Shown one piece after another: positions 1 to 36,755 of a stretch of DNA of 36,755 nucleotides. Under the pieces are notes generated by a model. It was not told the origin of the DNA and did not search any database. It was given only the letters and a program-made list of their open reading frames with translations. This DNA is from a virus (taxonomy: Duplodnaviria > Heunggongvirae > Uroviricota > Caudoviricetes). The translations under genes were made by a program, and so were the position numbers. The stretch lies in IMG/VR virus record IMGVR_UViG_2778261460_000001, positions 1 through 36,755 of that record. One strand, written 5' to 3'. Numbering within the stretch: position 1 is the stretch's first letter; each line of letters begins with the position of its first letter.

Positions 1-10857: not shown

Positions 10858-11212
10858 CCAGTTCCGTACACTCCAGCAGCAGAAAGCGCCGCGCCCCGTT
10901 CAGATCACGCTGACGTTTCACCCGGTACACACTGTCATCACAGACCACCTCATAATCAGCAGTGATCCCCCGGCGGTAGCGAATGGTGATGTAATGGGTG
11001 ATGGCGTCTCCGATCTGCGCGGTTTCCTGCCAGGTGGTGGCACTGGTCTGGATAACCTTCGCCCATGCCCGGAACGCAACCGGGTATTGAGGCTCCACGC
11101 CAAAGTTATCCGCGGGCATATCCACCCGCTGGCGGATCAGGACGCGTTTATTCAGTTCGCCGGGGTCCGGCAGAATGTAGGTTGCGCTGGTCTGCGCCTG
11201 ACGAATTTTCAT
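10802..11212 (-). CDS. Head-tail adaptor / head closure protein
   Basis: 136-aa ORF downstream of the gp6-like connector gene with a 4-nt overlap. Position matches head closure proteins of HK97-like heads. Confidence 0.4.
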   Translation of the reverse strand: MKIRQAQTSATYILPDPGELNKRVLIRQRVDMPADNFGVEPQYPVAFRAWAKVIQTSATTWQETAQIGDAITHYITIRYRRGITADYEVVCDDSVYRVKRQRDLNGARRFLLLECTELGAEEQMGGRSGADSIFTR

Positions 11213-11532
11213 TGCGGAAAGTACCTGTACGGGCCGACAAGCCAGCCAAAACTCTGCGGCATGTCGAGTTTCTCCACTTCCGTAACCGACGAGCGGTTTT
11301 CGTAAAAATGGCTGATAAGCATCAGCATCCCCAGACGAATATCATCCGGCAGGTGCAGCCCGTCTGGATCGCTGTCCGGAATGGTTTCATCCGGTGCATA
11401 GAGCTTCCGGTTCAGATACGTTTCCGTCCGCTTTTGCGCCGCACAGGCCAGCAGTTGCAGATGGCGGTCATCAGCATCGAAATCCTCATCCAGCCGGAGT
11501 TGGGCTTTAATCTCTTCCATTGTCAGAAGCAT
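11209..11532 (-). CDS. gp6-like head-tail connector protein
   Basis: 107-aa acidic ORF (MLLTMEEIKAQLRLDEDFDADD...) shortly after the capsid gene, typical of gp6-like connector proteins. Confidence 0.45.
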   Translation of the reverse strand: MLLTMEEIKAQLRLDEDFDADDRHLQLLACAAQKRTETYLNRKLYAPDETIPDSDPDGLHLPDDIRLGMLMLISHFYENRSSVTEVEKLDMPQSFGWLVGPYRYFPQ

Positions 11533-11534
11533 AC

Positions 11535-11735
11535 TCAGCCCTCTTTACTGGTCGTGGCTTTTTTCTCTTTTGCCGCTTTACTGCTTTTTGCACTGATTCC
11601 GCGCTCTGCTAACCCGGCCTGAAGTGCAATCTCCTGCACCCGGGCAGGAAGCGCCCCGTCGTCATACTCACCGGCCCGAATGACCTCAACACGCATACCG
11701 TCCGGTGACCATTTCAGATCTTGTTTCAGGATCAT
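11535..11735 (-). CDS. Small hypothetical head-module protein
   Basis: 66-aa ORF between the capsid and connector genes; no recognisable motif. Confidence 0.25.
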   Translation of the reverse strand: MILKQDLKWSPDGMRVEVIRAGEYDDGALPARVQEIALQAGLAERGISAKSSKAAKEKKATTSKEG

Positions 11736-11784
11736 GATTCTTCACCCGTCAGAACAGGGGGCGCGGTTCCGCGCCCCTGAGTGA

Positions 11785-12990
11785 TTACGCCGCTGCAATC
11801 TTCAGCAGTTTGATGGCCTGCGAATCGACCAGCATCCCGCCGGTGCGCTTGGTGGTATAAAAACCGACAAACGGTTTATTGGTGTACGGGTCACGCAGAA
11901 TGCGGGTGCCGATACGGTCAACGATGGTGTAACCCCGTTTGAAGTTACCAAATGCAATGGCTTTCGCATCAGCGGCGATATCCGGCATCTGTTCGTTTTC
12001 AGCGATACCGTAACCCGCCAGAGAGGACGGCTGCCCCAGCTCCAGCCCCGGACGCCACAGATAGTTACCCTCGCTGTCTTTCAGCAGACGGATGGCAAAC
12101 AGGCTATTGTTGTTCATCATGAACTTCGCGCCGGTGCGGTGTGCCTTACGCAGCGTGTAAATCAGTTTGATAATGGCGTCTGCGGTCACCGCCGTCGCGT
12201 CGCCGGATACAATATGCTGAAGTTTGCCGAACGCCCGGACCTTATCGGTTTCATCCGTGGATTCATACGCCAGGAACCCTTTCGGCTTCTTGGTACCATC
12301 GCCGGTGGTAAAGGCAATTTCTTCCTGTTCGGCAAATTCGGTTGCCAGCTCGCTGTTGATCCATGCTTCCACGTTGAAAAAGGCATCATCCAGCATTTTC
12401 TGGGTGGCCTGCGGGTTACCGTAGATTTCCCCCATGAAAGGTTCAATCAGGCCCAGTTTTGAGGTGGCAGTCTGGGAGCGCGCGTCAGTCTCGCCAACCC
12501 ATCCGGAAGCCGTGCCGCCCAGATTCACCAGTTTTTTGTAGTCGGAACCACCAACGGTGATCACCGTGGCTTCCTGGCGCATCACCACTTCATCTTTCAG
12601 CAGGGTGAGAATGTTGCGATCCAGTGCTTCCGGCACGGCATAGCCGCCGTCTTCATCGGTGCCCACCTGTAATGCCTTGCGCTCCAGATCGCGCAGACCA
12701 TCTTCACGGCCTTTACGCAGGAAGCCCACAAACGCTTCTTTATGCTCGGTGGCCAGTTTATTTTGCGCACCACCTGCCGGACGTTTCAGCTCAAGCAGCT
12801 CTTTTTCAAGATCGCTTTTGAGGTTTTCCAGCTCGCTGAGTTTCCCGTTCAGGGTTTCCACCTGCCCGGCAAGCTTGCCTTTTTCCTGCTCAATCGCATC
12901 CACGCGCTTGTCGTTCTTTGCTTTGAAGTCGTCAAACTTCTGCTGCAGCTCCTGCGCGACCTGTTCGACATCTTTAATATCAACCGCCAT
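11785..12990 (-). CDS. Major capsid protein, HK97 family
   Basis: 401-aa ORF with an N-terminal coiled-coil delta domain (…KLAGQVETLNGKLSELENLKSDLEKELLELK…) followed by a capsid fold region, placed after the protease and portal genes. Confidence 0.8.
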   Translation of the reverse strand: MAVDIKDVEQVAQELQQKFDDFKAKNDKRVDAIEQEKGKLAGQVETLNGKLSELENLKSDLEKELLELKRPAGGAQNKLATEHKEAFVGFLRKGREDGLRDLERKALQVGTDEDGGYAVPEALDRNILTLLKDEVVMRQEATVITVGGSDYKKLVNLGGTASGWVGETDARSQTATSKLGLIEPFMGEIYGNPQATQKMLDDAFFNVEAWINSELATEFAEQEEIAFTTGDGTKKPKGFLAYESTDETDKVRAFGKLQHIVSGDATAVTADAIIKLIYTLRKAHRTGAKFMMNNNSLFAIRLLKDSEGNYLWRPGLELGQPSSLAGYGIAENEQMPDIAADAKAIAFGNFKRGYTIVDRIGTRILRDPYTNKPFVGFYTTKRTGGMLVDSQAIKLLKIAAA

Positions 12991-13004
12991 CGTATTTCTC
13001 CTGA

Positions 13005-13691
13005 TTAGAAGTTCAGATTTTTCAGTGCATTCAGTGCAGAGCCCACATCCTCAGCGTCGCGCAGGGACAGTGCGCCATAGCCCCCGGCCATGAATGCTTT
13101 GGCCTGGGTACGGGAGAGTCCGACATCACGCAGGACTCTTTCGATTTTTTTCTGTTCGGGGATTTCCCCGCGGGCCAGTGCGTTCTTGACGTCGCTGATC
13201 CGCGCCTCGTCGTTAGACGGGAACGTCACCAGGCTGACTTCCCAGAGGTCGATTTCTTTCAGCAGAAAGGCTTCTTTGCTCCGGTCGTATTCCCAGTCTT
13301 TCAGGACGTACCCAATAGAAAGGCCGGTTAACGAACCGGCCTTCATGTGTGCATGTGCGCGTTTTGCGAGGGGATCATCATCAATAAGCAACCGTCCCCT
13401 GACGTAAAGCCCGACATCGTCTTCCTTCATTTCGGTGTAAACACCGATGGGTTCATCCATGCGGTGCTGCCAGAGCAGCGCAGGTAACGCTTTTCTGTCA
13501 CTCCACGCCCGCAGGGAAGCAGCAAATGCCCCGGACATCACCACATCATCGTGGCTGTCCTTTACACCAAAGACGGAGCCATACCCTTCAAACTCACCGG
13601 AGTCACTGACAGATTTCAGACTCAGCGGTACATCAAGACGTTGTTTCGTCTGCATTGGCGTTATCCTTCTGCTTACCGGCTTTACTGCCAT
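13005..13691 (-). CDS. Prohead protease, HK97 family
   Basis: 228-aa ORF between portal and capsid. The N-terminal region (…GYGSVFGVKDSHDDVVMSGAF…) resembles the prohead protease signature. Confidence 0.7.
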   Translation of the reverse strand: MAVKPVSRRITPMQTKQRLDVPLSLKSVSDSGEFEGYGSVFGVKDSHDDVVMSGAFAASLRAWSDRKALPALLWQHRMDEPIGVYTEMKEDDVGLYVRGRLLIDDDPLAKRAHAHMKAGSLTGLSIGYVLKDWEYDRSKEAFLLKEIDLWEVSLVTFPSNDEARISDVKNALARGEIPEQKKIERVLRDVGLSRTQAKAFMAGGYGALSLRDAEDVGSALNALKNLNF

Positions 13692-14874
13692 CGGAGGGTT
13701 TCGTGGTCATGTTCATCGGTGTGAGATAGACATCACCACCGGGACGCGGATTCATATCTTCCAGGTCGCGGCAGTCATTGGGAGAGTAAATTCCCCAGTT
13801 AATCCCGGTGGCGTAGGCTTCAAAACGGGACTTCATATCCCCGCGCAGTAACGCCCCGGCGTTAAATTTGGCGTAATAAACGCCCTGCTTACTTTTTCGT
13901 ACCAGTCCGGTGTTGATCCGCTGTTCGATGCGGGTCAGATACGGCACCAGTGAATAGTTGATAAATCCCAGCCCCAGTTCTTCGATATTGTTGAAGGTGG
14001 CGCGATCGGTGTTCTGCACCATGTGCAACGGTACCCGGAACAGACGACAGATTTCTTCAAGCTGAAACTTGCGGGTTTCCAGGAACTGGCTGTCCTCGGC
14101 GTTCAGCGCCATCGACTTCCAGTCCAGCCCCATCTCAAGGATCATCGGGCGGTGAGCATTGCCAAGCCCGGTGTGACGCTCCTCAAAATCTTTCTTCAGG
14201 CGCTCATAAGCCTGATCTGACAGCGTCTGCTCTGTACGCAACACACCCGACGTCACCGCGCCATTGCTGAACAGTCTGGCCCCGTGCTCTTCGGTCGCTG
14301 CCGCCAGCGATATTGCCTCGCGGGCATAGGCGATGGGATTCAGCCCCACCAGTCCGTCCAGCGTCAGCGTACGCACATGCCAGATATCCTCCTGGCTCAG
14401 TACATCCGTGGAGCCATCCGGGAATGTGACCTGATAGACCGGCTCCCAGCTACTGTTAAGCTTCGGTACCACACAGCCGGGATCGACGGGCAGCAGTTCA
14501 GCCACTTCGCCAAATGCTTTCACTTTGTAGGCGTAAAAGTTTCCCCGCAGGCACAGACAGGTGACCACCAGCTCCCAGAACTCCTGCGGCGTCATATAGC
14601 CATTGGGATGCGTGGAGATCAGCTTATGCAGACGTTCGCCAGTGGCTCTCTGCTTCAGGCTGCCGTTCAGGTGATACAGGTTGCAGGGCAACATCCCGAC
14701 CGACTCCGCCAGCACCCTGACGCAGGAAAAAACCGCCGTCAGTCGCATGGCCCTCTGGCTGCTGATCTGCTTTCCGGTATAGGTGTCGTATGACAGCCCG
14801 ATAGCATCCACCAGCTCTGCTGGCGTGGTCACCGGTGCGTCACTTTTTCGTTGAAATAATCCCGAAAAGAACAC
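13633..14874 (-). CDS. Portal protein, HK97 family
   Basis: 413-aa ORF immediately after the terminase large subunit region and before the protease gene. Confidence 0.7.
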   Translation of the reverse strand: MFFSGLFQRKSDAPVTTPAELVDAIGLSYDTYTGKQISSQRAMRLTAVFSCVRVLAESVGMLPCNLYHLNGSLKQRATGERLHKLISTHPNGYMTPQEFWELVVTCLCLRGNFYAYKVKAFGEVAELLPVDPGCVVPKLNSSWEPVYQVTFPDGSTDVLSQEDIWHVRTLTLDGLVGLNPIAYAREAISLAAATEEHGARLFSNGAVTSGVLRTEQTLSDQAYERLKKDFEERHTGLGNAHRPMILEMGLDWKSMALNAEDSQFLETRKFQLEEICRLFRVPLHMVQNTDRATFNNIEELGLGFINYSLVPYLTRIEQRINTGLVRKSKQGVYYAKFNAGALLRGDMKSRFEAYATGINWGIYSPNDCRDLEDMNPRPGGDVYLTPMNMTTKPSDGSKAGKQKDNANADETTS

Positions 14875-15056
14875 TATTTACCTCCACCAACAGACATCTG
14901 TGTACGGTCGAGATATCGCGCTACCAGCCACGACCAGAACAGGCACAACGCCCCGGCAACAACAAACCCCGCCGGGGGATAAATCAGCCAGGCACCATAC
15001 GCCAGCAAAAGCACCCCCAGCACGCCCACCAGAGGCGCGAGAATCAGCATGATCAT
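14874..15056 (-). CDS. Small hydrophobic protein of unknown function
   Basis: 60-aa ORF with two predicted transmembrane segments, lying between terminase and portal with its stop abutting the portal start. Confidence 0.3.
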
Positions 15057-15067
15057 AATTACCTCAG

Positions 15068-16801
15068 TTAAAGCGAGCGGATCCCGTAGGACTCAATGTG
15101 GTCGGACAGCGTGTCTTCTTTCTCATACAGCATGGCTCTGCCAACCGCCATAATCAGCGCAACTGCACCATCGATTTTGTTTTCCGCCTGCTCTTTGACG
15201 GGCTTCACCACATCATCGTTACCCGGAATGGTTTTGCCGACCACGTTGCCGATACACCAGGTCATGATGGGATTGCCGTCATGATGAAAGCGCCCCGATT
15301 CAATTGCCGCTTCCAGCTCTTTCATCGGGTCGGACATGTTGGTGTAGTTCTGAATGATGGTGATGGGATTCAGGTCTTCATCAGCAAGGTCATGTGACAG
15401 CCCGGTCGCCCCGAAGGGGTCGATGGGTGACTCGCTGACCGGGCTGATTTTGTTCGCTGCTTTGGCCTCTTCGAGGATGTAGCGATAATCCACCTCTGCA
15501 CCATCGGTAACGGTCAGGACGCCCATTTCCACCCATTTCTGAAAGCGTTCGGCTGTCCGGCGATCTTCATTTTTCTCGACGCTGTACACCGTGTCATACG
15601 GTACCCAGAAACGCGGGGCCACACTGTAGTAATGCGTTTTACCGTCAATCTCGCGGGTATAAAGTCGCGCCATGCTGTTCATATCCAGCTTACGCGCCAG
15701 GTCAAAGGCCAGAATGCACGGCTGCCCCTCGAACTGCTCAAGGGTCAGTGATTTATCCTCGCAGCTCTGCCAGCTCACCAGGTTGAAATACGCCGAACGC
15801 GCCGACACCCAGATATTGAGGTGTTTTGTTTTAAAGACGTTTGCCAGACGGGCGTTATTTTTCGCACGCTGCTGCTGACTTAACAAAAATTCGCGATAAA
15901 CCGACACGCCAATATTTGGATTGGCTTTTTCCAGCACCTGCGGGTCGGTCCAGTCGTCACCTTCATCAACGGTATAGATGATCCCGAACAGTTCATCGTT
16001 GGGCACCGAGCCGTTGAGCATCTCGATGACTTCCCGCCGCTTGTCGTAGCACGGCCCCTCAATGTTGTACCCGGCAGTAGTAATGGCCCACATCAGTGGC
16101 TGACGTCGCGCCCCCATCCCGGTAAGCATCGTGGTGTAAAGCGCATCGGTGGCGTGCTCGTGATATTCATCCACCACCGCACAGTGGGGTGATGATCCAT
16201 CACCGGGGTTACCGATCAGCGGTTCAAACCGCGCGCCATCCTCCGGACGGTTCATGTTTGAGGCGTTAACCTCAATCCCGAACGCTTCCGTCAGCATGGG
16301 CGTGCGTTTACACATCAGTCGCGCCGGGCGAAAGACTTCCCACGCCTGTTTCTCTGTCGTGGCACCGGAATACACTTCCGCGCCAAACTCGTTATCACAG
16401 GCAAAACAATACAGGGCGACACCGGCAGAGATTGCCGATTTGCCGTTCTTACGGGGGATTTCGGTATACACCTCCCGGAAGCGGCGCAGCCGGGAGCCTT
16501 TATTGACCCAGCCAAACGCACAGCAGATCACAAAGAGCTGCCACGGCTCCAGCGTGATGGGCATCCTCTTGAATGCCCACTCACCCTTGGTGTGCGGCAA
16601 CAGCTGAATAAATTTGGCGGCCCGTTCAGCCAGGTCCTTGTCGAAGCGGTAACGAAACGACTTACTTTTTTCCGCCATCAGGTCATCAAGATGGCGCTGG
16701 CAGGCCTGAATCACAAACTGGCAGGCCACAATCTTTCCGCGAACGACATCCCGGGCATACTGATTGGCAGCATTTACGTTGGGGTAAGATTTCCGGCTCA
16801 T
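15068..16801 (-). CDS. Terminase large subunit
   Basis: 577-aa ORF with a Walker A-like P-loop (…[11 protein letters not shown]…) and a C-terminal nuclease-like region. It overlaps the small subunit gene by 4 nt. Confidence 0.85.
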
Positions 16802-17301
16802 GATTCGATGATTTTCAGAAACGGGTTAGTAGCTTTCTTCTGCCCCGCCAGGCCAATCAGACGCTGGCGGCTGCTGGGGTCGAGTCCGAGCATTGCCCCC
16901 GTGCTGCTCATCTCGGACTCCTGTTCTTTTTTGGCGGTCAGCTCAGGATTTTTGACCATACCGCCCATTGCACCGGTGATGGTGTTGCCCTGCCTGGCAA
17001 TATTTTTCACGGCACGTCGCCAGAACTCATAGGCCACACACCACCGCTCAAGCACCGCGAGGTCAGTCACGCACAGCAGGCCCTGACCGCAAAGTTCTTT
17101 AGTTGTCAATTGCCACATGATCGTGGCGAGAGGGAGATCTTCTTCAGCGAACCACTCCGGTGGCTCAACACCTTTGATGGGCGTAAAAACAGGTTCATCT
17201 TTATTCAGGGCTCGCTTGCCGGGGTTTCCGGCCAGCGCCTTGCGCGCCGTTGGCTTGGGGCGACGCCCGGAACGCCCCGCCGTTCCAGCCATATGCGGCA
17301 C
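16798..17301 (-). CDS. Terminase small subunit (P27-like)
   Basis: 167-aa ORF directly upstream of and overlapping the terminase large subunit, with a basic N-terminus. Confidence 0.65.
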
Positions 17302-17417
17302 TCCTGGTTAAATTTCATTTTTCGCGGGTATATAAAAACGATGGGGCGGGCAGTCCGGAAGACGTCAGGCTGCAGGGATTTGACCCGCCCCTCCCCTCAG
17401 GCAGTTGAGAATTATTA

Positions 17418-17768
17418 TCACTTTAACCGTTCACGGGCCGTCTTCGCCTTATGACACGGCCAGCACAGACTCTGCAGATTACTGTCAGCATCAGTGCCGC
17501 CATGCGCTTTAGGGATGATGTGGTCAACAGTTTTCGCCTCACGCACCACACCAGCACGCAGACATAACTGACACAGGCCTTTGTCACGCTTCAGAACACG
17601 CGCGCGGATACTGTCCCACTTCGAACCGTAGCCGCGCTGATGACGGGATTGTCCAGGTTTGTATTGCTTCCAGCCTTCGCTTTTGTGGCTTTCGCAGTAG
17701 CCTGAAGGGTCAGTAGTGGTATGGCGGCAGCCGCGAACACGGCAGGCTTTCGGGGTTCGTGGCGGCAT
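17418..17768 (-). CDS. HNH endonuclease (terminase-associated)
   Basis: 116-aa ORF with Cys pairs and an HNH-type motif (…CQLCLRAG…VDHIIPKAHGGTD…NLQSLCWPCH…), immediately upstream of the terminase genes. Confidence 0.8.
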   Translation of the reverse strand: MPPRTPKACRVRGCRHTTTDPSGYCESHKSEGWKQYKPGQSRHQRGYGSKWDSIRARVLKRDKGLCQLCLRAGVVREAKTVDHIIPKAHGGTDADSNLQSLCWPCHKAKTARERLK

Positions 17769-17816
17769 TAATGCTTCCCTTTAAGTTATTACGATGGAAC
17801 AGACCATAGAAATGGC

Positions 17817-17841
17817 AATAAAAAACCGCCCGGAGGCGGTT
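17817..17841 (-). terminator. Rho-independent terminator-like hairpin
   Basis: GC stem CCGCC/GGCGG with CGGA loop at 17826-17839, followed on the minus strand by a U-run (plus-strand A-run 17819-17825). It lies just downstream of the minus-strand gene ending at 17861. Confidence 0.5.
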
Positions 17842-17860
17842 CAATTATCATCTCGATAAA

Positions 17861-18181
17861 CTAAATCAGATCACCAATGTATTTTGCACTAATTGAAATT
17901 TGCATCTGAGGCATTCCGACCACAGATCCATTTAACAGGTAATCACGTCCTCGTTCCTGCAAAGAAAGACTCAATTCAAAGTTCTTTACCCCAGGGAAAA
18001 CCGAGGTGACATTTAAATCATGCTGCGATACGCGCAGAATAAGTTGGCTACCGTCAATTTTTCCCTGATACGTAAAACCAAAATCTCCGCCGTTTACTGC
18101 ATTGTTTTTGACAACTACGGTACCATTACCAAAATCACGTTGATTGCTTCTGAAAACAACAAAATAGATACCATCTTTCAT
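17861..18181 (-). CDS. Hypothetical protein (AT-rich moron between lysis and packaging modules)
   Basis: 106-aa ORF with lower GC than its neighbours, in the position where lambdoid phages often carry morons after the lysis cassette, and followed by the terminator above. Confidence 0.35.
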   Translation of the reverse strand: MKDGIYFVVFRSNQRDFGNGTVVVKNNAVNGGDFGFTYQGKIDGSQLILRVSQHDLNVTSVFPGVKNFELSLSLQERGRDYLLNGSVVGMPQMQISISAKYIGDLI

Positions 18182-18273
18182 GTGTAAAGCCCTTTAAAAG
18201 AGTCACCAAAATCAGGTGCTTTGTATCTATTGGGCCATCACATATCAAATCAAGGAACAAAACAAAGTTAACA

Positions 18274-18543
18274 TCATTTTTTTTGCATGATGTGACCACG
18301 CTCAACTTCAATCCTTCTGATGTCAGCTTTATCGGTATTACACTGCGCCAATGCAGACAACAAGGCGACATTCAGATCTAAGCTCGAGCCCCACGTAAAA
18401 TGATCAGGTAAATCAGGCTGAGGGGTTTCAGCCGTCAGGCTGGCTGGTAACGGAACTACCGGAACCTGGACGTAAACTGTTCGCGTACTTCCGCAACCGG
18501 TCAGCAGCGGCAGCAGGCACAGGACGTGAAGCACAATCATCAT
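18274..18543 (-). CDS. Outer-membrane spanin lipoprotein (Rz1-like)
   Basis: Internal Met-Met start at 18543/18540 gives MMIVLHVLCLLPLLTGCGS with a lipobox (LTGC), then a Pro-rich segment. Overlaps the 3' end of the Rz-like gene in another frame. Confidence 0.55.
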   Translation of the reverse strand: MMIVLHVLCLLPLLTGCGSTRTVYVQVPVVPLPASLTAETPQPDLPDHFTWGSSLDLNVALLSALAQCNTDKADIRRIEVERGHIMQKK

Positions 18544-18820
18544 CCGCAACAGCCACTTTGATATCTTCCTGGGTTCTCTGTGACTCCAGTGCGATCTGCT
18601 GTTTTGCATGTTGATTCGCCTCCTGAATGATGTTCGTTATTGCCATAGTACGCAGAACATTCGCGGTGATAGCCTCAGTAGAATCAGCTCGCTGTTCCGC
18701 AGCATCAGCACGCTTCTGCTCCTCCAGAAACTTTCCATGATAGTGATTCGCTGACCAGACAAGACCACCAGCGACACAAGCAATAAACGTTAAAATGAGC
18801 GCCCAATAACTCATCTTCAT
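18428..18820 (-). CDS. Inner-membrane spanin (Rz-like)
   Basis: 130-aa ORF with an N-terminal transmembrane helix (YWALILTFIACVAGGLVW) and a charged helical periplasmic region, downstream of the endolysin with a 4-nt overlap. Confidence 0.6.
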   Translation of the reverse strand: MKMSYWALILTFIACVAGGLVWSANHYHGKFLEEQKRADAAEQRADSTEAITANVLRTMAITNIIQEANQHAKQQIALESQRTQEDIKVAVADDDCASRPVPAAAADRLRKYANSLRPGSGSSVTSQPDG

Positions 18821-19431
18821 ACCAGCAGCGCCGCCCGCGCCTTGTTGTATCGGACCTTACGATCCTCAATACCGTTCAAACCGCCGTTAATGATGCGCGT
18901 AACACGGTTAATATCGGCACCGTAGATCATGCAACCTTTAGAGGTGTAGAACCATGCAGCTGAGCGCGCAGCCTGTAGTTCCTGTTCCAGTTGTTCAGGT
19001 GAAGTCACCAGATCTAACTTCAGCGCCGCGCCACAGATGCGATAATTATGGAGGCCAGTGATTTGAATTAATCCTCTACCACGATATTTCCAGCCATCAC
19101 CTGGTGCTTTGTTACCCAGTCGGTTGCTATACACCAGATTGGCAATAGCATCCTGACGAGCTGCATGTCCGGATGTTCTGCCAAGGGCATCAGCCTGCTG
19201 CTGTGTGATCCTCTTTCCGAACGTCGCCACCAGCGCAGATGGTGTGTAGTTAAAATTTTCAACTACGGCGCTAAACCCCATCGACTCATGGCCTACCTGA
19301 GCGATAAACATTGCCTGATCCGCTGGTGCTGTAATGCCGAATTCCTTCATCGCCGCATCAATGTGCGGAAACCAGCGCGCAGCCAGCCCGGCGCTAATAC
19401 CAGCCGCCTTTTGAAATAATTGTTGGTTCAT
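18817..19431 (-). CDS. Endolysin (glycoside hydrolase family 19-like lysozyme)
   Basis: 204-aa ORF with a GH19-type signature (…KYRGRGLIQITGLHNY…), flanked by holin-like and spanin genes. Confidence 0.75.
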   Translation of the reverse strand: MNQQLFQKAAGISAGLAARWFPHIDAAMKEFGITAPADQAMFIAQVGHESMGFSAVVENFNYTPSALVATFGKRITQQQADALGRTSGHAARQDAIANLVYSNRLGNKAPGDGWKYRGRGLIQITGLHNYRICGAALKLDLVTSPEQLEQELQAARSAAWFYTSKGCMIYGADINRVTRIINGGLNGIEDRKVRYNKARAALLV

Positions 19432-19712
19432 TAGTGCCTCAGATGATCAACCAGACGTGCAACGTTGCCTCTGACGGCCACCAGCACGGAAAGAAAAATA
19501 GTGTTCGCCACGATAATGGGCCATGAGGAATGGGGATAAATCCCACAGAGATAGGCCAACGGAACAGCACTGTATGTAACAGTAATCAGCCAGGCTAAAC
19601 GTGAAACCCAAGGACGATGCCGCGAATCACCACGACGATAAAACATCAGAGTAATAACAACACAAGCACATAACAGCGCATTTATAGTTGCTGTCGGGTC
19701 ATTTAGCTCCAC
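19431..19712 (-). CDS. Holin/antiholin-like membrane protein
   Basis: 93-aa ORF with about three predicted transmembrane helices, directly upstream of the endolysin. Confidence 0.5.
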   Translation of the reverse strand: MELNDPTATINALLCACVVITLMFYRRGDSRHRPWVSRLAWLITVTYSAVPLAYLCGIYPHSSWPIIVANTIFLSVLVAVRGNVARLVDHLRH

Positions 19713-20085
19713 CTGAACCTCCCCGGCGCGTTATGAGCGCCACCAGCGAGCCGATATCCTGATTATTCAGGAACGTCAGGATTTTAACGGCTAAAGCAGA
19801 GACGATTACGGCACCAATAGCATCCAGAGGTTTATCACTGTATCCGGTCAAGTTCGCCAGCTTGGAGCCAACCAACCCAGAGCAAAGAATCCCGGCAATA
19901 TATGACACGATAAAATATGCCAGTCGGCGCGATGCACTCAGATCTGCTGCTGTTGCTATGTAGAATACAGCCCCTGCAAATGCGCCAAATACAACGCCGT
20001 AATCAGTTCCGGTCAGCAGTCCATAAACACTGGCACCCGTCAGGGCACCACCAGCCAGCCCAGTACCGGAAATCGGATCGGACAT
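19699..20085 (-). CDS. Holin-like membrane protein
   Basis: 128-aa Gly/Ala-rich ORF with multiple predicted transmembrane helices, the first membrane gene of the lysis cassette. Confidence 0.45.
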   Translation of the reverse strand: MSDPISGTGLAGGALTGASVYGLLTGTDYGVVFGAFAGAVFYIATAADLSASRRLAYFIVSYIAGILCSGLVGSKLANLTGYSDKPLDAIGAVIVSALAVKILTFLNNQDIGSLVALITRRGGSGGAK

Positions 20086-20164
20086 TTAGCCCCCTCTTAA
20101 TTGCTGTTGGTCCTCTCAGATATGAGGGGAAGGGATCTTAATGACAGTCTGTTTATTATTTCAG

Positions 20165-20422
20165 TCAAATACTACCCTGTTGATGATTTCTCAGAAGCGA
20201 ACTTGACTCCCAGGGGAAACTCAACTTTCCGTTAAAACCACCAGCAGACATTCGTTCAATTTCCACAGAAATATCACTGAGCCGTTCTTCAAGCTCTGCT
20301 TTTTCTTTTACCAGACGGTTATAGCGGCTTAGATGAAGCTTTTGCTGCTCCAGCCAGTCTTCAAGCTGTTCAACAGTCATACCAGGGTTAAAAAAATATG
20401 GCTGCTGCTTTTCGCCCTGCAT
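20165..20422 (-). CDS. Small late-operon protein, unknown function
   Basis: Start revised to the ATG at 20422, which has a GGAGG Shine-Dalgarno 6 nt upstream (plus-strand CCTCC 20429-20433). The track start at 20491 would run through the terminator hairpin. Confidence 0.35.
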   Translation of the reverse strand: MQGEKQQPYFFNPGMTVEQLEDWLEQQKLHLSRYNRLVKEKAELEERLSDISVEIERMSAGGFNGKLSFPWESSSLLRNHQQGSI

Positions 20423-20430
20423 TATTGACC

Positions 20431-20462
20431 TCCAGAAAAGCAAAAACCCCGCCGAAGCGAGG
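20431..20462 (-). terminator. tR'-like terminator downstream of the late promoter
   Basis: On the minus strand: stem CCTCGC / GCGGGG (one G-U pair) with a TTCG tetraloop, followed by a UUUUUGCUUUUCU tract. Located between the Q-like gene and the first late gene. Confidence 0.45.
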
Positions 20463-20572
20463 TTTGTTATGATTTCGTTAACGGCAGACATACAAAGCCC
20501 ATCGTTAGGAGAATCCTAACCATATTTTTTGAAAAATGCAAGCATCATGTCGCCATCTTCGGCGAAAATCAT

Positions 20573-21325
20573 TTATCTTGTCACTTTTCTCAATTGTGTC
20601 TCTGCATATGCTTCTTCCTGCCAGCACTTTGTAACCAGTTTATCAATGACATCTGCATATCCTTTGTACCACTGATAATCCGTCAGGTCCGGTACCAGCT
20701 TCTGGACATGATGCCGCGCCAGTGTGGTTGGTAAACGGCTAAACCGGTTTCCATTGCAACGCCCACAAATCTTATAAACAGGCGCACCATGAAGCCGGGT
20801 TCTTTTTTCATCCAGTACAATACCTTTCCCCTTACACCCTCTACACGCTGTGCTGACTTCTCCCTTACCATGACAATGCTGACATAGTTCCTTCACCCAC
20901 TCTTCCTTGATAACAGATTCCCCGCTTCTGGAGTGTTTCACCACTTCGCGCAATACATTATGAAATCCAGTACCAGCACAATGCTCACAGCGAACCTTAC
21001 TTGCCGCAGACCTGGAATAATCAACAAAGGCAAAATTCACAAGGTAAGGGATGATCTGTAACCGGGTTTCTTCACTCAATTTGTTCAATGTCGGGTTATC
21101 CAGTGCCATCGCGTAATTGAGCAGACCTTCAATCGCAAACTGAGGATCCTGAACACCAACTTTTGCCAGGAATAAGGCAAACCCAAGCGGTGCTTTCGAC
21201 TGCACCATCCCCTGCGCAGCCATCACATCCGTAATTGTTAAACCACCAGAGCCTGTCGCCGGTGCGTCATCGCTCAGTTTTGGAGATTTCGGGGAGTAAT
21301 ATTTCGGTAAGGCTTCAAGGTTCAT
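20573..21325 (-). CDS. Late-gene antitermination protein Q (QuuQ-like, 250 aa)
   Basis: Four CxxCxGxG repeats (CEHCAGTG, CQHCHGKG, CRGCKGKG, CGRCNGNR). Size and position (after the nin-like and methylase genes, before the terminator and lysis cassette) match Q-type antiterminators of E. coli prophages. Confidence 0.65.
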   Translation of the reverse strand: MNLEALPKYYSPKSPKLSDDAPATGSGGLTITDVMAAQGMVQSKAPLGFALFLAKVGVQDPQFAIEGLLNYAMALDNPTLNKLSEETRLQIIPYLVNFAFVDYSRSAASKVRCEHCAGTGFHNVLREVVKHSRSGESVIKEEWVKELCQHCHGKGEVSTACRGCKGKGIVLDEKRTRLHGAPVYKICGRCNGNRFSRLPTTLARHHVQKLVPDLTDYQWYKGYADVIDKLVTKCWQEEAYAETQLRKVTR

Positions 21326-21338
21326 GCTCGTTCTCCAC

Positions 21339-21782
21339 TTACGCCAGTACGCCTATTGCCAGCGCACGATCGATAAAACGAAATATCAGCTCCAGCTGGG
21401 AACCATACTTCTCTTCAAATGCCACGGTATCCGCATGCAGCTCGTCGTGATGCTTTCTGCACAAAGGCAACACAAAGAGGTCATGCGCTTTTGTACCCAT
21501 TCCACCCTGACCGTGGCCTATCAGGTGGTGGGGATCATCAGCGGGCTTTCCACAACATGCACACGGCTGTGTCTTAACCCAGCGCGTGTACTTTTCATTA
21601 ACCCAGCGGCGACGTTTTGGGCGTAACATAAAAGACTCCGGCGACTCCGGATCCACTTTCAGCGCCAGCACCTTTTTCGCCTTATCCTGGATGATGCTGG
21701 TGGCAGGAACCGAAGGCACAAGGTCACTTTCCCGGGTATCCCAGCATGGTTGCCACCTCCTGATTGGTTGGCGGAAAGCCAC
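21339..21782 (-). CDS. DUF968-like Cys/His-rich protein (nin-region)
   Basis: 147-aa ORF with …CACCGKPADDPHHL…LPLCRKHHDELH…, immediately upstream of the Q-like gene. Confidence 0.45.
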   Translation of the reverse strand: MAFRQPIRRWQPCWDTRESDLVPSVPATSIIQDKAKKVLALKVDPESPESFMLRPKRRRWVNEKYTRWVKTQPCACCGKPADDPHHLIGHGQGGMGTKAHDLFVLPLCRKHHDELHADTVAFEEKYGSQLELIFRFIDRALAIGVLA

Positions 21783-21842
21783 GCTCTTTCTGGTAAGAAA
21801 TCAGCATATCCAGCACCTGCTGCTGGCATTGAGTTAACGTCG

Positions 21843-22496
21843 TCATGCCGCCATCTCCCTGACCAGTTTTTCCGCCTGCTGGCGAACCTGCACCAGAAAG
21901 GCTTCACCACATGCCTCAAGTTCATCGCGCCCGATGTAGCTGATTGCCGGTCCCTTCCAGGTCTTGTCGAAAACAGCAATAGCACCAGCGAAGAAAGCGC
22001 CTGTCGGCACCTGCTTCTCATCCTTCGGGATAAACCAGGCAGGCAGTTCAAAACCAATACGCCCGCGAATAAAAGCAATATGGTCCGCATCTTCCGGCCA
22101 CCACACTTCGCTGGTGGCAGCTTTGATCAGGAAAACATAGCGCCCGCCCTTATCACGCATGGCACTGGCATGTTTCATGATGTAACGCATGCCGGTGATG
22201 TATTGCCCCTCATGCTGACTGGCGCGGCTGTATGGGGGATTACCAAAGGCAGCACCTTTAAGCTCCGCAAGACGTTCTGACCAGTCATGCGCCAGCGCGT
22301 TATCTTCCGCCGTGTAATACGCGGCACATTTGGCGTTATCACCGTCAGTAAACAGATCCAGAACAAACGGGCCAAACAGGGTGTTAATTCCCCAGAAAAT
22401 GTTGTCCGGCGTGCGCCACTGATCGCCCACTTCCTTCAGTTCATGGGCTGGTTTGTTCCGCAGTTCTACCAGCGCCTGGCAATATTTATTACTCAT
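21843..22496 (-). CDS. Phage DNA N6-adenine methyltransferase (Dam family)
   Basis: 217-aa ORF with the motif IV signature FGNPPYSRA (NPPY) and an N-terminal SAM-binding-like region. Confidence 0.8.
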   Translation of the reverse strand: MSNKYCQALVELRNKPAHELKEVGDQWRTPDNIFWGINTLFGPFVLDLFTDGDNAKCAAYYTAEDNALAHDWSERLAELKGAAFGNPPYSRASQHEGQYITGMRYIMKHASAMRDKGGRYVFLIKAATSEVWWPEDADHIAFIRGRIGFELPAWFIPKDEKQVPTGAFFAGAIAVFDKTWKGPAISYIGRDELEACGEAFLVQVRQQAEKLVREMAA

Positions 22497-22590
22497 TAAG
22501 CCCCCACGTAAAAAGCATCCGCAATGTCTCCGGAAGTACAGCCCGGATGGGCTTCAATGAATTTCTGAACGTCATTTAACAGACTCATGA

Positions 22591-23583
22591 TCACCCCCTG
22601 AATCCTGCCGGGATCTGGCTGTAGTCCACGTTGTCGTAACTGGCTTTGAAGTACGGGTCTTCACGTTTTTCTGTGTGCGTGCTGACGGACGGCGATAAGC
22701 GCAGGGAAAGCTCATCCCATTTTTCCCGCAACTTCGACGGGCTGAGCACGTTACGGCACCAGAACGGATCGCGGCTGACGCGGCTGTACATCTCGCAGAT
22801 TTGTTTGTGAGTACGACCATCCTGCACACACATCAGGCGAATTTCGTTTGCCCATGCTGTCCAGTTCGGTTCTTTGGGACGAACCACCTCGCCGTCACAT
22901 TCGGCGGCCTGCTCGTACAGGGCGATGATTTTTTTCCAGAGCCACTGTGCGCAGGTCAAATCATCCTGCGTTCCCCACTGGCGCTTTTTAGGGCTGAATA
23001 CAACCGCATCAGGATGGCGAGTTAAAAACTCCTGTTCAGCCGTTTGCGTGTCCGGTTGCGAAGCGTCCGGACGAGAAGAGGTTTTATTCTCTGTAGTAAT
23101 CTCTGTTGTATTCTCTGTAAGATCATTGGGCCATTTTGACCCGATGACAGCGTGTCGTTTTGAACCAATGGATCGTGTCATTTTGCGCCCATCCATCAGG
23201 TCACTTTGACCCGATGGAGAAGTGCATTTTGACCTGATGGATTCGTTCACTTTGACCTCTTCTAAAAGCTCACTTTCATAGTTGATCGTGTAGAAGTTGG
23301 TCATGTCACGCTTCGATTTATTGAGTTGCTCGCGACGCAAAACCCCAAGTGATTTCAGGCTTGCAAATGTGCGTTTCAGAGTGGACTCTGACCAGAACGG
23401 AAACTGCTCCAGCCACTGTTCTGTCGTGTTATAAACCCAGCGAATTCCGCCATGCTCAGTGCCTGAATTCGTTTCATTCAGCCAGTAATGAAGCTGCTGC
23501 AACACAATTGCCTCATTCAGACCAATACGGCATGCAAGATCACGATTTATCACAATGGGCTGGGATGTCATTAACAGGCTCAT
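22591..23583 (-). CDS. Replication initiator protein (lambda O-like), containing the iteron origin
   Basis: 330-aa ORF downstream of the CII-like/Cro genes. It carries six about 23-bp-spaced iterons inside the coding region (23132-23261), as lambda ori does within O. Confidence 0.65.
   Translation of the reverse strand: MSLLMTSQPIVINRDLACRIGLNEAIVLQQLHYWLNETNSGTEHGGIRWVYNTTEQWLEQFPFWSESTLKRTFASLKSLGVLRREQLNKSKRDMTNFYTINYESELLEEVKVNESIRSKCTSPSGQSDLMDGRKMTRSIGSKRHAVIGSKWPNDLTENTTEITTENKTSSRPDASQPDTQTAEQEFLTRHPDAVVFSPKKRQWGTQDDLTCAQWLWKKIIALYEQAAECDGEVVRPKEPNWTAWANEIRLMCVQDGRTHKQICEMYSRVSRDPFWCRNVLSPSKLREKWDELSLRLSPSVSTHTEKREDPYFKASYDNVDYSQIPAGFRG
23132..23261. repeat. Iteron array (putative ori) inside the replication initiator gene
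   Basis: Six direct repeats of consensus YAYTTTGACCYGATG (starts 23132, 23156, 23179, 23201, 23224, 23247), followed by an AT-rich stretch (23257-23300). Confidence 0.6.
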
Positions 23584-23592
23584 GACCGACCT

Positions 23593-23931
23593 CTATTTCC
23601 CTGAATTTACGACGAAACTGTTCGAGCGGACTGAAGCATTCATGTTCATAGCCTTCACGGAGGTAGATAACCCGTTGTGTTTCCGGCTCCCAACGAATGA
23701 CTCTGACGGGCACTCCGTAGTGATCTTTGAACCAGCGGTTAACTTGTCGCAAAGGACTGTCTCCTTCTGCCGGTTGAAATCACCCACAGCCCACTCAGCA
23801 AAGCTGTGGGTTACAATTTCCCTGTCACCTGGTACATTAACTGCATAGCAATACTCCACCTTCGCTTTTCCACCCGGTACAGGAAGCGCAATCAGTTGCG
23901 AGCGACGGTAGTGTGTTGTTAAACTGTTCAT
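23593..23931 (-). CDS. Hypothetical protein (possibly disrupted)
   Basis: 112-aa ORF whose C-terminal third is low-complexity, while an overlapping frame (track ORF 23540..23752) reads protein-like; a 9-bp-stem hairpin lies at 23782-23811. Confidence 0.25.
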
Positions 23932-24524
23932 GCGTTAGTTTCTCCACAGTCACGACACGCCACGGCGCCCGGAGCTGCACACTCGCGGGCGTCATTACTT
24001 TCTGAAATGCAAAAGATTTTGTAGACCAGTGCTGCATGCTCCTGCAGCTTCGAAATTGAGAGATACAGCTCGTCGTTAATTGCTGTCTTCTCATGCGGTT
24101 CCACCACACCGTCTTCGATTGCCGAACGAATCTGTCTGGAATAACTGCCAATCTGTTCAATGACTTCCAGCAGGCGCTGGTTAATATCGGCGTTGTCCAC
24201 ATCCTCGACGTCAGGAAGAGACACAAAGACGCCATTTGCAGACTGCGCCACAGCGTCAGCAATGAAGTGAGTTCCACCAGCACGTTGCAAAATCATTGCC
24301 CATCCCAGCGGGAAAATCTGATCGCCATCGGCACGAAGGCGGTTAAATAATGCGTTTTCTGTTACATCCAGCCAGTCAGCTGCTTCAGCGTAACCACCCG
24401 GCAACGCTGCGATAGTTTTTCTGACAGCTTTCACGTACCACTCAGGCTGTTTTTCTACTTTCCAGTGATGCTTACCCACGGTTAGCCTCATCGTTCTGTG
24501 GTTTCTGTTAATCGATTTATCCAT
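23928..24524 (-). CDS. CII-like phage regulatory protein (CP76-like, about 198 aa)
   Basis: Start revised to ATG 24524 (or 24536), just after the cro stop at 24517; the track start at 24593 would overlap cro by 77 nt. Call is positional (immediately downstream of cro). Confidence 0.4.
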
Positions 24525-24717
24525 TAGATTTTTCATAAAGCTCAGGTTTAAATGGCAACCGTCCGCAAGTTCTATATGCAGCTTCTGCTGCACGTCCTTT
24601 TGGAATTAACTGGCCCGGACGGTTTCGCCACTGATAAACGGCTTCAGTTGTTATGCCGAAAAAAGCAGCAACTTTCTCAATACTGCCGAAGTAGCTTTCG
24701 ATATCGTCAGTTGTCAT
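24517..24717 (-). CDS. Cro-like repressor (HTH DNA-binding protein)
   Basis: 66-aa ORF divergent from the CI-like repressor, with a GGAGGG Shine-Dalgarno upstream and an HTH-like segment (…VAAFFGITTEAVYQWRN…). Confidence 0.65.
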   Translation of the reverse strand: MTTDDIESYFGSIEKVAAFFGITTEAVYQWRNRPGQLIPKGRAAEAAYRTCGRLPFKPELYEKSNG

Positions 24718-24814
24718 ACGCCCTCCAAACTAAGTTTTATTAGATGCTAATTACAAATCTATCTTTGGTCAATAAAAACTAAGATTACTTAGCAATTCAA
24801 GAAATGGTGCTCCT
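24718..24814. promoter_or_regulatory. Divergent immunity-region promoter/operator region (OR-like)
   Basis: 97-bp AT-rich spacer between divergent cro and cI. Contains a perfect palindrome CTAAGATTACTTAG (24779-24792), a related site ACTAAGTTTTATTAG (24729-24743), and a TTGACC -35-like hexamer on the cro strand. Confidence 0.5.
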
Positions 24815-25441
24815 ATGGAAACGGTTGGTCAGCGTATAAAAGCTCTGAGAAGAGTTACCGGAACGTCCCAGAAAGAATTGGGTAAATTTTGTGGAGTAAG
24901 CGACGTTGCTGTGGGGTACTGGGAGAAAGACATCAATACCCCTGGTGGGGAGGCACTTTCGAAATTAGCGAAGTTCTTCAATACGTCAATAGATTACATT
25001 CTTTATGGTGCTGAGTTTGAAGGCAAACTCGTCACAAACATGCGCAGAGTTCCTGTAATATCGTGGGTTCAGGCTGGGCAGTTTACTGAGTGCAGGGCAG
25101 CAGAAGTGTTTAGTGAAGTGGACAAGTGGGTAGATACATCATTAAAGATTGGTGATAACTCATTTGCATTAGAGGTTAAAGGTGACTCCATGACTAACCC
25201 TAATGGCCTCCCAACAATACCAGAAGGCGCAACAGTGATTGTAGATCCAGATGCAGAACCTCGTCATGGAAAAATAGTCATCGCTCGACTTGATGGAACA
25301 AACGAAGCTACAGTAAAAAAATTAGTCATCGATGGCCCTCAAAAGTTTTTAGTGCCATTAAATCCTCGGTATCCCAACATCCCTATCAATGGTAATTGCC
25401 TTATCATTGGTGTAGTCAAAGGAGTTCAATACGAACTCTAA
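24815..25441 (+). CDS. CI-like prophage repressor (HTH plus LexA/S24 peptidase domain)
   Basis: 208-aa ORF with an N-terminal HTH (…QKELGKFCGVSDVAVGYWEKD…) and a C-terminal S24 autocleavage domain with Ser-Lys dyad context (…EVKGDSMTNP…ATVKKLV…). Confidence 0.85.
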   Translation: METVGQRIKALRRVTGTSQKELGKFCGVSDVAVGYWEKDINTPGGEALSKLAKFFNTSIDYILYGAEFEGKLVTNMRRVPVISWVQAGQFTECRAAEVFSEVDKWVDTSLKIGDNSFALEVKGDSMTNPNGLPTIPEGATVIVDPDAEPRHGKIVIARLDGTNEATVKKLVIDGPQKFLVPLNPRYPNIPINGNCLIIGVVKGVQYEL

Positions 25442-25647
25442 GACCTCTCTTCTCTAACTAAGGCACCGAACTAAGAAAAGCTTGGTGTTTTCTCTTGCCA
25501 TAATAACTAAGTTAAGTTAGATTTTATATCAAAGATAACGAACAGGCAGGACGCCCACGAAGTAGCCGCCTGGGGCATATGAAGTCCAGGATGATTCGTT
25601 GAGTCATGTTGTGCCACCAGGCACTCATGTTAAAGCAGGTGTATGAA

Positions 25648-25923
25648 ATGAAAGTCCAGATTTTAAACAATAACTGTGAAGTCGTTTGGTCATACGACAT
25701 AGCCGCCCCTGTAGATCAGAGCGGCGATAGCTGGACCAATGGGAAACATCAGATTATGGCTGGAGTTGTGTTCTCTTTACGCCGTGCTTTGGAACAGGCT
25801 GAAGTATTTCCATCAGACCCTGAATGGAAATGGCCTTTTTCTATTTGTCCAAATTCGGAGAGCACATTTCAGAAAATTGGTCAGAAAGTCGCACTCGAAG
25901 AGCATCAGCCAACTGTTTCCTGA
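25648..25923 (+). CDS. Hypothetical early-left protein
   Basis: ATG at 25648 with AGGTG 6 nt upstream (the track ORF begins at 25606). The 3' end overlaps a convergent ORF. Confidence 0.3.
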   Translation: MKVQILNNNCEVVWSYDIAAPVDQSGDSWTNGKHQIMAGVVFSLRRALEQAEVFPSDPEWKWPFSICPNSESTFQKIGQKVALEEHQPTVS

Positions 25924-26086
25924 TTTTTTCAGGTAACTCGTCGGCATCGCAGAAACAACAACGCTCGATCATGTTGAAAGCCGATTCGTAGAACTGTTTC
26001 TGCTGAGTGTCGCTGAGACAGGAAAAGAGCGACGTTACGATGATTTTATTAATTGCATTATCAAGTTCTTTTTCATCAAAAGTCAT
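25841..26086 (-). CDS. Hypothetical protein (AT-rich, convergent)
   Basis: 81-aa ORF with an AGGAAA Shine-Dalgarno upstream of the ATG at 26086 and low GC; its 3' end overlaps the plus-strand ORF by 83 nt. Confidence 0.3.
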   Translation of the reverse strand: MTFDEKELDNAINKIIVTSLFSCLSDTQQKQFYESAFNMIERCCFCDADELPEKIRKQLADALRVRLSDQFSEMCSPNLDK

Positions 26087-26600
26087 TTGATTTTCCTTTT
26101 ATGTATACGGGCTTAAAAGGATACCACCGAGCCTGAAGTGGTGAAAAGACAGGCACATAACAGCTAAGTATTTTCAACCAGAGAGAATCCTTAGCGTTGT
26201 GGTGAATGCGGCTCAGCGCACGCGGGTTAAGGTTGAGGCTGACAGTCGACCTTCTGTGGATACCCACCCGCCTGGTGTGCAACCTTCGCCAGGCACCGGG
26301 AGGCACCCGGCACCACAACTTTATGCTGAGTGTAGTCCTGGCGGTACCAGCTTGTACCCTTGCTTCCGGCTGGTACCGTCCTTTTTACAAAACAGAGAAG
26401 AGCATCACCGGACGACGGGCTCATAACCCAATCCATCCGGGCGGCGGTCACCGCAGGTGTTCTTCTCTGTTTTGTGGAGAAACTAACCGCCCCTGCGGGG
26501 GCATTTATGGAAATGTAATTGACTCAATAATCGCCGGACGGTGAGGGCTTCCTTTTACCCGAATTCAGCGCGGTGCAGCGCATATAACGTGGAGAACAAA

Positions 26601-27137
26601 ATGTCATTTATTAAAACTTTTTCCGGGAAGCATTTTTTTTATGACCGGATAAATAAAGACAACATCGATATTAACGATATCGCGGTTTCACTTTCAAATA
26701 TCTGCCGCTTTGCAGGACATCTTTCACACTTCTACAGCGTCGCCCAACATGCGGTGCTTTGCAGCCAGCTGGTACCGCACGAATTTGCTTTTGAAGCATT
26801 AATGCATGATGCAACAGAAGCGTATTGCCAGGACATCCCCGCTCCACTGAAACACCTTCTTCCTGACTATAAACGGATGGAAGAAAAAATAGACGCCGTA
26901 ATCCGTGAGAAATACGGGTTACCCCCGGTTATGAGTACACCCGTGAAATATGCCGATCTCATCATGCTGGCAACCGAACGCCGCGATCTCGGGCTTGATG
27001 ATGGCTCTTTCTGGCCTGTGCTGGAAGGTATCCCGGCAACAGAGATGTTCAACGTGATTCCACTGGCTCCAGGCCATGCCTACGGGATGTTTATGGAACG
27101 CTTTAACGAATTATCGGAGTTACGCAAATGCGCATGA
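26601..27137 (+). CDS. HD-domain phosphohydrolase
   Basis: Start revised to ATG 26601 with GGAG 6 nt upstream. Contains H…HD metal-binding motifs (…SVAQHAVLCS…EALMHDATEAYCQD…). Confidence 0.65.
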   Translation: MSFIKTFSGKHFFYDRINKDNIDINDIAVSLSNICRFAGHLSHFYSVAQHAVLCSQLVPHEFAFEALMHDATEAYCQDIPAPLKHLLPDYKRMEEKIDAVIREKYGLPPVMSTPVKYADLIMLATERRDLGLDDGSFWPVLEGIPATEMFNVIPLAPGHAYGMFMERFNELSELRKCA

Positions 27138-27490
27138 ATGTTTTCGAAATGGAAGGGTTTCTTCGCGGGAAATGTGTACCGCGAGATCTGAAAGTGAACG
27201 AAACAAATGCTGAGTACCTGGTACGTAAATTCGACGCGCTTGAAGCTAAATGTGCGGCACTGGAAAGCAAAATAATACCAGTGTCAGCTGAACTGCCTCC
27301 AGCAAATGAAAGTGTTCTGTTATTTGATGCTAACGGAGAAGGCTGGCTGATTGGCTGGCGTTCTCTCTGGTACACCTGGGGACAAAAAGAAACCGGAGAA
27401 TGGCAGTGGACATTTCAGGTCGGGGACCTTGAAAACGTCAATATCACTCACTGGGCAGTAATGCCGAAAGCACCAGAGACTAAGAAATGA
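27128..27490 (+). CDS. Hypothetical protein (Trp-rich C-terminus)
   Basis: 120-aa ORF overlapping the HD gene stop by 10 nt. Trp-rich C-terminal segment (…WLIGWRSLWYTWGQKETGEWQWTF…). Confidence 0.4.
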   Translation: MRMNVFEMEGFLRGKCVPRDLKVNETNAEYLVRKFDALEAKCAALESKIIPVSAELPPANESVLLFDANGEGWLIGWRSLWYTWGQKETGEWQWTFQVGDLENVNITHWAVMPKAPETKK

Positions 27491-27702
27491 GCGTGATAAA
27501 AACTCATACAGGAATTGTTATCACCCGAGACGGTGAAAAGCGGATGAAATTACATTCCACTGAAACGTCCTGGGTTGCCGGACGTTGTGAATCCTACGAC
27601 AAAAAGACTGGTTACCGTTGGGGTGCACCTAACATGCGTCGCCGTCTGCTACTGGACAGCATCAGGCTAATAAAACAAGTAGCAACCAGAGAACAAAATT
27701 AA
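27487..27702 (+). CDS. Hypothetical small protein
   Basis: 71-aa ORF whose start overlaps the upstream stop by 4 nt (translational coupling). Confidence 0.35.
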   Translation: MSVIKTHTGIVITRDGEKRMKLHSTETSWVAGRCESYDKKTGYRWGAPNMRRRLLLDSIRLIKQVATREQN

Positions 27703-27749
27703 TTATCAGGACTGGAATTTGATATTACTGCCCATGTGCAGCGGGCTAA

Positions 27750-27968
27750 GTGGAGAAACATATGCTGAACCTCGATTGTGTTCCTATCTCAACTTATTGC
27801 AAAGAAACTGGCGAAACTCCTGAAGCAATAAACAAACGTGTACAGCGCGGTGTTTGGCGTGAAGGTGTTCAGGTTTTAAAGGTTGAAGGCGTTAAGGAGA
27901 GGTGGATTGATCTTAGTGAGGTTGCAAAATGGGCCAGACAAAACTGCTCAAACTACCGCGCGGCGTAA
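27750..27968 (+). CDS. Excisionase-like protein (putative Xis)
   Basis: 72-aa ORF immediately upstream of and overlapping the integrase start. Confidence 0.45.
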   Translation: MEKHMLNLDCVPISTYCKETGETPEAINKRVQRGVWREGVQVLKVEGVKERWIDLSEVAKWARQNCSNYRAA

Positions 27969-29095
27969 CAATCAGGAAACACCGCCAGGGCGAAACGATC
28001 AATATAACTTTCACCTACAAAGGTGTTAAATGTCGTGAGCCTCTTTCCAATCTGGAAGTAACACCAAAGAACATTAAATACGCCGAGCGCACACTCGGCG
28101 AAATTCATAATAAGATCGAAAGGGGAACATTCATTTATGCGGAATATTTTCCCCGTTCTGCTCGTTTGAAAATTTTTGGTAATGCTGCTGCAGGCAAAAC
28201 GGTAAAAATGTACCTGGACGAATACCTTGAAATCTGCGAAACGAGAAAACTTTCACCCTCTACGATTGGTGGCTATAAAAAATGCCGTAGTGCGTTAGCC
28301 TCACTTCACATTTGCCCTGCAAGTGAATTAACACCAGCAACCCTGAAAGCGTGGATTCAAAATCAGAAAACGACCTTAAAAACAATTCGCAACCAGTTAT
28401 CTTTCCTGCGGTCAGCACTTGATGAAGCCGTGACCGATGGGGTACTTCAAATTAACCCCGTATCGTTAGTAACAGCTTCGCGCTACCAAAGTGATAAGTC
28501 AGAAGCAGAAAGCAGCTACGTAGTTGATCCGCTATCACCAGCAGAAGTTGATGCATTACTAGCAGCAGCCGGAAACAAACAATGGGAAAATCTGTTCCGG
28601 TTCGCTATACATACAGGCCTGCGTAGTTCTGAATTATGTGCCCTTCGATGGCGTGATATCGACTTTGTTGGAAAAACTGCCCATGTCCAGAGCGCAAGTG
28701 TTGTCGGTGTTATCAAAGGGACAAAGACAAAAGCAGGTACTCGGAAAGTTGAACTGACAGAAGAGGCAATGTTGGCGCTGATAAATCAGAAGCCATTTAC
28801 ATTCATGAAGGATACTACTGTCTTTGAAGATCCAAAGACCAATAAGCCTTGGGCAAGTGCTGATGCAATTAGGAAAAAAGCATGGGTGCCAACATTGCGA
28901 AAAGCAGGTATTCGTTACAGAAACCCATATCAAACCAGGCATACATTCGCCACCAGCCATATCAGCCGAGGAGCAAACCTGTTTTGGCTTGCAGCTCAAA
29001 TGGGGCATAAAGGGCCGGAGATGCTTTTCAGGCACTATGGTCGATATCTCAAAGAATACGACGGAAAAAGCTCCATCAAATACATTATACAATGA
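27929..29095 (+). CDS. Tyrosine integrase (lambda Int family)
   Basis: 388-aa ORF with the catalytic R…H-x-x-R…Y tetrad context (…HTGLRSSELCALRWRDID…, …RHTFATSHISRGANLFWLAAQMGHKGPEMLFRHYGRYL…). Confidence 0.85.
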   Translation: MGQTKLLKLPRGVTIRKHRQGETINITFTYKGVKCREPLSNLEVTPKNIKYAERTLGEIHNKIERGTFIYAEYFPRSARLKIFGNAAAGKTVKMYLDEYLEICETRKLSPSTIGGYKKCRSALASLHICPASELTPATLKAWIQNQKTTLKTIRNQLSFLRSALDEAVTDGVLQINPVSLVTASRYQSDKSEAESSYVVDPLSPAEVDALLAAAGNKQWENLFRFAIHTGLRSSELCALRWRDIDFVGKTAHVQSASVVGVIKGTKTKAGTRKVELTEEAMLALINQKPFTFMKDTTVFEDPKTNKPWASADAIRKKAWVPTLRKAGIRYRNPYQTRHTFATSHISRGANLFWLAAQMGHKGPEMLFRHYGRYLKEYDGKSSIKYIIQ

Positions 29096-29099
29096 TTAT

Positions 29100-29118
29100 G
29101 GCGGCATTTATTGCCGCC
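29100..29118. terminator. Hairpin between convergent genes
   Basis: GGCGGCA-TTTAT-TGCCGCC, a 7-bp perfect stem directly after the integrase stop and overlapping the stop of the convergent membrane-protein gene. Confidence 0.4.
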
Positions 29119-29737
29119 CACATAATTCATTATGCCATTTATCCAAGTAACAATCCAATTGTTTTAATGTTTTCAATACATATACAGGCTTACGTGGAGG
29201 ATGATTTTTTTGAAAAGAATCATATAAATGCATTATGAAATCGACACAAGCACTAGATACATTCTGAGCGCGAAAAACCCTATATGACTTATTAAAACAA
29301 TATGATTTCTCACATTCCATAGTAGCTTCATCTATAATATTAGAAAAATACGAAATTGTTATTTTTATCCCCCTCTCATCGAGAAGATTAATGTATTTAT
29401 TTATTTGTATGGCTTTTCCATGAATTGCCGTTAAATATATTTTCGCCGACTGAGTATGCAATCCATTAGAGTTCTTAAAACTTTTTTTCTTAAATGGATT
29501 AGAATCTGGTGGTATTGACTTATTAACCCAGTAATCCAGAGACAAATCTGATATTTCGTTTAAAATTTTAGCAATCGCATCTATAATCGATTTAGATTCA
29601 GAGCGAGTAGCAATCTTCAGTGAATTATTGTAAGTAACAAACCATCCAATAAACACTAAGATAATACTCACAACACTAAACATCCATGCGTAAGTGGACA
29701 CCCCTGCAAGGGTGTCCTTAATATCAACGGTGTTCAA
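29108..29737 (-). CDS. Membrane protein, third gene of the GHKL/STAS operon (candidate effector)
   Basis: A hydrophobic segment (YAWMFSVVSIILVFIGWFVTY) predicts one transmembrane helix. Start is ambiguous: the track start at 29821 is a GTG with no Shine-Dalgarno and an 83-nt overlap, whereas a TTG at 29737 sits 5 nt after AGGAG and 2 nt after the upstream stop; an ATG at 29683 is also possible. AT-rich. Confidence 0.45.
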   Translation of the reverse strand: MNTVDIKDTLAGVSTYAWMFSVVSIILVFIGWFVTYNNSLKIATRSESKSIIDAIAKILNEISDLSLDYWVNKSIPPDSNPFKKKSFKNSNGLHTQSAKIYLTAIHGKAIQINKYINLLDERGIKITISYFSNIIDEATMECEKSYCFNKSYRVFRAQNVSSACVDFIMHLYDSFQKNHPPRKPVYVLKTLKQLDCYLDKWHNELCGRQ

Positions 29738-29738
29738 A

Positions 29739-30080
29739 TCAACTCCTTTGGAAAGGCTTCCTTTCTGGATTAGCCATTTCAATATATCTAAAAATTTGAT
29801 CTTTATAGAACGGCAAATCACTTTTTATAATTAGTTTTGCCTTAATGTCAGCCTTAGGTACACCTTCCTTCCTAACAAGCCCTCCAAAGGCCTCCTCTAG
29901 AAACGAAGAACCAATCCCATGATTTATACCCGTAAAATCTACGACAACCTCACGCTCACCAGATTTTAATGCAGGAACCAGAAAGTCCTTACGAAAACGC
30001 TCAGCACTGTTCGGGCTGTCAGACTTGAACCTTCCAAATGGCATCTTTGAGAAATCCCTTGCTATGACGATGTTAACCAT
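29739..30080 (-). CDS. STAS-like (DUF4325-like) small protein
   Basis: 113-aa ORF with a strong Shine-Dalgarno (GGAGAGGAGAAG) that overlaps the upstream ATPase stop by 8 nt. The segment …EVVVDFTGINHGIGSSFLEEAFGGL… resembles STAS/anti-sigma-antagonist-like folds. Confidence 0.5.
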   Translation of the reverse strand: MVNIVIARDFSKMPFGRFKSDSPNSAERFRKDFLVPALKSGEREVVVDFTGINHGIGSSFLEEAFGGLVRKEGVPKADIKAKLIIKSDLPFYKDQIFRYIEMANPERKPFQRS

Positions 30081-30996
30081 CTTCTCCTCTCCTCGGAACT
30101 AATGACCATTCAATCAATGTTCCCGGCATGTACTCAGGTATCCACTCGCATTTGGGAACCTCATTTCTTGAATTATAGCTGTACTTAACATTCCCTGTGA
30201 ACACCAAAAGTGATTCTGAATTCGCACAGCCAGACCCTATAGGTCTCTTTATATCCTCAGAACCATTACCACGTCCAGCGTTAACATATCTGGACTGTCC
30301 TCCTGTCAGGGCTGTTGACACAGATGTCACGTCGTCATACCCAGTAAACAACGGAGAGGCTGAAGTAAATGATTTATGTATGCCAAGCCCAAGATCATAA
30401 ATAATAAAGACAACCTTGTCTGTGTCAGGGTTGTACCAACAACTCTGCCACCATCGTTTCCCTTGCATATGCTCTGTAGCACCAGCAAAGTCTGGATGTT
30501 CATATGCATGATATGAAACATTCAGCATTGCCTCACTAAGGGCTGAGGAGACCAAAAGATATTGCTCAAATGTGAGAATTGCTTTTGAATCAATAAATTC
30601 CATCGTTTTAGCCCAATGTTCATACGGTTCCACAGCAGACTGAAAGTACCTGCGTTCCTTAGTAAGAACATCTAATTTATCAACTGTATTTGCCATTAGA
30701 GCAATCGATAACCCCGTCCCAACAATATATCGATGCCCATACGGATTATTTTCTTTTTTCGGCCAAATAAATCGAAGACTACTTGTGCCGAATGCCATAA
30801 AATAAGCCCTACTGATGATAGCAAACAACCTTACGCTAGCTGCAGCACCTGCATATTCTACTGTCGAAAAGTCTATAACCACTTGTCCAGATGCTCTCGC
30901 AAGGGTGTTATCAACTGAGTTCAAAAACTTAGCTGTAACACGGCGATCAGAATCATTATAAAGGCACAATCTTTTTGGGGAAATCAACAGTTCCAT
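30073..30996 (-). CDS. GHKL-family ATPase / kinase-like protein (HATPase_c-type)
   Basis: 307-aa ORF with a GAGGTG Shine-Dalgarno. Bergerat-fold motifs appear in canonical order and spacing: N-box (LSEAMLNVSYHA), G1 (IYDLGLGIH = DxGxG), G2 (GRGNGSEDI = GxGxG). There is no H-box, so it is not a classical histidine kinase. Confidence 0.6.
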   Translation of the reverse strand: MELLISPKRLCLYNDSDRRVTAKFLNSVDNTLARASGQVVIDFSTVEYAGAAASVRLFAIISRAYFMAFGTSSLRFIWPKKENNPYGHRYIVGTGLSIALMANTVDKLDVLTKERRYFQSAVEPYEHWAKTMEFIDSKAILTFEQYLLVSSALSEAMLNVSYHAYEHPDFAGATEHMQGKRWWQSCWYNPDTDKVVFIIYDLGLGIHKSFTSASPLFTGYDDVTSVSTALTGGQSRYVNAGRGNGSEDIKRPIGSGCANSESLLVFTGNVKYSYNSRNEVPKCEWIPEYMPGTLIEWSLVPRRGEDG

Positions 30997-31137
30997 GGCG
31001 ACACCTCAGCCAAATCTGTCTAGTCAAAAATGAGCAAAATAAATTACTATAAAATAATGACGAAGTGCACGTTTTTGATACGCAAAGATTGCAGGAAGAA
31101 ATTAAACTTTATTTTTCATACACATAAATTCAATCAT

Positions 31138-31167
31138 ACGCGGGTTCAACTCCCGCCAGCTCCACCA
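31138..31167 (+). other. ssrA: tmRNA (ssrA) 3'-terminal fragment, putative integration core (att)
   Basis: ACGCGGGTTCAACTCCCGCCAGCTCCACCA matches the T-arm plus acceptor 3' strand plus CCA of enterobacterial tmRNA. Upstream sequence is not tmRNA, so this is a duplicated 3' end, not the gene. Confidence 0.7.
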
Positions 31168-31332
31168 CTTTTTAGTTGTTTGAAGTTCAATGAAGTCTAC
31201 TAAGCCCACACAGCACAAGCTCTGCGGGCTTTTTTACGTCTATTGTCGTCCAGTGAGAATTGCTGAGAACTACGAGTTATGGCACCCTGAATGGGACCCA
31301 CTAAGAAGGGTCCAAAAACCGAGGGTCCCAAA

Positions 31333-32562
31333 ATGGCAAAAATCGCTAAGAAGCTCACTGACACTGAAATCAAAAGCACCAAGCCAGCCGATAAAGAAAT
31401 CAACTTGTTTGACGGTGATGGTCTGATTCTACGAATCGCTCCTTTGGCGAAAGGAGGCAAGAAAAATTGGTATTTCAGGTATGCAGTACCAGTGAGCAAG
31501 AAAAGAACCAAAATGAGCCTTGGGACATATCCTCACCTTACCCTTGCAAGAGCCAGAGCCTTACGTGATGAATATCTCTCCTTTCTGGCAAATGGTGTTG
31601 ATCCCCAAATCCATAACAACGATAAGGCGAAGGCATTAAAGAGTGCTACTGAGCACACTCTCCAAGCCGTAGCGCGGAAATGGTTAGATGAGAAGGTAAA
31701 GACATCAGGTATCTCACAAGACCATGCAGCAGACATCTGGCGCAGCTTAGAGAGAAATGTCTTTCCCGGTCTGGGTAATGTCCCTATCAATGAGATCCGA
31801 CCTAAGCTCTTAAAACAACACCTTGATCCTATTGAGCAACGAGGCGTATTGGAAACTCTACGCCGTATCATTTCACGTCTGAATGAAATCTTCCGGTGGG
31901 CAGCTACTGAAGAACTTATTGAGTTCAACCCGGCTGACAACCTTGGTCAAAGATTCAGTAAACCAAAAAAGCAAAATATGCCTGCCCTTCCCCCAAGCGA
32001 ATTGCCAAGGTTTATGGAATCTTTGACGAATGCGTCAATCCGGTTGGAAACACGTATGCTAATTGAATGGCAATTGTTGACATGGGTTCGTCCGGGTGAA
32101 GCCGTTCGCGCAAGGTGGTCTGATATTGATACAACCAACAGCATTTGGAACATTCCTGCTGATTTCATGAAAATGAAAAAGCTTCACAAAGTTCCTTTGA
32201 GTAAAGAAGCTTTGCGCATCCTTGAATTAATGAAATCAATAAGTGGGCATAGAGAATGGGTTTTCCCCAGCATAAAAGCGCCTCTTAATCATATGCATGA
32301 ACAAACAGCCAACGCAGCTATCATCCGAATGGGGTTCGGAGGCGAGCTTGTAGCTCACGGTATGCGTTCTATTGCACGAACAGCGGCAGAGGAGTCTGGT
32401 AAATTCAGAGCTGAAGTTCTTGAGGCAGCGCTTGCCCACTCGAAAAAAGATGAAATTATCGCAGCATACAATCGTGCAGAATATCTGATAGAGCGACAGA
32501 GTTTGATGCAATGGTGGAGTGATTACGTTCAAGCTCAAAGATCAAATGCTCTGGTAGCCTAA
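31333..32562 (+). CDS. P4-type (CP4-57-like) tyrosine integrase
   Basis: Start set to ATG 31333 with GAGGG upstream (the track ORF begins at 31291). The N-terminus (MAKIAKKLTDTEIKSTKPADKEINLFDGDGLILRIAPLAKGGKKNWYFRY) is the P4-integrase-family signature, and a C-terminal catalytic region follows (…HGMRSIARTAAEE…AHS…Y…). It sits about 165 nt downstream of the ssrA fragment on the same strand. Confidence 0.85.
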   Translation: MAKIAKKLTDTEIKSTKPADKEINLFDGDGLILRIAPLAKGGKKNWYFRYAVPVSKKRTKMSLGTYPHLTLARARALRDEYLSFLANGVDPQIHNNDKAKALKSATEHTLQAVARKWLDEKVKTSGISQDHAADIWRSLERNVFPGLGNVPINEIRPKLLKQHLDPIEQRGVLETLRRIISRLNEIFRWAATEELIEFNPADNLGQRFSKPKKQNMPALPPSELPRFMESLTNASIRLETRMLIEWQLLTWVRPGEAVRARWSDIDTTNSIWNIPADFMKMKKLHKVPLSKEALRILELMKSISGHREWVFPSIKAPLNHMHEQTANAAIIRMGFGGELVAHGMRSIARTAAEESGKFRAEVLEAALAHSKKDEIIAAYNRAEYLIERQSLMQWWSDYVQAQRSNALVA

Positions 32563-32600
32563 GTATCAGAATAGCTAATATAATCCTGAAGGTAAAGAAA

Positions 32601-33017
32601 ATGGAAACCCTATTCAAAGTTTTTGAAAAATTTAGTTCCAGACCACTTTTTTTTATTTTTTTCGGACTCTCACTTTGTGAATTTTTTCAGAAACAATCTG
32701 TTCTGATGAATCCATCAGCAGATAACATCGCGAAATTATTCGCAGCCATGATATTAGTTGTTTTTTTTACTTGGGGATTTGAATGGCTAATCTTCAAGTT
32801 CAATGTAAACCTTGAACCTCATGATCAAGGCGATATTGGACCAACAATTGGAACGGCTACTTTAGCTGTATACTTAGTTTATGCCTTTCACTTTCTCAGT
32901 GAAAATCCTGAAGCATTAAATTTAAAGTTATTAACTAACTCTGGCTTTATATACAGCACAACTCTATTATTATTCTCATTAGAATGCATGAAGCTTAGAA
33001 GACTTAAACAAAAATAA
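32601..33017 (+). CDS. Small multi-pass membrane protein
   Basis: 138-aa AT-rich ORF with 3 to 4 predicted transmembrane helices and an AAGGTAAAG Shine-Dalgarno-like sequence upstream; convergent with the receiver-effector gene. Confidence 0.4.
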   Translation: METLFKVFEKFSSRPLFFIFFGLSLCEFFQKQSVLMNPSADNIAKLFAAMILVVFFTWGFEWLIFKFNVNLEPHDQGDIGPTIGTATLAVYLVYAFHFLSENPEALNLKLLTNSGFIYSTTLLLFSLECMKLRRLKQK

Positions 33018-33088
33018 ACAACATCATTGTGATGATAAATATAAAATAGGCATGGCGAAAAAAAATCACCACGCCTAAAATATAATAA

Positions 33089-34855
33089 TTATGGTAGCAT
33101 CATTGATACATAATCCACACCAATCCTTGAGCTATACTGAGACGCTATAGCCTGATATCTTTCTGCATAACCAGTTCTCAGTTGAGATTTAAGTTTGAGT
33201 CGGACAGGAACATTTTGCACGTTGCCATCCATATTACTTAAAAACACGGCAGAAATAATATTTTTTTCTTCGCCATCAACTGTTGTTCCATGATTCAACA
33301 CCACCATATAATCAACAACAGGAAGCGTTTTATCCCCTTCGAAAATAGAGAGATATTTTCTTTGATTTTTATGCATTACATATATATATTTCGAATGTTC
33401 AGCAAATGGCAATGCTTTACTCTGACTGGCGTTAAAAAGCTCCAGAACTTTAATGAGCCTGTGCGGACTTAATCTTACATGGTGAGGGTCGTTACCCTGA
33501 GTAGGAACCAAATCACATGCCGCAGATACACATAAATACCATTTGTTCGACTCTGTATCAAAGAAAATAGTGCCAGTAGAAATATGACCATCTTCAAAAT
33601 TCTTTGAAGACAAATTCATATTTAAAGCATGATACATTTCGTGATAAGTATCATTATTTGATGGCAGATCCATTTTTGAAGAGCAATATTGGAGCAATGC
33701 AGCAACTCCGCTGTTAGCGTATTCATTTGAATAGCTATCAAAAACACTTTTGATAAATTCATCCAGCGTATTATTATTTTTAAGTCTTTGATAAAGCTCT
33801 TCTGATAAATTACCAAATACAAAGTCAATATTTCTACATCTAATATCAGGCGAGTCTGATTTTAATATCTCATTTAACCACGCAGCTTGACCGTAATGAT
33901 CGTTAGCCAAATGATTTACAAAAGATAAAGCCTCAGCTTCGATTGCATTCTGAATTTCAGATTTTATTAACTGATAATAAGATGGTTTCCATTCAATGAG
34001 AGAATCATTGAGAGTTTGCCAAATCCTATCTCCATCGTTTTCATGATCATCTTGAACCTTATGAAATAGGGAGACAAAGATATTACCACATTGAATCCAT
34101 TTTACTCCGCTTTCATCACCCCGAATGACATTGCCAGATGTGTTGCTAGAAATAATTGCATTTCTAGACACAGCATATTCTGCAATCATTTTTGCAATGA
34201 AGTTTTTATCCTTTTGATCCTCCAACACAGCATCATCATGTATTAATCTTTTAATTCTTCTACAAGGCTTACTGTCTTTAATATAGGCTATTGTTTCATC
34301 TCTTGTGAGAGCTTTATTACCATTATCATTTAAGTTCGGTAATACAACGTCTTCCCAATAACTTTGGACATCTTCATTATCGTAGTCAATGATCAAGCTG
34401 TTGATATCCAGAGCACCTTTGAGAGTCGATGATATCTGCATCCAAACCGTTTCTAAATTCTCTCTAGTATATATTACAATCATATTTAAATGATCGGAGT
34501 CTTTCAAATCTTGTAATAGTTTAAGTGTTTTATCAGGTGCATTATTATCAAGATGATAATCTACAATAATAAGATCTGATTTCCTAATCCGATCCACACC
34601 GAAATTAACAGAACCATTGTCAACATCACAAATCATATTTTTAGATTGAAAAAAGCTCTCAAGAGTAGCGGCTCGTTTAGATGAGTCAATTTTGTTGTAG
34701 TCTAAATCAACTTCGTTATTCAACGCCCTGATTGATTCAGAATACGTCAGAAAATCGTCATCAATCATGACAACGGAACGAATTGCATTTTCGCAGAAAG
34801 TTTTCTGGACAAGAGAATTATAATTTGCCACTGTCATATTAGAACTCCACTCCAT
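33089..34855 (-). CDS. Receiver (REC)-like domain protein with a large uncharacterised C-terminal domain (candidate effector)
   Basis: N-terminal receiver-like landmarks: acidic pocket (VVMIDDDF), candidate phospho-acceptor Asp (SDLIIVDYHL) and the conserved Thr region (MIVIYT), followed by about 400 aa with no motif I recognise. An alternative start at ATG 34837 has a GGAGTGGAG Shine-Dalgarno. It overlaps the upstream kinase gene stop. Very AT-rich. Confidence 0.55.
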   Translation of the reverse strand: MEWSSNMTVANYNSLVQKTFCENAIRSVVMIDDDFLTYSESIRALNNEVDLDYNKIDSSKRAATLESFFQSKNMICDVDNGSVNFGVDRIRKSDLIIVDYHLDNNAPDKTLKLLQDLKDSDHLNMIVIYTRENLETVWMQISSTLKGALDINSLIIDYDNEDVQSYWEDVVLPNLNDNGNKALTRDETIAYIKDSKPCRRIKRLIHDDAVLEDQKDKNFIAKMIAEYAVSRNAIISSNTSGNVIRGDESGVKWIQCGNIFVSLFHKVQDDHENDGDRIWQTLNDSLIEWKPSYYQLIKSEIQNAIEAEALSFVNHLANDHYGQAAWLNEILKSDSPDIRCRNIDFVFGNLSEELYQRLKNNNTLDEFIKSVFDSYSNEYANSGVAALLQYCSSKMDLPSNNDTYHEMYHALNMNLSSKNFEDGHISTGTIFFDTESNKWYLCVSAACDLVPTQGNDPHHVRLSPHRLIKVLELFNASQSKALPFAEHSKYIYVMHKNQRKYLSIFEGDKTLPVVDYMVVLNHGTTVDGEEKNIISAVFLSNMDGNVQNVPVRLKLKSQLRTGYAERYQAIASQYSSRIGVDYVSMMLP

Positions 34856-36557
34856 TGAACTGGATCACAAAATTAGCGCCATCTTTTATTAAATAGTTAT
34901 CGCCTTCATCAGGTTCTGAATACCATATTTTATGATGTGCAACAGCAAGGTTTTCTCGACATAGATACAGACCTACCCCATGTCCATTTGCTCTTTTGCT
35001 ATAAAATAGTTCAAATAGTCGCGGGATATCATCGGTATCAATTGCCGGACCAGAATTTGCTATGATAACCAAAGAATTCACAAAACCAATCTTTATGAGC
35101 CTATTATTTGACAGACTGACCCAATACATTGCATTGTTGATAATATTAGTAAAAACAGGATAGATCCTTGATGGTATATCTGTTATTGCGATTTGCTTAA
35201 ACTCTTCACTAAATTCAATAGTTATTCGTTGCCGTTCGAAACGCTCCCCAAAGAACTTCAGGACATAATCCATGATATTTTTTCCAGTTATTCTCTGCCT
35301 GGATTGATAACCTGATATTTTCAAAGGTGATAAGAAACGTATTTGTTGAGTAAGCGATCTGTGAGCATTTAACGCCAATGAAAAACCAGGGTGTTCTTTT
35401 ACAGAAGTAGGAAGAGAGTTTAGTCCTCTGGTTACCATAGAATCCATTTCTTCAAGTTCATGAGATATTATCTCAACACTAATACCTAACTGTGCAAGCG
35501 CGTTTAAACTTTTAGCTTTTTCTTCAAAATATGAGCGTTCTTCTTCAGATAATGAGAATGCTGAATCTAAGTTTATACCTTCAAATAATCTATCGAGACC
35601 TTTTATTATTGATTGATATTTGAAAGTTAGGGTATCAACTGACTCAACATATAAACTATCGAGCAAATTAAACACATTTTCAATTTGTGAATCATTATCT
35701 ATTGAATCAACAACTGATATAGTTTTAGCATAATAATCACTTCGATCAACCTTTATTTCATCGGCCCATTTTTTTAAAAGAGAATGTATCTTCTCCTCTA
35801 TCGTGTTATTAAACTTAGTTAGTTTAGAATTAATAATACCTTGATTTTTTTCAAGGTGATTTTTCGCTGACAATGAAGGCTCAAGTTTATTTAATTCAGA
35901 ATCAAGTTTATTAATTGCTAACTTCATTTGTAGAATATACGCAGAGAACTCATTAAATTTATCTCTGTAGTCTCTATATTTCTCTTCATACATTCCAAGT
36001 TTTGGAGGTTTGATAGGCGTTTTAATTTCACTGCGCAACGCATCTAAGTTTGTAAGATCACTGTCTATAATTTTAAGATAGTTTAAATCTAACGAACCAT
36101 CAGTTTTATCAAGCTTAGTTTTCAGCCTTTTAACAGCCTCCAAGGAAGCATCAAGAACTGGTGTCTGATTCTTCAAAGCTTCTGAAAAACTTTTTTGTGT
36201 TGATTTTCGAGCTTGTTGTTGAGCAGATTTTCTTAACTCTTTTTCACGCTTAACTTGTTCTAAAAGCTCTTTACGGTCATCAGAACGTGAACCAAAAAAT
36301 CTATCAGCAAGTTCAGTTAACAAATTAGATATAATAGTTTTCAGTTCTCTTGCAGCCTGGTTTCTTATGAATCCCTCTCTCCCCGACTTATCTTTCAGCT
36401 CTTTATTACTGGATTGAGTAATTCCAATATAACCAAAAATCCTTCTATTAGACCAATAATATCGCCCTGCATTCCATGAACGTCTTTCTTCTATCTGGAA
36501 GAAATCATTATCTACTCGACCATAAGGTAATACTCTCAAGCTATCCCTAAAAATCAT
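34839..36557 (-). CDS. Histidine-kinase-like protein (HisKA-type H-box plus HATPase_c), cytoplasmic, possibly 5'-truncated
   Basis: H-box-like (…LAQLGISVEIISHELEEM…), N-box (FTNIINNAMYW) and G2 (ANGHGVGLYL), with no transmembrane segments and a long helical N-terminal region. The reading frame stays open upstream of the ATG at 36557 right up to the IS3 terminus at 36679. Confidence 0.65.
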   Translation of the reverse strand: MIFRDSLRVLPYGRVDNDFFQIEERRSWNAGRYYWSNRRIFGYIGITQSSNKELKDKSGREGFIRNQAARELKTIISNLLTELADRFFGSRSDDRKELLEQVKREKELRKSAQQQARKSTQKSFSEALKNQTPVLDASLEAVKRLKTKLDKTDGSLDLNYLKIIDSDLTNLDALRSEIKTPIKPPKLGMYEEKYRDYRDKFNEFSAYILQMKLAINKLDSELNKLEPSLSAKNHLEKNQGIINSKLTKFNNTIEEKIHSLLKKWADEIKVDRSDYYAKTISVVDSIDNDSQIENVFNLLDSLYVESVDTLTFKYQSIIKGLDRLFEGINLDSAFSLSEEERSYFEEKAKSLNALAQLGISVEIISHELEEMDSMVTRGLNSLPTSVKEHPGFSLALNAHRSLTQQIRFLSPLKISGYQSRQRITGKNIMDYVLKFFGERFERQRITIEFSEEFKQIAITDIPSRIYPVFTNIINNAMYWVSLSNNRLIKIGFVNSLVIIANSGPAIDTDDIPRLFELFYSKRANGHGVGLYLCRENLAVAHHKIWYSEPDEGDNYLIKDGANFVIQFNGVEF

Positions 36558-36678
36558 TAGTCCTGCATACTTTTTGGCCTTAAGATCAAAGTGGGAATGT
36601 TCACGTTCAGTATGTGATGTATTTTGTGAAAGGAATTCAAACGTTCCTATCTGAAGCTCAAATGGGCCGACCCCTGCG

Positions 36679-36755
36679 TGATCCTACCCACGTAATATGG
36701 ACACAGGCCTAAGCGAGGTTCTTGTTTTCAAATTGTTCCGGACTGAGGCCGCCAC
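36679..36755 (-). mobile_element. IS3-family insertion sequence, terminal inverted repeat and transposase (orfB) 3' end (partial)
   Basis: The terminus TGATCCTACCCACGTAATATGGACACAGGCC at 36679 matches the IS3 inverted repeat as I recall it. The minus strand encodes the transposase C-terminus …GGLSPEQFENKNLA-stop (stop at 36709-36711). The element continues past the window end. Confidence 0.65.

Follow-up and report, generated by a model that had tools for sequence, protein, structure and literature searches.

A probable replication origin of lambda-like build within the initiator gene of a lambdoid Escherichia coli prophage

Phages lambda, SPP1, and 80alpha carry their replication origins inside the gene for the initiator protein (PMC7466680, PMC5499656). 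In the Stx phages 933W and P27, six iterons and an AT-rich tract lie inside the O gene (PMC7466680). 80alpha ORF20 cannot be complemented in trans, and ORF20 and ORF21 together drive autonomous replication (PMC5499656). The papers on the Eru classification of Stx phages (PMC8044961, PMC8951638) contain no description of iterons or of the module analyzed here, and the SfIV genome paper does not mention an origin. No binding, unwinding, or origin assay for the present initiator family was found in the literature searched.

The DNA analyzed here (the window, 36,755 nucleotides [nt]) derives from a lambda-like (lambdoid) E. coli prophage. Its O-like initiator gene encodes 330 amino acids and occupies positions 22591..23583 on the minus strand (open reading frame [ORF] listing and PHROG match). 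The protein belongs with phrog_391, "replication initiation O-like" (E=1e-101), and as a whole has no Pfam (E<=0.01), NCBIfam, or PDB sequence match. It is laid out as a presumed N-terminal origin-binding domain, an origin-encoded linker, a lambda-O-type C-terminal domain, and a DnaT-like tail. Judging from the sequence, positions 23084-23262 within this gene are very likely the vegetative replication origin of the prophage, with a build like that of lambda ori; this assessment covers the first three steps of the mechanism proposed below.

The N-terminal domain (amino acids 1 to 105, encoded at 23269..23583 on the minus strand) is presumed to be a winged-helix domain that binds the iterons. 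It did not match PF04492 (Phage_rep_O) at E<=0.01, whereas lambda O scores 5.7e-36 against the same library; BLASTP against lambda O found no similarity in the N-terminal part, and the initiator did not match Pfam Phage_rep_org_N either. An AF2 model suggests an H-H-b-b-H-H-b-b topology for residues 14 to 101, with moderate or low confidence, and disorder for residues 108 to 178, the origin-encoded part; the model was built from a shallow alignment (mean pLDDT of 54) and is used for domain and disorder layout only. When a profile of proteins sharing the C-terminal domain was compared with the PDB, weak winged-helix matches (MarR and DnaD-N) were obtained in the N-terminal region, and the best 60 of the 109 matches all fell in that winged-helix region. 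Homologues of the N-terminal domain, with 30 to 80% identity, occur in phages of many phyla. The C-terminal domain (amino acids 185 to 296, 22696..23031 on the minus strand) is of lambda-O type and homologous to lambda O by BLASTP (33% identity over 148 amino acids, E=1e-26); 2660 representative clusters carry it at E<=0.001, joined to many different N-terminal domains.

Between these two domains lies the iteron array, at 23124..23262 on the minus strand (codons 108 to 153), composed of six 23-bp imperfect palindromes that abut one another. Listed in gene order, the units are located at 23240-23262, 23217-23239, 23194-23216, 23171-23193, 23148-23170, and 23124-23146; on the plus strand they start at 23124, 23148, 23171, 23194, 23217, and 23240, at intervals of 24, 23, 23, 23, and 23. 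The lag-23 autocorrelation reaches 0.63 at 23135 (140 nt) and is the highest for all lags from 8 to 40 in the whole 36.7-kb window (z = 8.4), where the next best periodicity is 0.46. A preliminary description of this DNA had reported six direct repeats with a period of about 23 bp in the middle of the 330-amino-acid initiator ORF, and both number and position held up, the array being the strongest short periodicity in the window. The consensus proposed there, YAYTTTGACCYGATG, fits all six units but spans only the center and one arm of the full iteron, whose gene-strand consensus is CATcGGGTCAAAATGACCcgATc. Individual iterons are self-complementary at 10 to 18 of 23 positions, compared with 5.5 ± 2.9 for random 23-mers of the initiator gene, and palindromic units are what would be expected for sites that dimers bind. 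Flanking the array upstream in gene direction, 23263..23300 (minus strand) is AT-richer (37% GC) and constitutes a weak element; it includes a possible degenerate seventh unit (23263-23285), which is not conserved as a repeat. Four of the six iterons are self-complementary at only 10 to 12 of 23 positions, an observation that counts against the origin reading.

The repeats might have been selected only as a repetitive flexible linker peptide, or might have arisen neutrally by slippage and lack any DNA-level function, and the linker encoded here is indeed of low complexity and predicted to be disordered. A 23-bp period, however, cannot keep a peptide repeat: the codon phases of the units, in the gene order given above, are 0, 2, 1, 0, 2, and 2, and the encoded peptides vary while the DNA palindromes are retained. 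Since every codon phase is represented among the units, all of them imperfect palindromes, the repeat is one of DNA and not of peptide, the opposite of the protein-level motif that the preliminary description had named as the contrary case. The reading is contradicted by these data, and we give it almost no weight; the neighboring 12-bp repeats bear on it as well.

Three 12-bp direct repeats, TACAGAGAaTAC, are found at 23084..23119 on the minus strand (individually TACAGAGAATAC, AACAGAGATTAC, and TACAGAGAATAA); they are AT-rich, purine-rich on the gene strand, and proposed to form a DNA-unwinding/helicase-entry element. The segment containing them, 23079-23123, lies directly downstream of the iterons and has 31% GC, 49% A, and 62% purine on the gene strand, in agreement with the AT-rich segment that had been described after the repeats. 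In enterobacterial genes, the 12-mers are in frame and encode TENT/TEIT peptide repeats, a point in favor of the linker-peptide reading. Against it, the frame changes in Bacillus phage TP21-L and Lactobacillus phage mv4, where the 12-mers are 10 to 11 bp apart and stand in different reading frames. Codon choice was compared after locating the 12-mer region with a codon-blind peptide anchor: Glu is encoded by GAG in 31 of 32 codons within the 12-mers (104 of 221 elsewhere), and the third base is A or T in 61 of 66 Thr codons (71 of 184 elsewhere). On this codon usage, the 12-mers are under DNA-level constraint, with synonymous sites fixed. The AT-rich element is short (45 bp, 31% GC), which counts against the origin reading.

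When viral contigs were scanned with only the 12-mer doublet, 120 loci were returned, and in most of them the motif lies at about amino acids 135 to 200 of an ORF of 250 to 400 amino acids. The strongest lag within 170 nt upstream of the 12-mers was 22 to 24 (match of at least 0.40) at 91 of the 120 loci, and the ORF matched the N-domain hidden Markov model (HMM) at 72. A full-text literature search with the 12-mer sequences returned unrelated primer matches only.

The layout was compared among 16 homologous initiators, for which protein similarity was the sole criterion of choice; their phages infect Proteobacteria, Firmicutes, and Bacteroidetes (hosts Escherichia, Klebsiella, Erwinia, Pantoea, Pseudomonas, Staphylococcus, Bacillus, Lactobacillus, Listeria, Burkholderia, Vibrio, Bacteroides, and Flavobacterium). 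Most of the 16 have an array with a period of 22 to 24 bp that begins right after the end of the N-terminal domain. Weak array signals were obtained for Staphylococcus phage 96 and Burkholderia phage BcepMigl (0.43 to 0.44), and Pseudomonas phage AF has one or two units only, with unclear periodicity (lag-23 match of 0.37). The arrays have in common a CAAA(a/t)TG-type center. Their outer bases differ by group (GGTCA, GGGCA, GGACA, and GTGTCA, in a small and phylogenetically structured sample) and vary along with the residues that start the presumed recognition helix. The 12-mer element is also conserved in homologues across phyla. This conservation of architecture from Bacteroidetes to Firmicutes phages again argues against a mere linker peptide, and it suggests a possible general role of the 12-mer element as a signal for origin opening.

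A different function for the iterons has to be weighed: their binding of the initiator could serve chiefly in autoregulation, in copy control, or in excluding related phages, with the true start of replication elsewhere. Plasmid iterons also mediate handcuffing and autorepression, which speaks for this possibility, as does the reported inhibition of lambda replication by cloned lambda iterons (PMC3349717). The lag scan, however, revealed no second repeat array or AT-rich candidate elsewhere in the window. Moreover, the array is always paired with the AT-rich 12-mer element, unwinding in lambda adjoins the iterons, and the lambda, SPP1, and 80alpha origins do sit within the initiator gene (PMC7466680, PMC5499656). 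We consider a purely regulatory role very unlikely.

Within E. coli, the origin and the N-terminal domain form a common module, present in 1840 of 5426 complete genomes and also in sequenced Escherichia and Klebsiella phages. The initiator gene has 100% identical counterparts in many other E. coli genomes, and the initiator of phage mEp460_4F5 is ∼98% identical overall, with no differences in the N-terminal 109 amino acids or in the origin region. Variation in nature involves entire units: 31 amino acids (about four iterons) are missing from one variant, and another has one extra TENT, corresponding to one 12-mer. In relation to the SfII-type O, the N-terminal domain, iterons, and 12-mers have been swapped as one module, with the junction immediately after the 12-mers; the window and SfII O have the C-terminal domain in common and differ in both N-terminal domain and iterons.

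Downstream of the initiator follow a yfdN remnant, dam, DUF968, and Q. The preliminary description had placed a methyltransferase next to the initiator. The Dam-family methyltransferase gene (21843-22496; Pfam E=1e-45) is indeed the next intact gene, but it appears to be next because a yfdN/PerC-like gene in between has lost 396 bp: alignment with mEp460_4F5 reveals a remnant of 30 codons (93 nt, 22496..22588 on the minus strand) left by an in-frame deletion. The intact yfdN/PerC-like gene is classified by PHROG as "transcriptional activator." The prophage, with deletions in neighboring genes, may be cryptic, and the origin could be real for the family while this copy, in a decaying and noninducible prophage, no longer fires. 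Besides the yfdN deletion, this is favored by a DUF968 ORF of 147 amino acids (329 in SfII) and by the absence between dam and Q of lexA-like, rusA, and kilA-N genes, all of which SfII and E. coli strain E1 have. On the other hand, the initiator ORF, iterons, and 12-mers are intact, the identical gene copies and the mEp460_4F5 protein described above attest to conservation, the lost genes are not known replication genes, and the window retains cI, cro, Q, lysis genes, and int. Loss of origin activity in this copy seems unlikely to us.

A pR-like promoter candidate (TTGACC-17-TAGCAT, 24744..24772 on the minus strand) was found between cI and cro by a consensus scan only; the number of promoter-consensus matches in the region is not above chance, and the position of the candidate fits the gene map. 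Transcription from it would traverse cro, cII, and the origin.

The preliminary description had further stated that no P-like or DnaC-like helicase loader gene follows the initiator and that helicase recruitment may differ from that of lambda. The first statement agrees with our searches: tblastn with lambda P against the whole window gave a best E value of 1.7, no homologue of lambda P, DnaC, or DnaB was found in the window, and a Walker-A motif was matched there at just two places, the integrase ORF and an ORF near 2769, both outside the early region. A DnaA box search of the window was also negative. For the second, the C-terminal tail of the initiator provides a concrete lead. This tail, YSQIPAGFRG (22594..22623 on the minus strand), is almost the same as the C-terminal end of E. 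coli DnaT: the last nine residues, SQIPAGFRG, are identical to SQIPPGFRG of DnaT at eight of nine positions. In HannyBb-type O, the last 20 residues are 14/20 identical (70%) to DnaT (E=9e-8). Beyond the tail, hhalign of the C-domain profile with DnaT gave a probability of 4.3%, and DnaT was not among the best 60 of the 109 PDB matches to the profile of C-domain relatives.

We surveyed 86 initiators with nonidentical C-termini for loader genes within 1.5 kb downstream, including a DnaC phmmer search; the comparative samples are not phylogenetically independent, and a family-alignment search for related loci gave close relatives only. Among the GFRG-tailed initiators, no loader was present within 1.5 kb downstream in 34, and a DnaC-like gene was found in 1 (plus 2 partial ORFs). 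A lambda-P-like gene never followed a GFRG-tailed initiator in this survey; such genes were located downstream of the two O proteins with the D-W-containing tail of the lambda kind. The helicase recruitment route is probably different from that of lambda. The contact partner of DnaT's own C-terminus is open in the literature (PMC13377028), and a DnaT C-terminal motif has been reported for DopC, an O-derived bacterial protein (PMC5509034).

From these data we propose the following mechanism, in which initiator-iteron binding, 12-mer unwinding, origin firing, and the partner of the tail are all inferred. Transcription from an early rightward-type promoter (minus strand here) would yield the 330-amino-acid initiator (step 1). 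Dimers of its winged-helix N-terminal domain would bind the six palindromic iterons in the DNA encoding the initiator's own disordered linker (step 2), and the resulting nucleoprotein complex would destabilize the adjacent array of three TACAGAGAaTAC repeats (step 3). The lambda-O-type C-terminal domain and the DnaT-like tail might then recruit the host helicase without a phage P protein, most likely through host DnaC-DnaB or the PriA/DnaT restart machinery (step 4); for this helicase route, we judge the chances to be somewhat short of even. A broader reading, which we regard as rather doubtful when all its parts are taken together, is that a phage helicase loader would be dispensable to initiators of this kind because their IPxGFRG C-terminus functions as the DnaT tail does, docking on host DnaC-DnaB or PriA. 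In the same reading, the tail class (DnaT-like or lambda ..NTDW..) would set the loader used, host dnaT-dnaC would have arisen by domestication of an "O(tail)-DnaC" phage module, and the 12-bp (A/C)CAGAGAnTAC would be a sequence-specific unwinding/helicase-entry element common to phages of Gram-negative and Gram-positive hosts.

Although roughly one in three complete E. coli genomes carries the module, most annotations call the gene a "hypothetical protein," and neither Pfam nor NCBIfam has a model for the initiator family. With the origin defined as iterons plus 12-mers, a minimal replicon becomes available for testing. The DnaT-like tail is a specific target for mutation, through which two matters can be approached: how DnaB is loaded by "O-only" phages that have no P protein, and which partner the C-terminus of DnaT binds.

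Among known systems, DnaT resembles the initiator in the terminal nine residues, and some tail-bearing O genes precede a DnaC homologue, mirroring the host dnaT-dnaC operon. Clear similarity is confined to the tail, however, and DnaT, unlike the initiator, has no origin-binding domain and works at abandoned forks with PriA and PriB. SPP1 G38P/oriL and 80alpha ORF20 are alike in having the origin embedded in the replisome organizer gene, and in ORF20 the iterons are likewise followed by an AT-rich run inside the gene. ORF20 differs in its iteron period (15/30 bp), its downstream DnaC-like loader gene, and its C-terminal domain, which is Phg_2220_C-like as judged by sequence motifs. It had been considered as an experimentally studied member of the N-domain family and was ruled out, as it does not match the N-domain HMM.

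The SfII/SfIV/SfV-type O proteins (Shigella and E. coli prophages; relatives of CPS-53 yfdO) are near-identical in the C-terminal 160 amino acids, including the tail, and their genes have the same neighborhood (cII-like gene, 112-amino-acid ORF, O, yfdN-like gene, and dam, with no helicase loader). They differ in having an HTH_36 N-terminal domain and iterons of 15-bp period, GATTTTGACGGGTCA, which are read in frame. The Stx phages 933W and P27 differ in being close lambda relatives with lambda-type O N-terminal domains and a P gene.

Lambda itself differs in having four 18-bp iterons instead of six abutting 23-bp units, a P gene, and an O tail (..NTDWIYGVDL) instead of the DnaT-like one; in addition, the AT-rich tract here is a defined 12-bp repeat, and the N-terminal domain has no detectable Phage_rep_O sequence similarity. 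As in lambda, the origin lies in midgene between an N-terminal DNA-binding and a C-terminal domain, and tandem dyad-symmetric iterons spaced 20 to 24 bp apart are followed by an AT-rich, purine-skewed tract. The array also occupies the same place (annotated O iterons at codons 117 to 144, compared with 108 to 153 here), and the origin lies within the cro-cII operon, downstream of a pR-like promoter (a candidate here). The lambda-type ori architecture of the preliminary description is thus supported by the matching array position, the homologous C-terminal domain, and the DNA-level repeats, which recur in distant homologues with matching period, symmetry, and position but other sequences; by sequence comparison, the locus is very likely a lambda-type origin with a different binding domain.

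The initiator gene (330 amino acids [aa]; 22591-23583, minus strand) carries six direct repeats starting at 23124, 23148, 23171, 23194, 23217, and 23240, hence 24, 23, 23, 23, and 23 bp apart, which bears out the periodicity of about 23 bp given in the preliminary description of this region. Identity at a lag of 23 over 140 nucleotides (nt) was 0.63 (z = 8.4), the top value for all lags from 8 to 40 in the whole 36.7-kb window (runner-up, 0.46). The 15-nt consensus proposed earlier is correct but incomplete: the full unit is a 23-bp imperfect palindrome (gene-strand consensus CATcGGGTCAAAATGACCcgATc) that abuts the next without a gap, and 10 to 18 of the 23 positions per iteron are self-complementary, compared to 5.5 ± 2.9 in random 23-mers of the initiator gene. 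The array occupies initiator codons 108 to 153, and it had been considered that it might merely encode a repeated peptide. This is not the case: the six units lie in codon phases 0, 2, 1, 0, 2, and 2 and encode different peptides, and since 23 bp does not divide into whole codons and the phases are mixed, the repeat belongs to the DNA. Three GATC sites are present within 240 bp of the origin (23121, 23171, and 23284 in 23070-23310; ∼12.5 per kb versus 3.6 per kb window-wide), and a phage dam gene adjoins it; control of the origin by methylation or SeqA is possible. DnaA boxes (TTWTNCACA) were absent from the 36.7-kb window, with ∼4 expected by chance.

Downstream of the array in the direction of the gene, ATCT is followed by TACAGAGAATAC AACAGAGATTAC TACAGAGAATAA (23119 down to 23084), a stretch whose GC content is 31% and whose gene strand is 49% A. 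The AT-rich segment reported to follow the repeats is thus confirmed, and it is a structured 12-bp repeat, more than AT-rich DNA alone. For a codon test, the 12-mer region of genes from phages with hosts ranging from Pseudomonas to Staphylococcus was set by a codon-blind peptide anchor and compared with the rest of the same genes. Glutamate was encoded by GAG in 31/32 cases in the 12-mer region versus 104/221 elsewhere (p = 1e-8), and 61/66 threonine codons ended in A or T versus 71/184 (p = 4e-15), P values that overstate independence because the genes are mutually related. The CAGAGA repeats of Bacillus phage TP21-L and Lactobacillus phage mv4 recur every 10 to 11 bp and lie in different reading frames. 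Codon choice and these frame differences indicate that the 12-mers are under constraint at the DNA level. A DNA-only scan of viral contigs with ACAGAGANTACNACAGAGA returned at least 120 loci; among the 120 matches listed, most had the motif at about aa 135 to 200 of a 250- to 400-aa open reading frame (ORF), 91 had their strongest lag at 22 to 24 in the upstream 170 nt (match of ≥0.40), and 72 ORFs matched the N-domain hidden Markov model. The other ORFs among these matches form two additional clusters, each with YW-rich N-domains.

Relatives were collected by tblastn with the N-terminal 109 aa of the initiator, which yielded 123 phage records, including one match of 100% (mEp460_4F5) and others of ∼80% in Klebsiella and E. 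coli phages, ∼60% in Pseudomonas, Erwinia, and Pantoea phages, ∼50% in Staphylococcus, Bacillus, and Listeria phages, and ∼30% in Burkholderia, Vibrio, Bacteroides, and Flavobacterium phages. Arrays were compared in 17 of these records (16 nonidentical), and the comparative samples are interrelated. Most relatives have a 22- to 24-bp periodic array directly after the conserved end of the N-domain (..DRTNFYTI..), with a best lag of 22 to 23 and a match fraction of 0.48 to 0.66 in most; the match is weaker in Staphylococcus phage 96 and Burkholderia phage BcepMigl (0.43 to 0.44), and Pseudomonas phage AF, with one or two units, showed no clear periodicity (0.37). Most of the arrays are visibly palindromic, such as GATGAGGGCAAATTGCCCTCATC in Pantoea phage AH07 and CATTCGCCGAATTCGGCGAATG in BcepMigl, and two to four ∼12-bp repeats of the type (A/C)CAGA(G/T)Annn come after every array. 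The iteron center, CAAA(a/t)TG, is common to the relatives, and the outer bases are group specific: GGTCA in E. coli and Klebsiella Kp4882-3 phages; GGGCA in Erwinia, Pantoea, Pseudomonas, and Klebsiella SopranoGao phages; GGACA in Staphylococcus; and GTGTCA in Bacillus. The opening residues of the presumed recognition helix vary in step with the iterons (SESTLKR, SxDTxKR, SERTIKR, and SLSTMKR), a pattern that fits covariation of initiator and iterons in a small, phylogenetically structured sample.

The initiator was assigned to phrog_391, "replication initiation O-like" (PHROGs; E = 1e-101), and sequence searches of Pfam, NCBIfam, and PDB gave no match. Residues 147 to 294 align with lambda O residues 135 to 270 (BLASTP; 33% identity, E = 1e-26), and the N-terminal halves of the two proteins show no similarity by BLASTP. 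The AlphaFold2 model has low overall confidence (mean pLDDT of 54); it predicts a winged-helix-like N-domain (residues 14 to 101), a helical C-domain, and disorder across residues 108 to 178, coinciding with the origin-encoded part. SfII O has a different N-domain (HTH_36) and iterons that recur every 15 bp but is nearly identical to the initiator from ..SRPDASQPD onward, with the junction directly after the 12-mers. Since this period is divisible by three, the SfII iterons (7185-7307 of its locus, L001; GATTTTGACGGGTCA) also show up in the protein as a repeated DPSKS/DASKS peptide. The C-domain was found in 2,660 representative clusters (E ≤ 0.001), where it is naturally joined to HTH_36, Phage_rep_O, DUF1376, DnaD_N, GntR, and MarR N-domains. 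Conversely, the window-type N-domain and origin are joined to Phg_2220_C C-domains in Kp4882-3, AH07, and mv4, to a DnaD-like C-domain in phage 96, or to others. Natural variants change by whole units: one related initiator lacks 31 aa (P0013; 93 nt, ∼4 iterons), and another has one additional TENT (P0118; 12 nt, one 12-mer). Repeat anatomy, DNA-level nature, and conservation are observed together with modular inheritance.

The window holds a lambdoid prophage of E. coli, with an early region similar to those of SfII, mEp460, and CPS-53. The prophage encodes an integrase (27929-29095, plus strand), a LexA-like cI (24815-25441, plus), cro (24517-24717, minus), a CP76-type cII (23928-24593, minus), the initiator, and a Dam methyltransferase (21843-22496, minus); DUF968, antiterminator Q, and lysis genes are also encoded. 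Between 23540 and 23931 on the minus strand, a DUF4222 ORF (23540-23752, minus; Pfam E = 1.5e-18; 44-nt overlap with the initiator start) and a phrog_1170 ORF (23593-23931, minus; E = 1e-69), both strongly supported as family members, share 160 nt in different frames, and one or the other is called, depending on the annotator. The methyltransferase was described as the next gene after the initiator, which holds for this copy but only because an intervening yfdN/PerC-like gene has suffered a clean in-frame 396-bp deletion relative to mEp460_4F5, leaving a 30-codon ORF (22496-22588, minus); the annotation of the intact gene is that of a transcriptional activator and not of a loader. In 21339-21843, the DUF968 ORF encodes 147 aa compared to 329 aa in SfII, and the lexA-like, rusA, and kilA-N genes that SfII and E. 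coli strain E1 carry between dam and Q are missing. Such losses point to a second deletion, in the nin-like region, and with these nearby deletions the prophage may be cryptic.

The reported lack of a P-like loader gene was corroborated: tblastn with lambda P found no homologue in the window (best E = 1.7), and Walker-A matches were absent from the early region, the only two in the window being in the integrase ORF and an ORF near 2769. In the sequenced phages SfII, SfIV, mEp460, and HannyBb, with the same O type, the region inspected likewise contains no loader gene. The initiator has a DnaT-like C-terminal tail: it ends in ..DYSQIPAGFRG and E. coli DnaT in ..SEPDSQIPPGFRG, with 8 of the last 9 residues identical. 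The HannyBb-type O terminus, QRCVNHISEPDTEIPPGFRG, matches DnaT at 14/20 positions (pairwise E = 9e-8), and Phg_2220_C-type C-domains carry this same tail (..VPAGFRS and ..VPHGFRG). Beyond the tail, hhalign gave a probability of 4% for the C-domain and DnaT, and sequence comparison establishes similarity for the tail only. The DnaT C-terminal motif has been reported for DopC, an O-derived bacterial protein (PMC5509034).

We surveyed 1.5 kb downstream of the 86 initiators with nonidentical C termini in the collected loci, mostly from enterobacterial phages. GFRG-tailed initiators had no loader gene within this distance in 34 cases, a DnaC/IstB-like gene in one complete and two partial ORFs (Pfam IstB_IS21, E = 3e-18), and a lambda-P-like gene in none. 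The two lambda-P-like genes both followed O proteins with a D-W tail (lambda, ..NTDWIYGVDL; locus L120, ..SKDWADHGLGM), and ..NTDW..G(L/V) tails are found on many other lambda-O-type C-domains. The DnaC/IstB-like AAA+ gene lies immediately downstream of a DnaT-tailed O (L124, 1292-2038; also L033 and L079), which is the order of the host dnaT-dnaC operon. The Gram-positive homologues mv4 ORF292 (L135; ..QNDDDLPF) and TP21-L gp32 (L012; ..EDIVLPF) have ends similar to the acidic tip that closes bacterial SSB, and initiators of this kind may therefore generally make use of short tails that mimic host proteins. Initiators of Erwinia PEp14 (L007), Pseudomonas 8P (L013), and Klebsiella SopranoGao (L009) have no DnaT-like tail and are followed by a conserved phrog_6028 protein of ∼230 to 270 aa (3372-4187, 3483-4274, and 3505-4188, respectively), which may represent a partner or loader not described before.

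By analogy with lambda (PMC7466680) and with SPP1 and 80alpha (PMC5499656), N-domain dimers would bind the six palindromes, the resulting complex would melt the adjoining 12-mer array, and transcription from a pR-like promoter candidate (24772-24744) would traverse the origin. Lambda O homology, the lack of any loader gene, and the tail resembling that of DnaT are observed; going by the tail pattern, the C-domain and tail might recruit the host DnaC-DnaB or PriA/DnaT restart machinery, replacing P.

The N-domain-plus-origin module is present in 1,840 of 5,426 complete E. coli genomes, with ∼220 matches at ≥95% identity and ∼1,600 at 80 to 90%. Among the records listed, the initiator is mostly annotated as "hypothetical protein," and the literature open to our search contained no description of the origin, the 12-mer element, or the tail. 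The layout matches that of lambda ori, as first proposed, with palindromic iterons inside the gene, AT-rich repeats, an O-homologous C-domain, and a matching codon position (the annotated lambda iterons occupy O codons 117 to 144). However, two defining features of the strict lambda O-P family, the Phage_rep_O N-domain and the P gene, are missing here, and the origin is best described as a variant of the lambda-type origin.

Follow-up and report, generated by a model that had tools for sequence, protein, structure and literature searches.

A structured STnc100/PasD-like RNA in the early-left operon of an SfV/SfII-like prophage

In pathogenic Escherichia coli, few prophage transcripts are as abundant as the RNAs of the STnc100/PasD family, for which to our knowledge no function has been established. 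STnc100_4 has been detected by Northern blot in EHEC (PMC5331693), and PasD depends on Hfq for stability and has RIL-seq targets (PMC8550237). A shared structure and ancestry of PasD and STnc100 have been described by Zhu, Shabalina and Storz (bioRxiv 10.64898/2026.05.13.724894), and PasD2 is found in the top CsrA-bound RNA pair and is the most abundant in CsrA chimeras (bioRxiv 10.64898/2026.08.12.744399). Other phage RNAs also invite comparison with the locus described here. Lambda 6S RNA, StxS and IsrJ are short leader RNAs of lambdoid late operons, made where an intrinsic terminator stops transcription that in lytic growth otherwise continues past it. The putL and putR RNAs of phage HK022 are cis-encoded and structured and lie in the early operons of a lambdoid phage without N, and their terminator read-through depends on the zinc-binding domain of the RNA polymerase beta' subunit; the phage studied here also appears to lack N.

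The prophage is SfV/SfII-like and carries the locus in its early-left operon, within a window of 36,755 nucleotides (positions 1 to 36,755 of IMG/VR record IMGVR_UViG_2778261460_000001). An initial annotation had marked 26200-26540 as a non-coding stretch upstream of the early-left genes, richer in GC than its flanks, with several strong inverted repeats and ORFs that did not look protein-like. The placement is correct, with the stretch falling between the cI-like repressor and PL-like promoter and the downstream genes yfdR..xis-int, and so is the composition (GC 0.53-0.58 in 200-nt windows over 26100-26599, against 0.39-0.47 on both flanks). An inverted-repeat search and folding recovered every repeat listed, including CGGTACCAGC/GCTGGTACCG (10-nt arms, 100% complementary) and a pair of 25-nt arms (26387-26411/26451-26475, 84% complementary) with the perfect ACAGAGAAGA/TCTTCTCTGT pair inside. 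Two that had gone unlisted matter more: the GTTGTGGTG/CACCACAAC repeat that closes the core of the element, and a hairpin with 13-nt arms just before it. The stretch is therefore real, but its limits were drawn slightly narrow, since the conserved RNA begins at about 26160 rather than at 26200. The + strand of 26163-26390 folds with a minimum free energy of -96.4 kcal/mol (z -4.38, equalled by none of 200 shuffles) and the - strand with a z of only -1.79; 26386-26545 likewise stands apart from its shuffles (z -4.71). The stretch is structured RNA on the + strand and comprises two modules, A (26163-26386) and B (26386-26476), whose parts are given in Table 1.

Table 1. Features of the two RNA modules and their surroundings (positions in the window)
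Feature	Position	Strand	Basis and details
Candidate early-left promoter (PL equivalent)	25495..25523	+	TTGCCA-17-TAGATT, promoter scan; overlaps operator-like AACTAAGTTAAGTTAG
5' hairpin before core	26163..26195	+	Arms 26163-75/26183-95; MFE fold, inverted repeat
Pseudoknotted core	26196..26319	+	Rfam STnc100 match, model R1, covariation
Core helix P1	26196-204/26311-19	+	
Core helix P2	26208-23	+	
Core pseudoknot	26229-35 with 26280-86	+	AAGGUUG with CAACCUU
Core helix P4	26271-77/26287-93	+	
Core hairpin P5	26296-310	+	CCGGG-AGGCA-CCCGG
Single-stranded linker, core to terminator	26320..26341	+	Folds
Intrinsic terminator	26342..26386	+	10-bp perfect stem 26342-51/26369-78, 17-nt loop, then UCCUUUUU
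Module B, three-way junction	26386..26476	+	Fold
Module B closing stem, 21 bp	26386-406/26456-76	+	
Module B arm	26408-40	+	
tRNA-fMet anticodon-arm look-alike	26417..26429	+	GGGCUCAUAACCC; three G-C pairs, loop CUCAUAA
Module B small hairpin	26441-54	+	
Short GC hairpin	26489..26502	+	GCCCC-UGC-GGGGC; terminator-like mainly on minus strand

The stretch is also non-coding. Its candidate frame, ORF 26206-26544, is interrupted in near-identical relatives (95-99% identity) by premature stops (codons 7, 17, 28, 73, 75 and 93) or by +1/+7 indels, a 78%-identical relative carries 13 small indels across it, and in half of the relatives homology stops within it. Variable sites number 21/16/23 at codon positions 1/2/3, with the third position not favored; its product had no match in a Pfam search, PGAP annotates it as a frameshifted pseudogene, and no conserved frame was found among the relatives.

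We assign module A with high confidence to the prophage small RNAs of the STnc100/PasD family, among which it is divergent. An Rfam scan of the window returned no match at the gathering threshold. Below it, STnc100 (RF02076) aligned along its full length (model positions 1-206 of 206) with 43.2 bits (E = 6.9e-8), under the 47-bit gathering threshold of that family, and all other families gave noise. A model that we built from 29 representatives (about 30 sequence clusters), the window copy among them, scores 75.5 bits on 26195-26321 (E = 7e-16); the canonical copies found with this model, R1, reach 68-154 bits and clear the Rfam threshold. In the window copy the invariant motifs GGUGAAU and ACCGGGAGGCACCCGGCACCA occur without a mismatch, the ACCGGGAGGCACCCGGCACCA hairpin is near-invariant across Enterobacterales prophages, and a 21-nt hairpin segment is unchanged from Escherichia to Pantoea and Erwinia. 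Helices P1, P2, P4 and P5 and the loop-to-junction pseudoknot can all form in the window sequence. Across the family alignment 97.4% of cells are paired, 15 of the 23 nested pairs show compensatory changes, and the covariation score is 0.333 compared with 0.03-0.12 in slid controls. All six pseudoknot pairs are compensated in an alignment that was not fitted to the pseudoknot, with 38 distinct pseudoknot strand pairs in the family, and the core, which has five helices, contains invariant junction nucleotides. The Rfam scan and covariation analysis that the initial annotation had proposed thus yield a sub-threshold family match and a strong compensatory signal in the core; sequence and structure are conserved in related phages, and the small RNA that it had named as one alternative is supported by homology to a described family.

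The likeness to STnc100 extends from the full-length alignment and shared motifs to the four helices, the terminal intrinsic terminator, onto which the Rfam alignment places that of module A, and the prophage location. The differences are nonetheless clear. P2 of the window copy reads UGCG-GCUCAG-CGCA rather than CCCCU-GUGCGG-AGGGG, and the window copy has an extra GCGGGU/ACCCGC pairing, while its pseudoknot strand has an alternative partner close by; the Rfam model contains no pseudoknot. The window copy sits in the early-left operon without a convincing promoter of its own, whereas canonical copies have one abutting P1 and STnc100 is found in the late-gene leader or downstream of stx. PasD1 and PasD2 of EPEC E2348/69 resemble it as prophage intergenic RNAs, with Hfq-dependent stability, but are located in the late region, close to Q and lpxR, and are expressed in lysogens; they connect to the window copy indirectly, by way of STnc100. 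Lambda 6S, StxS and IsrJ differ in being Q-responsive and promoter-proximal, whereas the STnc100 cassette is separate, lies downstream and has a far more elaborate conserved fold. In Klebsiella phage L126 an IsrJ-type PR'-tR' RNA is found just upstream of a separate STnc100 cassette, and the Q gene of the window (PF03589) has its own short promoter-terminator leader from which the element is absent. A link to the Q antiterminator was rejected on both counts. The CPS-53 prophage of E. coli K-12, which shares yfdR-yfdT, has lost both modules, and K-12 data sets are thus of no help here; a literature search on ST64B sRNAs gave no useful result.

Of 112 contexts, about 35 contain a sigma-70 promoter. 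Its -10 hexamer stops 7 nt short of the position 4 nt into the model, so that transcription would begin at roughly the first base of P1. In most contexts a terminator ends 42-57 nt past P1, and tandem arrays of 3-5 copies, each a complete promoter-RNA-terminator unit, occur. Canonical copies are free-standing units of promoter, RNA and terminator beside many unrelated genes, some of them directly upstream of lysis genes. The neighbors in 301 contexts comprise 85 downstream and 109 upstream protein clusters, and we rejected a fixed partner gene on this basis. A two-site CsrA ligand was likewise rejected as a family feature because the GGA in P2 is not conserved across the family. For the window copy, a scan of the + strand over 25524-26600 found no sigma-70 site with at least 9/12 matches; the best candidate for its own promoter (AAGACA-17-TATTTT) reaches 8/12, is not kept in relatives and was rejected. 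Transcription through the element probably comes from the PL candidate upstream. An AACTAAG-type motif that occurs twice in the gap between cI and cro (24727-43 and 24776-92) recurs at 25504-20, with further AACTAAG copies at 25455-74. Conservation is concentrated in the folded part: mismatch rates in relatives are 0.001-0.017 per site in the core (at most 0.002 for most of it) and 0.001-0.014 in the 5' hairpin, compared with 0.065 in the poorly conserved linker and in the terminator. The terminator stems covary in the relatives L134 and L197.

These findings lead us to favor, with moderate confidence, the model that the window encodes an STnc100/PasD-like RNA that is transcribed as part of the PL unit, released and acts in trans. 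On the steps involved our confidence is evenly balanced. Since module A sits inside the PL unit without a convincing promoter of its own, firing of PL would probably produce it as the 3' portion of the orf33-like transcript. Termination at its terminator would release the RNA, and the same terminator would be the first obstacle that RNA polymerase meets on the way into yfdR...xis-int. By analogy with PasD and Hfq and with PasD2 and CsrA, we envision that the released RNA acts through RNA-binding proteins. What is conserved is the folded core with its invariant P5 hairpin and not the linker, which suggests that the core serves as a scaffold to bind a protein or other partner and is not a simple seed. 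Transcripts that read through the terminator would form module B, plausibly a processing site.

Several observations run against this model. The match to STnc100 scores under the curated Rfam threshold, and the subtype differs in P2 and by an extra helix. No good promoter was found, and a discrete RNA made from the window copy is therefore putative. Conservation is lowest in the linker, where a seed would be expected, and a near-invariant hairpin together with a covarying pseudoknot across many genera is atypical of seed-pairing sRNAs. The real activity could be of a kind not yet described.

The alternative that survives best, although we consider it unlikely, is a purely cis-acting leader, in which terminators and processing hairpins attenuate and process the early-left transcript before yfdR-xis-int and the STnc100-like fold is a passenger or a stabilizing 5' structure. 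The proposed stack would consist of the terminator of module A, a long RNase III or RNase P substrate formed by module B and the short GC hairpin that follows. Its position in the PL operon and the absence of a promoter of its own fit such a leader, as does the finding that terminator, long hairpin and small hairpin move as a block (26339-26500) that is found behind a different core in many Stx2/Stx2c/mEp460-type phages, with terminator stems and closing stem that covary. However, it is the core and not the terminator that is most conserved, and hundreds of unrelated contexts carry this core as a cassette of its own. A role as a leader is, moreover, compatible with the trans-acting RNA that we favor and does not exclude it.

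The 91-nt hairpin of module B on its own has a z of -7.46 against shuffles, and its closing stem and arm stem covary in relatives. Within the long repeat the initial annotation had noted a further GC-rich hairpin; the hairpin is present and is in fact a look-alike of the anticodon arm of initiator tRNA. GGGCUCAUAACCC is identical over 13 nt to the anticodon stem-loop of E. coli tRNA-fMet and is invariant in 127 copies save for C/U at one position. Relatives of module B sit at the ends of phage tRNA arrays, with tRNA-like spacing and ending in NCCA; Klebsiella-type copies have a 6-bp acceptor-like stem and NCCA, whereas in the window copy the stem has 21 bp and CCA is absent. Joint RNAalifold folding of the two types gives a poor consensus, owing to the unequal lengths of their closing stems. 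Unlike a tRNA, module B has neither a D arm nor a T loop. ARAGORN found no tRNA or tmRNA in the window and none at the module B copies of relatives, no Rfam family, the tRNA model included, matches module B, and a metagenome scan for relatives with other anticodons gave chance matches only. Module B appears to be a tRNA-like three-way junction that derives from the element at the ends of phage tRNA arrays, and it may plausibly serve RNA processing. The short GC hairpin beyond it coincides with a mosaic breakpoint, and a relative has a compensated version (CGACCU-UGCA-GGGUCG).

In a more speculative reading, the core would be no seed-pairing sRNA but a pseudoknotted RNA that docks on CsrA or another machine via P5 and that phages deploy as cassettes and in early and late leaders, while module B would act as an initiator anticodon-arm decoy or sensor (for example of VapC-type anticodon nucleases of Shigella and Salmonella) or as a substrate cut out of the leader by tRNA-processing enzymes. 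We regard this combination as somewhat less probable still than the cis-acting leader.

A riboswitch-like or protein-sensing leader, in which a metabolite or protein would bind the P1-closed junction as its aptamer and thereby set terminator formation, strikes us as improbable. The architecture is suggestive: a multi-helix junction closed by P1, a loop-to-junction pseudoknot, invariant junction nucleotides and an intrinsic terminator within 20-60 nt. The contexts are not, as there is no conserved class of downstream gene (85 clusters in 261 contexts) and complete promoter-RNA-terminator units occur in tandem arrays. By eye we found no conserved antiterminator pairing, and terminator sequences are unrelated between subtypes.

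More improbable again is a put-like processive antiterminator, the possibility put forward in the initial annotation, in which the nascent RNA binds RNA polymerase and reads through terminators in place of N. In line with its premise, the first early-left ORFs gave no N-family Pfam match and no boxA consensus was found within 15 kb of the region; a lambda-type N/nut system was rejected on these grounds. P5, with its 5-bp stem and 5-nt loop, has boxB-like dimensions, but its loop, AGGCA, is not GNRA-like. The position downstream of the PL candidate in the early-left operon and a highly conserved fold with invariant nucleotides, as expected for docking on a conserved machine, could also speak for a put-like RNA, and the transcript of canonical copies begins at the first base of the fold, as that of putL does (PMC9378689). 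The proposal itself is not borne out. The element lies ~640 nt from the PL candidate, unlike putL, and its own terminator follows it directly, whereas put is ~70 nt long with two stem-loops, occurs in two copies, at PL and at PR, and lacks a terminator. The element shows no sequence or structural likeness to putL, and R1 misses the HK022 PL-putL locus. A blastn search of the window with putL gave a best match in the region of E = 10, a level that dozens of chance matches outside the region also reach, and the put-like GCGGGTT.AGG.TGA match at 26215-36 was rejected at this value. A search of the window for a second copy of the P5 motif, with up to 2 mismatches allowed, found none, so that the early-right operon has no counterpart. 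Canonical copies have constitutive-looking promoters upstream of lysis genes, where constitutive read-through would be harmful, and end at efficient terminators. The STnc100-type family also occurs in Stx phages that encode N. Finally, relatives accumulate as discrete terminated RNAs (PMC5331693, PMC8550237). That the 112-codon ORF is a real gene, as its intact frame in the window and several relatives and its annotation in SfII and SKA5 might suggest (SfII and certain E. coli genomes list it as a hypothetical protein), we reject as virtually untenable in view of the broken frames, lost homology, lack of codon-position bias and absence of a Pfam match described above.

The STnc100/PasD family emerges as far more structured and conserved than a typical base-pairing sRNA, and an entire subtype, which resides in the early-left operon of SfV/SfII/Stx2-type phages, escapes the Rfam STnc100 model. 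The terminator of this subtype occupies the position of tL1 in N-dependent phages, a placement that bears on how int and xis expression is controlled in lambdoid phages without N. The initiator anticodon-arm mimic, kin to an unannotated tRNA-like gene that ends phage tRNA arrays, provides a testable lead that is relevant to the debate on phage tRNAs and anticodon-nuclease defence.

Our results securely identify module A (26163-26386, + strand) as an STnc100/PasD-type RNA. An Rfam scan of the window, which the initial annotation had proposed, returned nothing at gathering thresholds; at relaxed thresholds it aligned 26166-26389 (+) to positions 1-206 of STnc100, the entire model, at 43.2 bits (E 6.9e-8), below the curated cut-off of 47 bits. 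The GGTACCAGC hairpin singled out in that annotation falls on the family's terminator, and the small RNA it had offered as an alternative is supported by this homology. The exact motif CCGGGAGGCACCCGGCACCA occurs at at least 120 loci in viral contigs, whose cores form 31 clusters at below 88% identity, and from 29 representatives, the window copy among them, we built a covariance model (R1, alignment A1). R1 scores the window copy at 75.5 bits (E 7e-16), a value somewhat flattered by that copy's place in the seed; two near-identical relatives outside the seed (L006 and L008) also score 75.5 bits. R1 recovers extra copies without the exact motif as well. Canonical copies that it recovers score 68-154 bits against Rfam STnc100, above threshold, whereas window-type relatives (L015 and L091) fall below it, and the window copy is therefore a genuine divergent subtype that the Rfam model misses.

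The features that first drew attention to the region were borne out. GC content is 0.53-0.58 across 26100-26599 versus 0.39-0.47 on either side (200-nt windows), and the three inverted repeats originally described are all present, although two that had been overlooked are more informative (Table). Folding is well above chance and strand-specific for the first half: 26163-26390 has a z of -4.38 on the + strand (equalled by 0 of 200 shuffles) and -1.79 on the - strand, and 26386-26545 has z values of -4.71 and -4.16 for the two strands. The region is also non-coding, as had been claimed. The 112-codon ORF at 26206-26544 is a hypothetical protein in the SfII annotation and a frameshifted pseudogene in the PGAP annotation of a 99.8% identical E. 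coli prophage. Several distinct relatives of 95-99% identity carry stops (codons 7, 17, 28, 73, 75, 93) or +1/+7 indels, homology ends within the ORF, at 26500, in about half of the distinct relatives, and 13 indels, each 1-4 nt long, occur in a relative of 78% identity. These interruptions, 60 variable sites without codon-position bias (21/16/23 at positions 1/2/3) and the lack of a Pfam hit rule it out as a real gene.

Table. Features of the window and of related loci (window coordinates unless a locus is named)
Feature	Position	Strand	Remark
cro-like gene	24517-24717	-	
Repeated motifs, AACTAAG(N)CTTAG type	24727-24743, 24776-24792, 25455-25474, 25504-25520		cI-cro gap and around PL-like promoter
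LexA-family cI-like repressor	24815-25441	+	
Promoter-like site TTGCCA-17-TAGATT	25495-25523		overlaps AACTAAGTTAAGTTAG motif
105-codon ORF	25606-25923	+	annotated by SfV and PGAP; no Pfam hit
81-codon ORF	25841-26086	-	annotated by SfII; no Pfam hit; overlaps 105-codon ORF
Gap without convincing gene	26087-26600		515 nt
Upstream flank	26120-26159		0.07-0.08 mismatches per site
5' hairpin and core	26160-26319		0.001-0.017 mismatches per site
Hairpin	26163-95		initially overlooked
P1	26196-204/26311-19		perfect 9-nt pair around 106 nt; initially overlooked
P2	26208-23		
Pseudoknot	26229-35/26280-86		
P4	26271-77/26287-93		
P5	26296-310		
Linker and terminator 5' half	26320-26359		about 0.065 mismatches per site
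Inverted repeat	26342-51/26369-78		10 nt, perfect
Inverted repeat	26387-411/26451-75		25 nt, 84% complementary
Module B closing stem			21 bp
Module B arm	26408-40		
Module B small hairpin	26441-54		
Inverted repeat	26489-502		GCCCC-UGC-GGGGC
yfdR-like HD nucleotidase	26601-27137	+	
DUF551 protein, then small ORFs	between yfdR-like gene and integrase	+	
Integrase	27929-29095	+	
Stx2a_1447-type variant RNA	L002 3854-3991		15.9 bits with R1
Tandem STnc100-type arrays	L022 342-1038; L030 1724-3286; L067 4378-5462; L013 2323-3352		
Type 2 tRNA-like RNA	L136 4242-4312; L126 4439-4508; L131, L143, L205, L210		

In the family core, P1 (5' GUGGUG with 3' CACCAC) opens onto AAU and the P2 hairpin, followed by a short junction, the 5' strand of a pseudoknot, a variable hairpin (P3) and a GCG-containing junction; the P4 hairpin, whose loop is the pseudoknot 3' strand, a single A, P5 (CCGGG-AGGCA-CCCGG) and the P1 3' strand complete it. 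Covariation analysis, likewise proposed initially, supports both the nested helices and the pseudoknot across 100 distinct sequences. Pairing in the nested helices reaches 97.4%, 15 of their 23 pairs change on both sides, and the covariation score of 0.333 compares with 0.03-0.12 for slid partners and is reached by 0 of 500 shuffles. The pseudoknot, tested on the same alignment, which was not fitted to it, has compensatory changes in all six pairs (9-19 sequences each). An independent parse gave 38 distinct pseudoknot strand pairs (for example CCAGUC/GACUGG, CUGGUGU/ACACCGG, AUCAGCG/UGCUGGU, ACUGGAU/AUCCAGU and AGACUGACAAA/UUUGUCAGUCU), with runs of at least 6 bp in 75% of cores versus 22% when partners were swapped between sequences. 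P1 covaries (GUGAUG/CAUCAC, UGGCG/CGCCA), and P5 with the P1 3' strand is near-invariant, also in copies selected without that motif. The family's 21-nt hairpin segment was found in at least 120 places in a one-genome-per-species scan, in genera including Escherichia, Shigella, Klebsiella, Raoultella, Enterobacter, Kosakonia, Phytobacter, Trabulsiella, Superficieibacter, Buttiauxella, Citrobacter, Leclercia, Kluyvera, Pantoea and Erwinia. In the window the pseudoknot 5' strand has an alternative local partner at 26246-53; in L035, the 78% identical relative, this partner is degraded and the pseudoknot partner retained.

Among relatives at least 88% identical, the mismatch rates (Table) and the clustering of mosaic breakpoints at 26120-24, 26339, 26489 and 26500 indicate that the fold is the functional unit; constraint on the element is lowest in the linker, the place expected for a seed. 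A purely cis-acting role, as attenuator or processing element, is compatible with the data but leaves the top conservation of the core unexplained. Phages of the Stx2a_1447 type (L002) have the P1 strands, terminator and module B as in the window but a different enclosed interior. The P2 and P5 loops of that interior are mutually complementary (GGCUGAU/AUCAGCC), a sequence feature that points to the same scaffold in a kissing-loop form. Upstream of this variant core, the early-left leader (L002 3700-3850) has T-arm-like strings, GGTTCAATTCC and GGTCCGTTCGATTCGGAC; these are possibly remnants of tRNA genes, and ARAGORN calls no tRNA at that site. Elsewhere in this phage, C4 antisense RNA and IsrK hits adjoin the antirepressor gene (L002 1268-1456, - strand): this lambdoid Stx phage has a P1/P7-like immunity module.

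Family members have the organization of genes. About 35 of 112 distinct contexts have a TTGAnn-17/18-TAnnnT promoter whose -10 hexamer ends 7 nt before a point 4 nt into the model, a spacing that puts transcription initiation at or close to the first base of P1, and most of the 112 have an intrinsic terminator ending 42-57 nt past P1. Four loci carry 3-5 complete units in tandem, spaced about 250 nt apart, and the array in L022 is followed by a tRNA gene. Klebsiella phages carry the cassette between their Q and holin genes; a separate, short promoter-terminator unit close to Q, assigned to IsrJ by Rfam, lies upstream of it. In an Stx2a phage the cassette lies about 100 nt past stxB, in agreement with PMC12370729. 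When the neighbours in 301 distinct contexts are clustered, the nearest ORFs make up 85 protein clusters on the downstream side and 109 on the upstream side. Such diversity marks a self-contained, moron-like RNA gene rather than a regulator of one downstream gene. A riboswitch-like model fits the topology of the core, but neighbour diversity and tandem arrays disagree with it. The put-like antitermination RNA (as putL/putR of HK022) suggested in the initial annotation failed every computational test applied here, and it fits poorly with the canonical cassettes found just upstream of lysis genes, which carry a promoter and terminator of their own.

The literature supports a discrete RNA for these relatives: EDL933 has 11 STnc100 copies, one confirmed by Northern blot (PMC5331693); EPEC PasD1 and PasD2 have Hfq-dependent stability and RIL-seq partners (PMC8550237); PasD reportedly shares structure and ancestry with STnc100 (bioRxiv 10.64898/2026.05.13.724894); and for CsrA the most abundant recovered RNA pair is yjbJ 3'UTR-PasD2 (bioRxiv 10.64898/2026.08.12.744399). 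Lambda has GTTGTGCTGAATTAAGCGAATACCGGAAGCAGAACCGGATCACCAAAT between tR' and S (44856-44904; L129 1057-1105), with P1 strands, an L2-like AAGCGAA and a P5-like ACCGG...CCGG hairpin. It looks like a collapsed remnant of an STnc100-type core, could be chance, and gives no R1 hit at E <= 1.

A lambdoid prophage of SfV/SfII/SKA5 type occupies the window; identity over the element region is 97.5-98.2%, and the gene order matches the published SfV annotation and PGAP annotations. The repeated AACTAAG(N)CTTAG-type motifs are probably the repressor operators OR and OL. The AACTAAGTTAAGTTAG motif of the promoter-like site beyond the repressor gene occurs twice more in the cI-cro gap, and we infer that this site is the PL/OL equivalent, which places the element about 640 nt into the early-left transcription unit, past its first ORF. 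The element lacks a convincing promoter of its own: from PL to yfdR no + strand site reaches 9/12 matches, and the highest-scoring one, AAGACA-17-TATTTT (8/12), is not conserved in relatives. Between PL and the element lie two overlapping ORFs on opposite strands; should both be genuine, transcription from PL would run antisense to the 81-codon gene. On the minus strand, a promoter-like TTGAAA-18-TAATAT within yfdR (26668-26697) and the GC hairpin at 26488-26503, terminator-like in that orientation, could yield a short RNA antisense to the yfdR start. Directly past the Q gene (PF03589), at 20440-20560 (- strand), promoter-like TTGCAT...TATGGT followed by the terminator AAACCTCGCTTCGGCGGGGTTTTTGC forms a short PR'-tR' type leader, with no STnc100-like element or Rfam hit in it.

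Module B (26386-26476, + strand) folds into a three-way junction closed by the long inverted repeat. The arm carries at its tip GGGCUCAUAACCC (26417-29), the exact sequence of the anticodon stem-loop in genomic E. coli tRNA-fMet, and the surrounding 23-nt string occurs in at least 120 viral contigs in two configurations. Type 1, that of the window, always lies directly past a terminator U-tract in early-left leaders, and the closing stems of L134 and L197 show compensatory changes. Type 2, in Klebsiella-type phages, has a 6-bp acceptor-like stem and 3' NCCA and lies 6 nt past the last gene of a phage tRNA array (for example Asn-Phe-Thr-Arg in L136); this unannotated tRNA-like RNA has a small hairpin and a long arm capped by an anticodon-like CAU loop. 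The basal stem of the arm covaries between the types (U-A vs G-C). Neither ARAGORN nor Rfam recognises the element, type 2 copies included, and the searchable literature holds no published description of it. In our reading, module B derives from a tRNA-like gene that is not annotated.

The STnc100/PasD family is already known (Rfam; PasD literature). The window subtype and its early-left location, the covarying pseudoknot and P5 near-invariance across Enterobacterales, and the tRNA-fMet-like junction appear to be undescribed in searchable sources. Among the readings considered, the best supported is one whose mode of action we infer: transcription from PL would produce the folded RNA, and the terminator at 26342-86 would release it while limiting transcription into yfdR-xis-int. 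The released RNA would act in trans through protein partners, like its relatives, and read-through RNA would form the tRNA-like junction, which could be a site of processing or could mimic the anticodon arm of the initiator tRNA.

What the first reader, a model, noticed from the sequence alone, without database searches (positions are those of the whole stretch)
29108..30996. Three-gene operon (GHKL ATPase, STAS-like protein, membrane protein) between the phage integrase and the ssrA att core
Between the integrase and the att core, where temperate phages commonly carry morons and defence cargo, lies an AT-rich, translationally coupled operon. The 307-aa protein has a complete Bergerat ATP-binding fold (N, G1, G2 boxes) but no His-phosphorylation box, like anti-sigma-factor Ser kinases. 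The 113-aa protein looks STAS/antagonist-like, and the third gene encodes a single-pass membrane protein. A partner-switching kinase/antagonist module coupled to a membrane protein on a prophage is, as far as I can tell from sequence, not a described defence or exclusion system.
Basis: partly seen in the sequence, partly recalled or inferred. Interest (0 to 1): 0.8.

Follow-up and report, generated by a model that had tools for sequence, protein, structure and literature searches.

The report
Prophage kinase–STAS–membrane protein switch module
At the edge of an E. coli prophage lies a self-contained three-gene cassette (a serine-kinase-like ATPase, its small STAS-type partner and a one-helix membrane protein) that looks like an undescribed membrane-effector sibling of the recently published VapKSC anti-phage toxin–antitoxin system.

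Summary
Three translationally coupled minus-strand genes (30996-29108) lie between a prophage integrase and the ssrA att core, in AT-rich DNA.

What the genes are:
- **Gene 1 (307 aa):** an N-terminal STAS-like domain fused to a SpoIIAB-like GHKL kinase domain.
- **Gene 2 (113 aa):** a DUF4325 STAS protein with an invariant GSSF serine motif.
- **Gene 3 (209 aa):** an N-out/C-in single-pass membrane protein with a cytoplasmic four-helix bundle.

The ordered trio is kept in 68 of the 70 other loci I collected that carry this kinase family (Enterobacterales to Haemophilus, Pasteurella, Vibrio, Pseudoalteromonas). It sits at int-att junctions of different prophages, after lysis or tail genes, downstream of a cI-like repressor, on a conjugative plasmid, and beside Zorya II and PD-Lambda-5.

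VapKSC (EMBO J 2026) has the same STAS-GHKL kinase plus DUF4325 STAS antitoxin, but with a PIN toxin. Here the kinase is only a remote relative (hhalign E about 2e-5), and the third gene is a membrane protein from a small family of its own.

Best reading: a phosphorylation-gated membrane effector carried as prophage defence or exclusion cargo. This is a new variant of a known kind. The function is inferred, not shown.

The parts
30073..30996 (-). Gene 1, 'K': 307-aa protein with an N-terminal STAS-like domain (about 1-120) and a C-terminal GHKL (SpoIIAB/RsbW-type) kinase domain (about 125-305)
   Evidence: ORF. Family alignment A1 has invariant N, G1, G2 and G3 boxes. 30 of 37 family members hit Pfam HATPase_c_2. 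AF2 pLDDT 87.5 and Foldseek best match SpoIIAB, target TM 0.77. hhalign to the VapK family E=1.6e-5 over 245 columns spanning both domains. PHROG phrog_3364, unknown function, E=2e-45.
29739..30080 (-). Gene 2, 'S': 113-aa single-domain STAS-like protein (Pfam DUF4325) with an invariant G57-S58-S59-F60-L61-E-E-x-F-G-G motif; candidate phospho-acceptor S58/S59
   Evidence: Pfam PF14213 E=8e-15. VapS itself hits PF14213 at E=2.7e-17. hhalign of A2 against VapS gives E=2.3e-5 with the serine motif aligned to VapS S48. S59 is kept in 42/42 distinct orthologues.
29108..29737 (-). Gene 3, 'M': 209-aa single-pass membrane protein with a short N-terminal tail outside, a TM helix at 17-35, a conserved juxtamembrane stripe (R45-S46-E47-S48-K49, D53, K57, E61, D64, W70), a disordered linker at 74-95 and a cytoplasmic four-helix bundle at 96-207
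   Evidence: ORF and SD/TTG start. A3 alignment. AF2 pLDDT 80.7. 50 of 51 distinct orthologues have more K/R on the C-side of the helix, 3.7 against 0.67. Only 163 clusters in 1.84 billion representatives, all 65-289 aa. phrog_30059, unknown function.
30997..31137 (-). AT-rich leader between the att core and gene 1; presumed own promoter of the operon, reading from the prophage end inward
   Evidence: Sequence. No sigma-70 consensus match fell in this stretch, so the promoter is inferred from position only.
29059..29078 (-). Weak terminator-like hairpin about 30 nt after the gene 3 stop, inside the 3' end of the convergent integrase gene
   Evidence: Consensus scan only, 3 G-C pairs; the number of such sites in the region is not above shuffled expectation.
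31138..31172 (+). Context: att core, a duplicated 3' end of ssrA (tmRNA) marking the prophage boundary
   Evidence: Matches ssrA/att regions of ssrA-integrating phages, including an annotated ssrA in phage CP-1639. Sequence read. ARAGORN finds no complete tmRNA in the window.
27929..29095 (+). Context: prophage tyrosine integrase (388 aa), convergent with the operon
   Evidence: Pfam Arm-DNA-bind_2 + Phage_integrase. It is always linked to the trio in E. coli/Salmonella contigs while the other flank varies.

Best explanation
This is a self-contained, horizontally mobile three-gene switch carried as prophage cargo. It is built like the VapKSC toxin-antitoxin/anti-phage system but has a membrane protein as its output.

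Shown by sequence and structure prediction: K is a STAS-GHKL protein with an intact SpoIIAB-type ATP site. S is a DUF4325 STAS protein with an invariant serine at the canonical acceptor position. M is an N-out/C-in single-pass membrane protein whose conserved juxtamembrane helix and four-helix bundle face the cytoplasm, where K and S are.

Inferred mechanism: in the resting lysogen, unphosphorylated S binds the cytoplasmic part of M and keeps it inert. An infection-associated cue acts on the STAS-GHKL sensor kinase; by analogy this would be ssDNA or DNA damage, but it may differ. K then phosphorylates S on S58/S59, and phospho-S lets go. No phosphatase is encoded, so the switch is one-way. Freed M self-associates in the inner membrane and collapses membrane integrity or blocks entry or maturation of the invading phage. 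This protects the lysogen population by abortive infection or exclusion.
For: Architecture and homology:
- K's GHKL fold is closest to SpoIIAB, and its catalytic boxes are invariant.
- K is co-linear with the VapK family over both domains (hhalign E=1.6e-5).
- S and VapS both belong to PF14213, and their serine motifs align.
- K's own STAS domain has AAA where an acceptor Ser would be, as VapK has none. This fits a sensor role rather than a substrate role.
- Gene order and sizes match E. coli VapKSC.

Module behaviour:
- The K-S-M order with tight or overlapping junctions is kept in 68 of 70 loci from Enterobacterales, Pasteurellales, Vibrionales and Alteromonadales.
- The Francisella phage KIRK gene table lists a 293-aa ORF, a 112-aa DUF4325 ORF and a 125-aa TM ORF next to cI (PMC7924643).

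Cargo positions typical of lysogen-expressed defence genes:
- int-att junctions of at least three different integrase types.
- After the lysis cassette and after tail genes.
- Directly downstream of, and co-oriented with, a cI-like repressor in a Pasteurella phage-plasmid, the position lambda rexAB occupies.
- On a conjugative Vibrio plasmid.
- 39 IMG/VR viral contigs carry the family.
- The immediate downstream neighbour is an integrase in 16 of 44 non-redundant contexts.
- Known defence systems (Zorya II, PD-Lambda-5, Old, PDC-S04) lie within three ORFs upstream in several loci.

Other points:
- Topology puts M's conserved surface in the cytoplasm.
- No sigma factor or PP2C phosphatase travels with the cassette.
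- M is the fastest-evolving part, at 24-40% identity where S keeps 40-75%, as is usual for effectors.
Against: - No experiment exists for this family: kinase activity, the S-M interaction, M toxicity and phage protection are all inferred.
- Similarity to VapK/VapS is remote (hhalign probability 73-79%, 15-24% identity). BLASTP of S against VapS is insignificant.
- S lacks the C-terminal helix through which VapS inhibits VapC, so the inhibition mode cannot be the same.
- The aromatic residue equivalent to the proposed ssDNA-stacking VapK F54 is Y/F in only 23 of 37 family members, so the trigger may differ.
- A DNA-damage-triggered suicide module would fire during the prophage's own SOS induction, which is awkward for a prophage gene.
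- The trio is rare: 10 of 5426 complete E. coli genomes, and absent from 50,697 deposited phage genomes by tblastn.
Confidence: 0.5

Rival explanations
1. The membrane protein is the input, not the output. M acts as a membrane-anchored sensor or scaffold, for example detecting phage DNA injection or envelope stress. It recruits S or K to the membrane, and the real output is K acting as an anti-sigma-like binder or kinase on a host or phage protein encoded elsewhere.
Against: Four-helix bundles match one another non-specifically; designed bundles and talin rods score equally well. Those sensor domains are periplasmic, whereas M's bundle is predicted to be cytoplasmic. The cassette moves as a closed trio between unrelated phages, plasmids and hosts with no conserved fourth gene. 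In the one characterised relative, the third gene is the toxin.
Confidence: 0.2
2. It is a plain addiction (post-segregational killing) or stabilising toxin-antitoxin module for mobile elements, with no specific anti-phage role. Alternatively it is a constitutive superinfection-exclusion membrane protein whose level or activity the K/S pair merely tunes.
For: It is always on or next to mobile DNA. Variants with a truncated or missing M gene but intact K and S exist (L015, L048), which is the direction of decay expected if M is the toxic part. A HigBA-like pair sits next to it in Haemophilus.
Against: A sensor kinase with conserved catalytic residues is unnecessary for simple addiction. The cargo positions and defence-system neighbours and the protection shown for VapKSC favour a triggered immune role. 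The two roles are not mutually exclusive.
Confidence: 0.15
3. It is a phage life-cycle regulator. The trio would control lysis timing (holin/antiholin-like) or the lysogeny/induction decision of its own prophage in response to DNA damage.
For: In Providencia the trio follows the holin-endolysin-spanin genes on the same strand. There is a faint Pfam hit of M to a holin family (E=0.17). The relatives CapK and VapK respond to DNA damage, the classical induction signal.
Against: The holin hit is far below threshold. In most phages the trio is at the int-att end, convergent with int and with its own leader. The same cassette occurs on a conjugative plasmid and in chromosomal sites with no phage genes. 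It is absent from most relatives of these phages (10 of 5426 E. coli genomes), so it is accessory.
Confidence: 0.07

Closest known systems
VapKSC (VapK kinase, VapS STAS antitoxin, VapC PIN toxin; Chambers et al., EMBO J 2026, PMC13373217)
   Same: Both are three genes in the order kinase, STAS, effector, of about 300/115/205 aa with tight junctions. K is an N-terminal STAS plus a C-terminal GHKL kinase with no acceptor Ser in its own STAS. S is a Pfam DUF4325 protein with a conserved Ser at the start of helix 2. No phosphatase is encoded. Both sit at the edge of prophages in E. coli.
   Different: The third gene is a single-pass membrane protein with a helical bundle, not a PIN nuclease. K is only remotely related (15% identity, hhalign E about 2e-5) and has family-specific invariant motifs (RWWQC, GRGNGSEDIK). 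S lacks the C-terminal inhibitory helix of VapS. The aromatic residue proposed to stack on ssDNA is not conserved throughout. No experimental data exist for this family.
CapK/CapS transcriptional switch upstream of CBASS, Bub and Thoeris operons (same paper)
   Same: A STAS-GHKL kinase phosphorylates a STAS-domain partner on a conserved serine, giving a one-way switch linked to immune genes.
   Different: CapK has an extra N-terminal HTH, and CapS carries a wHTH DNA-binding domain and acts as a repressor. Here K starts directly with the STAS domain and S is a bare 113-aa STAS domain, so regulation must work through protein-protein contact rather than DNA binding.
Classical partner-switching modules (SpoIIAB/SpoIIAA, RsbW/RsbV)
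   Same: The kinase domain fold and motifs (Foldseek best target TM to SpoIIAB; HATPase_c_2 hits), and a STAS antagonist with an acceptor serine.
   Different: No sigma factor and no PP2C phosphatase are in or near the cassette. K carries a fused STAS domain. A membrane protein is the third partner. The module is mobile prophage or plasmid cargo rather than a core regulon.
Lambda RexAB and other prophage membrane-acting exclusion/abortive systems
   Same: A lysogen-expressed cytoplasmic sensor plus an inner-membrane protein. In a Pasteurella phage-plasmid, and per its gene table in Francisella phage KIRK, the trio sits beside the cI-like repressor gene (in the Pasteurella record directly downstream and co-oriented), the rexAB position.
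   Different: There is no sequence or fold similarity. RexB has four TM helices and RexA is not a kinase. This is an analogy of logic and position only (RexAB properties are from my own knowledge, not tested here).

Membership tests
VapKSC | Kinase component with STAS + GHKL domains | tested here: met
   AF2 plus Foldseek give a GHKL fold. Profile-profile alignment to 25 VapK-family proteins covers both domains, E=1.6e-5, probability 79%. The relation is remote, so this is a separate family with the same architecture.
VapKSC | STAS (DUF4325) partner with an absolutely conserved Ser/Thr (VapS S48) | tested here: met
   PF14213 E=8e-15 for the window protein and 2.7e-17 for VapS. hhalign aligns G-S58-S59-F with A-S48-P-F. 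S59 is present in 42/42 distinct orthologues. Register uncertainty is plus or minus 1 residue.
VapKSC | C-terminal helix of the STAS protein that reaches the toxin active site (VapS 94-116) | tested here: not met
   The alignment to VapS ends at residue 104 of 113. Most orthologues end at about 107 with no conserved tail.
VapKSC | VapC-like PIN nuclease as third gene | tested here: not met
   The third gene has no PIN hit. It is a TM helix plus helical bundle. All 70 loci carry this membrane family or a TM-like ORF, never a PIN protein. Genuine E. coli VapKSC does show PIN.
VapKSC | Kinase activated by ssDNA through a conserved aromatic residue (VapK F54 / CapK W68) | tested here: inconclusive
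   The aligned column (Y48) is F/Y in 23 of 37 members and L/M/K/V/H/R/E in the rest. Binding itself is not testable with these tools.
VapKSC | Protects against phage; toxin neutralised by unphosphorylated STAS protein | not testable with these tools
   Needs plaque and toxicity assays.
CapK/CapS regulators | N-terminal HTH on the kinase and wHTH DNA-binding domain on the STAS protein | tested here: not met
   K begins with the STAS-like strand at residue 2. S is 113 aa with only the STAS domain.
Anti-sigma partner-switching (SpoIIAB/RsbW type) | Cognate sigma factor and PP2C phosphatase in the module | tested here: not met
   Pfam-annotated neighbourhoods of about 20 distinct contexts show neither travelling with the trio. 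A sigma-70 family gene near the Pseudoalteromonas locus is on the opposite strand with a TonB-like gene and is not conserved elsewhere.
Known defence systems in PADLOC-DB v2.0.0 | Any component matches a model of a known or candidate defence protein | tested here: not met
   K and S give no hit. M hits only PDLC00707 (CBASS-type 2TM effector) at E=0.0024, 15 bits. Distant third-gene orthologues give no hit.
Phage holins | Significant match to a holin family and a place in the lysis cassette | tested here: not met
   Phage_holin_6_1 E=0.17, against a gathering score of 24.9 bits. The operon is at the int-att end, not in the lysis cassette of this prophage.

The most novel reading that the evidence does not exclude
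This would be the founding example of a membrane-effector branch of the kinase-STAS immune switches. A prophage-borne, phosphorylation-gated single-pass membrane toxin or exclusion protein is held off by a DUF4325 STAS protein and released by a STAS-GHKL sensor kinase. The kinase's trigger may not be ssDNA: the proposed ssDNA-stacking residue is not conserved, and a DNA-damage trigger would clash with prophage induction. If so, the K-S pair is a general, exchangeable trigger-and-latch cassette that can be wired to chemically unrelated effectors (nuclease, repressor, membrane protein).
Probability: 0.45. Interest if true: 0.65.

Novelty: new variant of a known kind. Interest (0 to 1): 0.52.

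Why it matters
Serine phosphorylation of STAS proteins has only just been linked to phage immunity, through one nuclease toxin and one repressor. A second, independently evolved trio with a membrane output would show that the kinase-STAS pair is a portable latch for different effectors.

It would also add a compact, about 1.9-kb prophage-borne system to the catalogue of lysogen-encoded defences. And it would give three 'unknown function' phage orthologous groups (phrog_3364, phrog_5816 in part, phrog_30059) and Pfam DUF4325 a testable role.

The cassette is small, comes from E. coli, and its predicted key residues are known (K N159, S S58/S59). The model can therefore be tested directly with standard plaque, toxicity and Phos-tag assays.

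Tried and rejected
- **Sequence searches of solved structures.** The S protein and its family profile found nothing relevant; only chance hits at E about 0.5 appeared, and the VapS-VapC entry 9Z7O was not retrieved. The K profile found only RsbW, at E=0.26.
- **PADLOC.** No credible hit for any component, nor for VapS. VapK gave only a weak, non-credible hit to a DrmA model (E=0.00034, 15.8 bits), so this 2023 library simply predates these systems.
- **NCBIfam.** Only a sub-threshold anti-sigma F factor (SpoIIAB) hit for K.
- **Deposited phage genomes.** No tblastn match to K; only the att region matched at the DNA level.
- **Direct BLASTP of S against VapS.** Insignificant. The relationship only appears through Pfam and profile comparison.
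- **First hhalign of the K profile against the single VapK sequence.** It shifted the STAS domain by one beta-alpha unit. The profile-profile run gave the structurally sensible register.
- **Promoter and terminator scans.** No sigma-70 consensus in the leader and no convincing terminator.
- **Literature searches.** Searches for partner-switching or STAS in phage defence beyond the CapK/VapK paper returned nothing.
- **Holin idea.** Considered and dropped because the hit is weak and the gene position is wrong.
- **Classical sigma-factor regulation.** Considered and dropped because no sigma factor or phosphatase co-travels with the cassette.
Full report
**1. What is there**

The window is E. coli chromosome. 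The stretch 29000-31300 is 99.5-100% identical over its full length in 7 complete E. coli genomes (10 of 5426 cover at least 80% of it) and absent from the rest, which share only the att/ssrA-flank part. RefSeq annotates it as 'hypothetical protein / STAS-like domain-containing protein / hypothetical protein' next to a site-specific integrase.

Three minus-strand ORFs fill 30996-29108:
- The first stop overlaps the second start (ATGGTTAA).
- The third gene starts at TTG one base after the second stop, behind a perfect AAGGAG.
- GC falls to 0.35-0.42 against 0.45-0.59 in the prophage body.

To the left is a convergent 388-aa tyrosine integrase. To the right, after a 140-nt AT-rich leader, is the 3' end of ssrA, followed by the native ssrA terminator region and a second, P4-type integrase that opens another island.

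**2. The three proteins**

*K (307 aa).*
- Single-sequence Pfam is weak (HATPase_c_2, E=0.028), but 30 of 37 family members hit that family (best 1.9e-5).
- The family alignment keeps E155, N159, H163-A164-Y165, D201xGxG205, R242-G243-x-G245-S246 and G292-T293 invariant.
- The AlphaFold2 model is confident (pLDDT 87.5, pTM 0.88).
- All of its top Foldseek PDB matches are GHKL-type ATPase or kinase proteins. The best by target coverage is the anti-sigma kinase SpoIIAB (1l0o_A, TM 0.77, rmsd 3.8 A, probability 1.00).
- Residues 1-120 form a separate alternating strand-helix domain. It aligns with the STAS domain of the VapK family. It has A51-A52-A53 where a phospho-acceptor serine would sit.

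*S (113 aa).*
- It is a clear member of Pfam DUF4325, 'STAS-like' (E=8e-15).
- Fourteen orthologues share an invariant G-S-S-F-L-E-E-x-F-G-G block.
- Across 42 distinct orthologues S59 is never lost, and S58 is S/T in 40.

*M (209 aa).*
- It has one hydrophobic helix (17-35).
- 50 of 51 distinct orthologues carry more K/R on the C-terminal side (3.7 against 0.67), so the bulk of the protein should be cytoplasmic.
- The model (pLDDT 80.7) shows one long helix (3-73) running from the membrane into the cytoplasm, a disordered linker, and a four-helix bundle.
- The most conserved surface is a charged stripe on the juxtamembrane helix: R45-S46-E47-S48-K49, D53, K57, E61, D64, W70.
- The family is small, at 163 clusters in 1.84 billion representatives, all 65-289 aa and never fused to another domain.
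- It has no informative structural or family match.
- All three proteins fall in PHROG families of unknown function.

**3. Is the trio a unit, and where does it live?**

In 70 further loci collected through the kinase family (species-representative genomes, contigs encoding selected homologues, IMG/VR viral contigs and two plasmids), K is always followed by S. S is followed by an M-family or M-like N-terminal-TM ORF in 68, with gaps of -41 to +35 nt. In the other two the third gene is truncated or missing. Hosts span Enterobacterales, Haemophilus, Pasteurella, Vibrio, Cognaticolwellia, Pseudoalteromonas and Oceanospirillaceae.

Identity to the window proteins is 40-75% for S, 34-58% for K and 24-40% for M in the same genomes.

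Contexts:
- In E. coli and Salmonella the trio is always welded to the same integrase, while the other flank varies: bare host DNA, P4-like elements or a P2-like prophage. It therefore belongs to the prophage.
- In Klebsiella it sits at the int-att junction of prophages with two other integrase types.
- In Yersinia it follows tail genes.
- In Providencia it lies between the lysis cassette and the terminase.
- In a 54-kb Pasteurella phage-plasmid it lies directly downstream of, and co-oriented with, the cI-like repressor.
- In Vibrio scophthalmi it is on a conjugative plasmid.
- In Pseudoalteromonas it is chromosomal, with no mobile-element genes nearby.
- Thirty-nine IMG/VR viral contigs carry it.

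In 44 non-redundant contexts, the immediate downstream neighbour is a tyrosine integrase in 16, and a small terminase or Rha-type phage gene in several more. Within three ORFs upstream, one locus each carries Zorya type II (L069), PD-Lambda-5, Old and PDC-S04.

The published gene table of Francisella phage KIRK lists a 293-aa ORF, a 112-aa DUF4325 ORF and a 125-aa TM ORF next to its cI repressor (PMC7924643).

**4. Closest known system**

Chambers et al. (EMBO J 2026, PMC13373217) describe two related systems:
- **CapK/CapS.** A HTH-STAS-GHKL kinase, activated by ssDNA, phosphorylates a STAS-wHTH repressor.
- **VapKSC.** This is a three-gene operon. A STAS-GHKL kinase (VapK) is proposed to phosphorylate S48 of a STAS protein (VapS), which otherwise neutralises a PIN toxin (VapC). 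The operon gave about 100-fold protection against phage Bas42.

I recovered the VapK and VapS sequences from the paper's supplementary model file and compared them with the window proteins:
- VapS is a DUF4325 protein (E=2.7e-17), like S.
- The S-family profile aligns to VapS at E=2.3e-5 with the serine motifs superposed.
- The K-family profile aligns to a 25-member VapK-family profile over 245 columns spanning both domains (E=1.6e-5, probability 79%, 15% identity).
- E. coli VapKSC has the same order and sizes (297/116/203 aa, third gene PIN) and also sits at a prophage edge.

The differences are real:
- The third gene here is a membrane protein, not a nuclease.
- S lacks the C-terminal helix through which VapS blocks VapC.
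- K is a distinct family with its own invariant motifs.
- The aromatic residue equivalent to VapK F54 is F/Y in only 23 of 37 members.

The paper does not mention any membrane-protein variant. No other paper in the held library links STAS or DUF4325 with such a system.

**5. Mechanism**

Shown:
- an intact kinase-type ATP site;
- a STAS partner with an invariant serine at the canonical acceptor position;
- a cytoplasm-facing conserved surface on a membrane protein;
- tight operon coupling;
- no phosphatase or sigma factor in the cassette;
- mobile, cargo-type distribution.

Inferred by analogy with VapKSC and SpoIIAB/SpoIIAA: S holds M inactive. A cue sensed by K's STAS-GHKL unit switches on phosphorylation of S58/S59. 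Phospho-S dissociates, and M then acts in the membrane. This gives abortive infection or exclusion that benefits the lysogen.

I put about 0.85 on the structural statement that this is a kinase-STAS latch module of the VapKS/CapKS type wired to a membrane protein and carried as mobile cargo. I put about 0.5 on the full functional model.

Main doubts:
- whether M is the output or an input/scaffold;
- what the trigger is;
- how a DNA-damage trigger could coexist with prophage induction.

**6. Verdict**

Its novelty claim has been overtaken by a 2026 paper that established the kind.

What remains new is a distinct family with a membrane effector, widespread but rare, and largely prophage-borne. 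I class it as a new variant of a known kind. It is of moderate interest and directly testable.

Noticed in passing
window 31291-36755: A second element is integrated in tandem at ssrA. It has a P4-type integrase (31291-32562, +) and a 138-aa hydrophobic ORF with no family (32601-33017, +). On the minus strand it has a 572-aa HEF_HK + HATPase_c histidine-kinase-like protein (34839-36557) overlapping a 588-aa protein with an N-terminal Response_reg_2 receiver domain (33089-34855). GC is about 0.33 and there are no PADLOC hits. It looks like a two-component-style conflict system.
   Followed up: partly
L069 3299-6968 (IMG/VR UViG_2878596458_000004) and other loci in alignment A6: The three ORFs directly upstream of one trio have the sizes of the strong ZorA, ZorB and ZorE (Zorya type II) matches found in the pooled scan; the assignment to this locus is inferred from ORF sizes. 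PD-Lambda-5 A+B, Old, PDC-S04 and a type II methyltransferase each appear next to a trio in other loci. I did not map which locus holds which.
   Followed up: partly
L071 5167-7635 (Pasteurella multocida 'plasmid' NZ_CP112899.1): This 54-kb circular record is a lambdoid phage-plasmid (cI/cro/cII, O/P-like replication, NinB/NinG, Q). The trio sits right after the cI-like repressor on the same strand, the position rexAB holds in lambda.
   Followed up: partly
L015 11260-11565; L048 after 3148: Two loci keep intact K and S genes but have a truncated (101 aa) or missing third gene. This is the direction of decay expected if the membrane protein is the harmful part.
   Followed up: no
window 29739-30080 (PHROG match): The S protein matches only positions 340-438 of the 441-position profile phrog_5816. 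Some phage proteins therefore carry a DUF4325 domain fused behind a large N-terminal part, possibly a fused kinase.
   Followed up: no
window 29108-29737, residues 43-49 of the protein: The invariant juxtamembrane motif A-T-R-S-E-S-K is kept as R[ST]E[ST]K in 38 of 51 distinct orthologues. It is a Ser/Thr-rich stripe that could be a docking site or a second kinase target.
   Followed up: partly
L009 8109-8697 (Haemophilus parahaemolyticus MAG): A HigB/HigA-like pair of small ORFs (98 and 96 aa) lies immediately downstream of a trio whose third gene is a shorter (150 aa) N-terminal-TM protein, undetectable by tblastn.
   Followed up: no
L073-L075 5001-6860 (E. coli contigs): Genuine E. coli VapKSC (297/116/203 aa; the third gene is a weak PIN hit) lies between host genes and the tail-fibre end of a P2/HP1-like prophage. 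The published system is therefore also prophage-edge cargo.
   Followed up: partly
L029 1-7627 (Klebsiella): A P4-like satellite (AlpA, Ash, Ogr/Delta, Psu, integrase) carries an OLD-like AAA_15 + TOPRIM nuclease. It is integrated in tandem next to a trio-bearing prophage, mirroring the tandem arrangement in the window.
   Followed up: no

Follow-up and report, generated by a model that had tools for sequence, protein, structure and literature searches.

The 30 nucleotides at 31138-31167 (+) of the window, by which we mean the whole 36,755-nt stretch of DNA analysed here, very probably represent the 3' end of the tmRNA gene ssrA, displaced by the site-specific integration of a temperate phage into ssrA upstream of a P4-type island. 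The fragment is not a gene but the scar of a recombination event, and it constitutes an att site (attR when ssrA is read forward). It appears to be the distal att site of the SfIV/SfV-like prophage to its left, with the integrase at 27929-29095 and three cargo genes, because relatives show independently assorting flanks as well as empty and occupied sites. The window is organized as follows.

1..27749, mostly minus strand: SfIV/SfV-like prophage body with myovirus tail, HK97-type head, lysis and lambdoid regulation (nucleotide identity)
27762..27968, plus strand: candidate excisionase, 68 aa, directly upstream of and overlapping the prophage integrase (open reading frame; homology to the xis-int of phage phiNP)
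27929..29095, plus strand: prophage tyrosine integrase, 388 aa, not of P4 type (Pfam Arm-DNA-bind_2, Phage_int_SAM_5, Phage_integrase)
29108..30996, minus strand: three-gene cargo between integrase and att core, GC 35-42% (Pfam, PHROG)
29108-29737, minus strand: cargo protein, 209 aa, with a predicted membrane segment
29739-30080, minus strand: cargo protein, 113 aa, DUF4325 STAS-like (Pfam DUF4325, E 8e-15)
30073-30996, minus strand: cargo protein, 307 aa
31077..31087, plus strand: candidate arm-type integrase binding site GATACGCAAAG, 51-61 nt upstream of the core (repeat in the attP arms)
31138..31167, plus strand: displaced ssrA 3' fragment, integrase-proximal att core copy of the prophage and junction with the island (identity, uniqueness, flank assortment)
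31168..31235, plus strand: island leader with a rho-independent terminator, stem 31203-31231 and T-run 31230-31235 (terminator scan)
31333..32562, plus strand: P4-type (IntA-like) tyrosine integrase, 409 aa (Pfam Arm-DNA-bind_3, Phage_int_M, Phage_integrase)
32601..36557, mixed strands: island cargo of three genes, GC 32-39% (Pfam and composition profile)
32601-33017, plus strand: hypothetical protein, 138 aa
33089-34837, minus strand: Response_reg_2 (PF19192) protein (Pfam)
34839-36557, minus strand: HEF_HK/HATPase_c histidine-kinase-like protein (Pfam)
36679..36755, no strand assigned: terminal part of an IS3 element that truncates the island and extends past the window end (terminal sequence TGATCCTACCCACG...)

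The fragment reads ACGCGGGTTCAACTCCCGCCAGCTCCACCA and is identical in all 30 bases to the final 30 nt of E. coli ssrA, which comprise the T-arm, the 3' acceptor strand and the terminal ACCA. The 363-nt ssrA annotated in E. coli EC43 served as the reference. Counted back from the CCA end, the identity extends over exactly 30 nt to 31138 and is broken at 31137, where the window has ...AATCAT and ssrA has ...TTTCGG ahead of the shared ACGCGGG. The earlier note had proposed such a match from the letters of the window alone, and the alignment bears it out without a single mismatch. Even when three mismatches are tolerated, the window contains the 30-mer only once. No match was found in 100 dinucleotide-preserving shuffles of the window, which rules out a chance match; none is expected by chance.

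Searches for a gene at the fragment were negative. ARAGORN detects no tRNA or tmRNA gene in the 36.7-kb window, and an Rfam scan of the window returns zero matches at the gathering threshold. The tmRNA model (RF00023), run in the E-value mode of Rfam, reaches 20.4 bits against a gathering score of 47, with a convincing alignment only at the T stem-loop (GCGGG-TTCAACT-CCCGC), the 3' acceptor strand and ACCA. A complete tRNA-like domain, a tag reading frame, pseudoknots and a score at gathering, by which a tmRNA gene is judged, are all lacking, and just the 3' 30 nt align. Because ssrA is missing its 5' 333 nt here and phage DNA abuts at 31137, the fragment is a copy of the att core rather than the gene, as the earlier note had held.

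Related genomes provide both states of the site. Strain 503025 represents the empty site, with smpB, an intact ssrA, 165 nt and then the same integrase and island. Its intact ssrA runs without a break into the island, with 100% identity to the window from 31138 to the last position. Occupied sites are found in EC43 and CFSAN064035, where smpB-ssrA is followed by a prophage, an identical 30-nt copy and the same island. The order in EC43 is smpB, ssrA, a restriction endonuclease, a Dcm-type methyltransferase, a GIY-YIG protein, pinE, tail, head and regulation, and then int, cargo, the 30-nt copy and the island. A search for further copies of the 3' core, as the earlier note had advised, was run in the window and in EC43 and recovers exactly two cores in the EC43 interval, ~41 kb apart, with the intact ssrA at the tail-fibre end. 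CFSAN064035 has the same layout with a lambda-like prophage body, but with the window's own int and cargo. Examined as a displaced fragment, the 30-mer thus combines identity to the host-type tmRNA 3' end (30/30 against E. coli ssrA), a tyrosine integrase inside the interval (27929-29095) and an unoccupied site with coinciding break points (strain 503025); an intact ssrA in the same orientation at the other end of the element is seen in EC43 and CFSAN064035, the closest relatives. By analogy with these two genomes, the intact ssrA of the present genome would lie upstream of window position 1, past the tail-fibre end, in line with the expectation of the earlier note that the gene is located outside the window.

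The sequences on either side of the core occur in different combinations. The window and the distal copy in CFSAN064035 have the cargo flank left of the core and the island leader right of it. Strain D5 has the identical cargo flank on the left, joined on the right to a CP4-57-type leader that equals the one of K-12 across the 90 nt compared. The ssrA body is found on the left in 503025, followed by the island leader, and in K-12, followed by the CP4-57 leader. The copy within the intact gene of EC43 and CFSAN064035 also has the ssrA body on the left, with the phage arm ATCATGATTGGACGG... on the right, and the distal copy of EC43 joins a different (DarT/NADAR) cargo flank to the island leader. 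Left and right flanks therefore appear to assort independently, switching exactly at both edges of the 30-mer, as predicted by a shared recombination core. The recombination of flanks at these edges also sustains the earlier assignment of the prophage and its three-gene cargo to the left of the fragment and of the island to the right. Among complete E. coli genomes, none matches the whole window, the best covering 78% of window 12000-36755. In the genomes with 100% identity around the junction (H1-H6), int and cargo are those of the window, and the body of the prophage is another, lambda-like one.

The junction is not restricted to E. coli. Photorhabdus heterorhabditis SF41 (1329-4014) has a displaced ssrA fragment with the identical 30-nt left boundary, an integrase ~75 nt upstream of it that shares 78% amino acid identity with the prophage integrase of the window, and past the fragment a P4-type integrase with 92% protein identity to that of the window. 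Such a two-integrase junction in Photorhabdus points to a wide host range of both elements across Enterobacterales. A scan of species-representative genomes for the island leader yielded 17 loci, and in 10 of these (Enterobacterales) the leader stands behind an intact tmRNA gene. The Superficieibacter leader locus holds a 36-nt fragment with one mismatch, and that of Salmonella diarizonae a degenerate ~14-nt copy (...CACGCCAGCCACCA) followed by the same leader.

The prophage body shows ~80% coverage and ~97% identity to Shigella phages SfIV/SfII/SfV and Escherichia phage vB_EcoM-720R4. It is collinear with the ssrA prophage of EC43 from window position 53 on, and its tail-fibre end extends past window position 1. 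The xis-int stretch shares 83.9% nucleotide identity with the two genes annotated as xis and int in Citrobacter phage phiNP, and the product of 27762-27968 probably functions as an excisionase. Of 5426 complete E. coli genomes, 412 contain the prophage integrase gene (at least 90% nucleotide identity). Its likeness to P4 Int is confined to a 69-residue stretch.

We suggest a history in two steps. The ancestor would have carried smpB-ssrA followed directly by the P4-type integrase island, like 503025 today, and the island would later have lost its far end. An SfIV/SfV-like phage, with a copy of the last 30 nt of ssrA in its attP, would then have integrated as the tyrosine integrase encoded at 27929-29095 recombined attP with the T-arm region of ssrA (attP x attB). 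Integration would have rebuilt a complete ssrA at the tail-fibre end, outside the window, with the phage arm supplying a new terminator, and would have pushed the old ssrA 3' end, the island leader with its terminator and the island ~40 kb downstream. The arm behind the rebuilt ssrA does contain a terminator (AAAAGCCCGCTTATGCGGGCTTTTT, ~130 nt past the CCA), and the old one would remain with the displaced fragment. Excision by Int/Xis would restore ssrA without sequence change, because both core copies are identical. The phage flank left of the core ends in ...AATTCAATCAT, and the excised attP junction would accordingly read ...AATTCAATCAT, the 30-mer, ATCATGATTGG.... The island most likely arrived first, by parsimony, because it adjoins intact ssrA in prophage-free strains, is widespread, is without a distal att and is now immobile.

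The crossover probably took place in or near the T-loop. The identity block begins 2 nt before the T stem, and T stem halves around a 7-nt loop are, as Williams is said to have set out in 2002, the usual core-type arrangement for the T-arm sublocation. The 11-mer GATACGCAAAG occurs once per arm and in direct orientation, at 31077-31087 and 93 nt after the core, in an attP reconstructed from the left arm of the window, the core and the right arm of CFSAN064035. Near-identical variants of the 11-mer are kept in the otherwise unrelated cargo flank of EC43 and in the phiNP arm. The repeats are plausible candidates for arm-type sites bound by the Arm-DNA-bind_2 domain.

The P4-type integrase lies 165 nt downstream of the fragment in the same orientation, as is classic for a tDNA and its int, and this could mean that the 30-mer is the attL of the P4-type island alone, with the prophage located at an adjacent unrelated site or in an attB borne by the island. 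E. coli phages integrating into attB carried by other prophages are documented (PMC8112680), and the att of CP4-57 in K-12 consists of the last ~14-15 nt of ssrA (psaA). However, the same phage flank and core stand beside a different island in D5, and the island leader stands behind intact ssrA in 503025, so that the left edge of the 30-mer is linked to the phage rather than to the island. In relatives the other prophage end abuts intact ssrA with an identical 30-nt core, and an identity block of 30 nt is twice the ~14-15 nt of the CP4-57 type. This flank-swap comparison largely refutes a fragment belonging to the island alone, which we consider very unlikely. A leftover of a second or of the original ssrA, with the 5' part lost by deletion or rearrangement, would suit a region that is rich in IS elements and deletions and has an IS3 deletion junction 5.5 kb downstream. 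Yet the break point is the same to the nucleotide in unrelated genomes, even in Photorhabdus, and lies just where identity to the core of the intact gene stops. The interval also holds the matching integrase, and a random deletion would not repeat one end point. The recurrent exact break point rules out a deletion-derived ssrA pseudogene, and this origin is hardly credible.

The fragment, leader and terminator might also be expressed as a small RNA, like IsrM of Salmonella, with a regulatory role beyond that of a scar. The Rfam IsrM model (RF02763) matches 31105-31235 (+) with an E-value of 1.8e-16, nearly all of the score coming from the ~95 nt between the end of the ssrA fragment and the terminator, and the leader matches the 3' ~95 nt of the model. 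Leader and terminator are also highly conserved across genera. The match nevertheless scores just 61.9 bits where gathering requires 376, and it skips 214 nt of the model body, so the locus falls outside the family. No promoter-like site was found in 30900-31400, and no match to IsrM at gathering in the leader loci of Salmonella diarizonae, Dryocola, Photorhabdus and Superficieibacter. The conservation of the leader is explained by its role behind the intact gene, as terminator of ssrA and upstream region of the integrase. A regulatory RNA is thus exceedingly improbable, and it is highly improbable that lysogens produce a distinct small RNA from 31138-31235, akin to the 3' module of IsrM. If this were true, a phage inserting at ssrA would leave not just a scar but also a new regulatory RNA. 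Displacement by phage integration remains the reading that we prefer. As a separate observation, the 3' ~95 nt of IsrM correspond to a degenerate ssrA 3' end, the leader of the P4-type island and the terminator, which suggests that IsrM itself is located at an equivalent junction of ssrA fragment and P4-type integrase.

The island leader stands directly behind intact ssrA in prophage-free strains and is orphaned here behind the fragment. It equals the sequence after the intact ssrA of 503025 across the 90 nt compared. The P4-type integrase begins at 31333, 165 nt past the CCA and on the same strand, as the earlier note had stated, and the PGAP annotation of 503025 gives the same spacing (ssrA end 6030, int start 6196). 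All three Pfam domains of the protein score above their cut-offs, which gives the domain architecture of the type (Arm-DNA-bind_3, or DUF4102, at the N-terminus, Phage_int_M in the centre and the catalytic tyrosine recombinase domain last), and the NCBIfam model PRK09692 reaches 440.6 bits, narrowly above its cut-off of 434. The protein shares 48% identity with IntA of K-12 (408 columns) and 34% with P4 Int over 416 aligned columns, nearly the full length (E 2e-82). The Response_reg_2 and HEF_HK/HATPase_c genes of the island form a tight pair (33089-36557, minus strand, GC 32-35%) that neither PADLOC nor NCBIfam names. In GenBank AJ304858 this pair is labelled only 'hypothetical' and 'histidine kinase-like'.

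The far end of the island is truncated. An inverted-repeat search for IS3 ends detected nothing at the default seed, and the IS3 end was found by its terminal sequence. From 36679 on, TGATCCTACCCACG... leads into an annotated IS3 transposase in relatives. In 503025, the IS3 (11542-12799) has island DNA on one side and the middle of ygaQ on the other. These flanks and the lack of a target-site duplication are the signature of an IS-associated deletion, and the island ends at this deletion junction in ygaQ. AJ304858 has no IS3, and the same two flanks are joined there with 'CG' replacing 'AGATAA'. The island in EC43 and 503025 consists of int, three genes and the IS3 only, followed by a ygaQ pseudogene without its N-terminus and then glaH. 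Compared to K-12, both strains miss a stretch between ssrA and ygaQ with ypjA, pinH, ypjB, ypjC and ileY. Neither the remainder of the window nor the 45 kb downstream in EC43 yielded a correctly oriented distal att of the island. The search tolerated up to 8 mismatches for the 30-mer, up to 2 for 16-mers and, for a 15-mer, up to 2 errors including indels; as a positive control, a search allowing up to 2 errors recovered the 14-nt psaA of K-12. Because no distal att copy is present, the island appears to be an immobile, truncated remnant that still has its integrase.

These losses affect how the stacking of the two elements is named. Islander/TIGER (Hudson, Lau and Williams 2015, PMC4383910) delimits islands by a regenerated tDNA and a displaced fragment, the signature being a 3' fragment that points the same way as the tDNA and is separated from it by an integrase, and the tmRNA gene is the most enriched target (PMC4383910). 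A tandem array requires a fragment and an integrase for each member (PMC4383910). In the window each member has its own integrase, and the two (27929-29095 and 31333-32562) are unrelated. The island as second member has no displaced fragment of its own, in contrast to an Islander tandem array, and the prophage appears to be the only element still flanked by two cores. The proposal of a junction between two integrative elements in tandem occupancy of ssrA therefore stands for the history and for the two integrases, but the element on the right is a remnant without a distal att. Tandem occupancy is historically right and falls short of the formal rule (PMC4383910), because the prophage alone retains an att site at each end.

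The gap between the prophage integrase and the att core appears to be a variable cargo slot. It holds three genes in the window, DarT and a NADAR antitoxin in EC43, an AAA ATPase and an unannotated ORF with methyltransferase-like motifs in phiNP, and only ~75 nt in Photorhabdus. The three cargo genes of the window are assigned to PHROG families 3364, 5816 and 30059, each without known function. PADLOC matched no defence system to the three genes, and neither NCBIfam nor PADLOC gave anything significant for them or for the two large genes of the island. The sole PADLOC match is a weak '2TM effector' (E 0.0024), obtained for the third cargo ORF in its longest, 237-aa version. Searched against PDB sequences, the 307-aa protein yielded noise only. 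The same protein has a sub-threshold match to HATPase_c_2 (SpoIIAB-like; E 0.028, residues 139-207), and GHKL-like motifs (DLGLG, GRGNG) are visible by eye. The DUF4325 STAS-like protein aligns to the C-terminus of PHROG 5816 (positions 340-438 of 441), which suggests that the 307-aa and DUF4325 proteins are fused in other phages. Together, the two proteins seem to resemble a partner-switching kinase/antagonist pair. The three genes may constitute an uncharacterised defence or exclusion module.

The ssrA-proximal end of the prophage, outside the window, carries in relatives a type II restriction endonuclease, a Dcm-type cytosine methyltransferase and a LEM-3-like GIY-YIG protein. All three genes are present in EC43 (42991-46844) and CFSAN064035 (546-4402), on different phage bodies (myovirus and lambda-like), and the stretch compared in D5 (21-794) starts at the GIY-YIG gene. 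Judging from these genes in relatives, both ends of the element are likely to carry defence-type cargo.

The closest known locus is GenBank AJ304858 (2005), the ssrA locus of E. coli O111:H- strain 1639/77 with the cryptic Stx1 prophage CP-1639, a prophage credited to Creuzburg et al. 2005, Microbiology 151:941 where it is cited in PMC2713265 and PMC13596339. The order is the same, with recN-smpA-smpB-ssrA, the prophage, a 'remnant integrative element', a truncated ygaQ (b2657) and csiD. The remnant comprises intA, a hypothetical gene and response-regulator-like and histidine-kinase-like genes, the same genes as in the island of the window, and its integrase is 91.9% identical to that of the window over the 87% of the protein that aligns. 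CP-1639 differs by being a lambdoid Stx1 prophage riddled with IS629, with an ssrA-side arm of different sequence, by a truncated intA and by the lack of an IS3 between island and ygaQ. Phage phiNP of Citrobacter rodentium (OR565852) is likewise a myovirus with lambdoid regulation, similar in its int-xis region (83.9% nucleotide identity), and has an ssrA 3' core flanked by a homologous arm, with cargo between int and core. It differs in an ssrA identity of 36 nt with one mismatch, in its cargo and in its host genus. The phiNP record starts and finishes with a copy of the core, as if a prophage sequence had been trimmed at its two cores.

CP4-57 of K-12 shares with the island a P4-type IntA (48% identical) just past the ssrA CCA and a terminator-bearing leader of its own. 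It has a short ssrA 3' copy (attR 'psaA') at its far end, whereas the P4-type element of the window is without a far end. CP4-57 is also complete and excisable, with an imperfect core of just ~14-15 nt. Because of this imperfect core, its excision deletes U357 of tmRNA and inactivates the molecule (PMC10107115). The stacking in K-12 is reversed, with CP4-57 next to ssrA and a ~150-nt remnant of a phage arm together with pinH beyond psaA. The ~150 nt past the 14-nt psaA share 91.6% identity with the arm that follows the intact ssrA of EC43-type lysogens, and pinH has 80.7% nucleotide identity to pinE of the EC43 prophage (positions 25473-25637 and 30654-30793 of the K-12 stretch, respectively). 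Downstream of CP4-57, K-12 thus seems to retain a scar left by a member of this family of ssrA prophages.

The arrangement is ordinary and already described (AJ304858, 2005), at a well-known integration hot spot. Integration hot spots at tRNA and tmRNA genes, displaced 3' fragments as boundaries and stacked elements at ssrA are all established, and our understanding of them is unchanged. Williams, in 'Traffic at the tmRNA gene' of 2003, reportedly covered tDNA islands and tandem arrays at this gene. The finding is of use for annotation, because the 30-mer fixes to the nucleotide where the prophage ends on the right. It also shows the three low-GC genes to be phage cargo rather than island genes, and the island downstream to be immobile. 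Since both core copies are identical, loss of the prophage should leave tmRNA intact, unlike the excision of CP4-57 in K-12 (PMC10107115).

Follow-up and report, generated by a model that had tools for sequence, protein, structure and literature searches.

The right-hand end of a 36,755-nucleotide stretch of viral DNA (IMG/VR record IMGVR_UViG_2778261460_000001; the whole stretch is called the window below) carries two minus-strand genes, one for a histidine-kinase-like protein and one for a receiver-domain protein. The question raised by this locus is whether the pair is a complete defence system or a part of something larger. In our assessment, it probably marks the decayed end of a P4-integrase island at ssrA and is the remnant of a three-gene, methylation-linked phosphorelay module for defence or addiction. 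An earlier note on this DNA could match the genes to no described system from the sequence alone; in fact, the pair is already known, and the Pfam models PF19191 and PF19192 and a 2021 paper (PMC8011034) describe exactly these two genes. Thus, as an IS3-truncated remnant of a family so described, the window copy cannot be counted as a discovery.

The island at ssrA

The left border of the island and its first genes are as follows:

1-31138: SfIV-like prophage
31139-31168, plus strand: att repeat ACGCGGGTTCAACTCCCGCCAGCTCCACCA, a 30-nt copy of the ssrA 3' end that forms the left border of the island
31291-32562, plus strand: P4-type tyrosine integrase of the island (423-aa ORF; Pfam)
32601-33017, plus strand: 138-aa hydrophobic protein, island cargo

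The integrase contains Arm-DNA-bind_3 (E=2e-22), Phage_int_M (E=3e-23) and Phage_integrase (E=2e-19) domains, and its location beside a copy of the ssrA 3' end identifies the segment as a P4-type integrase island at ssrA. The same integrase gene adjoins ssrA in E. coli W; the alignment with that region is identical from position 31139 rightwards, and the pair matches annotated genes of that strain at 100% sequence identity. The mobile setting and the tmRNA site proposed in the earlier note are thus borne out by the integrase and the att repeat, but the window does not contain the tmRNA gene itself. Neither ARAGORN nor Rfam detected a whole tmRNA gene, and the last 30 nt of ssrA, present as the att repeat, are its sole trace. 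The description of the pair as tightly coupled, AT-rich genes is likewise accurate. The two genes have a GC content of 0.32-0.35, as against 0.52-0.58 on the left side of the window, and the ORFs overlap by 17 nt or, with the RefSeq start of the receiver, lie 1 nt apart.

The 138-aa protein is outside the conserved module described below. It has no significant match in Pfam and none in NCBIfam or PADLOC, and its gene occurs in 6 of the 43 loci that we scanned, confined to enterobacterial ssrA islands. All of these loci belong to Enterobacterales except one (L019), a contig labelled Bacteroidales that appears to be E. coli contamination.

Truncation of the kinase gene

The kinase region comprises these features:

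34839-36678, minus strand: 5'-truncated histidine-kinase gene, about residues 376-988 of the full-length protein
34839-36557, minus strand: annotated 572-aa kinase ORF, starting at an internal ATG
34899-35174, minus strand: HATPase_c catalytic (CA) domain (PF02518)
35316-35492, minus strand: HEF_HK DHp domain (PF19191)
35460-35462, minus strand: codon of the phospho-acceptor His366 (H782 in the full-length protein; SHELEE)
36679-36755, minus strand: terminal 77 nt of IS3, cutting the kinase gene; the window ends within the element

The catalytic portion of the kinase is readily recognised, as the earlier note had surmised from an H-box and HATPase_c motifs. The protein matches HEF_HK (26.1 bits, cut-off 24.1; E=1.2e-5) and HATPase_c (44.9 bits, cut-off 26.4; E=1.8e-11), and a family profile of the CA domain matches the Thermotoga sensor kinase 3a0t (E=6e-12). 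H782 and E783 are invariant among 19 diverse homologues; the N-box asparagines and GxGxG are also invariant. The kinase is soluble, which agrees with the note's remark that a membrane sensor is lacking. Its DHp motif, H-E-L-E-E, is without the T or N at H+4 to which phosphatase activity is tied (preprint 10.64898/2026.02.27.708494), and it fits a one-way trigger.

The gene is not whole. Its frame continues without a start codon to the end of IS3 at 36679, reading AGVGPFELQIGTFEF...KYAGLMIFRD from the junction, and this stretch is identical to the 988-aa homologue P0036 (99% identity overall; PF13589, PF19191 and PF02518) from residue ~377. Homology to an intact island (L002; 99.0% identity) stops at the same position, codon ~376 of the 988-aa protein. 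Full-length homologues are 982-998 aa long with an N-terminal PF13589, and the paraMORC-like N-terminal domain HATPase_c_3 is absent from the window and present in P0036. The kinase fragment runs up to the IS3 end with no gene in between, and the window stops inside the element; in E. coli W, an IS3 transposase is annotated at this point, followed beyond it by a truncated amylase gene, and the flank has no methylase. Cut by IS3 at codon ~376, the window kinase is thus a truncated member of the module family. The IS3-associated deletion took the methylase and kinase residues 1-~375, and it spared the DHp and CA domains and the intact receiver gene.

These facts bear on a rival reading, in which the pair would be a complete, active two-gene defence of the Detocs kind, with infection detected by the soluble kinase and relayed by phosphorylation to a receiver-effector. 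Both window proteins have intact His, Asp and ATP-binding motifs, and their AT-rich segment lies in a mobile island, as such a system would have it. The kinase frame, however, enters the end of IS3, and the native start and promoter are absent. The truncated kinase could still carry out phosphorylation with the DHp and CA domains that it has kept.

The receiver protein and its output module

The receiver gene has the following layout:

33089-34855, minus strand: receiver-domain protein of the Response_reg_2 family (588-aa ORF; PF19192)
33092-33982, minus strand: C-terminal output module, residues 286-582
33983-34780, minus strand: REC-fold domain, residues ~20-285 (582-aa numbering), with a helical insertion at ~128-240
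34559-34561, minus strand: codon of the phospho-acceptor Asp93 (in IIVDYHL)

With the RefSeq start (Met7, position 34837), the protein is 582 aa long; it shares 100% identity with the E. coli W protein WP_000214990 and matches Response_reg_2 with E=4e-31 (108.9 bits, cut-off 27). Across 93 homologues, the REC residues D26/D27, D93, T124 and K260 do not vary, in keeping with the receiver-like N-terminus, and the aspartate within IIVDYHL, that had been pointed out before. The set of phosphorelay residues is thereby complete: the DHp His, the CA N and G boxes, and the REC Asp-Asp/Asp/Thr/Lys.

The large C-terminal domain of the earlier note indeed has no Pfam assignment, and PADLOC and NCBIfam gave no match either, but it spans about 300 aa (286-582) rather than 400, as the REC-like part reaches ~285. 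A helical bundle (286-410) makes up its first part, and a beta-rich domain with a C-terminal helix (411-569) its second; the AF2 model of the protein has a pLDDT of 86.8. Its motifs are an invariant Cys441 in SAACD, along with HALN, TGT and QLR. A phmmer search of 1.84 billion representative proteins found the module only in proteins with the same REC architecture, and we therefore rejected its occurrence in other architectures; the short matches look like fragments. PNP_UDP_1, REase, TOPRIM and TM domains are all absent from the output, and PD-(D/E)xK, HNH, GIY-YIG and PLD nuclease domains were found in neither the kinase nor the receiver protein.

The output module also has no recognisable catalytic motif. 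This would suit another reading, offered in PMC8011034, that the intact module is a regulatory two-component system over a restriction-modification or epigenetic function, its output being a novel DNA- or protein-binding regulator and the methylase a target or partner. The induction of the genes in Pectobacterium during potato infection, reported in the same paper, points in this direction, and the module could bind DNA or other proteins instead of acting as an effector. On the other hand, Pfam and fold searches detected no HTH or other DNA-binding domain in the receiver protein, in agreement with the earlier note, and the invariant Cys and polar motifs suggest an active site. A phosphorelay gating an effector rather than a transcription factor is the most plausible logic.

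A three-gene unit in relatives

Loci from 43 species were scanned, with the kinase assessable at 40 of them and the methylase at 38. In 40/40, a gene for a kinase of ~990 aa immediately precedes the receiver gene on the same strand, and a C5 cytosine methylase gene (PF00145) adjoins, in one of two orientations, in 36/38. The co-occurrence of the pair, for which the earlier note had proposed a check across genomes, is thereby confirmed (PMC8011034 gives 91.6%), but the two-gene unit is not: the conserved unit is methylase, kinase and receiver. The full-length kinase in every assessable relative and the methylase in almost all also weigh against an active pair in the window.

In these relatives, the kinase begins with a MORC/MutL-like GHKL ATPase, continues through a coiled-coil region and ends with the DHp and CA domains. 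The GHKL motifs of the full-length protein are intact (E32, N36, D61xGxG, G104-G109), and its N-terminus shows a local match to that of the BbrUII/HgiDII restriction enzymes (NF050001, E=1.5e-13). NCBIfam otherwise returned only local GHKL and HK matches for the full-length kinase, and nothing for the receiver.

The conservation of the trio extends from Enterobacterales as far as Acidobacteria and Gemmatimonadetes, and its carriers are ICEs, Tn7-like elements and integrase islands; its contexts include Serratia/Klebsiella, Salmonella and E. coli ICEs, a Tn7-like element of Acinetobacter, Acidobacteria and metagenomes. Vsr is the sole other recurrent neighbour (13 loci), and apart from it no conserved classical nuclease was found near the trio across the scanned loci. 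In the Acinetobacter loci, an HTH gene adjoins the methylase, and we read it as resembling a controller (C) protein. For a regulator of restriction-modification, then, there would be no conserved restriction nuclease nearby to regulate besides Vsr, and a self-contained trio on such elements is typical of conflict systems, not of housekeeping. We thus regard the regulatory reading as unlikely.

Relationship to known systems

Bellieny-Rabelo et al. (2021; PMC8011034) described the pair as a two-component-like element linked to restriction-modification and tied it to C5 methylases and paraMORC ATPases; the E. coli kinase-like WKA_RS00445 is among the structural models shown. They treat the family as a possible regulator, and the C-terminal 300 aa of the receiver lie outside their analysis. 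Both window proteins score above the gathering cut-offs of PF19191 and PF19192, and they share with this HEF_HK/Response_reg_2 module its gene order, adjacency, soluble kinase and receiver without a known output domain. The relatives also share the upstream C5 methylase and the N-terminal HATPase_c_3, both of which the window copy lacks because of IS3. In that paper, "group 1" (with HATPase_c_3) is predominant and "group 2", without the N-terminal ATPase, accounts for 34/222 proteins. Group 2 would offer a precedent for an active pair without the sensor; however, at least some of its 572-aa annotations are mis-called starts of intact 996-aa ORFs. The 572-aa entries (83% identity) come from Salmonella, Klebsiella, Yersinia and Morganella, and in the case examined the ORF runs uninterrupted for 996 aa, for which reason we rejected a natural short kinase there. 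Several "572-aa ATP-binding proteins" in the databases owe their length to such mis-called starts.

The analogy with Detocs (Rousset et al. 2023; 10.1101/2023.01.24.525353) drawn in the earlier note holds for the general logic, in which a cytoplasmic histidine kinase signals to a receiver fused to a non-transcriptional output, and for the carriage of both in defence or mobile contexts. It does not extend to the components. The TPR sensor of DtcA is found in neither the window fragment nor full-length P0036, which has a GHKL ATPase in its place; a stand-alone buffer receiver like DtcB is absent from the window and is not recurrent in the 43 loci; and the PNP effector of DtcC (or REase, TOPRIM or TM) is absent. 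The third gene of the trio is instead a C5 methylase, and the two systems draw their REC and DHp domains from different Pfam families. Each defining feature of Detocs that could be tested is thus lacking in the window. PADLOC v2 gave no meaningful match for the two proteins and their neighbours, the one marginal hit being PD-T4-6 (E=0.026).

Like the paraMORC/MORC ATPases of restriction-modification operons (Iyer, Abhiman & Aravind 2008; PMC2292703), the family has an N-terminal GHKL domain and a linkage to cytosine methylases and Vsr. However, the members of paraMORC1-5 either have helicases or nucleases as partners or bear a nuclease or TIR domain at the C-terminus, and PMC2292703 describes no paraMORC with a DHp and CA kinase module and a receiver partner. 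The window copy differs from paraMORC and BbrUII/HgiDII in having lost the N-terminal GHKL domain altogether. Unlike type II-like restriction-modification systems, the module has no cognate endonuclease domain and no recurrent nuclease nearby except Vsr.

The beta domain of the receiver has a weak fold similarity to MazF/Kid/CcdB, at 4-11% sequence identity, without sequence-profile or Foldseek support. A comparison by hhalign of the family's beta-domain profile with MazF/Kid/ChpBK and CcdB was negative, although this was a weak test of homology by sequence. The catalytic Arg/Thr pattern of these toxins was not found and an antitoxin gene is absent; here, moreover, the beta domain is fused to REC and a helical bundle.

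A proposed mechanism

The searchable literature, including citations of PMC8011034, yielded no experimental work on any member of the family, and we infer defence, toxicity and phosphotransfer for it. The ancestral island would have carried the C5 methylase, the ~990-aa soluble kinase and the ~585-aa REC/output protein. In intact relatives, the methylase may mark the host's own DNA, while the N-terminal GHKL domain of the kinase would act in the cytoplasm as the sensor, with DNA or its methylation state as the probable input and ATP-driven dimerisation as the step that starts the signal. The kinase would then autophosphorylate on its invariant His and pass the phosphate to Asp93 of the receiver, and the C-terminal module, possibly a MazF/CcdB-like barrel with the invariant Cys, would be released or dimerised to act as a toxic or restricting effector.

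These considerations raise the possibility, which we put forward tentatively, that the intact relatives form a class of immunity or addiction systems in which a MORC-like GHKL kinase reads DNA methylation or foreignness, a phosphorelay gates a new effector fold, and the "R" arm is a toxin and not a nuclease; the receiver of the remnant may then be a latent toxin. The family is noteworthy in any case, as the trio is widely conserved and no known family matches its output domain. Should the trio be a methylation-linked phosphorelay defence, two-component signalling would have been recruited into immunity a second time, independently of Detocs, and prokaryotic MORC-like ATPases would gain a concrete signalling role.

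A related proposal is that the intact trio is mainly a selfish addiction module, stabilising its mobile element by post-segregational killing, with any anti-phage effect secondary. Loss of the methylase would leave host DNA unmethylated and so trigger the kinase-receiver toxin. The trio is always on mobile elements with the methylase tightly linked, and in E. coli the methylase is missing only where the sensor half of the kinase is also missing, as expected if loss of the methylase alone were lethal. The similarity to MazF/CcdB folds is weak, though, and this proposal is a mechanistic sub-case of the methylation-linked defence/addiction module that we prefer, from which sequence cannot separate it. 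That addiction is the main role of the trio we hold to be quite improbable.

The remnant in E. coli

Among 5,426 complete E. coli genomes, 560 (about 10%) carry the remnant, and none carries the methylase and kinase N-terminus of this allele. The receiver gene is intact and >99% conserved in the 560, a degree of conservation that would favour an active two-gene pair and is compatible with a residual or co-opted activity. We attribute it to recent spread. The remnant is tolerated, in our interpretation, because the protecting methylase did not go alone but took the activating part with it. In some copies, a second IS3-family element has inserted at codon 453/454 of the receiver gene, which points to decay and tells further against an active pair. 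Taken with the truncation, the three-gene unit of the relatives and the missing Detocs components, this makes the active two-gene reading very improbable. Lacking both sensor and methylase, the window copy is most likely a non-functional remnant. Cloning the pair with its native upstream sequence, as had been proposed, would consequently test the remnant.

Matches in IMG/VR are nearly all the same E. coli remnant at the edges of prophage predictions, and we have accordingly set aside the idea of phage-borne copies. This non-phage island also appears to be the origin of PHROGs 7659, 8137 and 6556, by way of prophage predictions that overshoot.

The kinase-receiver pair and its island

The source of the window is Escherichia coli; E. 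coli W and many further genomes match positions 33000-36755 at 100% identity. Two coupled, AT-rich reading frames on the minus strand are present, as the earlier note described; the segment that holds them has a GC content of 32-35%, versus 52-58% in the left half of the window. The adjoining P4-type integrase is confirmed by domain matches. The relevant features are as follows.

Features of the pair and its island
31139-31168: att repeat, the 30-nt 3' end of ssrA (aligned to E. coli W)
31291-32562: P4-type integrase gene (domain matches)
33089-34855, minus strand: receiver ORF, 588 aa (PF19192; RefSeq WP_000214990)
34839-36557, minus strand: kinase ORF, 572 aa (PF19191 and PF02518; RefSeq WP_000577254)
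36679: IS3 terminal inverted repeat, where it meets the kinase frame

Of the tmRNA integration site that had been proposed, the att repeat stands, but these final 30 nt are all of ssrA that the window contains, and neither ARAGORN nor Rfam detected a tmRNA gene in it. Positions 1-31138 are an SfIV-like prophage sitting between the real ssrA and the P4-integrase island. This prophage has a Mu-type tail and shares the ssrA integration site with the island, the two forming a tandem; 86% of the prophage's first 24 kb aligns with Escherichia phage vB_EcoM-720R4 at 97% identity.

In E. coli W, the receiver protein is labelled “response regulator receiver domain” (WP_000214990, 582 aa, with Met7 of the 588-aa ORF as its start), and the kinase is an “ATP-binding protein” (WP_000577254, 572 aa), with an IS3 transposase gene next to it; the two genes have the locus tags ECW_RS14655 and ECW_RS14660 in that genome. 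The sole Pfam match of the receiver protein is PF19192, Response_reg_2 (E=4e-31), whereas the kinase ORF matches PF19191 (HEF_HK) and PF02518 (HATPase_c). PADLOC returned no meaningful match for the pair. The earlier note could equate the pair with no described system, but a full-text search on these family names turned up the work of Bellieny-Rabelo, Pretorius & Moleleki (2021; PMC8011034), who defined both families from this very pair. They reported a kinase-receiver linkage of 91.6% across 644 regions, remarked on an upstream C5 DNA methylase and on Vsr genes, and linked the kinase to paraMORC ATPases. The C-terminal region of the receiver was given no assignment in that paper, which contains no experiment. 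We found no later experimental work on the family in the literature.

A three-gene unit in relatives

The pair had been taken for a two-gene unit, but the set conserved in relatives comprises a methylase, a kinase of ~990 aa and a receiver protein of ~585 aa. The genes occur in that order in an intact ssrA island of Serratia/Klebsiella (L002, 8812-14717), in ICEs of Salmonella and E. coli, in an Acidobacteria ICE and in metagenomic contigs. The E. coli ICE copy in GCA_028021525.1 (L103) has its methylase at 6817-8019, its kinase at 8001-10967 and its receiver gene at 10969-12720. In Acinetobacter (L005-L007), a Tn7-like element carries the trio directly after tnsABCDE, and the methylase is convergent; before it comes a 71-aa HTH_3 protein (13840-14055) that, in our reading, resembles the controller (C) protein of restriction-modification systems.

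In a context scan limited to one genome per species (43 loci), the receiver gene had the kinase gene immediately upstream at 40/40 assessable loci, and a C5 methylase was adjacent at 36/38. Vsr was the only other recurrent neighbor (13 loci), and no classical restriction nuclease recurred near the module. Intact trios were also seen near SIR2_2 and a DEAD/ResIII helicase (L014/L015, 12977-13927), a ScoMcrA-SBD and HNH_2 protein (L017, 9775-10650) and a Prok-E2/ThiF/JAB cluster (L011, 12595-15146). Such neighbors are consistent with a defense-island setting.

Truncation and decay of the window copy

In Serratia, Klebsiella and Salmonella, homologs 99% identical to the kinase have a length of 988 aa and an extra N-terminal HATPase_c_3 domain (PF13589). 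In the window, the kinase frame is open upstream of the annotated ATG (…AGVGPFELQIGTFEF…KYAGL-MIFRD) as far as the IS3 inverted repeat. The L002 island is 99.0% identical in nucleotides over 31138-36679, and homology ends at kinase codon ~376. The kinase gene of what had been treated as a whole pair is thus cut by IS3. On the far side of IS3 in E. coli W lies a truncated amylase gene, which suggests a deletion associated with IS3 and not insertion alone. The segment missing from the window allele, i.e., the methylase and kinase codons 1-376, has no match among 5,426 complete E. coli genomes, 560 of which carry the remnant. The coupled pair could be read as a complete two-gene, Detocs-like system, but with a kinase gene cut in this manner we regard that reading as the least likely for the window.

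In some E. coli copies (IMG/VR contigs L099 and L100), the receiver gene is split at codon 453/454 by another IS3-family element (window ~33478; OrfA MTKNTRFSPEVRQRAIRMV…), which is further decay of the remnant. The window element is known, annotated and decayed. The original observation is real but incomplete, and its interpretation was wrong on novelty, gene count and integrity.

The remnant also appears under misleading labels. A 5.6-kb contig from a Bacteroidales-labelled MAG (L019, DAIPZW010000118.1) encodes proteins 100% identical to those of the E. coli remnant, among them the truncated kinase and P4 integrase; the bin was almost certainly contaminated with E. coli. Among IMG/VR “viral” contigs, dozens (L062-L098) end in the island because prophage prediction overshoots the att site. 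For the same reason, separate PHROG families (7659, 8137, 6556 and 30547) exist for the receiver, kinase-fragment and 138-aa genes, although these are not phage genes. In Salmonella Bareilly (L017 3993-6983, GCA_009468465.1), the annotation gives the kinase 572 aa because the gene caller chose an internal Met, but the ORF is actually an uninterrupted 996 aa. The same mis-annotation probably affects several other genera, and the “group 2” architecture without HATPase_c_3 (PMC8011034) may be partly this artifact.

Catalytic residues and the output module

Both residues singled out by the earlier note are invariant. In the receiver, D26, D27, D93 (the Asp of IIVDYHL), T124 and K260 (582-aa numbering) are unchanged in 93 homologs. 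In 19 diverse kinases, H782 (the His of SHELEE; His366 of the window ORF) and E783 are invariant, as are the N-box asparagines, the GxGxG box and the N-terminal GHKL motifs E32, N36, D61xGxG and G104-G109. The CA domain profile matches a Thermotoga sensor kinase (E=6e-12), and the BbrUII/HgiDII restriction enzymes have an N-terminus similar to the N-terminal GHKL domain (E=1.5e-13, a local match). The DHp domain reads H-E-L-E-E, with no T/N at H+4; a 2026 preprint (10.64898/2026.02.27.708494) links that residue to phosphatase activity and notes its lack in PF19191.

A separate model of the output module (receiver residues 286-582; pLDDT 86.2) starts with a helical bundle and continues into a beta-rich domain with a terminal helix. 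In line with the earlier note, the module stays unassigned: Foldseek against the PDB found nothing significant and Pfam gave no match at E≤10. Comparison with MazF/CcdB by hhalign, a weak test, also gave no match; similarity to MazF/CcdB is no more than a lead. One Cys of the module is invariant (in SAACD in the window; (T/S)-P/A-A/S-C-D/N family-wide), and the motifs HALN, TTGT, QLR..YA.R and SRIGVDF are conserved. When 1.84 billion representative proteins were searched with phmmer, the module turned up in 255 clusters, in essentially all of which it occupies the same position after the same REC domain.

A possible mechanism for the intact system

With the family identity, three-gene unit, conserved phosphorelay residues and window truncation in hand, we propose a mechanism for the intact relatives. 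The methylase would mark the host's own DNA, and the MORC-like GHKL module of the kinase would act as a cytoplasmic sensor, probably of DNA. Activation of the kinase would lead to His-to-Asp phosphotransfer, and the phosphorylated receiver would release or dimerize its output module, a putative toxic or restricting effector. The earlier idea, a phosphorelay on a mobile island whose output is not transcriptional, was right in spirit.

Alternatively, the trio could be regulatory, the reading offered in the 2021 paper (PMC8011034), or primarily addictive. We favor the proposed mechanism because the methylase is obligatory, in two orientations; because Vsr and a controller-like HTH protein accompany the trio; because mobile elements carry it beside conflict genes (SIR2, HNH/ScoMcrA, Prok-E2/JAB); and because there is no other conserved nuclease. 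Further, in E. coli the methylase is missing only where the sensor half of the kinase is also missing, which fits this mechanism. The intact family is still an attractive defense candidate, whose effector has no assignment.

Prophage cargo beside the att repeat

The stretch from the prophage integrase (27929-29095) to the ssrA att repeat, at that end of the prophage, holds three cargo genes (29739-30996, minus strand, and 29108-29821); PADLOC gave no match for them. A 307-aa product, assigned to phrog_3364, has a weak HATPase_c_2 (anti-sigma-kinase-like) match and is overlapped by a 113-aa STAS-like DUF4325 protein. Because the match of the latter to the 441-aa phrog_5816 is confined to the C-terminal 100 positions of that family, the two proteins may be fused in other phages. 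This cargo could be a phage-borne partner-switching or defense module.

Follow-up and report, generated by a model that had tools for sequence, protein, structure and literature searches.

The window (the whole 36,755-nt stretch of DNA analysed here), part of an E. coli chromosome, very probably holds the proximal stump of a mobilizable island that had integrated at ssrA and was cut by an IS3-associated deletion, with the surviving gene pair now non-functional and decaying. The features on which this reading rests are given below, in window coordinates.

31138 to 31167, plus strand: copy of the ssrA 3' end (attachment-site repeat), the proximal end of the island remnant
31333 to 32562, plus strand: island tyrosine integrase (Arm-DNA-bind_3, Phage_int_M and Phage_integrase domains)
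32601 to 33017, plus strand: 138-aa hypothetical protein, in the same position in intact islands and with no family match
33089 to 34837, minus strand: partner gene of 582 aa, with a Response_reg_2 receiver and an output region of about 350 residues
34839 to 36557, minus strand: 572-aa open reading frame (ORF) annotated 'ATP-binding protein', corresponding to ancestral residues 417-988
36558 to 36678, minus strand: retained coding sequence that lacks a start, codons 377-416 of the ancestral 988-codon gene
36679 to 36755, minus strand: right end (IRR) of IS3, 77 bases, reaching the window edge
36684 to 36686, minus strand: first in-frame stop (TAG) 5' of the kinase-like ORF, inside the IS3 terminal repeat
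36730 to 36735, minus strand: CAATTT, the −10-like hexamer of the described outward promoter P3R, facing the kinase remnant

The IS3 border and the truncated kinase-like gene

An earlier note, made from the letters of the window, had placed an IS3-type element at its end and the transposase C-terminus on the minus strand, and both were recovered where it put them: the terminal repeat of IS3 (TGATCCTACCCACG...) has its first base at 36679, and translation of the minus strand gave the end of the transposase (...GGLSPEQFENKNLA, stop codon at 36709-36711), of which only the final 14 codons lie inside the window. Annotation of this junction in complete E. coli genomes reads 'IS3-like element IS3 family transposase'. 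The IS3 copy in locus L001 (9380-10637) is 1258 bp long and ends TGATCCTACCC...GGGTAAGATCA; its size and its imperfect inverted repeats ending TG...CA (termini TGATCC...GATCA) fit IS3, and the RefSeq label for this copy, 'programmed frameshift', is that of two overlapping transposase frames linked by −1 frameshifting. The IS3 transposase at the junction carries an internal stop in O26-type genomes and in E2865 (L001 9410-10572; L012 6210-7372) and is intact in SE11, so the element itself is decaying in some lineages.

The 572-aa ORF begins at the first ATG, GTG or TTG after a stop, and upstream translation confirmed the claim that its frame stays open from the ATG at 36557 to the IS3 terminus: 42 codons are free of stops, up to the TAG that lies 6-8 nt into the IS3 repeat. 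The chance of 42 stop-free codons in AT-rich DNA is about 0.05-0.15 by a rough estimate, which is not improbable alone; the open frame is decisive because its codons are homologous to those of 988-aa proteins. When the extended 614-aa translation of the window (start-less upstream codons included) was used as a protein query, 988-aa homologs from Salmonella, Klebsiella and Serratia were 99% identical across its whole length. The 40 codons before the ATG (AGVGPFELQ...KKYAGL) correspond to residues 377-416 of these homologs, all identical, and codon 376 is a hybrid with the IS3 end. Pairwise alignment to residues 376-988 of one such homolog (P0006) gave 607 identities in 613 residues and placed the annotated Met at residue 417. 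In the DNA, window positions 31138-36679 are 99.0% identical to an intact locus (L003, 16667-11127); the alignment ends at the IS3 end, and L003 extends the gene 1126 nt further beyond this breakpoint.

On these results, the ancestral gene was longer and the window gene is what survives of its 3' part, with the break at the IS3 end. Alignment with full-length homologs shows N-terminal residues to be missing, as had been anticipated; judged by these homologs, 376 of the 988 residues are lost, or 416 if translation starts at the ATG at 36557. What remains in the 572-aa ORF is a coiled-coil region, a HEF_HK (DHp-like) domain and a HATPase_c domain. The 614-aa translation matched PF19191 (HEF_HK) at residues 398-456 with 26.2 bits (cut-off, 24.1) and PF02518 (HATPase_c) with 44.7 bits (cut-off, 26.4), and had no match to PF13589 (HATPase_c_3). 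The HEF_HK motif, ...EIISHELEE..., is visible in the alignment as a conserved His followed by an acidic residue, and H782, E783, L784 and E785 are invariant across 31 homologs. Sensor kinase catalytic domains in the PDB also matched the remnant by sequence (up to 7e-7).

In the 988-aa protein, HATPase_c_3 (PF13589) occupies residues 28-137, HEF_HK residues 772-830 and HATPase_c residues 878-969, and the lost region thus comprises the PF13589 domain and the approximately 240 residues that follow it. The best NCBIfam match of the N-terminal 125 residues is to the GHKL module of the BbrUII/HgiDII restriction enzymes (NF050001, 1.5e-13), at 50 bits against a family cut-off of 550, meaning that the ATPase module alone is shared. 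The idea that a longer ancestral gene had been cut at the IS therefore holds, whereas the idea that a sensor region had been removed needs correction: on its domain matches, the lost N-terminus is a paraMORC-type GHKL ATPase region and not a conventional sensor of the periplasmic or PAS type. The cargo protein of the intact island is predicted to be a soluble, 988-aa protein that joins a paraMORC-type ATPase, a coiled coil and a histidine-kinase core.

The position of the first available start within this protein also bears on its product. Twelve of the 21 residues at 415-435 are invariant across the family (G415, L416, F419, R420, D421 and L423-G429), and Met-417 falls in a stretch of predicted beta-strands in a low-confidence AF2 model of the full 988-aa protein (pLDDT 59.8, with the N-terminus below 40), which was used for its secondary-structure outline alone. 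A product starting at Met-417 would likely begin inside a highly conserved, probably beta-rich domain that is itself likely to be folded.

A deletion beside IS3 and its later excisions

Intact relatives of the island show what once adjoined the remnant. In five loci (L003 and L007-L010, recovered via three distinct 988-aa proteins with the source names Serratia, Salmonella and Klebsiella), the operon runs from a C5 cytosine DNA methylase gene through the 988-aa gene to the Response_reg_2 gene; there is an overlap of 20 nt between the methylase gene and the start of the kinase-like gene, which is followed within 2 nt by the receiver gene. On their proximal side, the intact islands carry the 138-aa gene, the integrase and ssrA/smpB, and on their distal side a relaxase and further recombinases. 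Homology between the window and these islands begins at 31138, a position equal to 1239 of locus L002, in which ssrA spans 906-1268. No tmRNA was found in the window, ssrA itself lying outside it.

The other end of IS3 leads elsewhere. It adjoins a 5'-truncated ygaQ amylase gene, of which the last 1108 of 2253 nt remain, and beyond this lie glaH-lhgO-gabDTP in complete E. coli genomes; the tRNA gene ileY and ypjCB, which are 5' of ygaQ in other strains, are missing at this junction. The bases flanking IS3 are GCG on the left and AGA on the right, so the 3-bp target duplication sought at the other end of the element is absent, and flanks that derive from two different truncated genes point to deletion or recombination after insertion and not to an element of another kind. 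Furthermore, the methylase gene and the missing 5' kinase DNA were found in none of 5426 complete E. coli genomes at megablast sensitivity. Given that the 5' part is absent across IS3, that there is no duplication and that the missing DNA is nowhere in E. coli, the event was an IS3-associated deletion and not a simple insertion. The earlier account of an IS that truncated the gene by inserting into it is thus right as to the position of the break, at the IS3 end, and wrong as to a simple insertion, with ygaQ on the other side.

The deletion linked codon 376 of the kinase-like gene with nucleotide 1146 of ygaQ, removing the ATPase domain, the methylase gene and the operon promoter region, and taking with them the relaxase, the recombinases and the distal att site of the island and backbone genes including the tRNA gene ileY. 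Left behind is a promoter-less 3' fragment whose first usable start is the internal Met at residue 417, followed by the intact receiver gene. Two routes could produce this outcome: one IS3 copy may have deleted the DNA next to it, or two copies may have recombined with each other. IS3 adjacent deletions, and excision promoted by the IS-excision enhancer (IEE), have been documented (PMC8860574).

Homologous recombination between one IS3 copy in the kinase-like gene and another in ygaQ is a serious possibility, albeit one that we regard as somewhat doubtful. It predicts a single IS3 with non-matching flanks, as does the one-copy route, and multiple copies are usual in E. coli (a median of 3 matches to this IS3 end per genome); against it, no ygaQ::IS3 single-insertion intermediate at this site was found in any genome, and IS3 is reported to make adjacent deletions readily (PMC8860574), neither of which is decisive. 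A simple IS3 insertion, with the remaining 5' sequence and the other genes of the system preserved beyond the element, would equally leave the frame open into the IS3 end and is scarcely credible in view of the ygaQ-glaH-lhgO-gabDTP sequence at the other end in complete genomes, the unmatched GCG and AGA flanks, and the absence of N-terminal and methylase DNA from the complete E. coli genomes at megablast sensitivity.

Under the IS3-associated deletion, the few genomes that lack IS3 at this position, such as O103:H2 strain 129 and RM9975, can also be placed. These have at least three different junctions between the kinase remnant and ygaQ: in L002 (6770-6785), the left flank is 2 nt and the right flank about 20 nt shorter, and the joint is at a TG microhomology; in L016 (5175-5190), 6 nt are lost on the right, with a CG filler; and a third scar is implied by a protein, P0002. 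The L016-type scar creates a new in-frame ATG and, with it, a 614-aa ORF (P0001). Overall, the IS3-less junctions have lost 0-2 nt of left and 6-20 nt of right flank, with 0-2 nt of microhomology or filler. These forms lack flanking bases that are common to the IS3-bearing form and the intact gene, which marks them as secondary excisions; from their sequences, each arose on its own by imprecise excision, an event of the kind that the IS-excision enhancer promotes. The locus is a tidy natural record of IS3 insertion, of deletion and of several imprecise excisions.

Possible residual expression, distribution and probable decay

Expression of the remnant from IS3 is geometrically possible, by way of the putative promoter P3R. 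The right end of IS3 and its transposase gene are oriented into the remnant; any residual transcription would for this reason come from IS3, either as read-through from the transposase promoter or from the reported P3R. The P3R motif positions were mapped in L001 (offset to the window, +27299), and the TTGGTG partner of CAATTT falls at the window edge or just outside it. Both candidate outward promoters proposed in the literature occur in this copy: TTGGTG...CAATTT lies at 81 and 56 nt from the IS3 end, and TTTAAT-15 nt-TACAAT at 125 and 104 nt. The sequence AGGA is found 3 nt before the ATG of the 572-aa ORF, and a consensus scan of the junction detected no terminator-like site between IS3 and the remnant. 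The same scan found 3 promoter-like sites, all within the transposase gene, against 1.6 ± 1.3 expected. P3R has been called a strong outward promoter in one paper; in a 2025 reporter study, the wild-type 150-bp IS3 right end had no detectable promoter activity.

The remnant is present in 561 of 5426 complete E. coli genomes at an identity of at least 99%, SE11 and O26:H11 11368 among them, and 555 of these have a single match over at least 80% of a 456-nt junction-spanning query. Every inspected match shows the identical IS3 junction, which fits one ancestral event behind the junction shared by about 10% of complete E. coli genomes. Most genomes have kept both remnant ORFs whole, and PGAP gives them no pseudogene flag. 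Nonetheless, disruptions (frameshifts, an internal stop and IS insertions) have arisen independently in sublineages: the receiver gene is frameshifted in SE11-type genomes, the kinase remnant is frameshifted in C311, and IS1 or IS3 insertions interrupt the remnant pair of two other genomes. The disruptions noted lie at L011 (SE11) 2590-4340, L017 3339-5059 and L018 1590-5059 and in matches H95 and H114. Between window positions 33000 and 36000, length differences are seen in approximately 16 of 58 genomes sampled evenly. Relative to intact relatives, the kinase remnant has 5 N to 4 S changes and the receiver gene 2 N to 11 S, a low nonsynonymous share that counts against decay; both sets are too small to reveal relaxed constraint, and most of the changes may predate the deletion.

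The ancestral function cannot have been retained, because the ATPase domain, the methylase and the operon promoter region are gone, and we infer that the remnant pair decays neutrally. The suggestion in the earlier note that the system is inactivated is accordingly favoured, by the independent frameshifts and stops in sublineages, and is tempered by the intact ORFs of most copies. One might instead suppose that the remnant has been domesticated, with the truncated kinase core (residues 417-988) and the receiver forming an orphan phosphorelay driven from an IS3 promoter and kept by selection in phylogroup-B1-like E. coli, for example as a kinase freed from control by the lost ATPase and methylase. 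The intact ORFs in most of the 561 genomes would agree with this, as would the IS3 outward motifs that face the remnant with no terminator-like site between, the AGGA upstream of the ATG and the excision scar that lengthens the ORF to 614 aa. We nevertheless consider it improbable, in either form: several sublineages carry independent frameshifts, a stop or IS insertions, the wild-type IS3 right end was silent in the reporter study, and a start at Met-417 would lie inside a likely folded domain (according to the low-confidence model). In addition, copies that are 99.7-100% identical are expected to have intact ORFs even without selection.

Two apparent features of the database records were considered and rejected. 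A hypervariable patch at residues 263-278 of the 572-aa ORF (35724-35771, minus strand) was suggested by the substitutions that nearly all of 32 separately listed 572-aa E. coli variants carry within it; the patch varies in 16 of 561 genomes, compared with 21 of 561 for a control stretch, and is most likely a database clustering artefact around the lineage-specific residue V270. A 453-aa receiver variant (P0128, with 1605 cluster members) is a contig-end partial sequence and not a widespread truncation.

The intact operon, related systems and neighbouring genes

The partner gene starts 1 nt after the stop of the kinase remnant, adjacent and co-oriented, and its protein matched PF19192 (Response_reg_2) and gave a good model (pLDDT 85) in which the acidic pocket residues are invariant; the receiver Asp is D88. 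Its C-terminal output region of about 350 residues (window 33089-34140) is also well modelled, helical and then beta-rich, with invariant residues that include C436, C441, Q552, R554, Y557, R571, G573 and D575; neither by sequence nor by fold did it match anything in Pfam, NCBIfam, PADLOC or the PDB.

Proteins of this kind have been described before. The HEF_HK/Response_reg_2 family was defined bioinformatically in 2021 (Bellieny-Rabelo, Pretorius and Moleleki, Genome Biol Evol; PMC8011034), HEF_HK being a DHp-like domain with a conserved His-Glu, Response_reg_2 a divergent receiver domain, and the kinase-like protein a relative of paraMORC ATPases. Of the 644 regions surveyed there, 91.6% had the two genes side by side, and a C5 methylase gene usually lay upstream. 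The window pair resembles this family in its matches to PF19191 and PF02518 on one side and PF19192 on the other, and in being adjacent and co-oriented; its 99%-identical intact relatives agree with the predominant 'group 1' of the survey (HATPase_c_3, HEF_HK and HATPase_c, with a C5 methylase immediately upstream), from which the window copy differs, through the IS3-associated deletion, in lacking both HATPase_c_3 and the methylase.

For the intact system, we propose that the methylase would mark self DNA, that the GHKL ATPase part may sense or engage DNA or nucleotides, and that the kinase core would then phosphorylate the receiver protein and switch its output. His-to-Asp phosphotransfer between the two proteins is predicted from conserved residues; the literature searched contained no experiment on the function of the intact system or on phosphotransfer. 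From the gene content, the ancestral system appears to have been a conflict or defence module linked to restriction-modification, an association that is backed for the family by published neighbourhood analysis (PMC8011034). The BbrUII/HgiDII restriction enzymes and paraMORC ATPases (Iyer, Abhiman and Aravind, 2008; PMC2292703) share the GHKL module and an adjacent C5 methylase with this operon; they differ in that the match reaches 50 of the required 550 bits and that none of the three proteins was found to have a nuclease domain. The insertion-deletion-excision model for IS3 (Kanai, Tsuru and Furusawa, 2022, NAR; PMC8860574) is approached in the 1258-bp IS3 between truncated genes with no duplication and in the IS3-less scars, which match its deletion and excision products, whereas the outcome here is gene loss and not operon formation.

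A further comparison is with two-component-signalling defence. In Detocs and other systems of this type, a soluble kinase-like sensor signals to a receiver-effector protein. The intact operon would follow the same general logic, here on a mobile island, by analogy only: searched against PADLOC-DB 2.0.0 (E ≤ 0.01), the kinase remnant, the receiver protein and the 138-aa protein had no match.

The window copy would score in 'group 2' of the survey (HEF_HK and HATPase_c), yet it is a fragment, and other entries of this appearance have similar histories. Proteins of 572 aa with approximately 83% identity and a start at the equivalent Met are on record in Klebsiella, Salmonella, Yersinia, Morganella and Pectobacterium, and two were inspected on their contigs (two more, P0079 and P0085, were not located on contigs). 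In the Klebsiella case (L006, 6734-9719), a frameshift at residue 309/310 divides the gene and leaves a 314-aa HATPase_c_3 ORF just upstream, and in the Salmonella case (L019, 2735-5719), an uninterrupted 994-codon ORF has had its start under-called at the internal Met. Neither is a natural short form; homologs that begin at the Met with no N-terminal domain would have spoken against a truncation, and both inspected cases proved to be artefacts. It is thus very unlikely that the window gene is a natural short-form kinase whose true start is the ATG at 36557, with IS3 merely upstream and the frame open by chance: the 572-aa records in five genera and the 34 of 222 family members without HATPase_c_3 in the survey (PMC8011034) lend it some plausibility, and it is refuted for this lineage by the identity of the 40 upstream codons to residues 377-416, the inspected cases being a frameshifted gene and an under-called start.

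That the window gene is a truncated fragment has consequences for annotation. About 10% of complete E. coli genomes carry the 572-aa 'ATP-binding protein' (WP_000577251 and its variants), which annotation should treat as a pseudogene remnant and not as a short kinase in its own right. The 'group 2' architecture is contaminated, and may be inflated, by fragments and under-called starts, at least two other entries resembling it (L006 and L019) being artefacts, so that any claim of a dispensable ATPase domain should be checked again; judging from the 34 of 222 members, a kinase core without this domain might work in some lineages. The near-identical intact copies in Salmonella, Klebsiella and Serratia are usable for testing the methylase-linked, two-component-like system. 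The locus itself is an ordinary, slowly decaying remnant of an already described gene family, and nothing in it would surprise a specialist.

The rest of the window (1-31137) is a prophage that shares the ssrA attachment site with the island remnant in a tandem arrangement; its integrase is at 27929-29095, and its structural and early genes are upstream. Between the prophage and island integrases, on the minus strand at 29739-30996, lie two overlapping genes that look like a cargo pair; one product is a STAS-like DUF4325 protein of 113 aa, and the other, of 307 aa, has no Pfam match.
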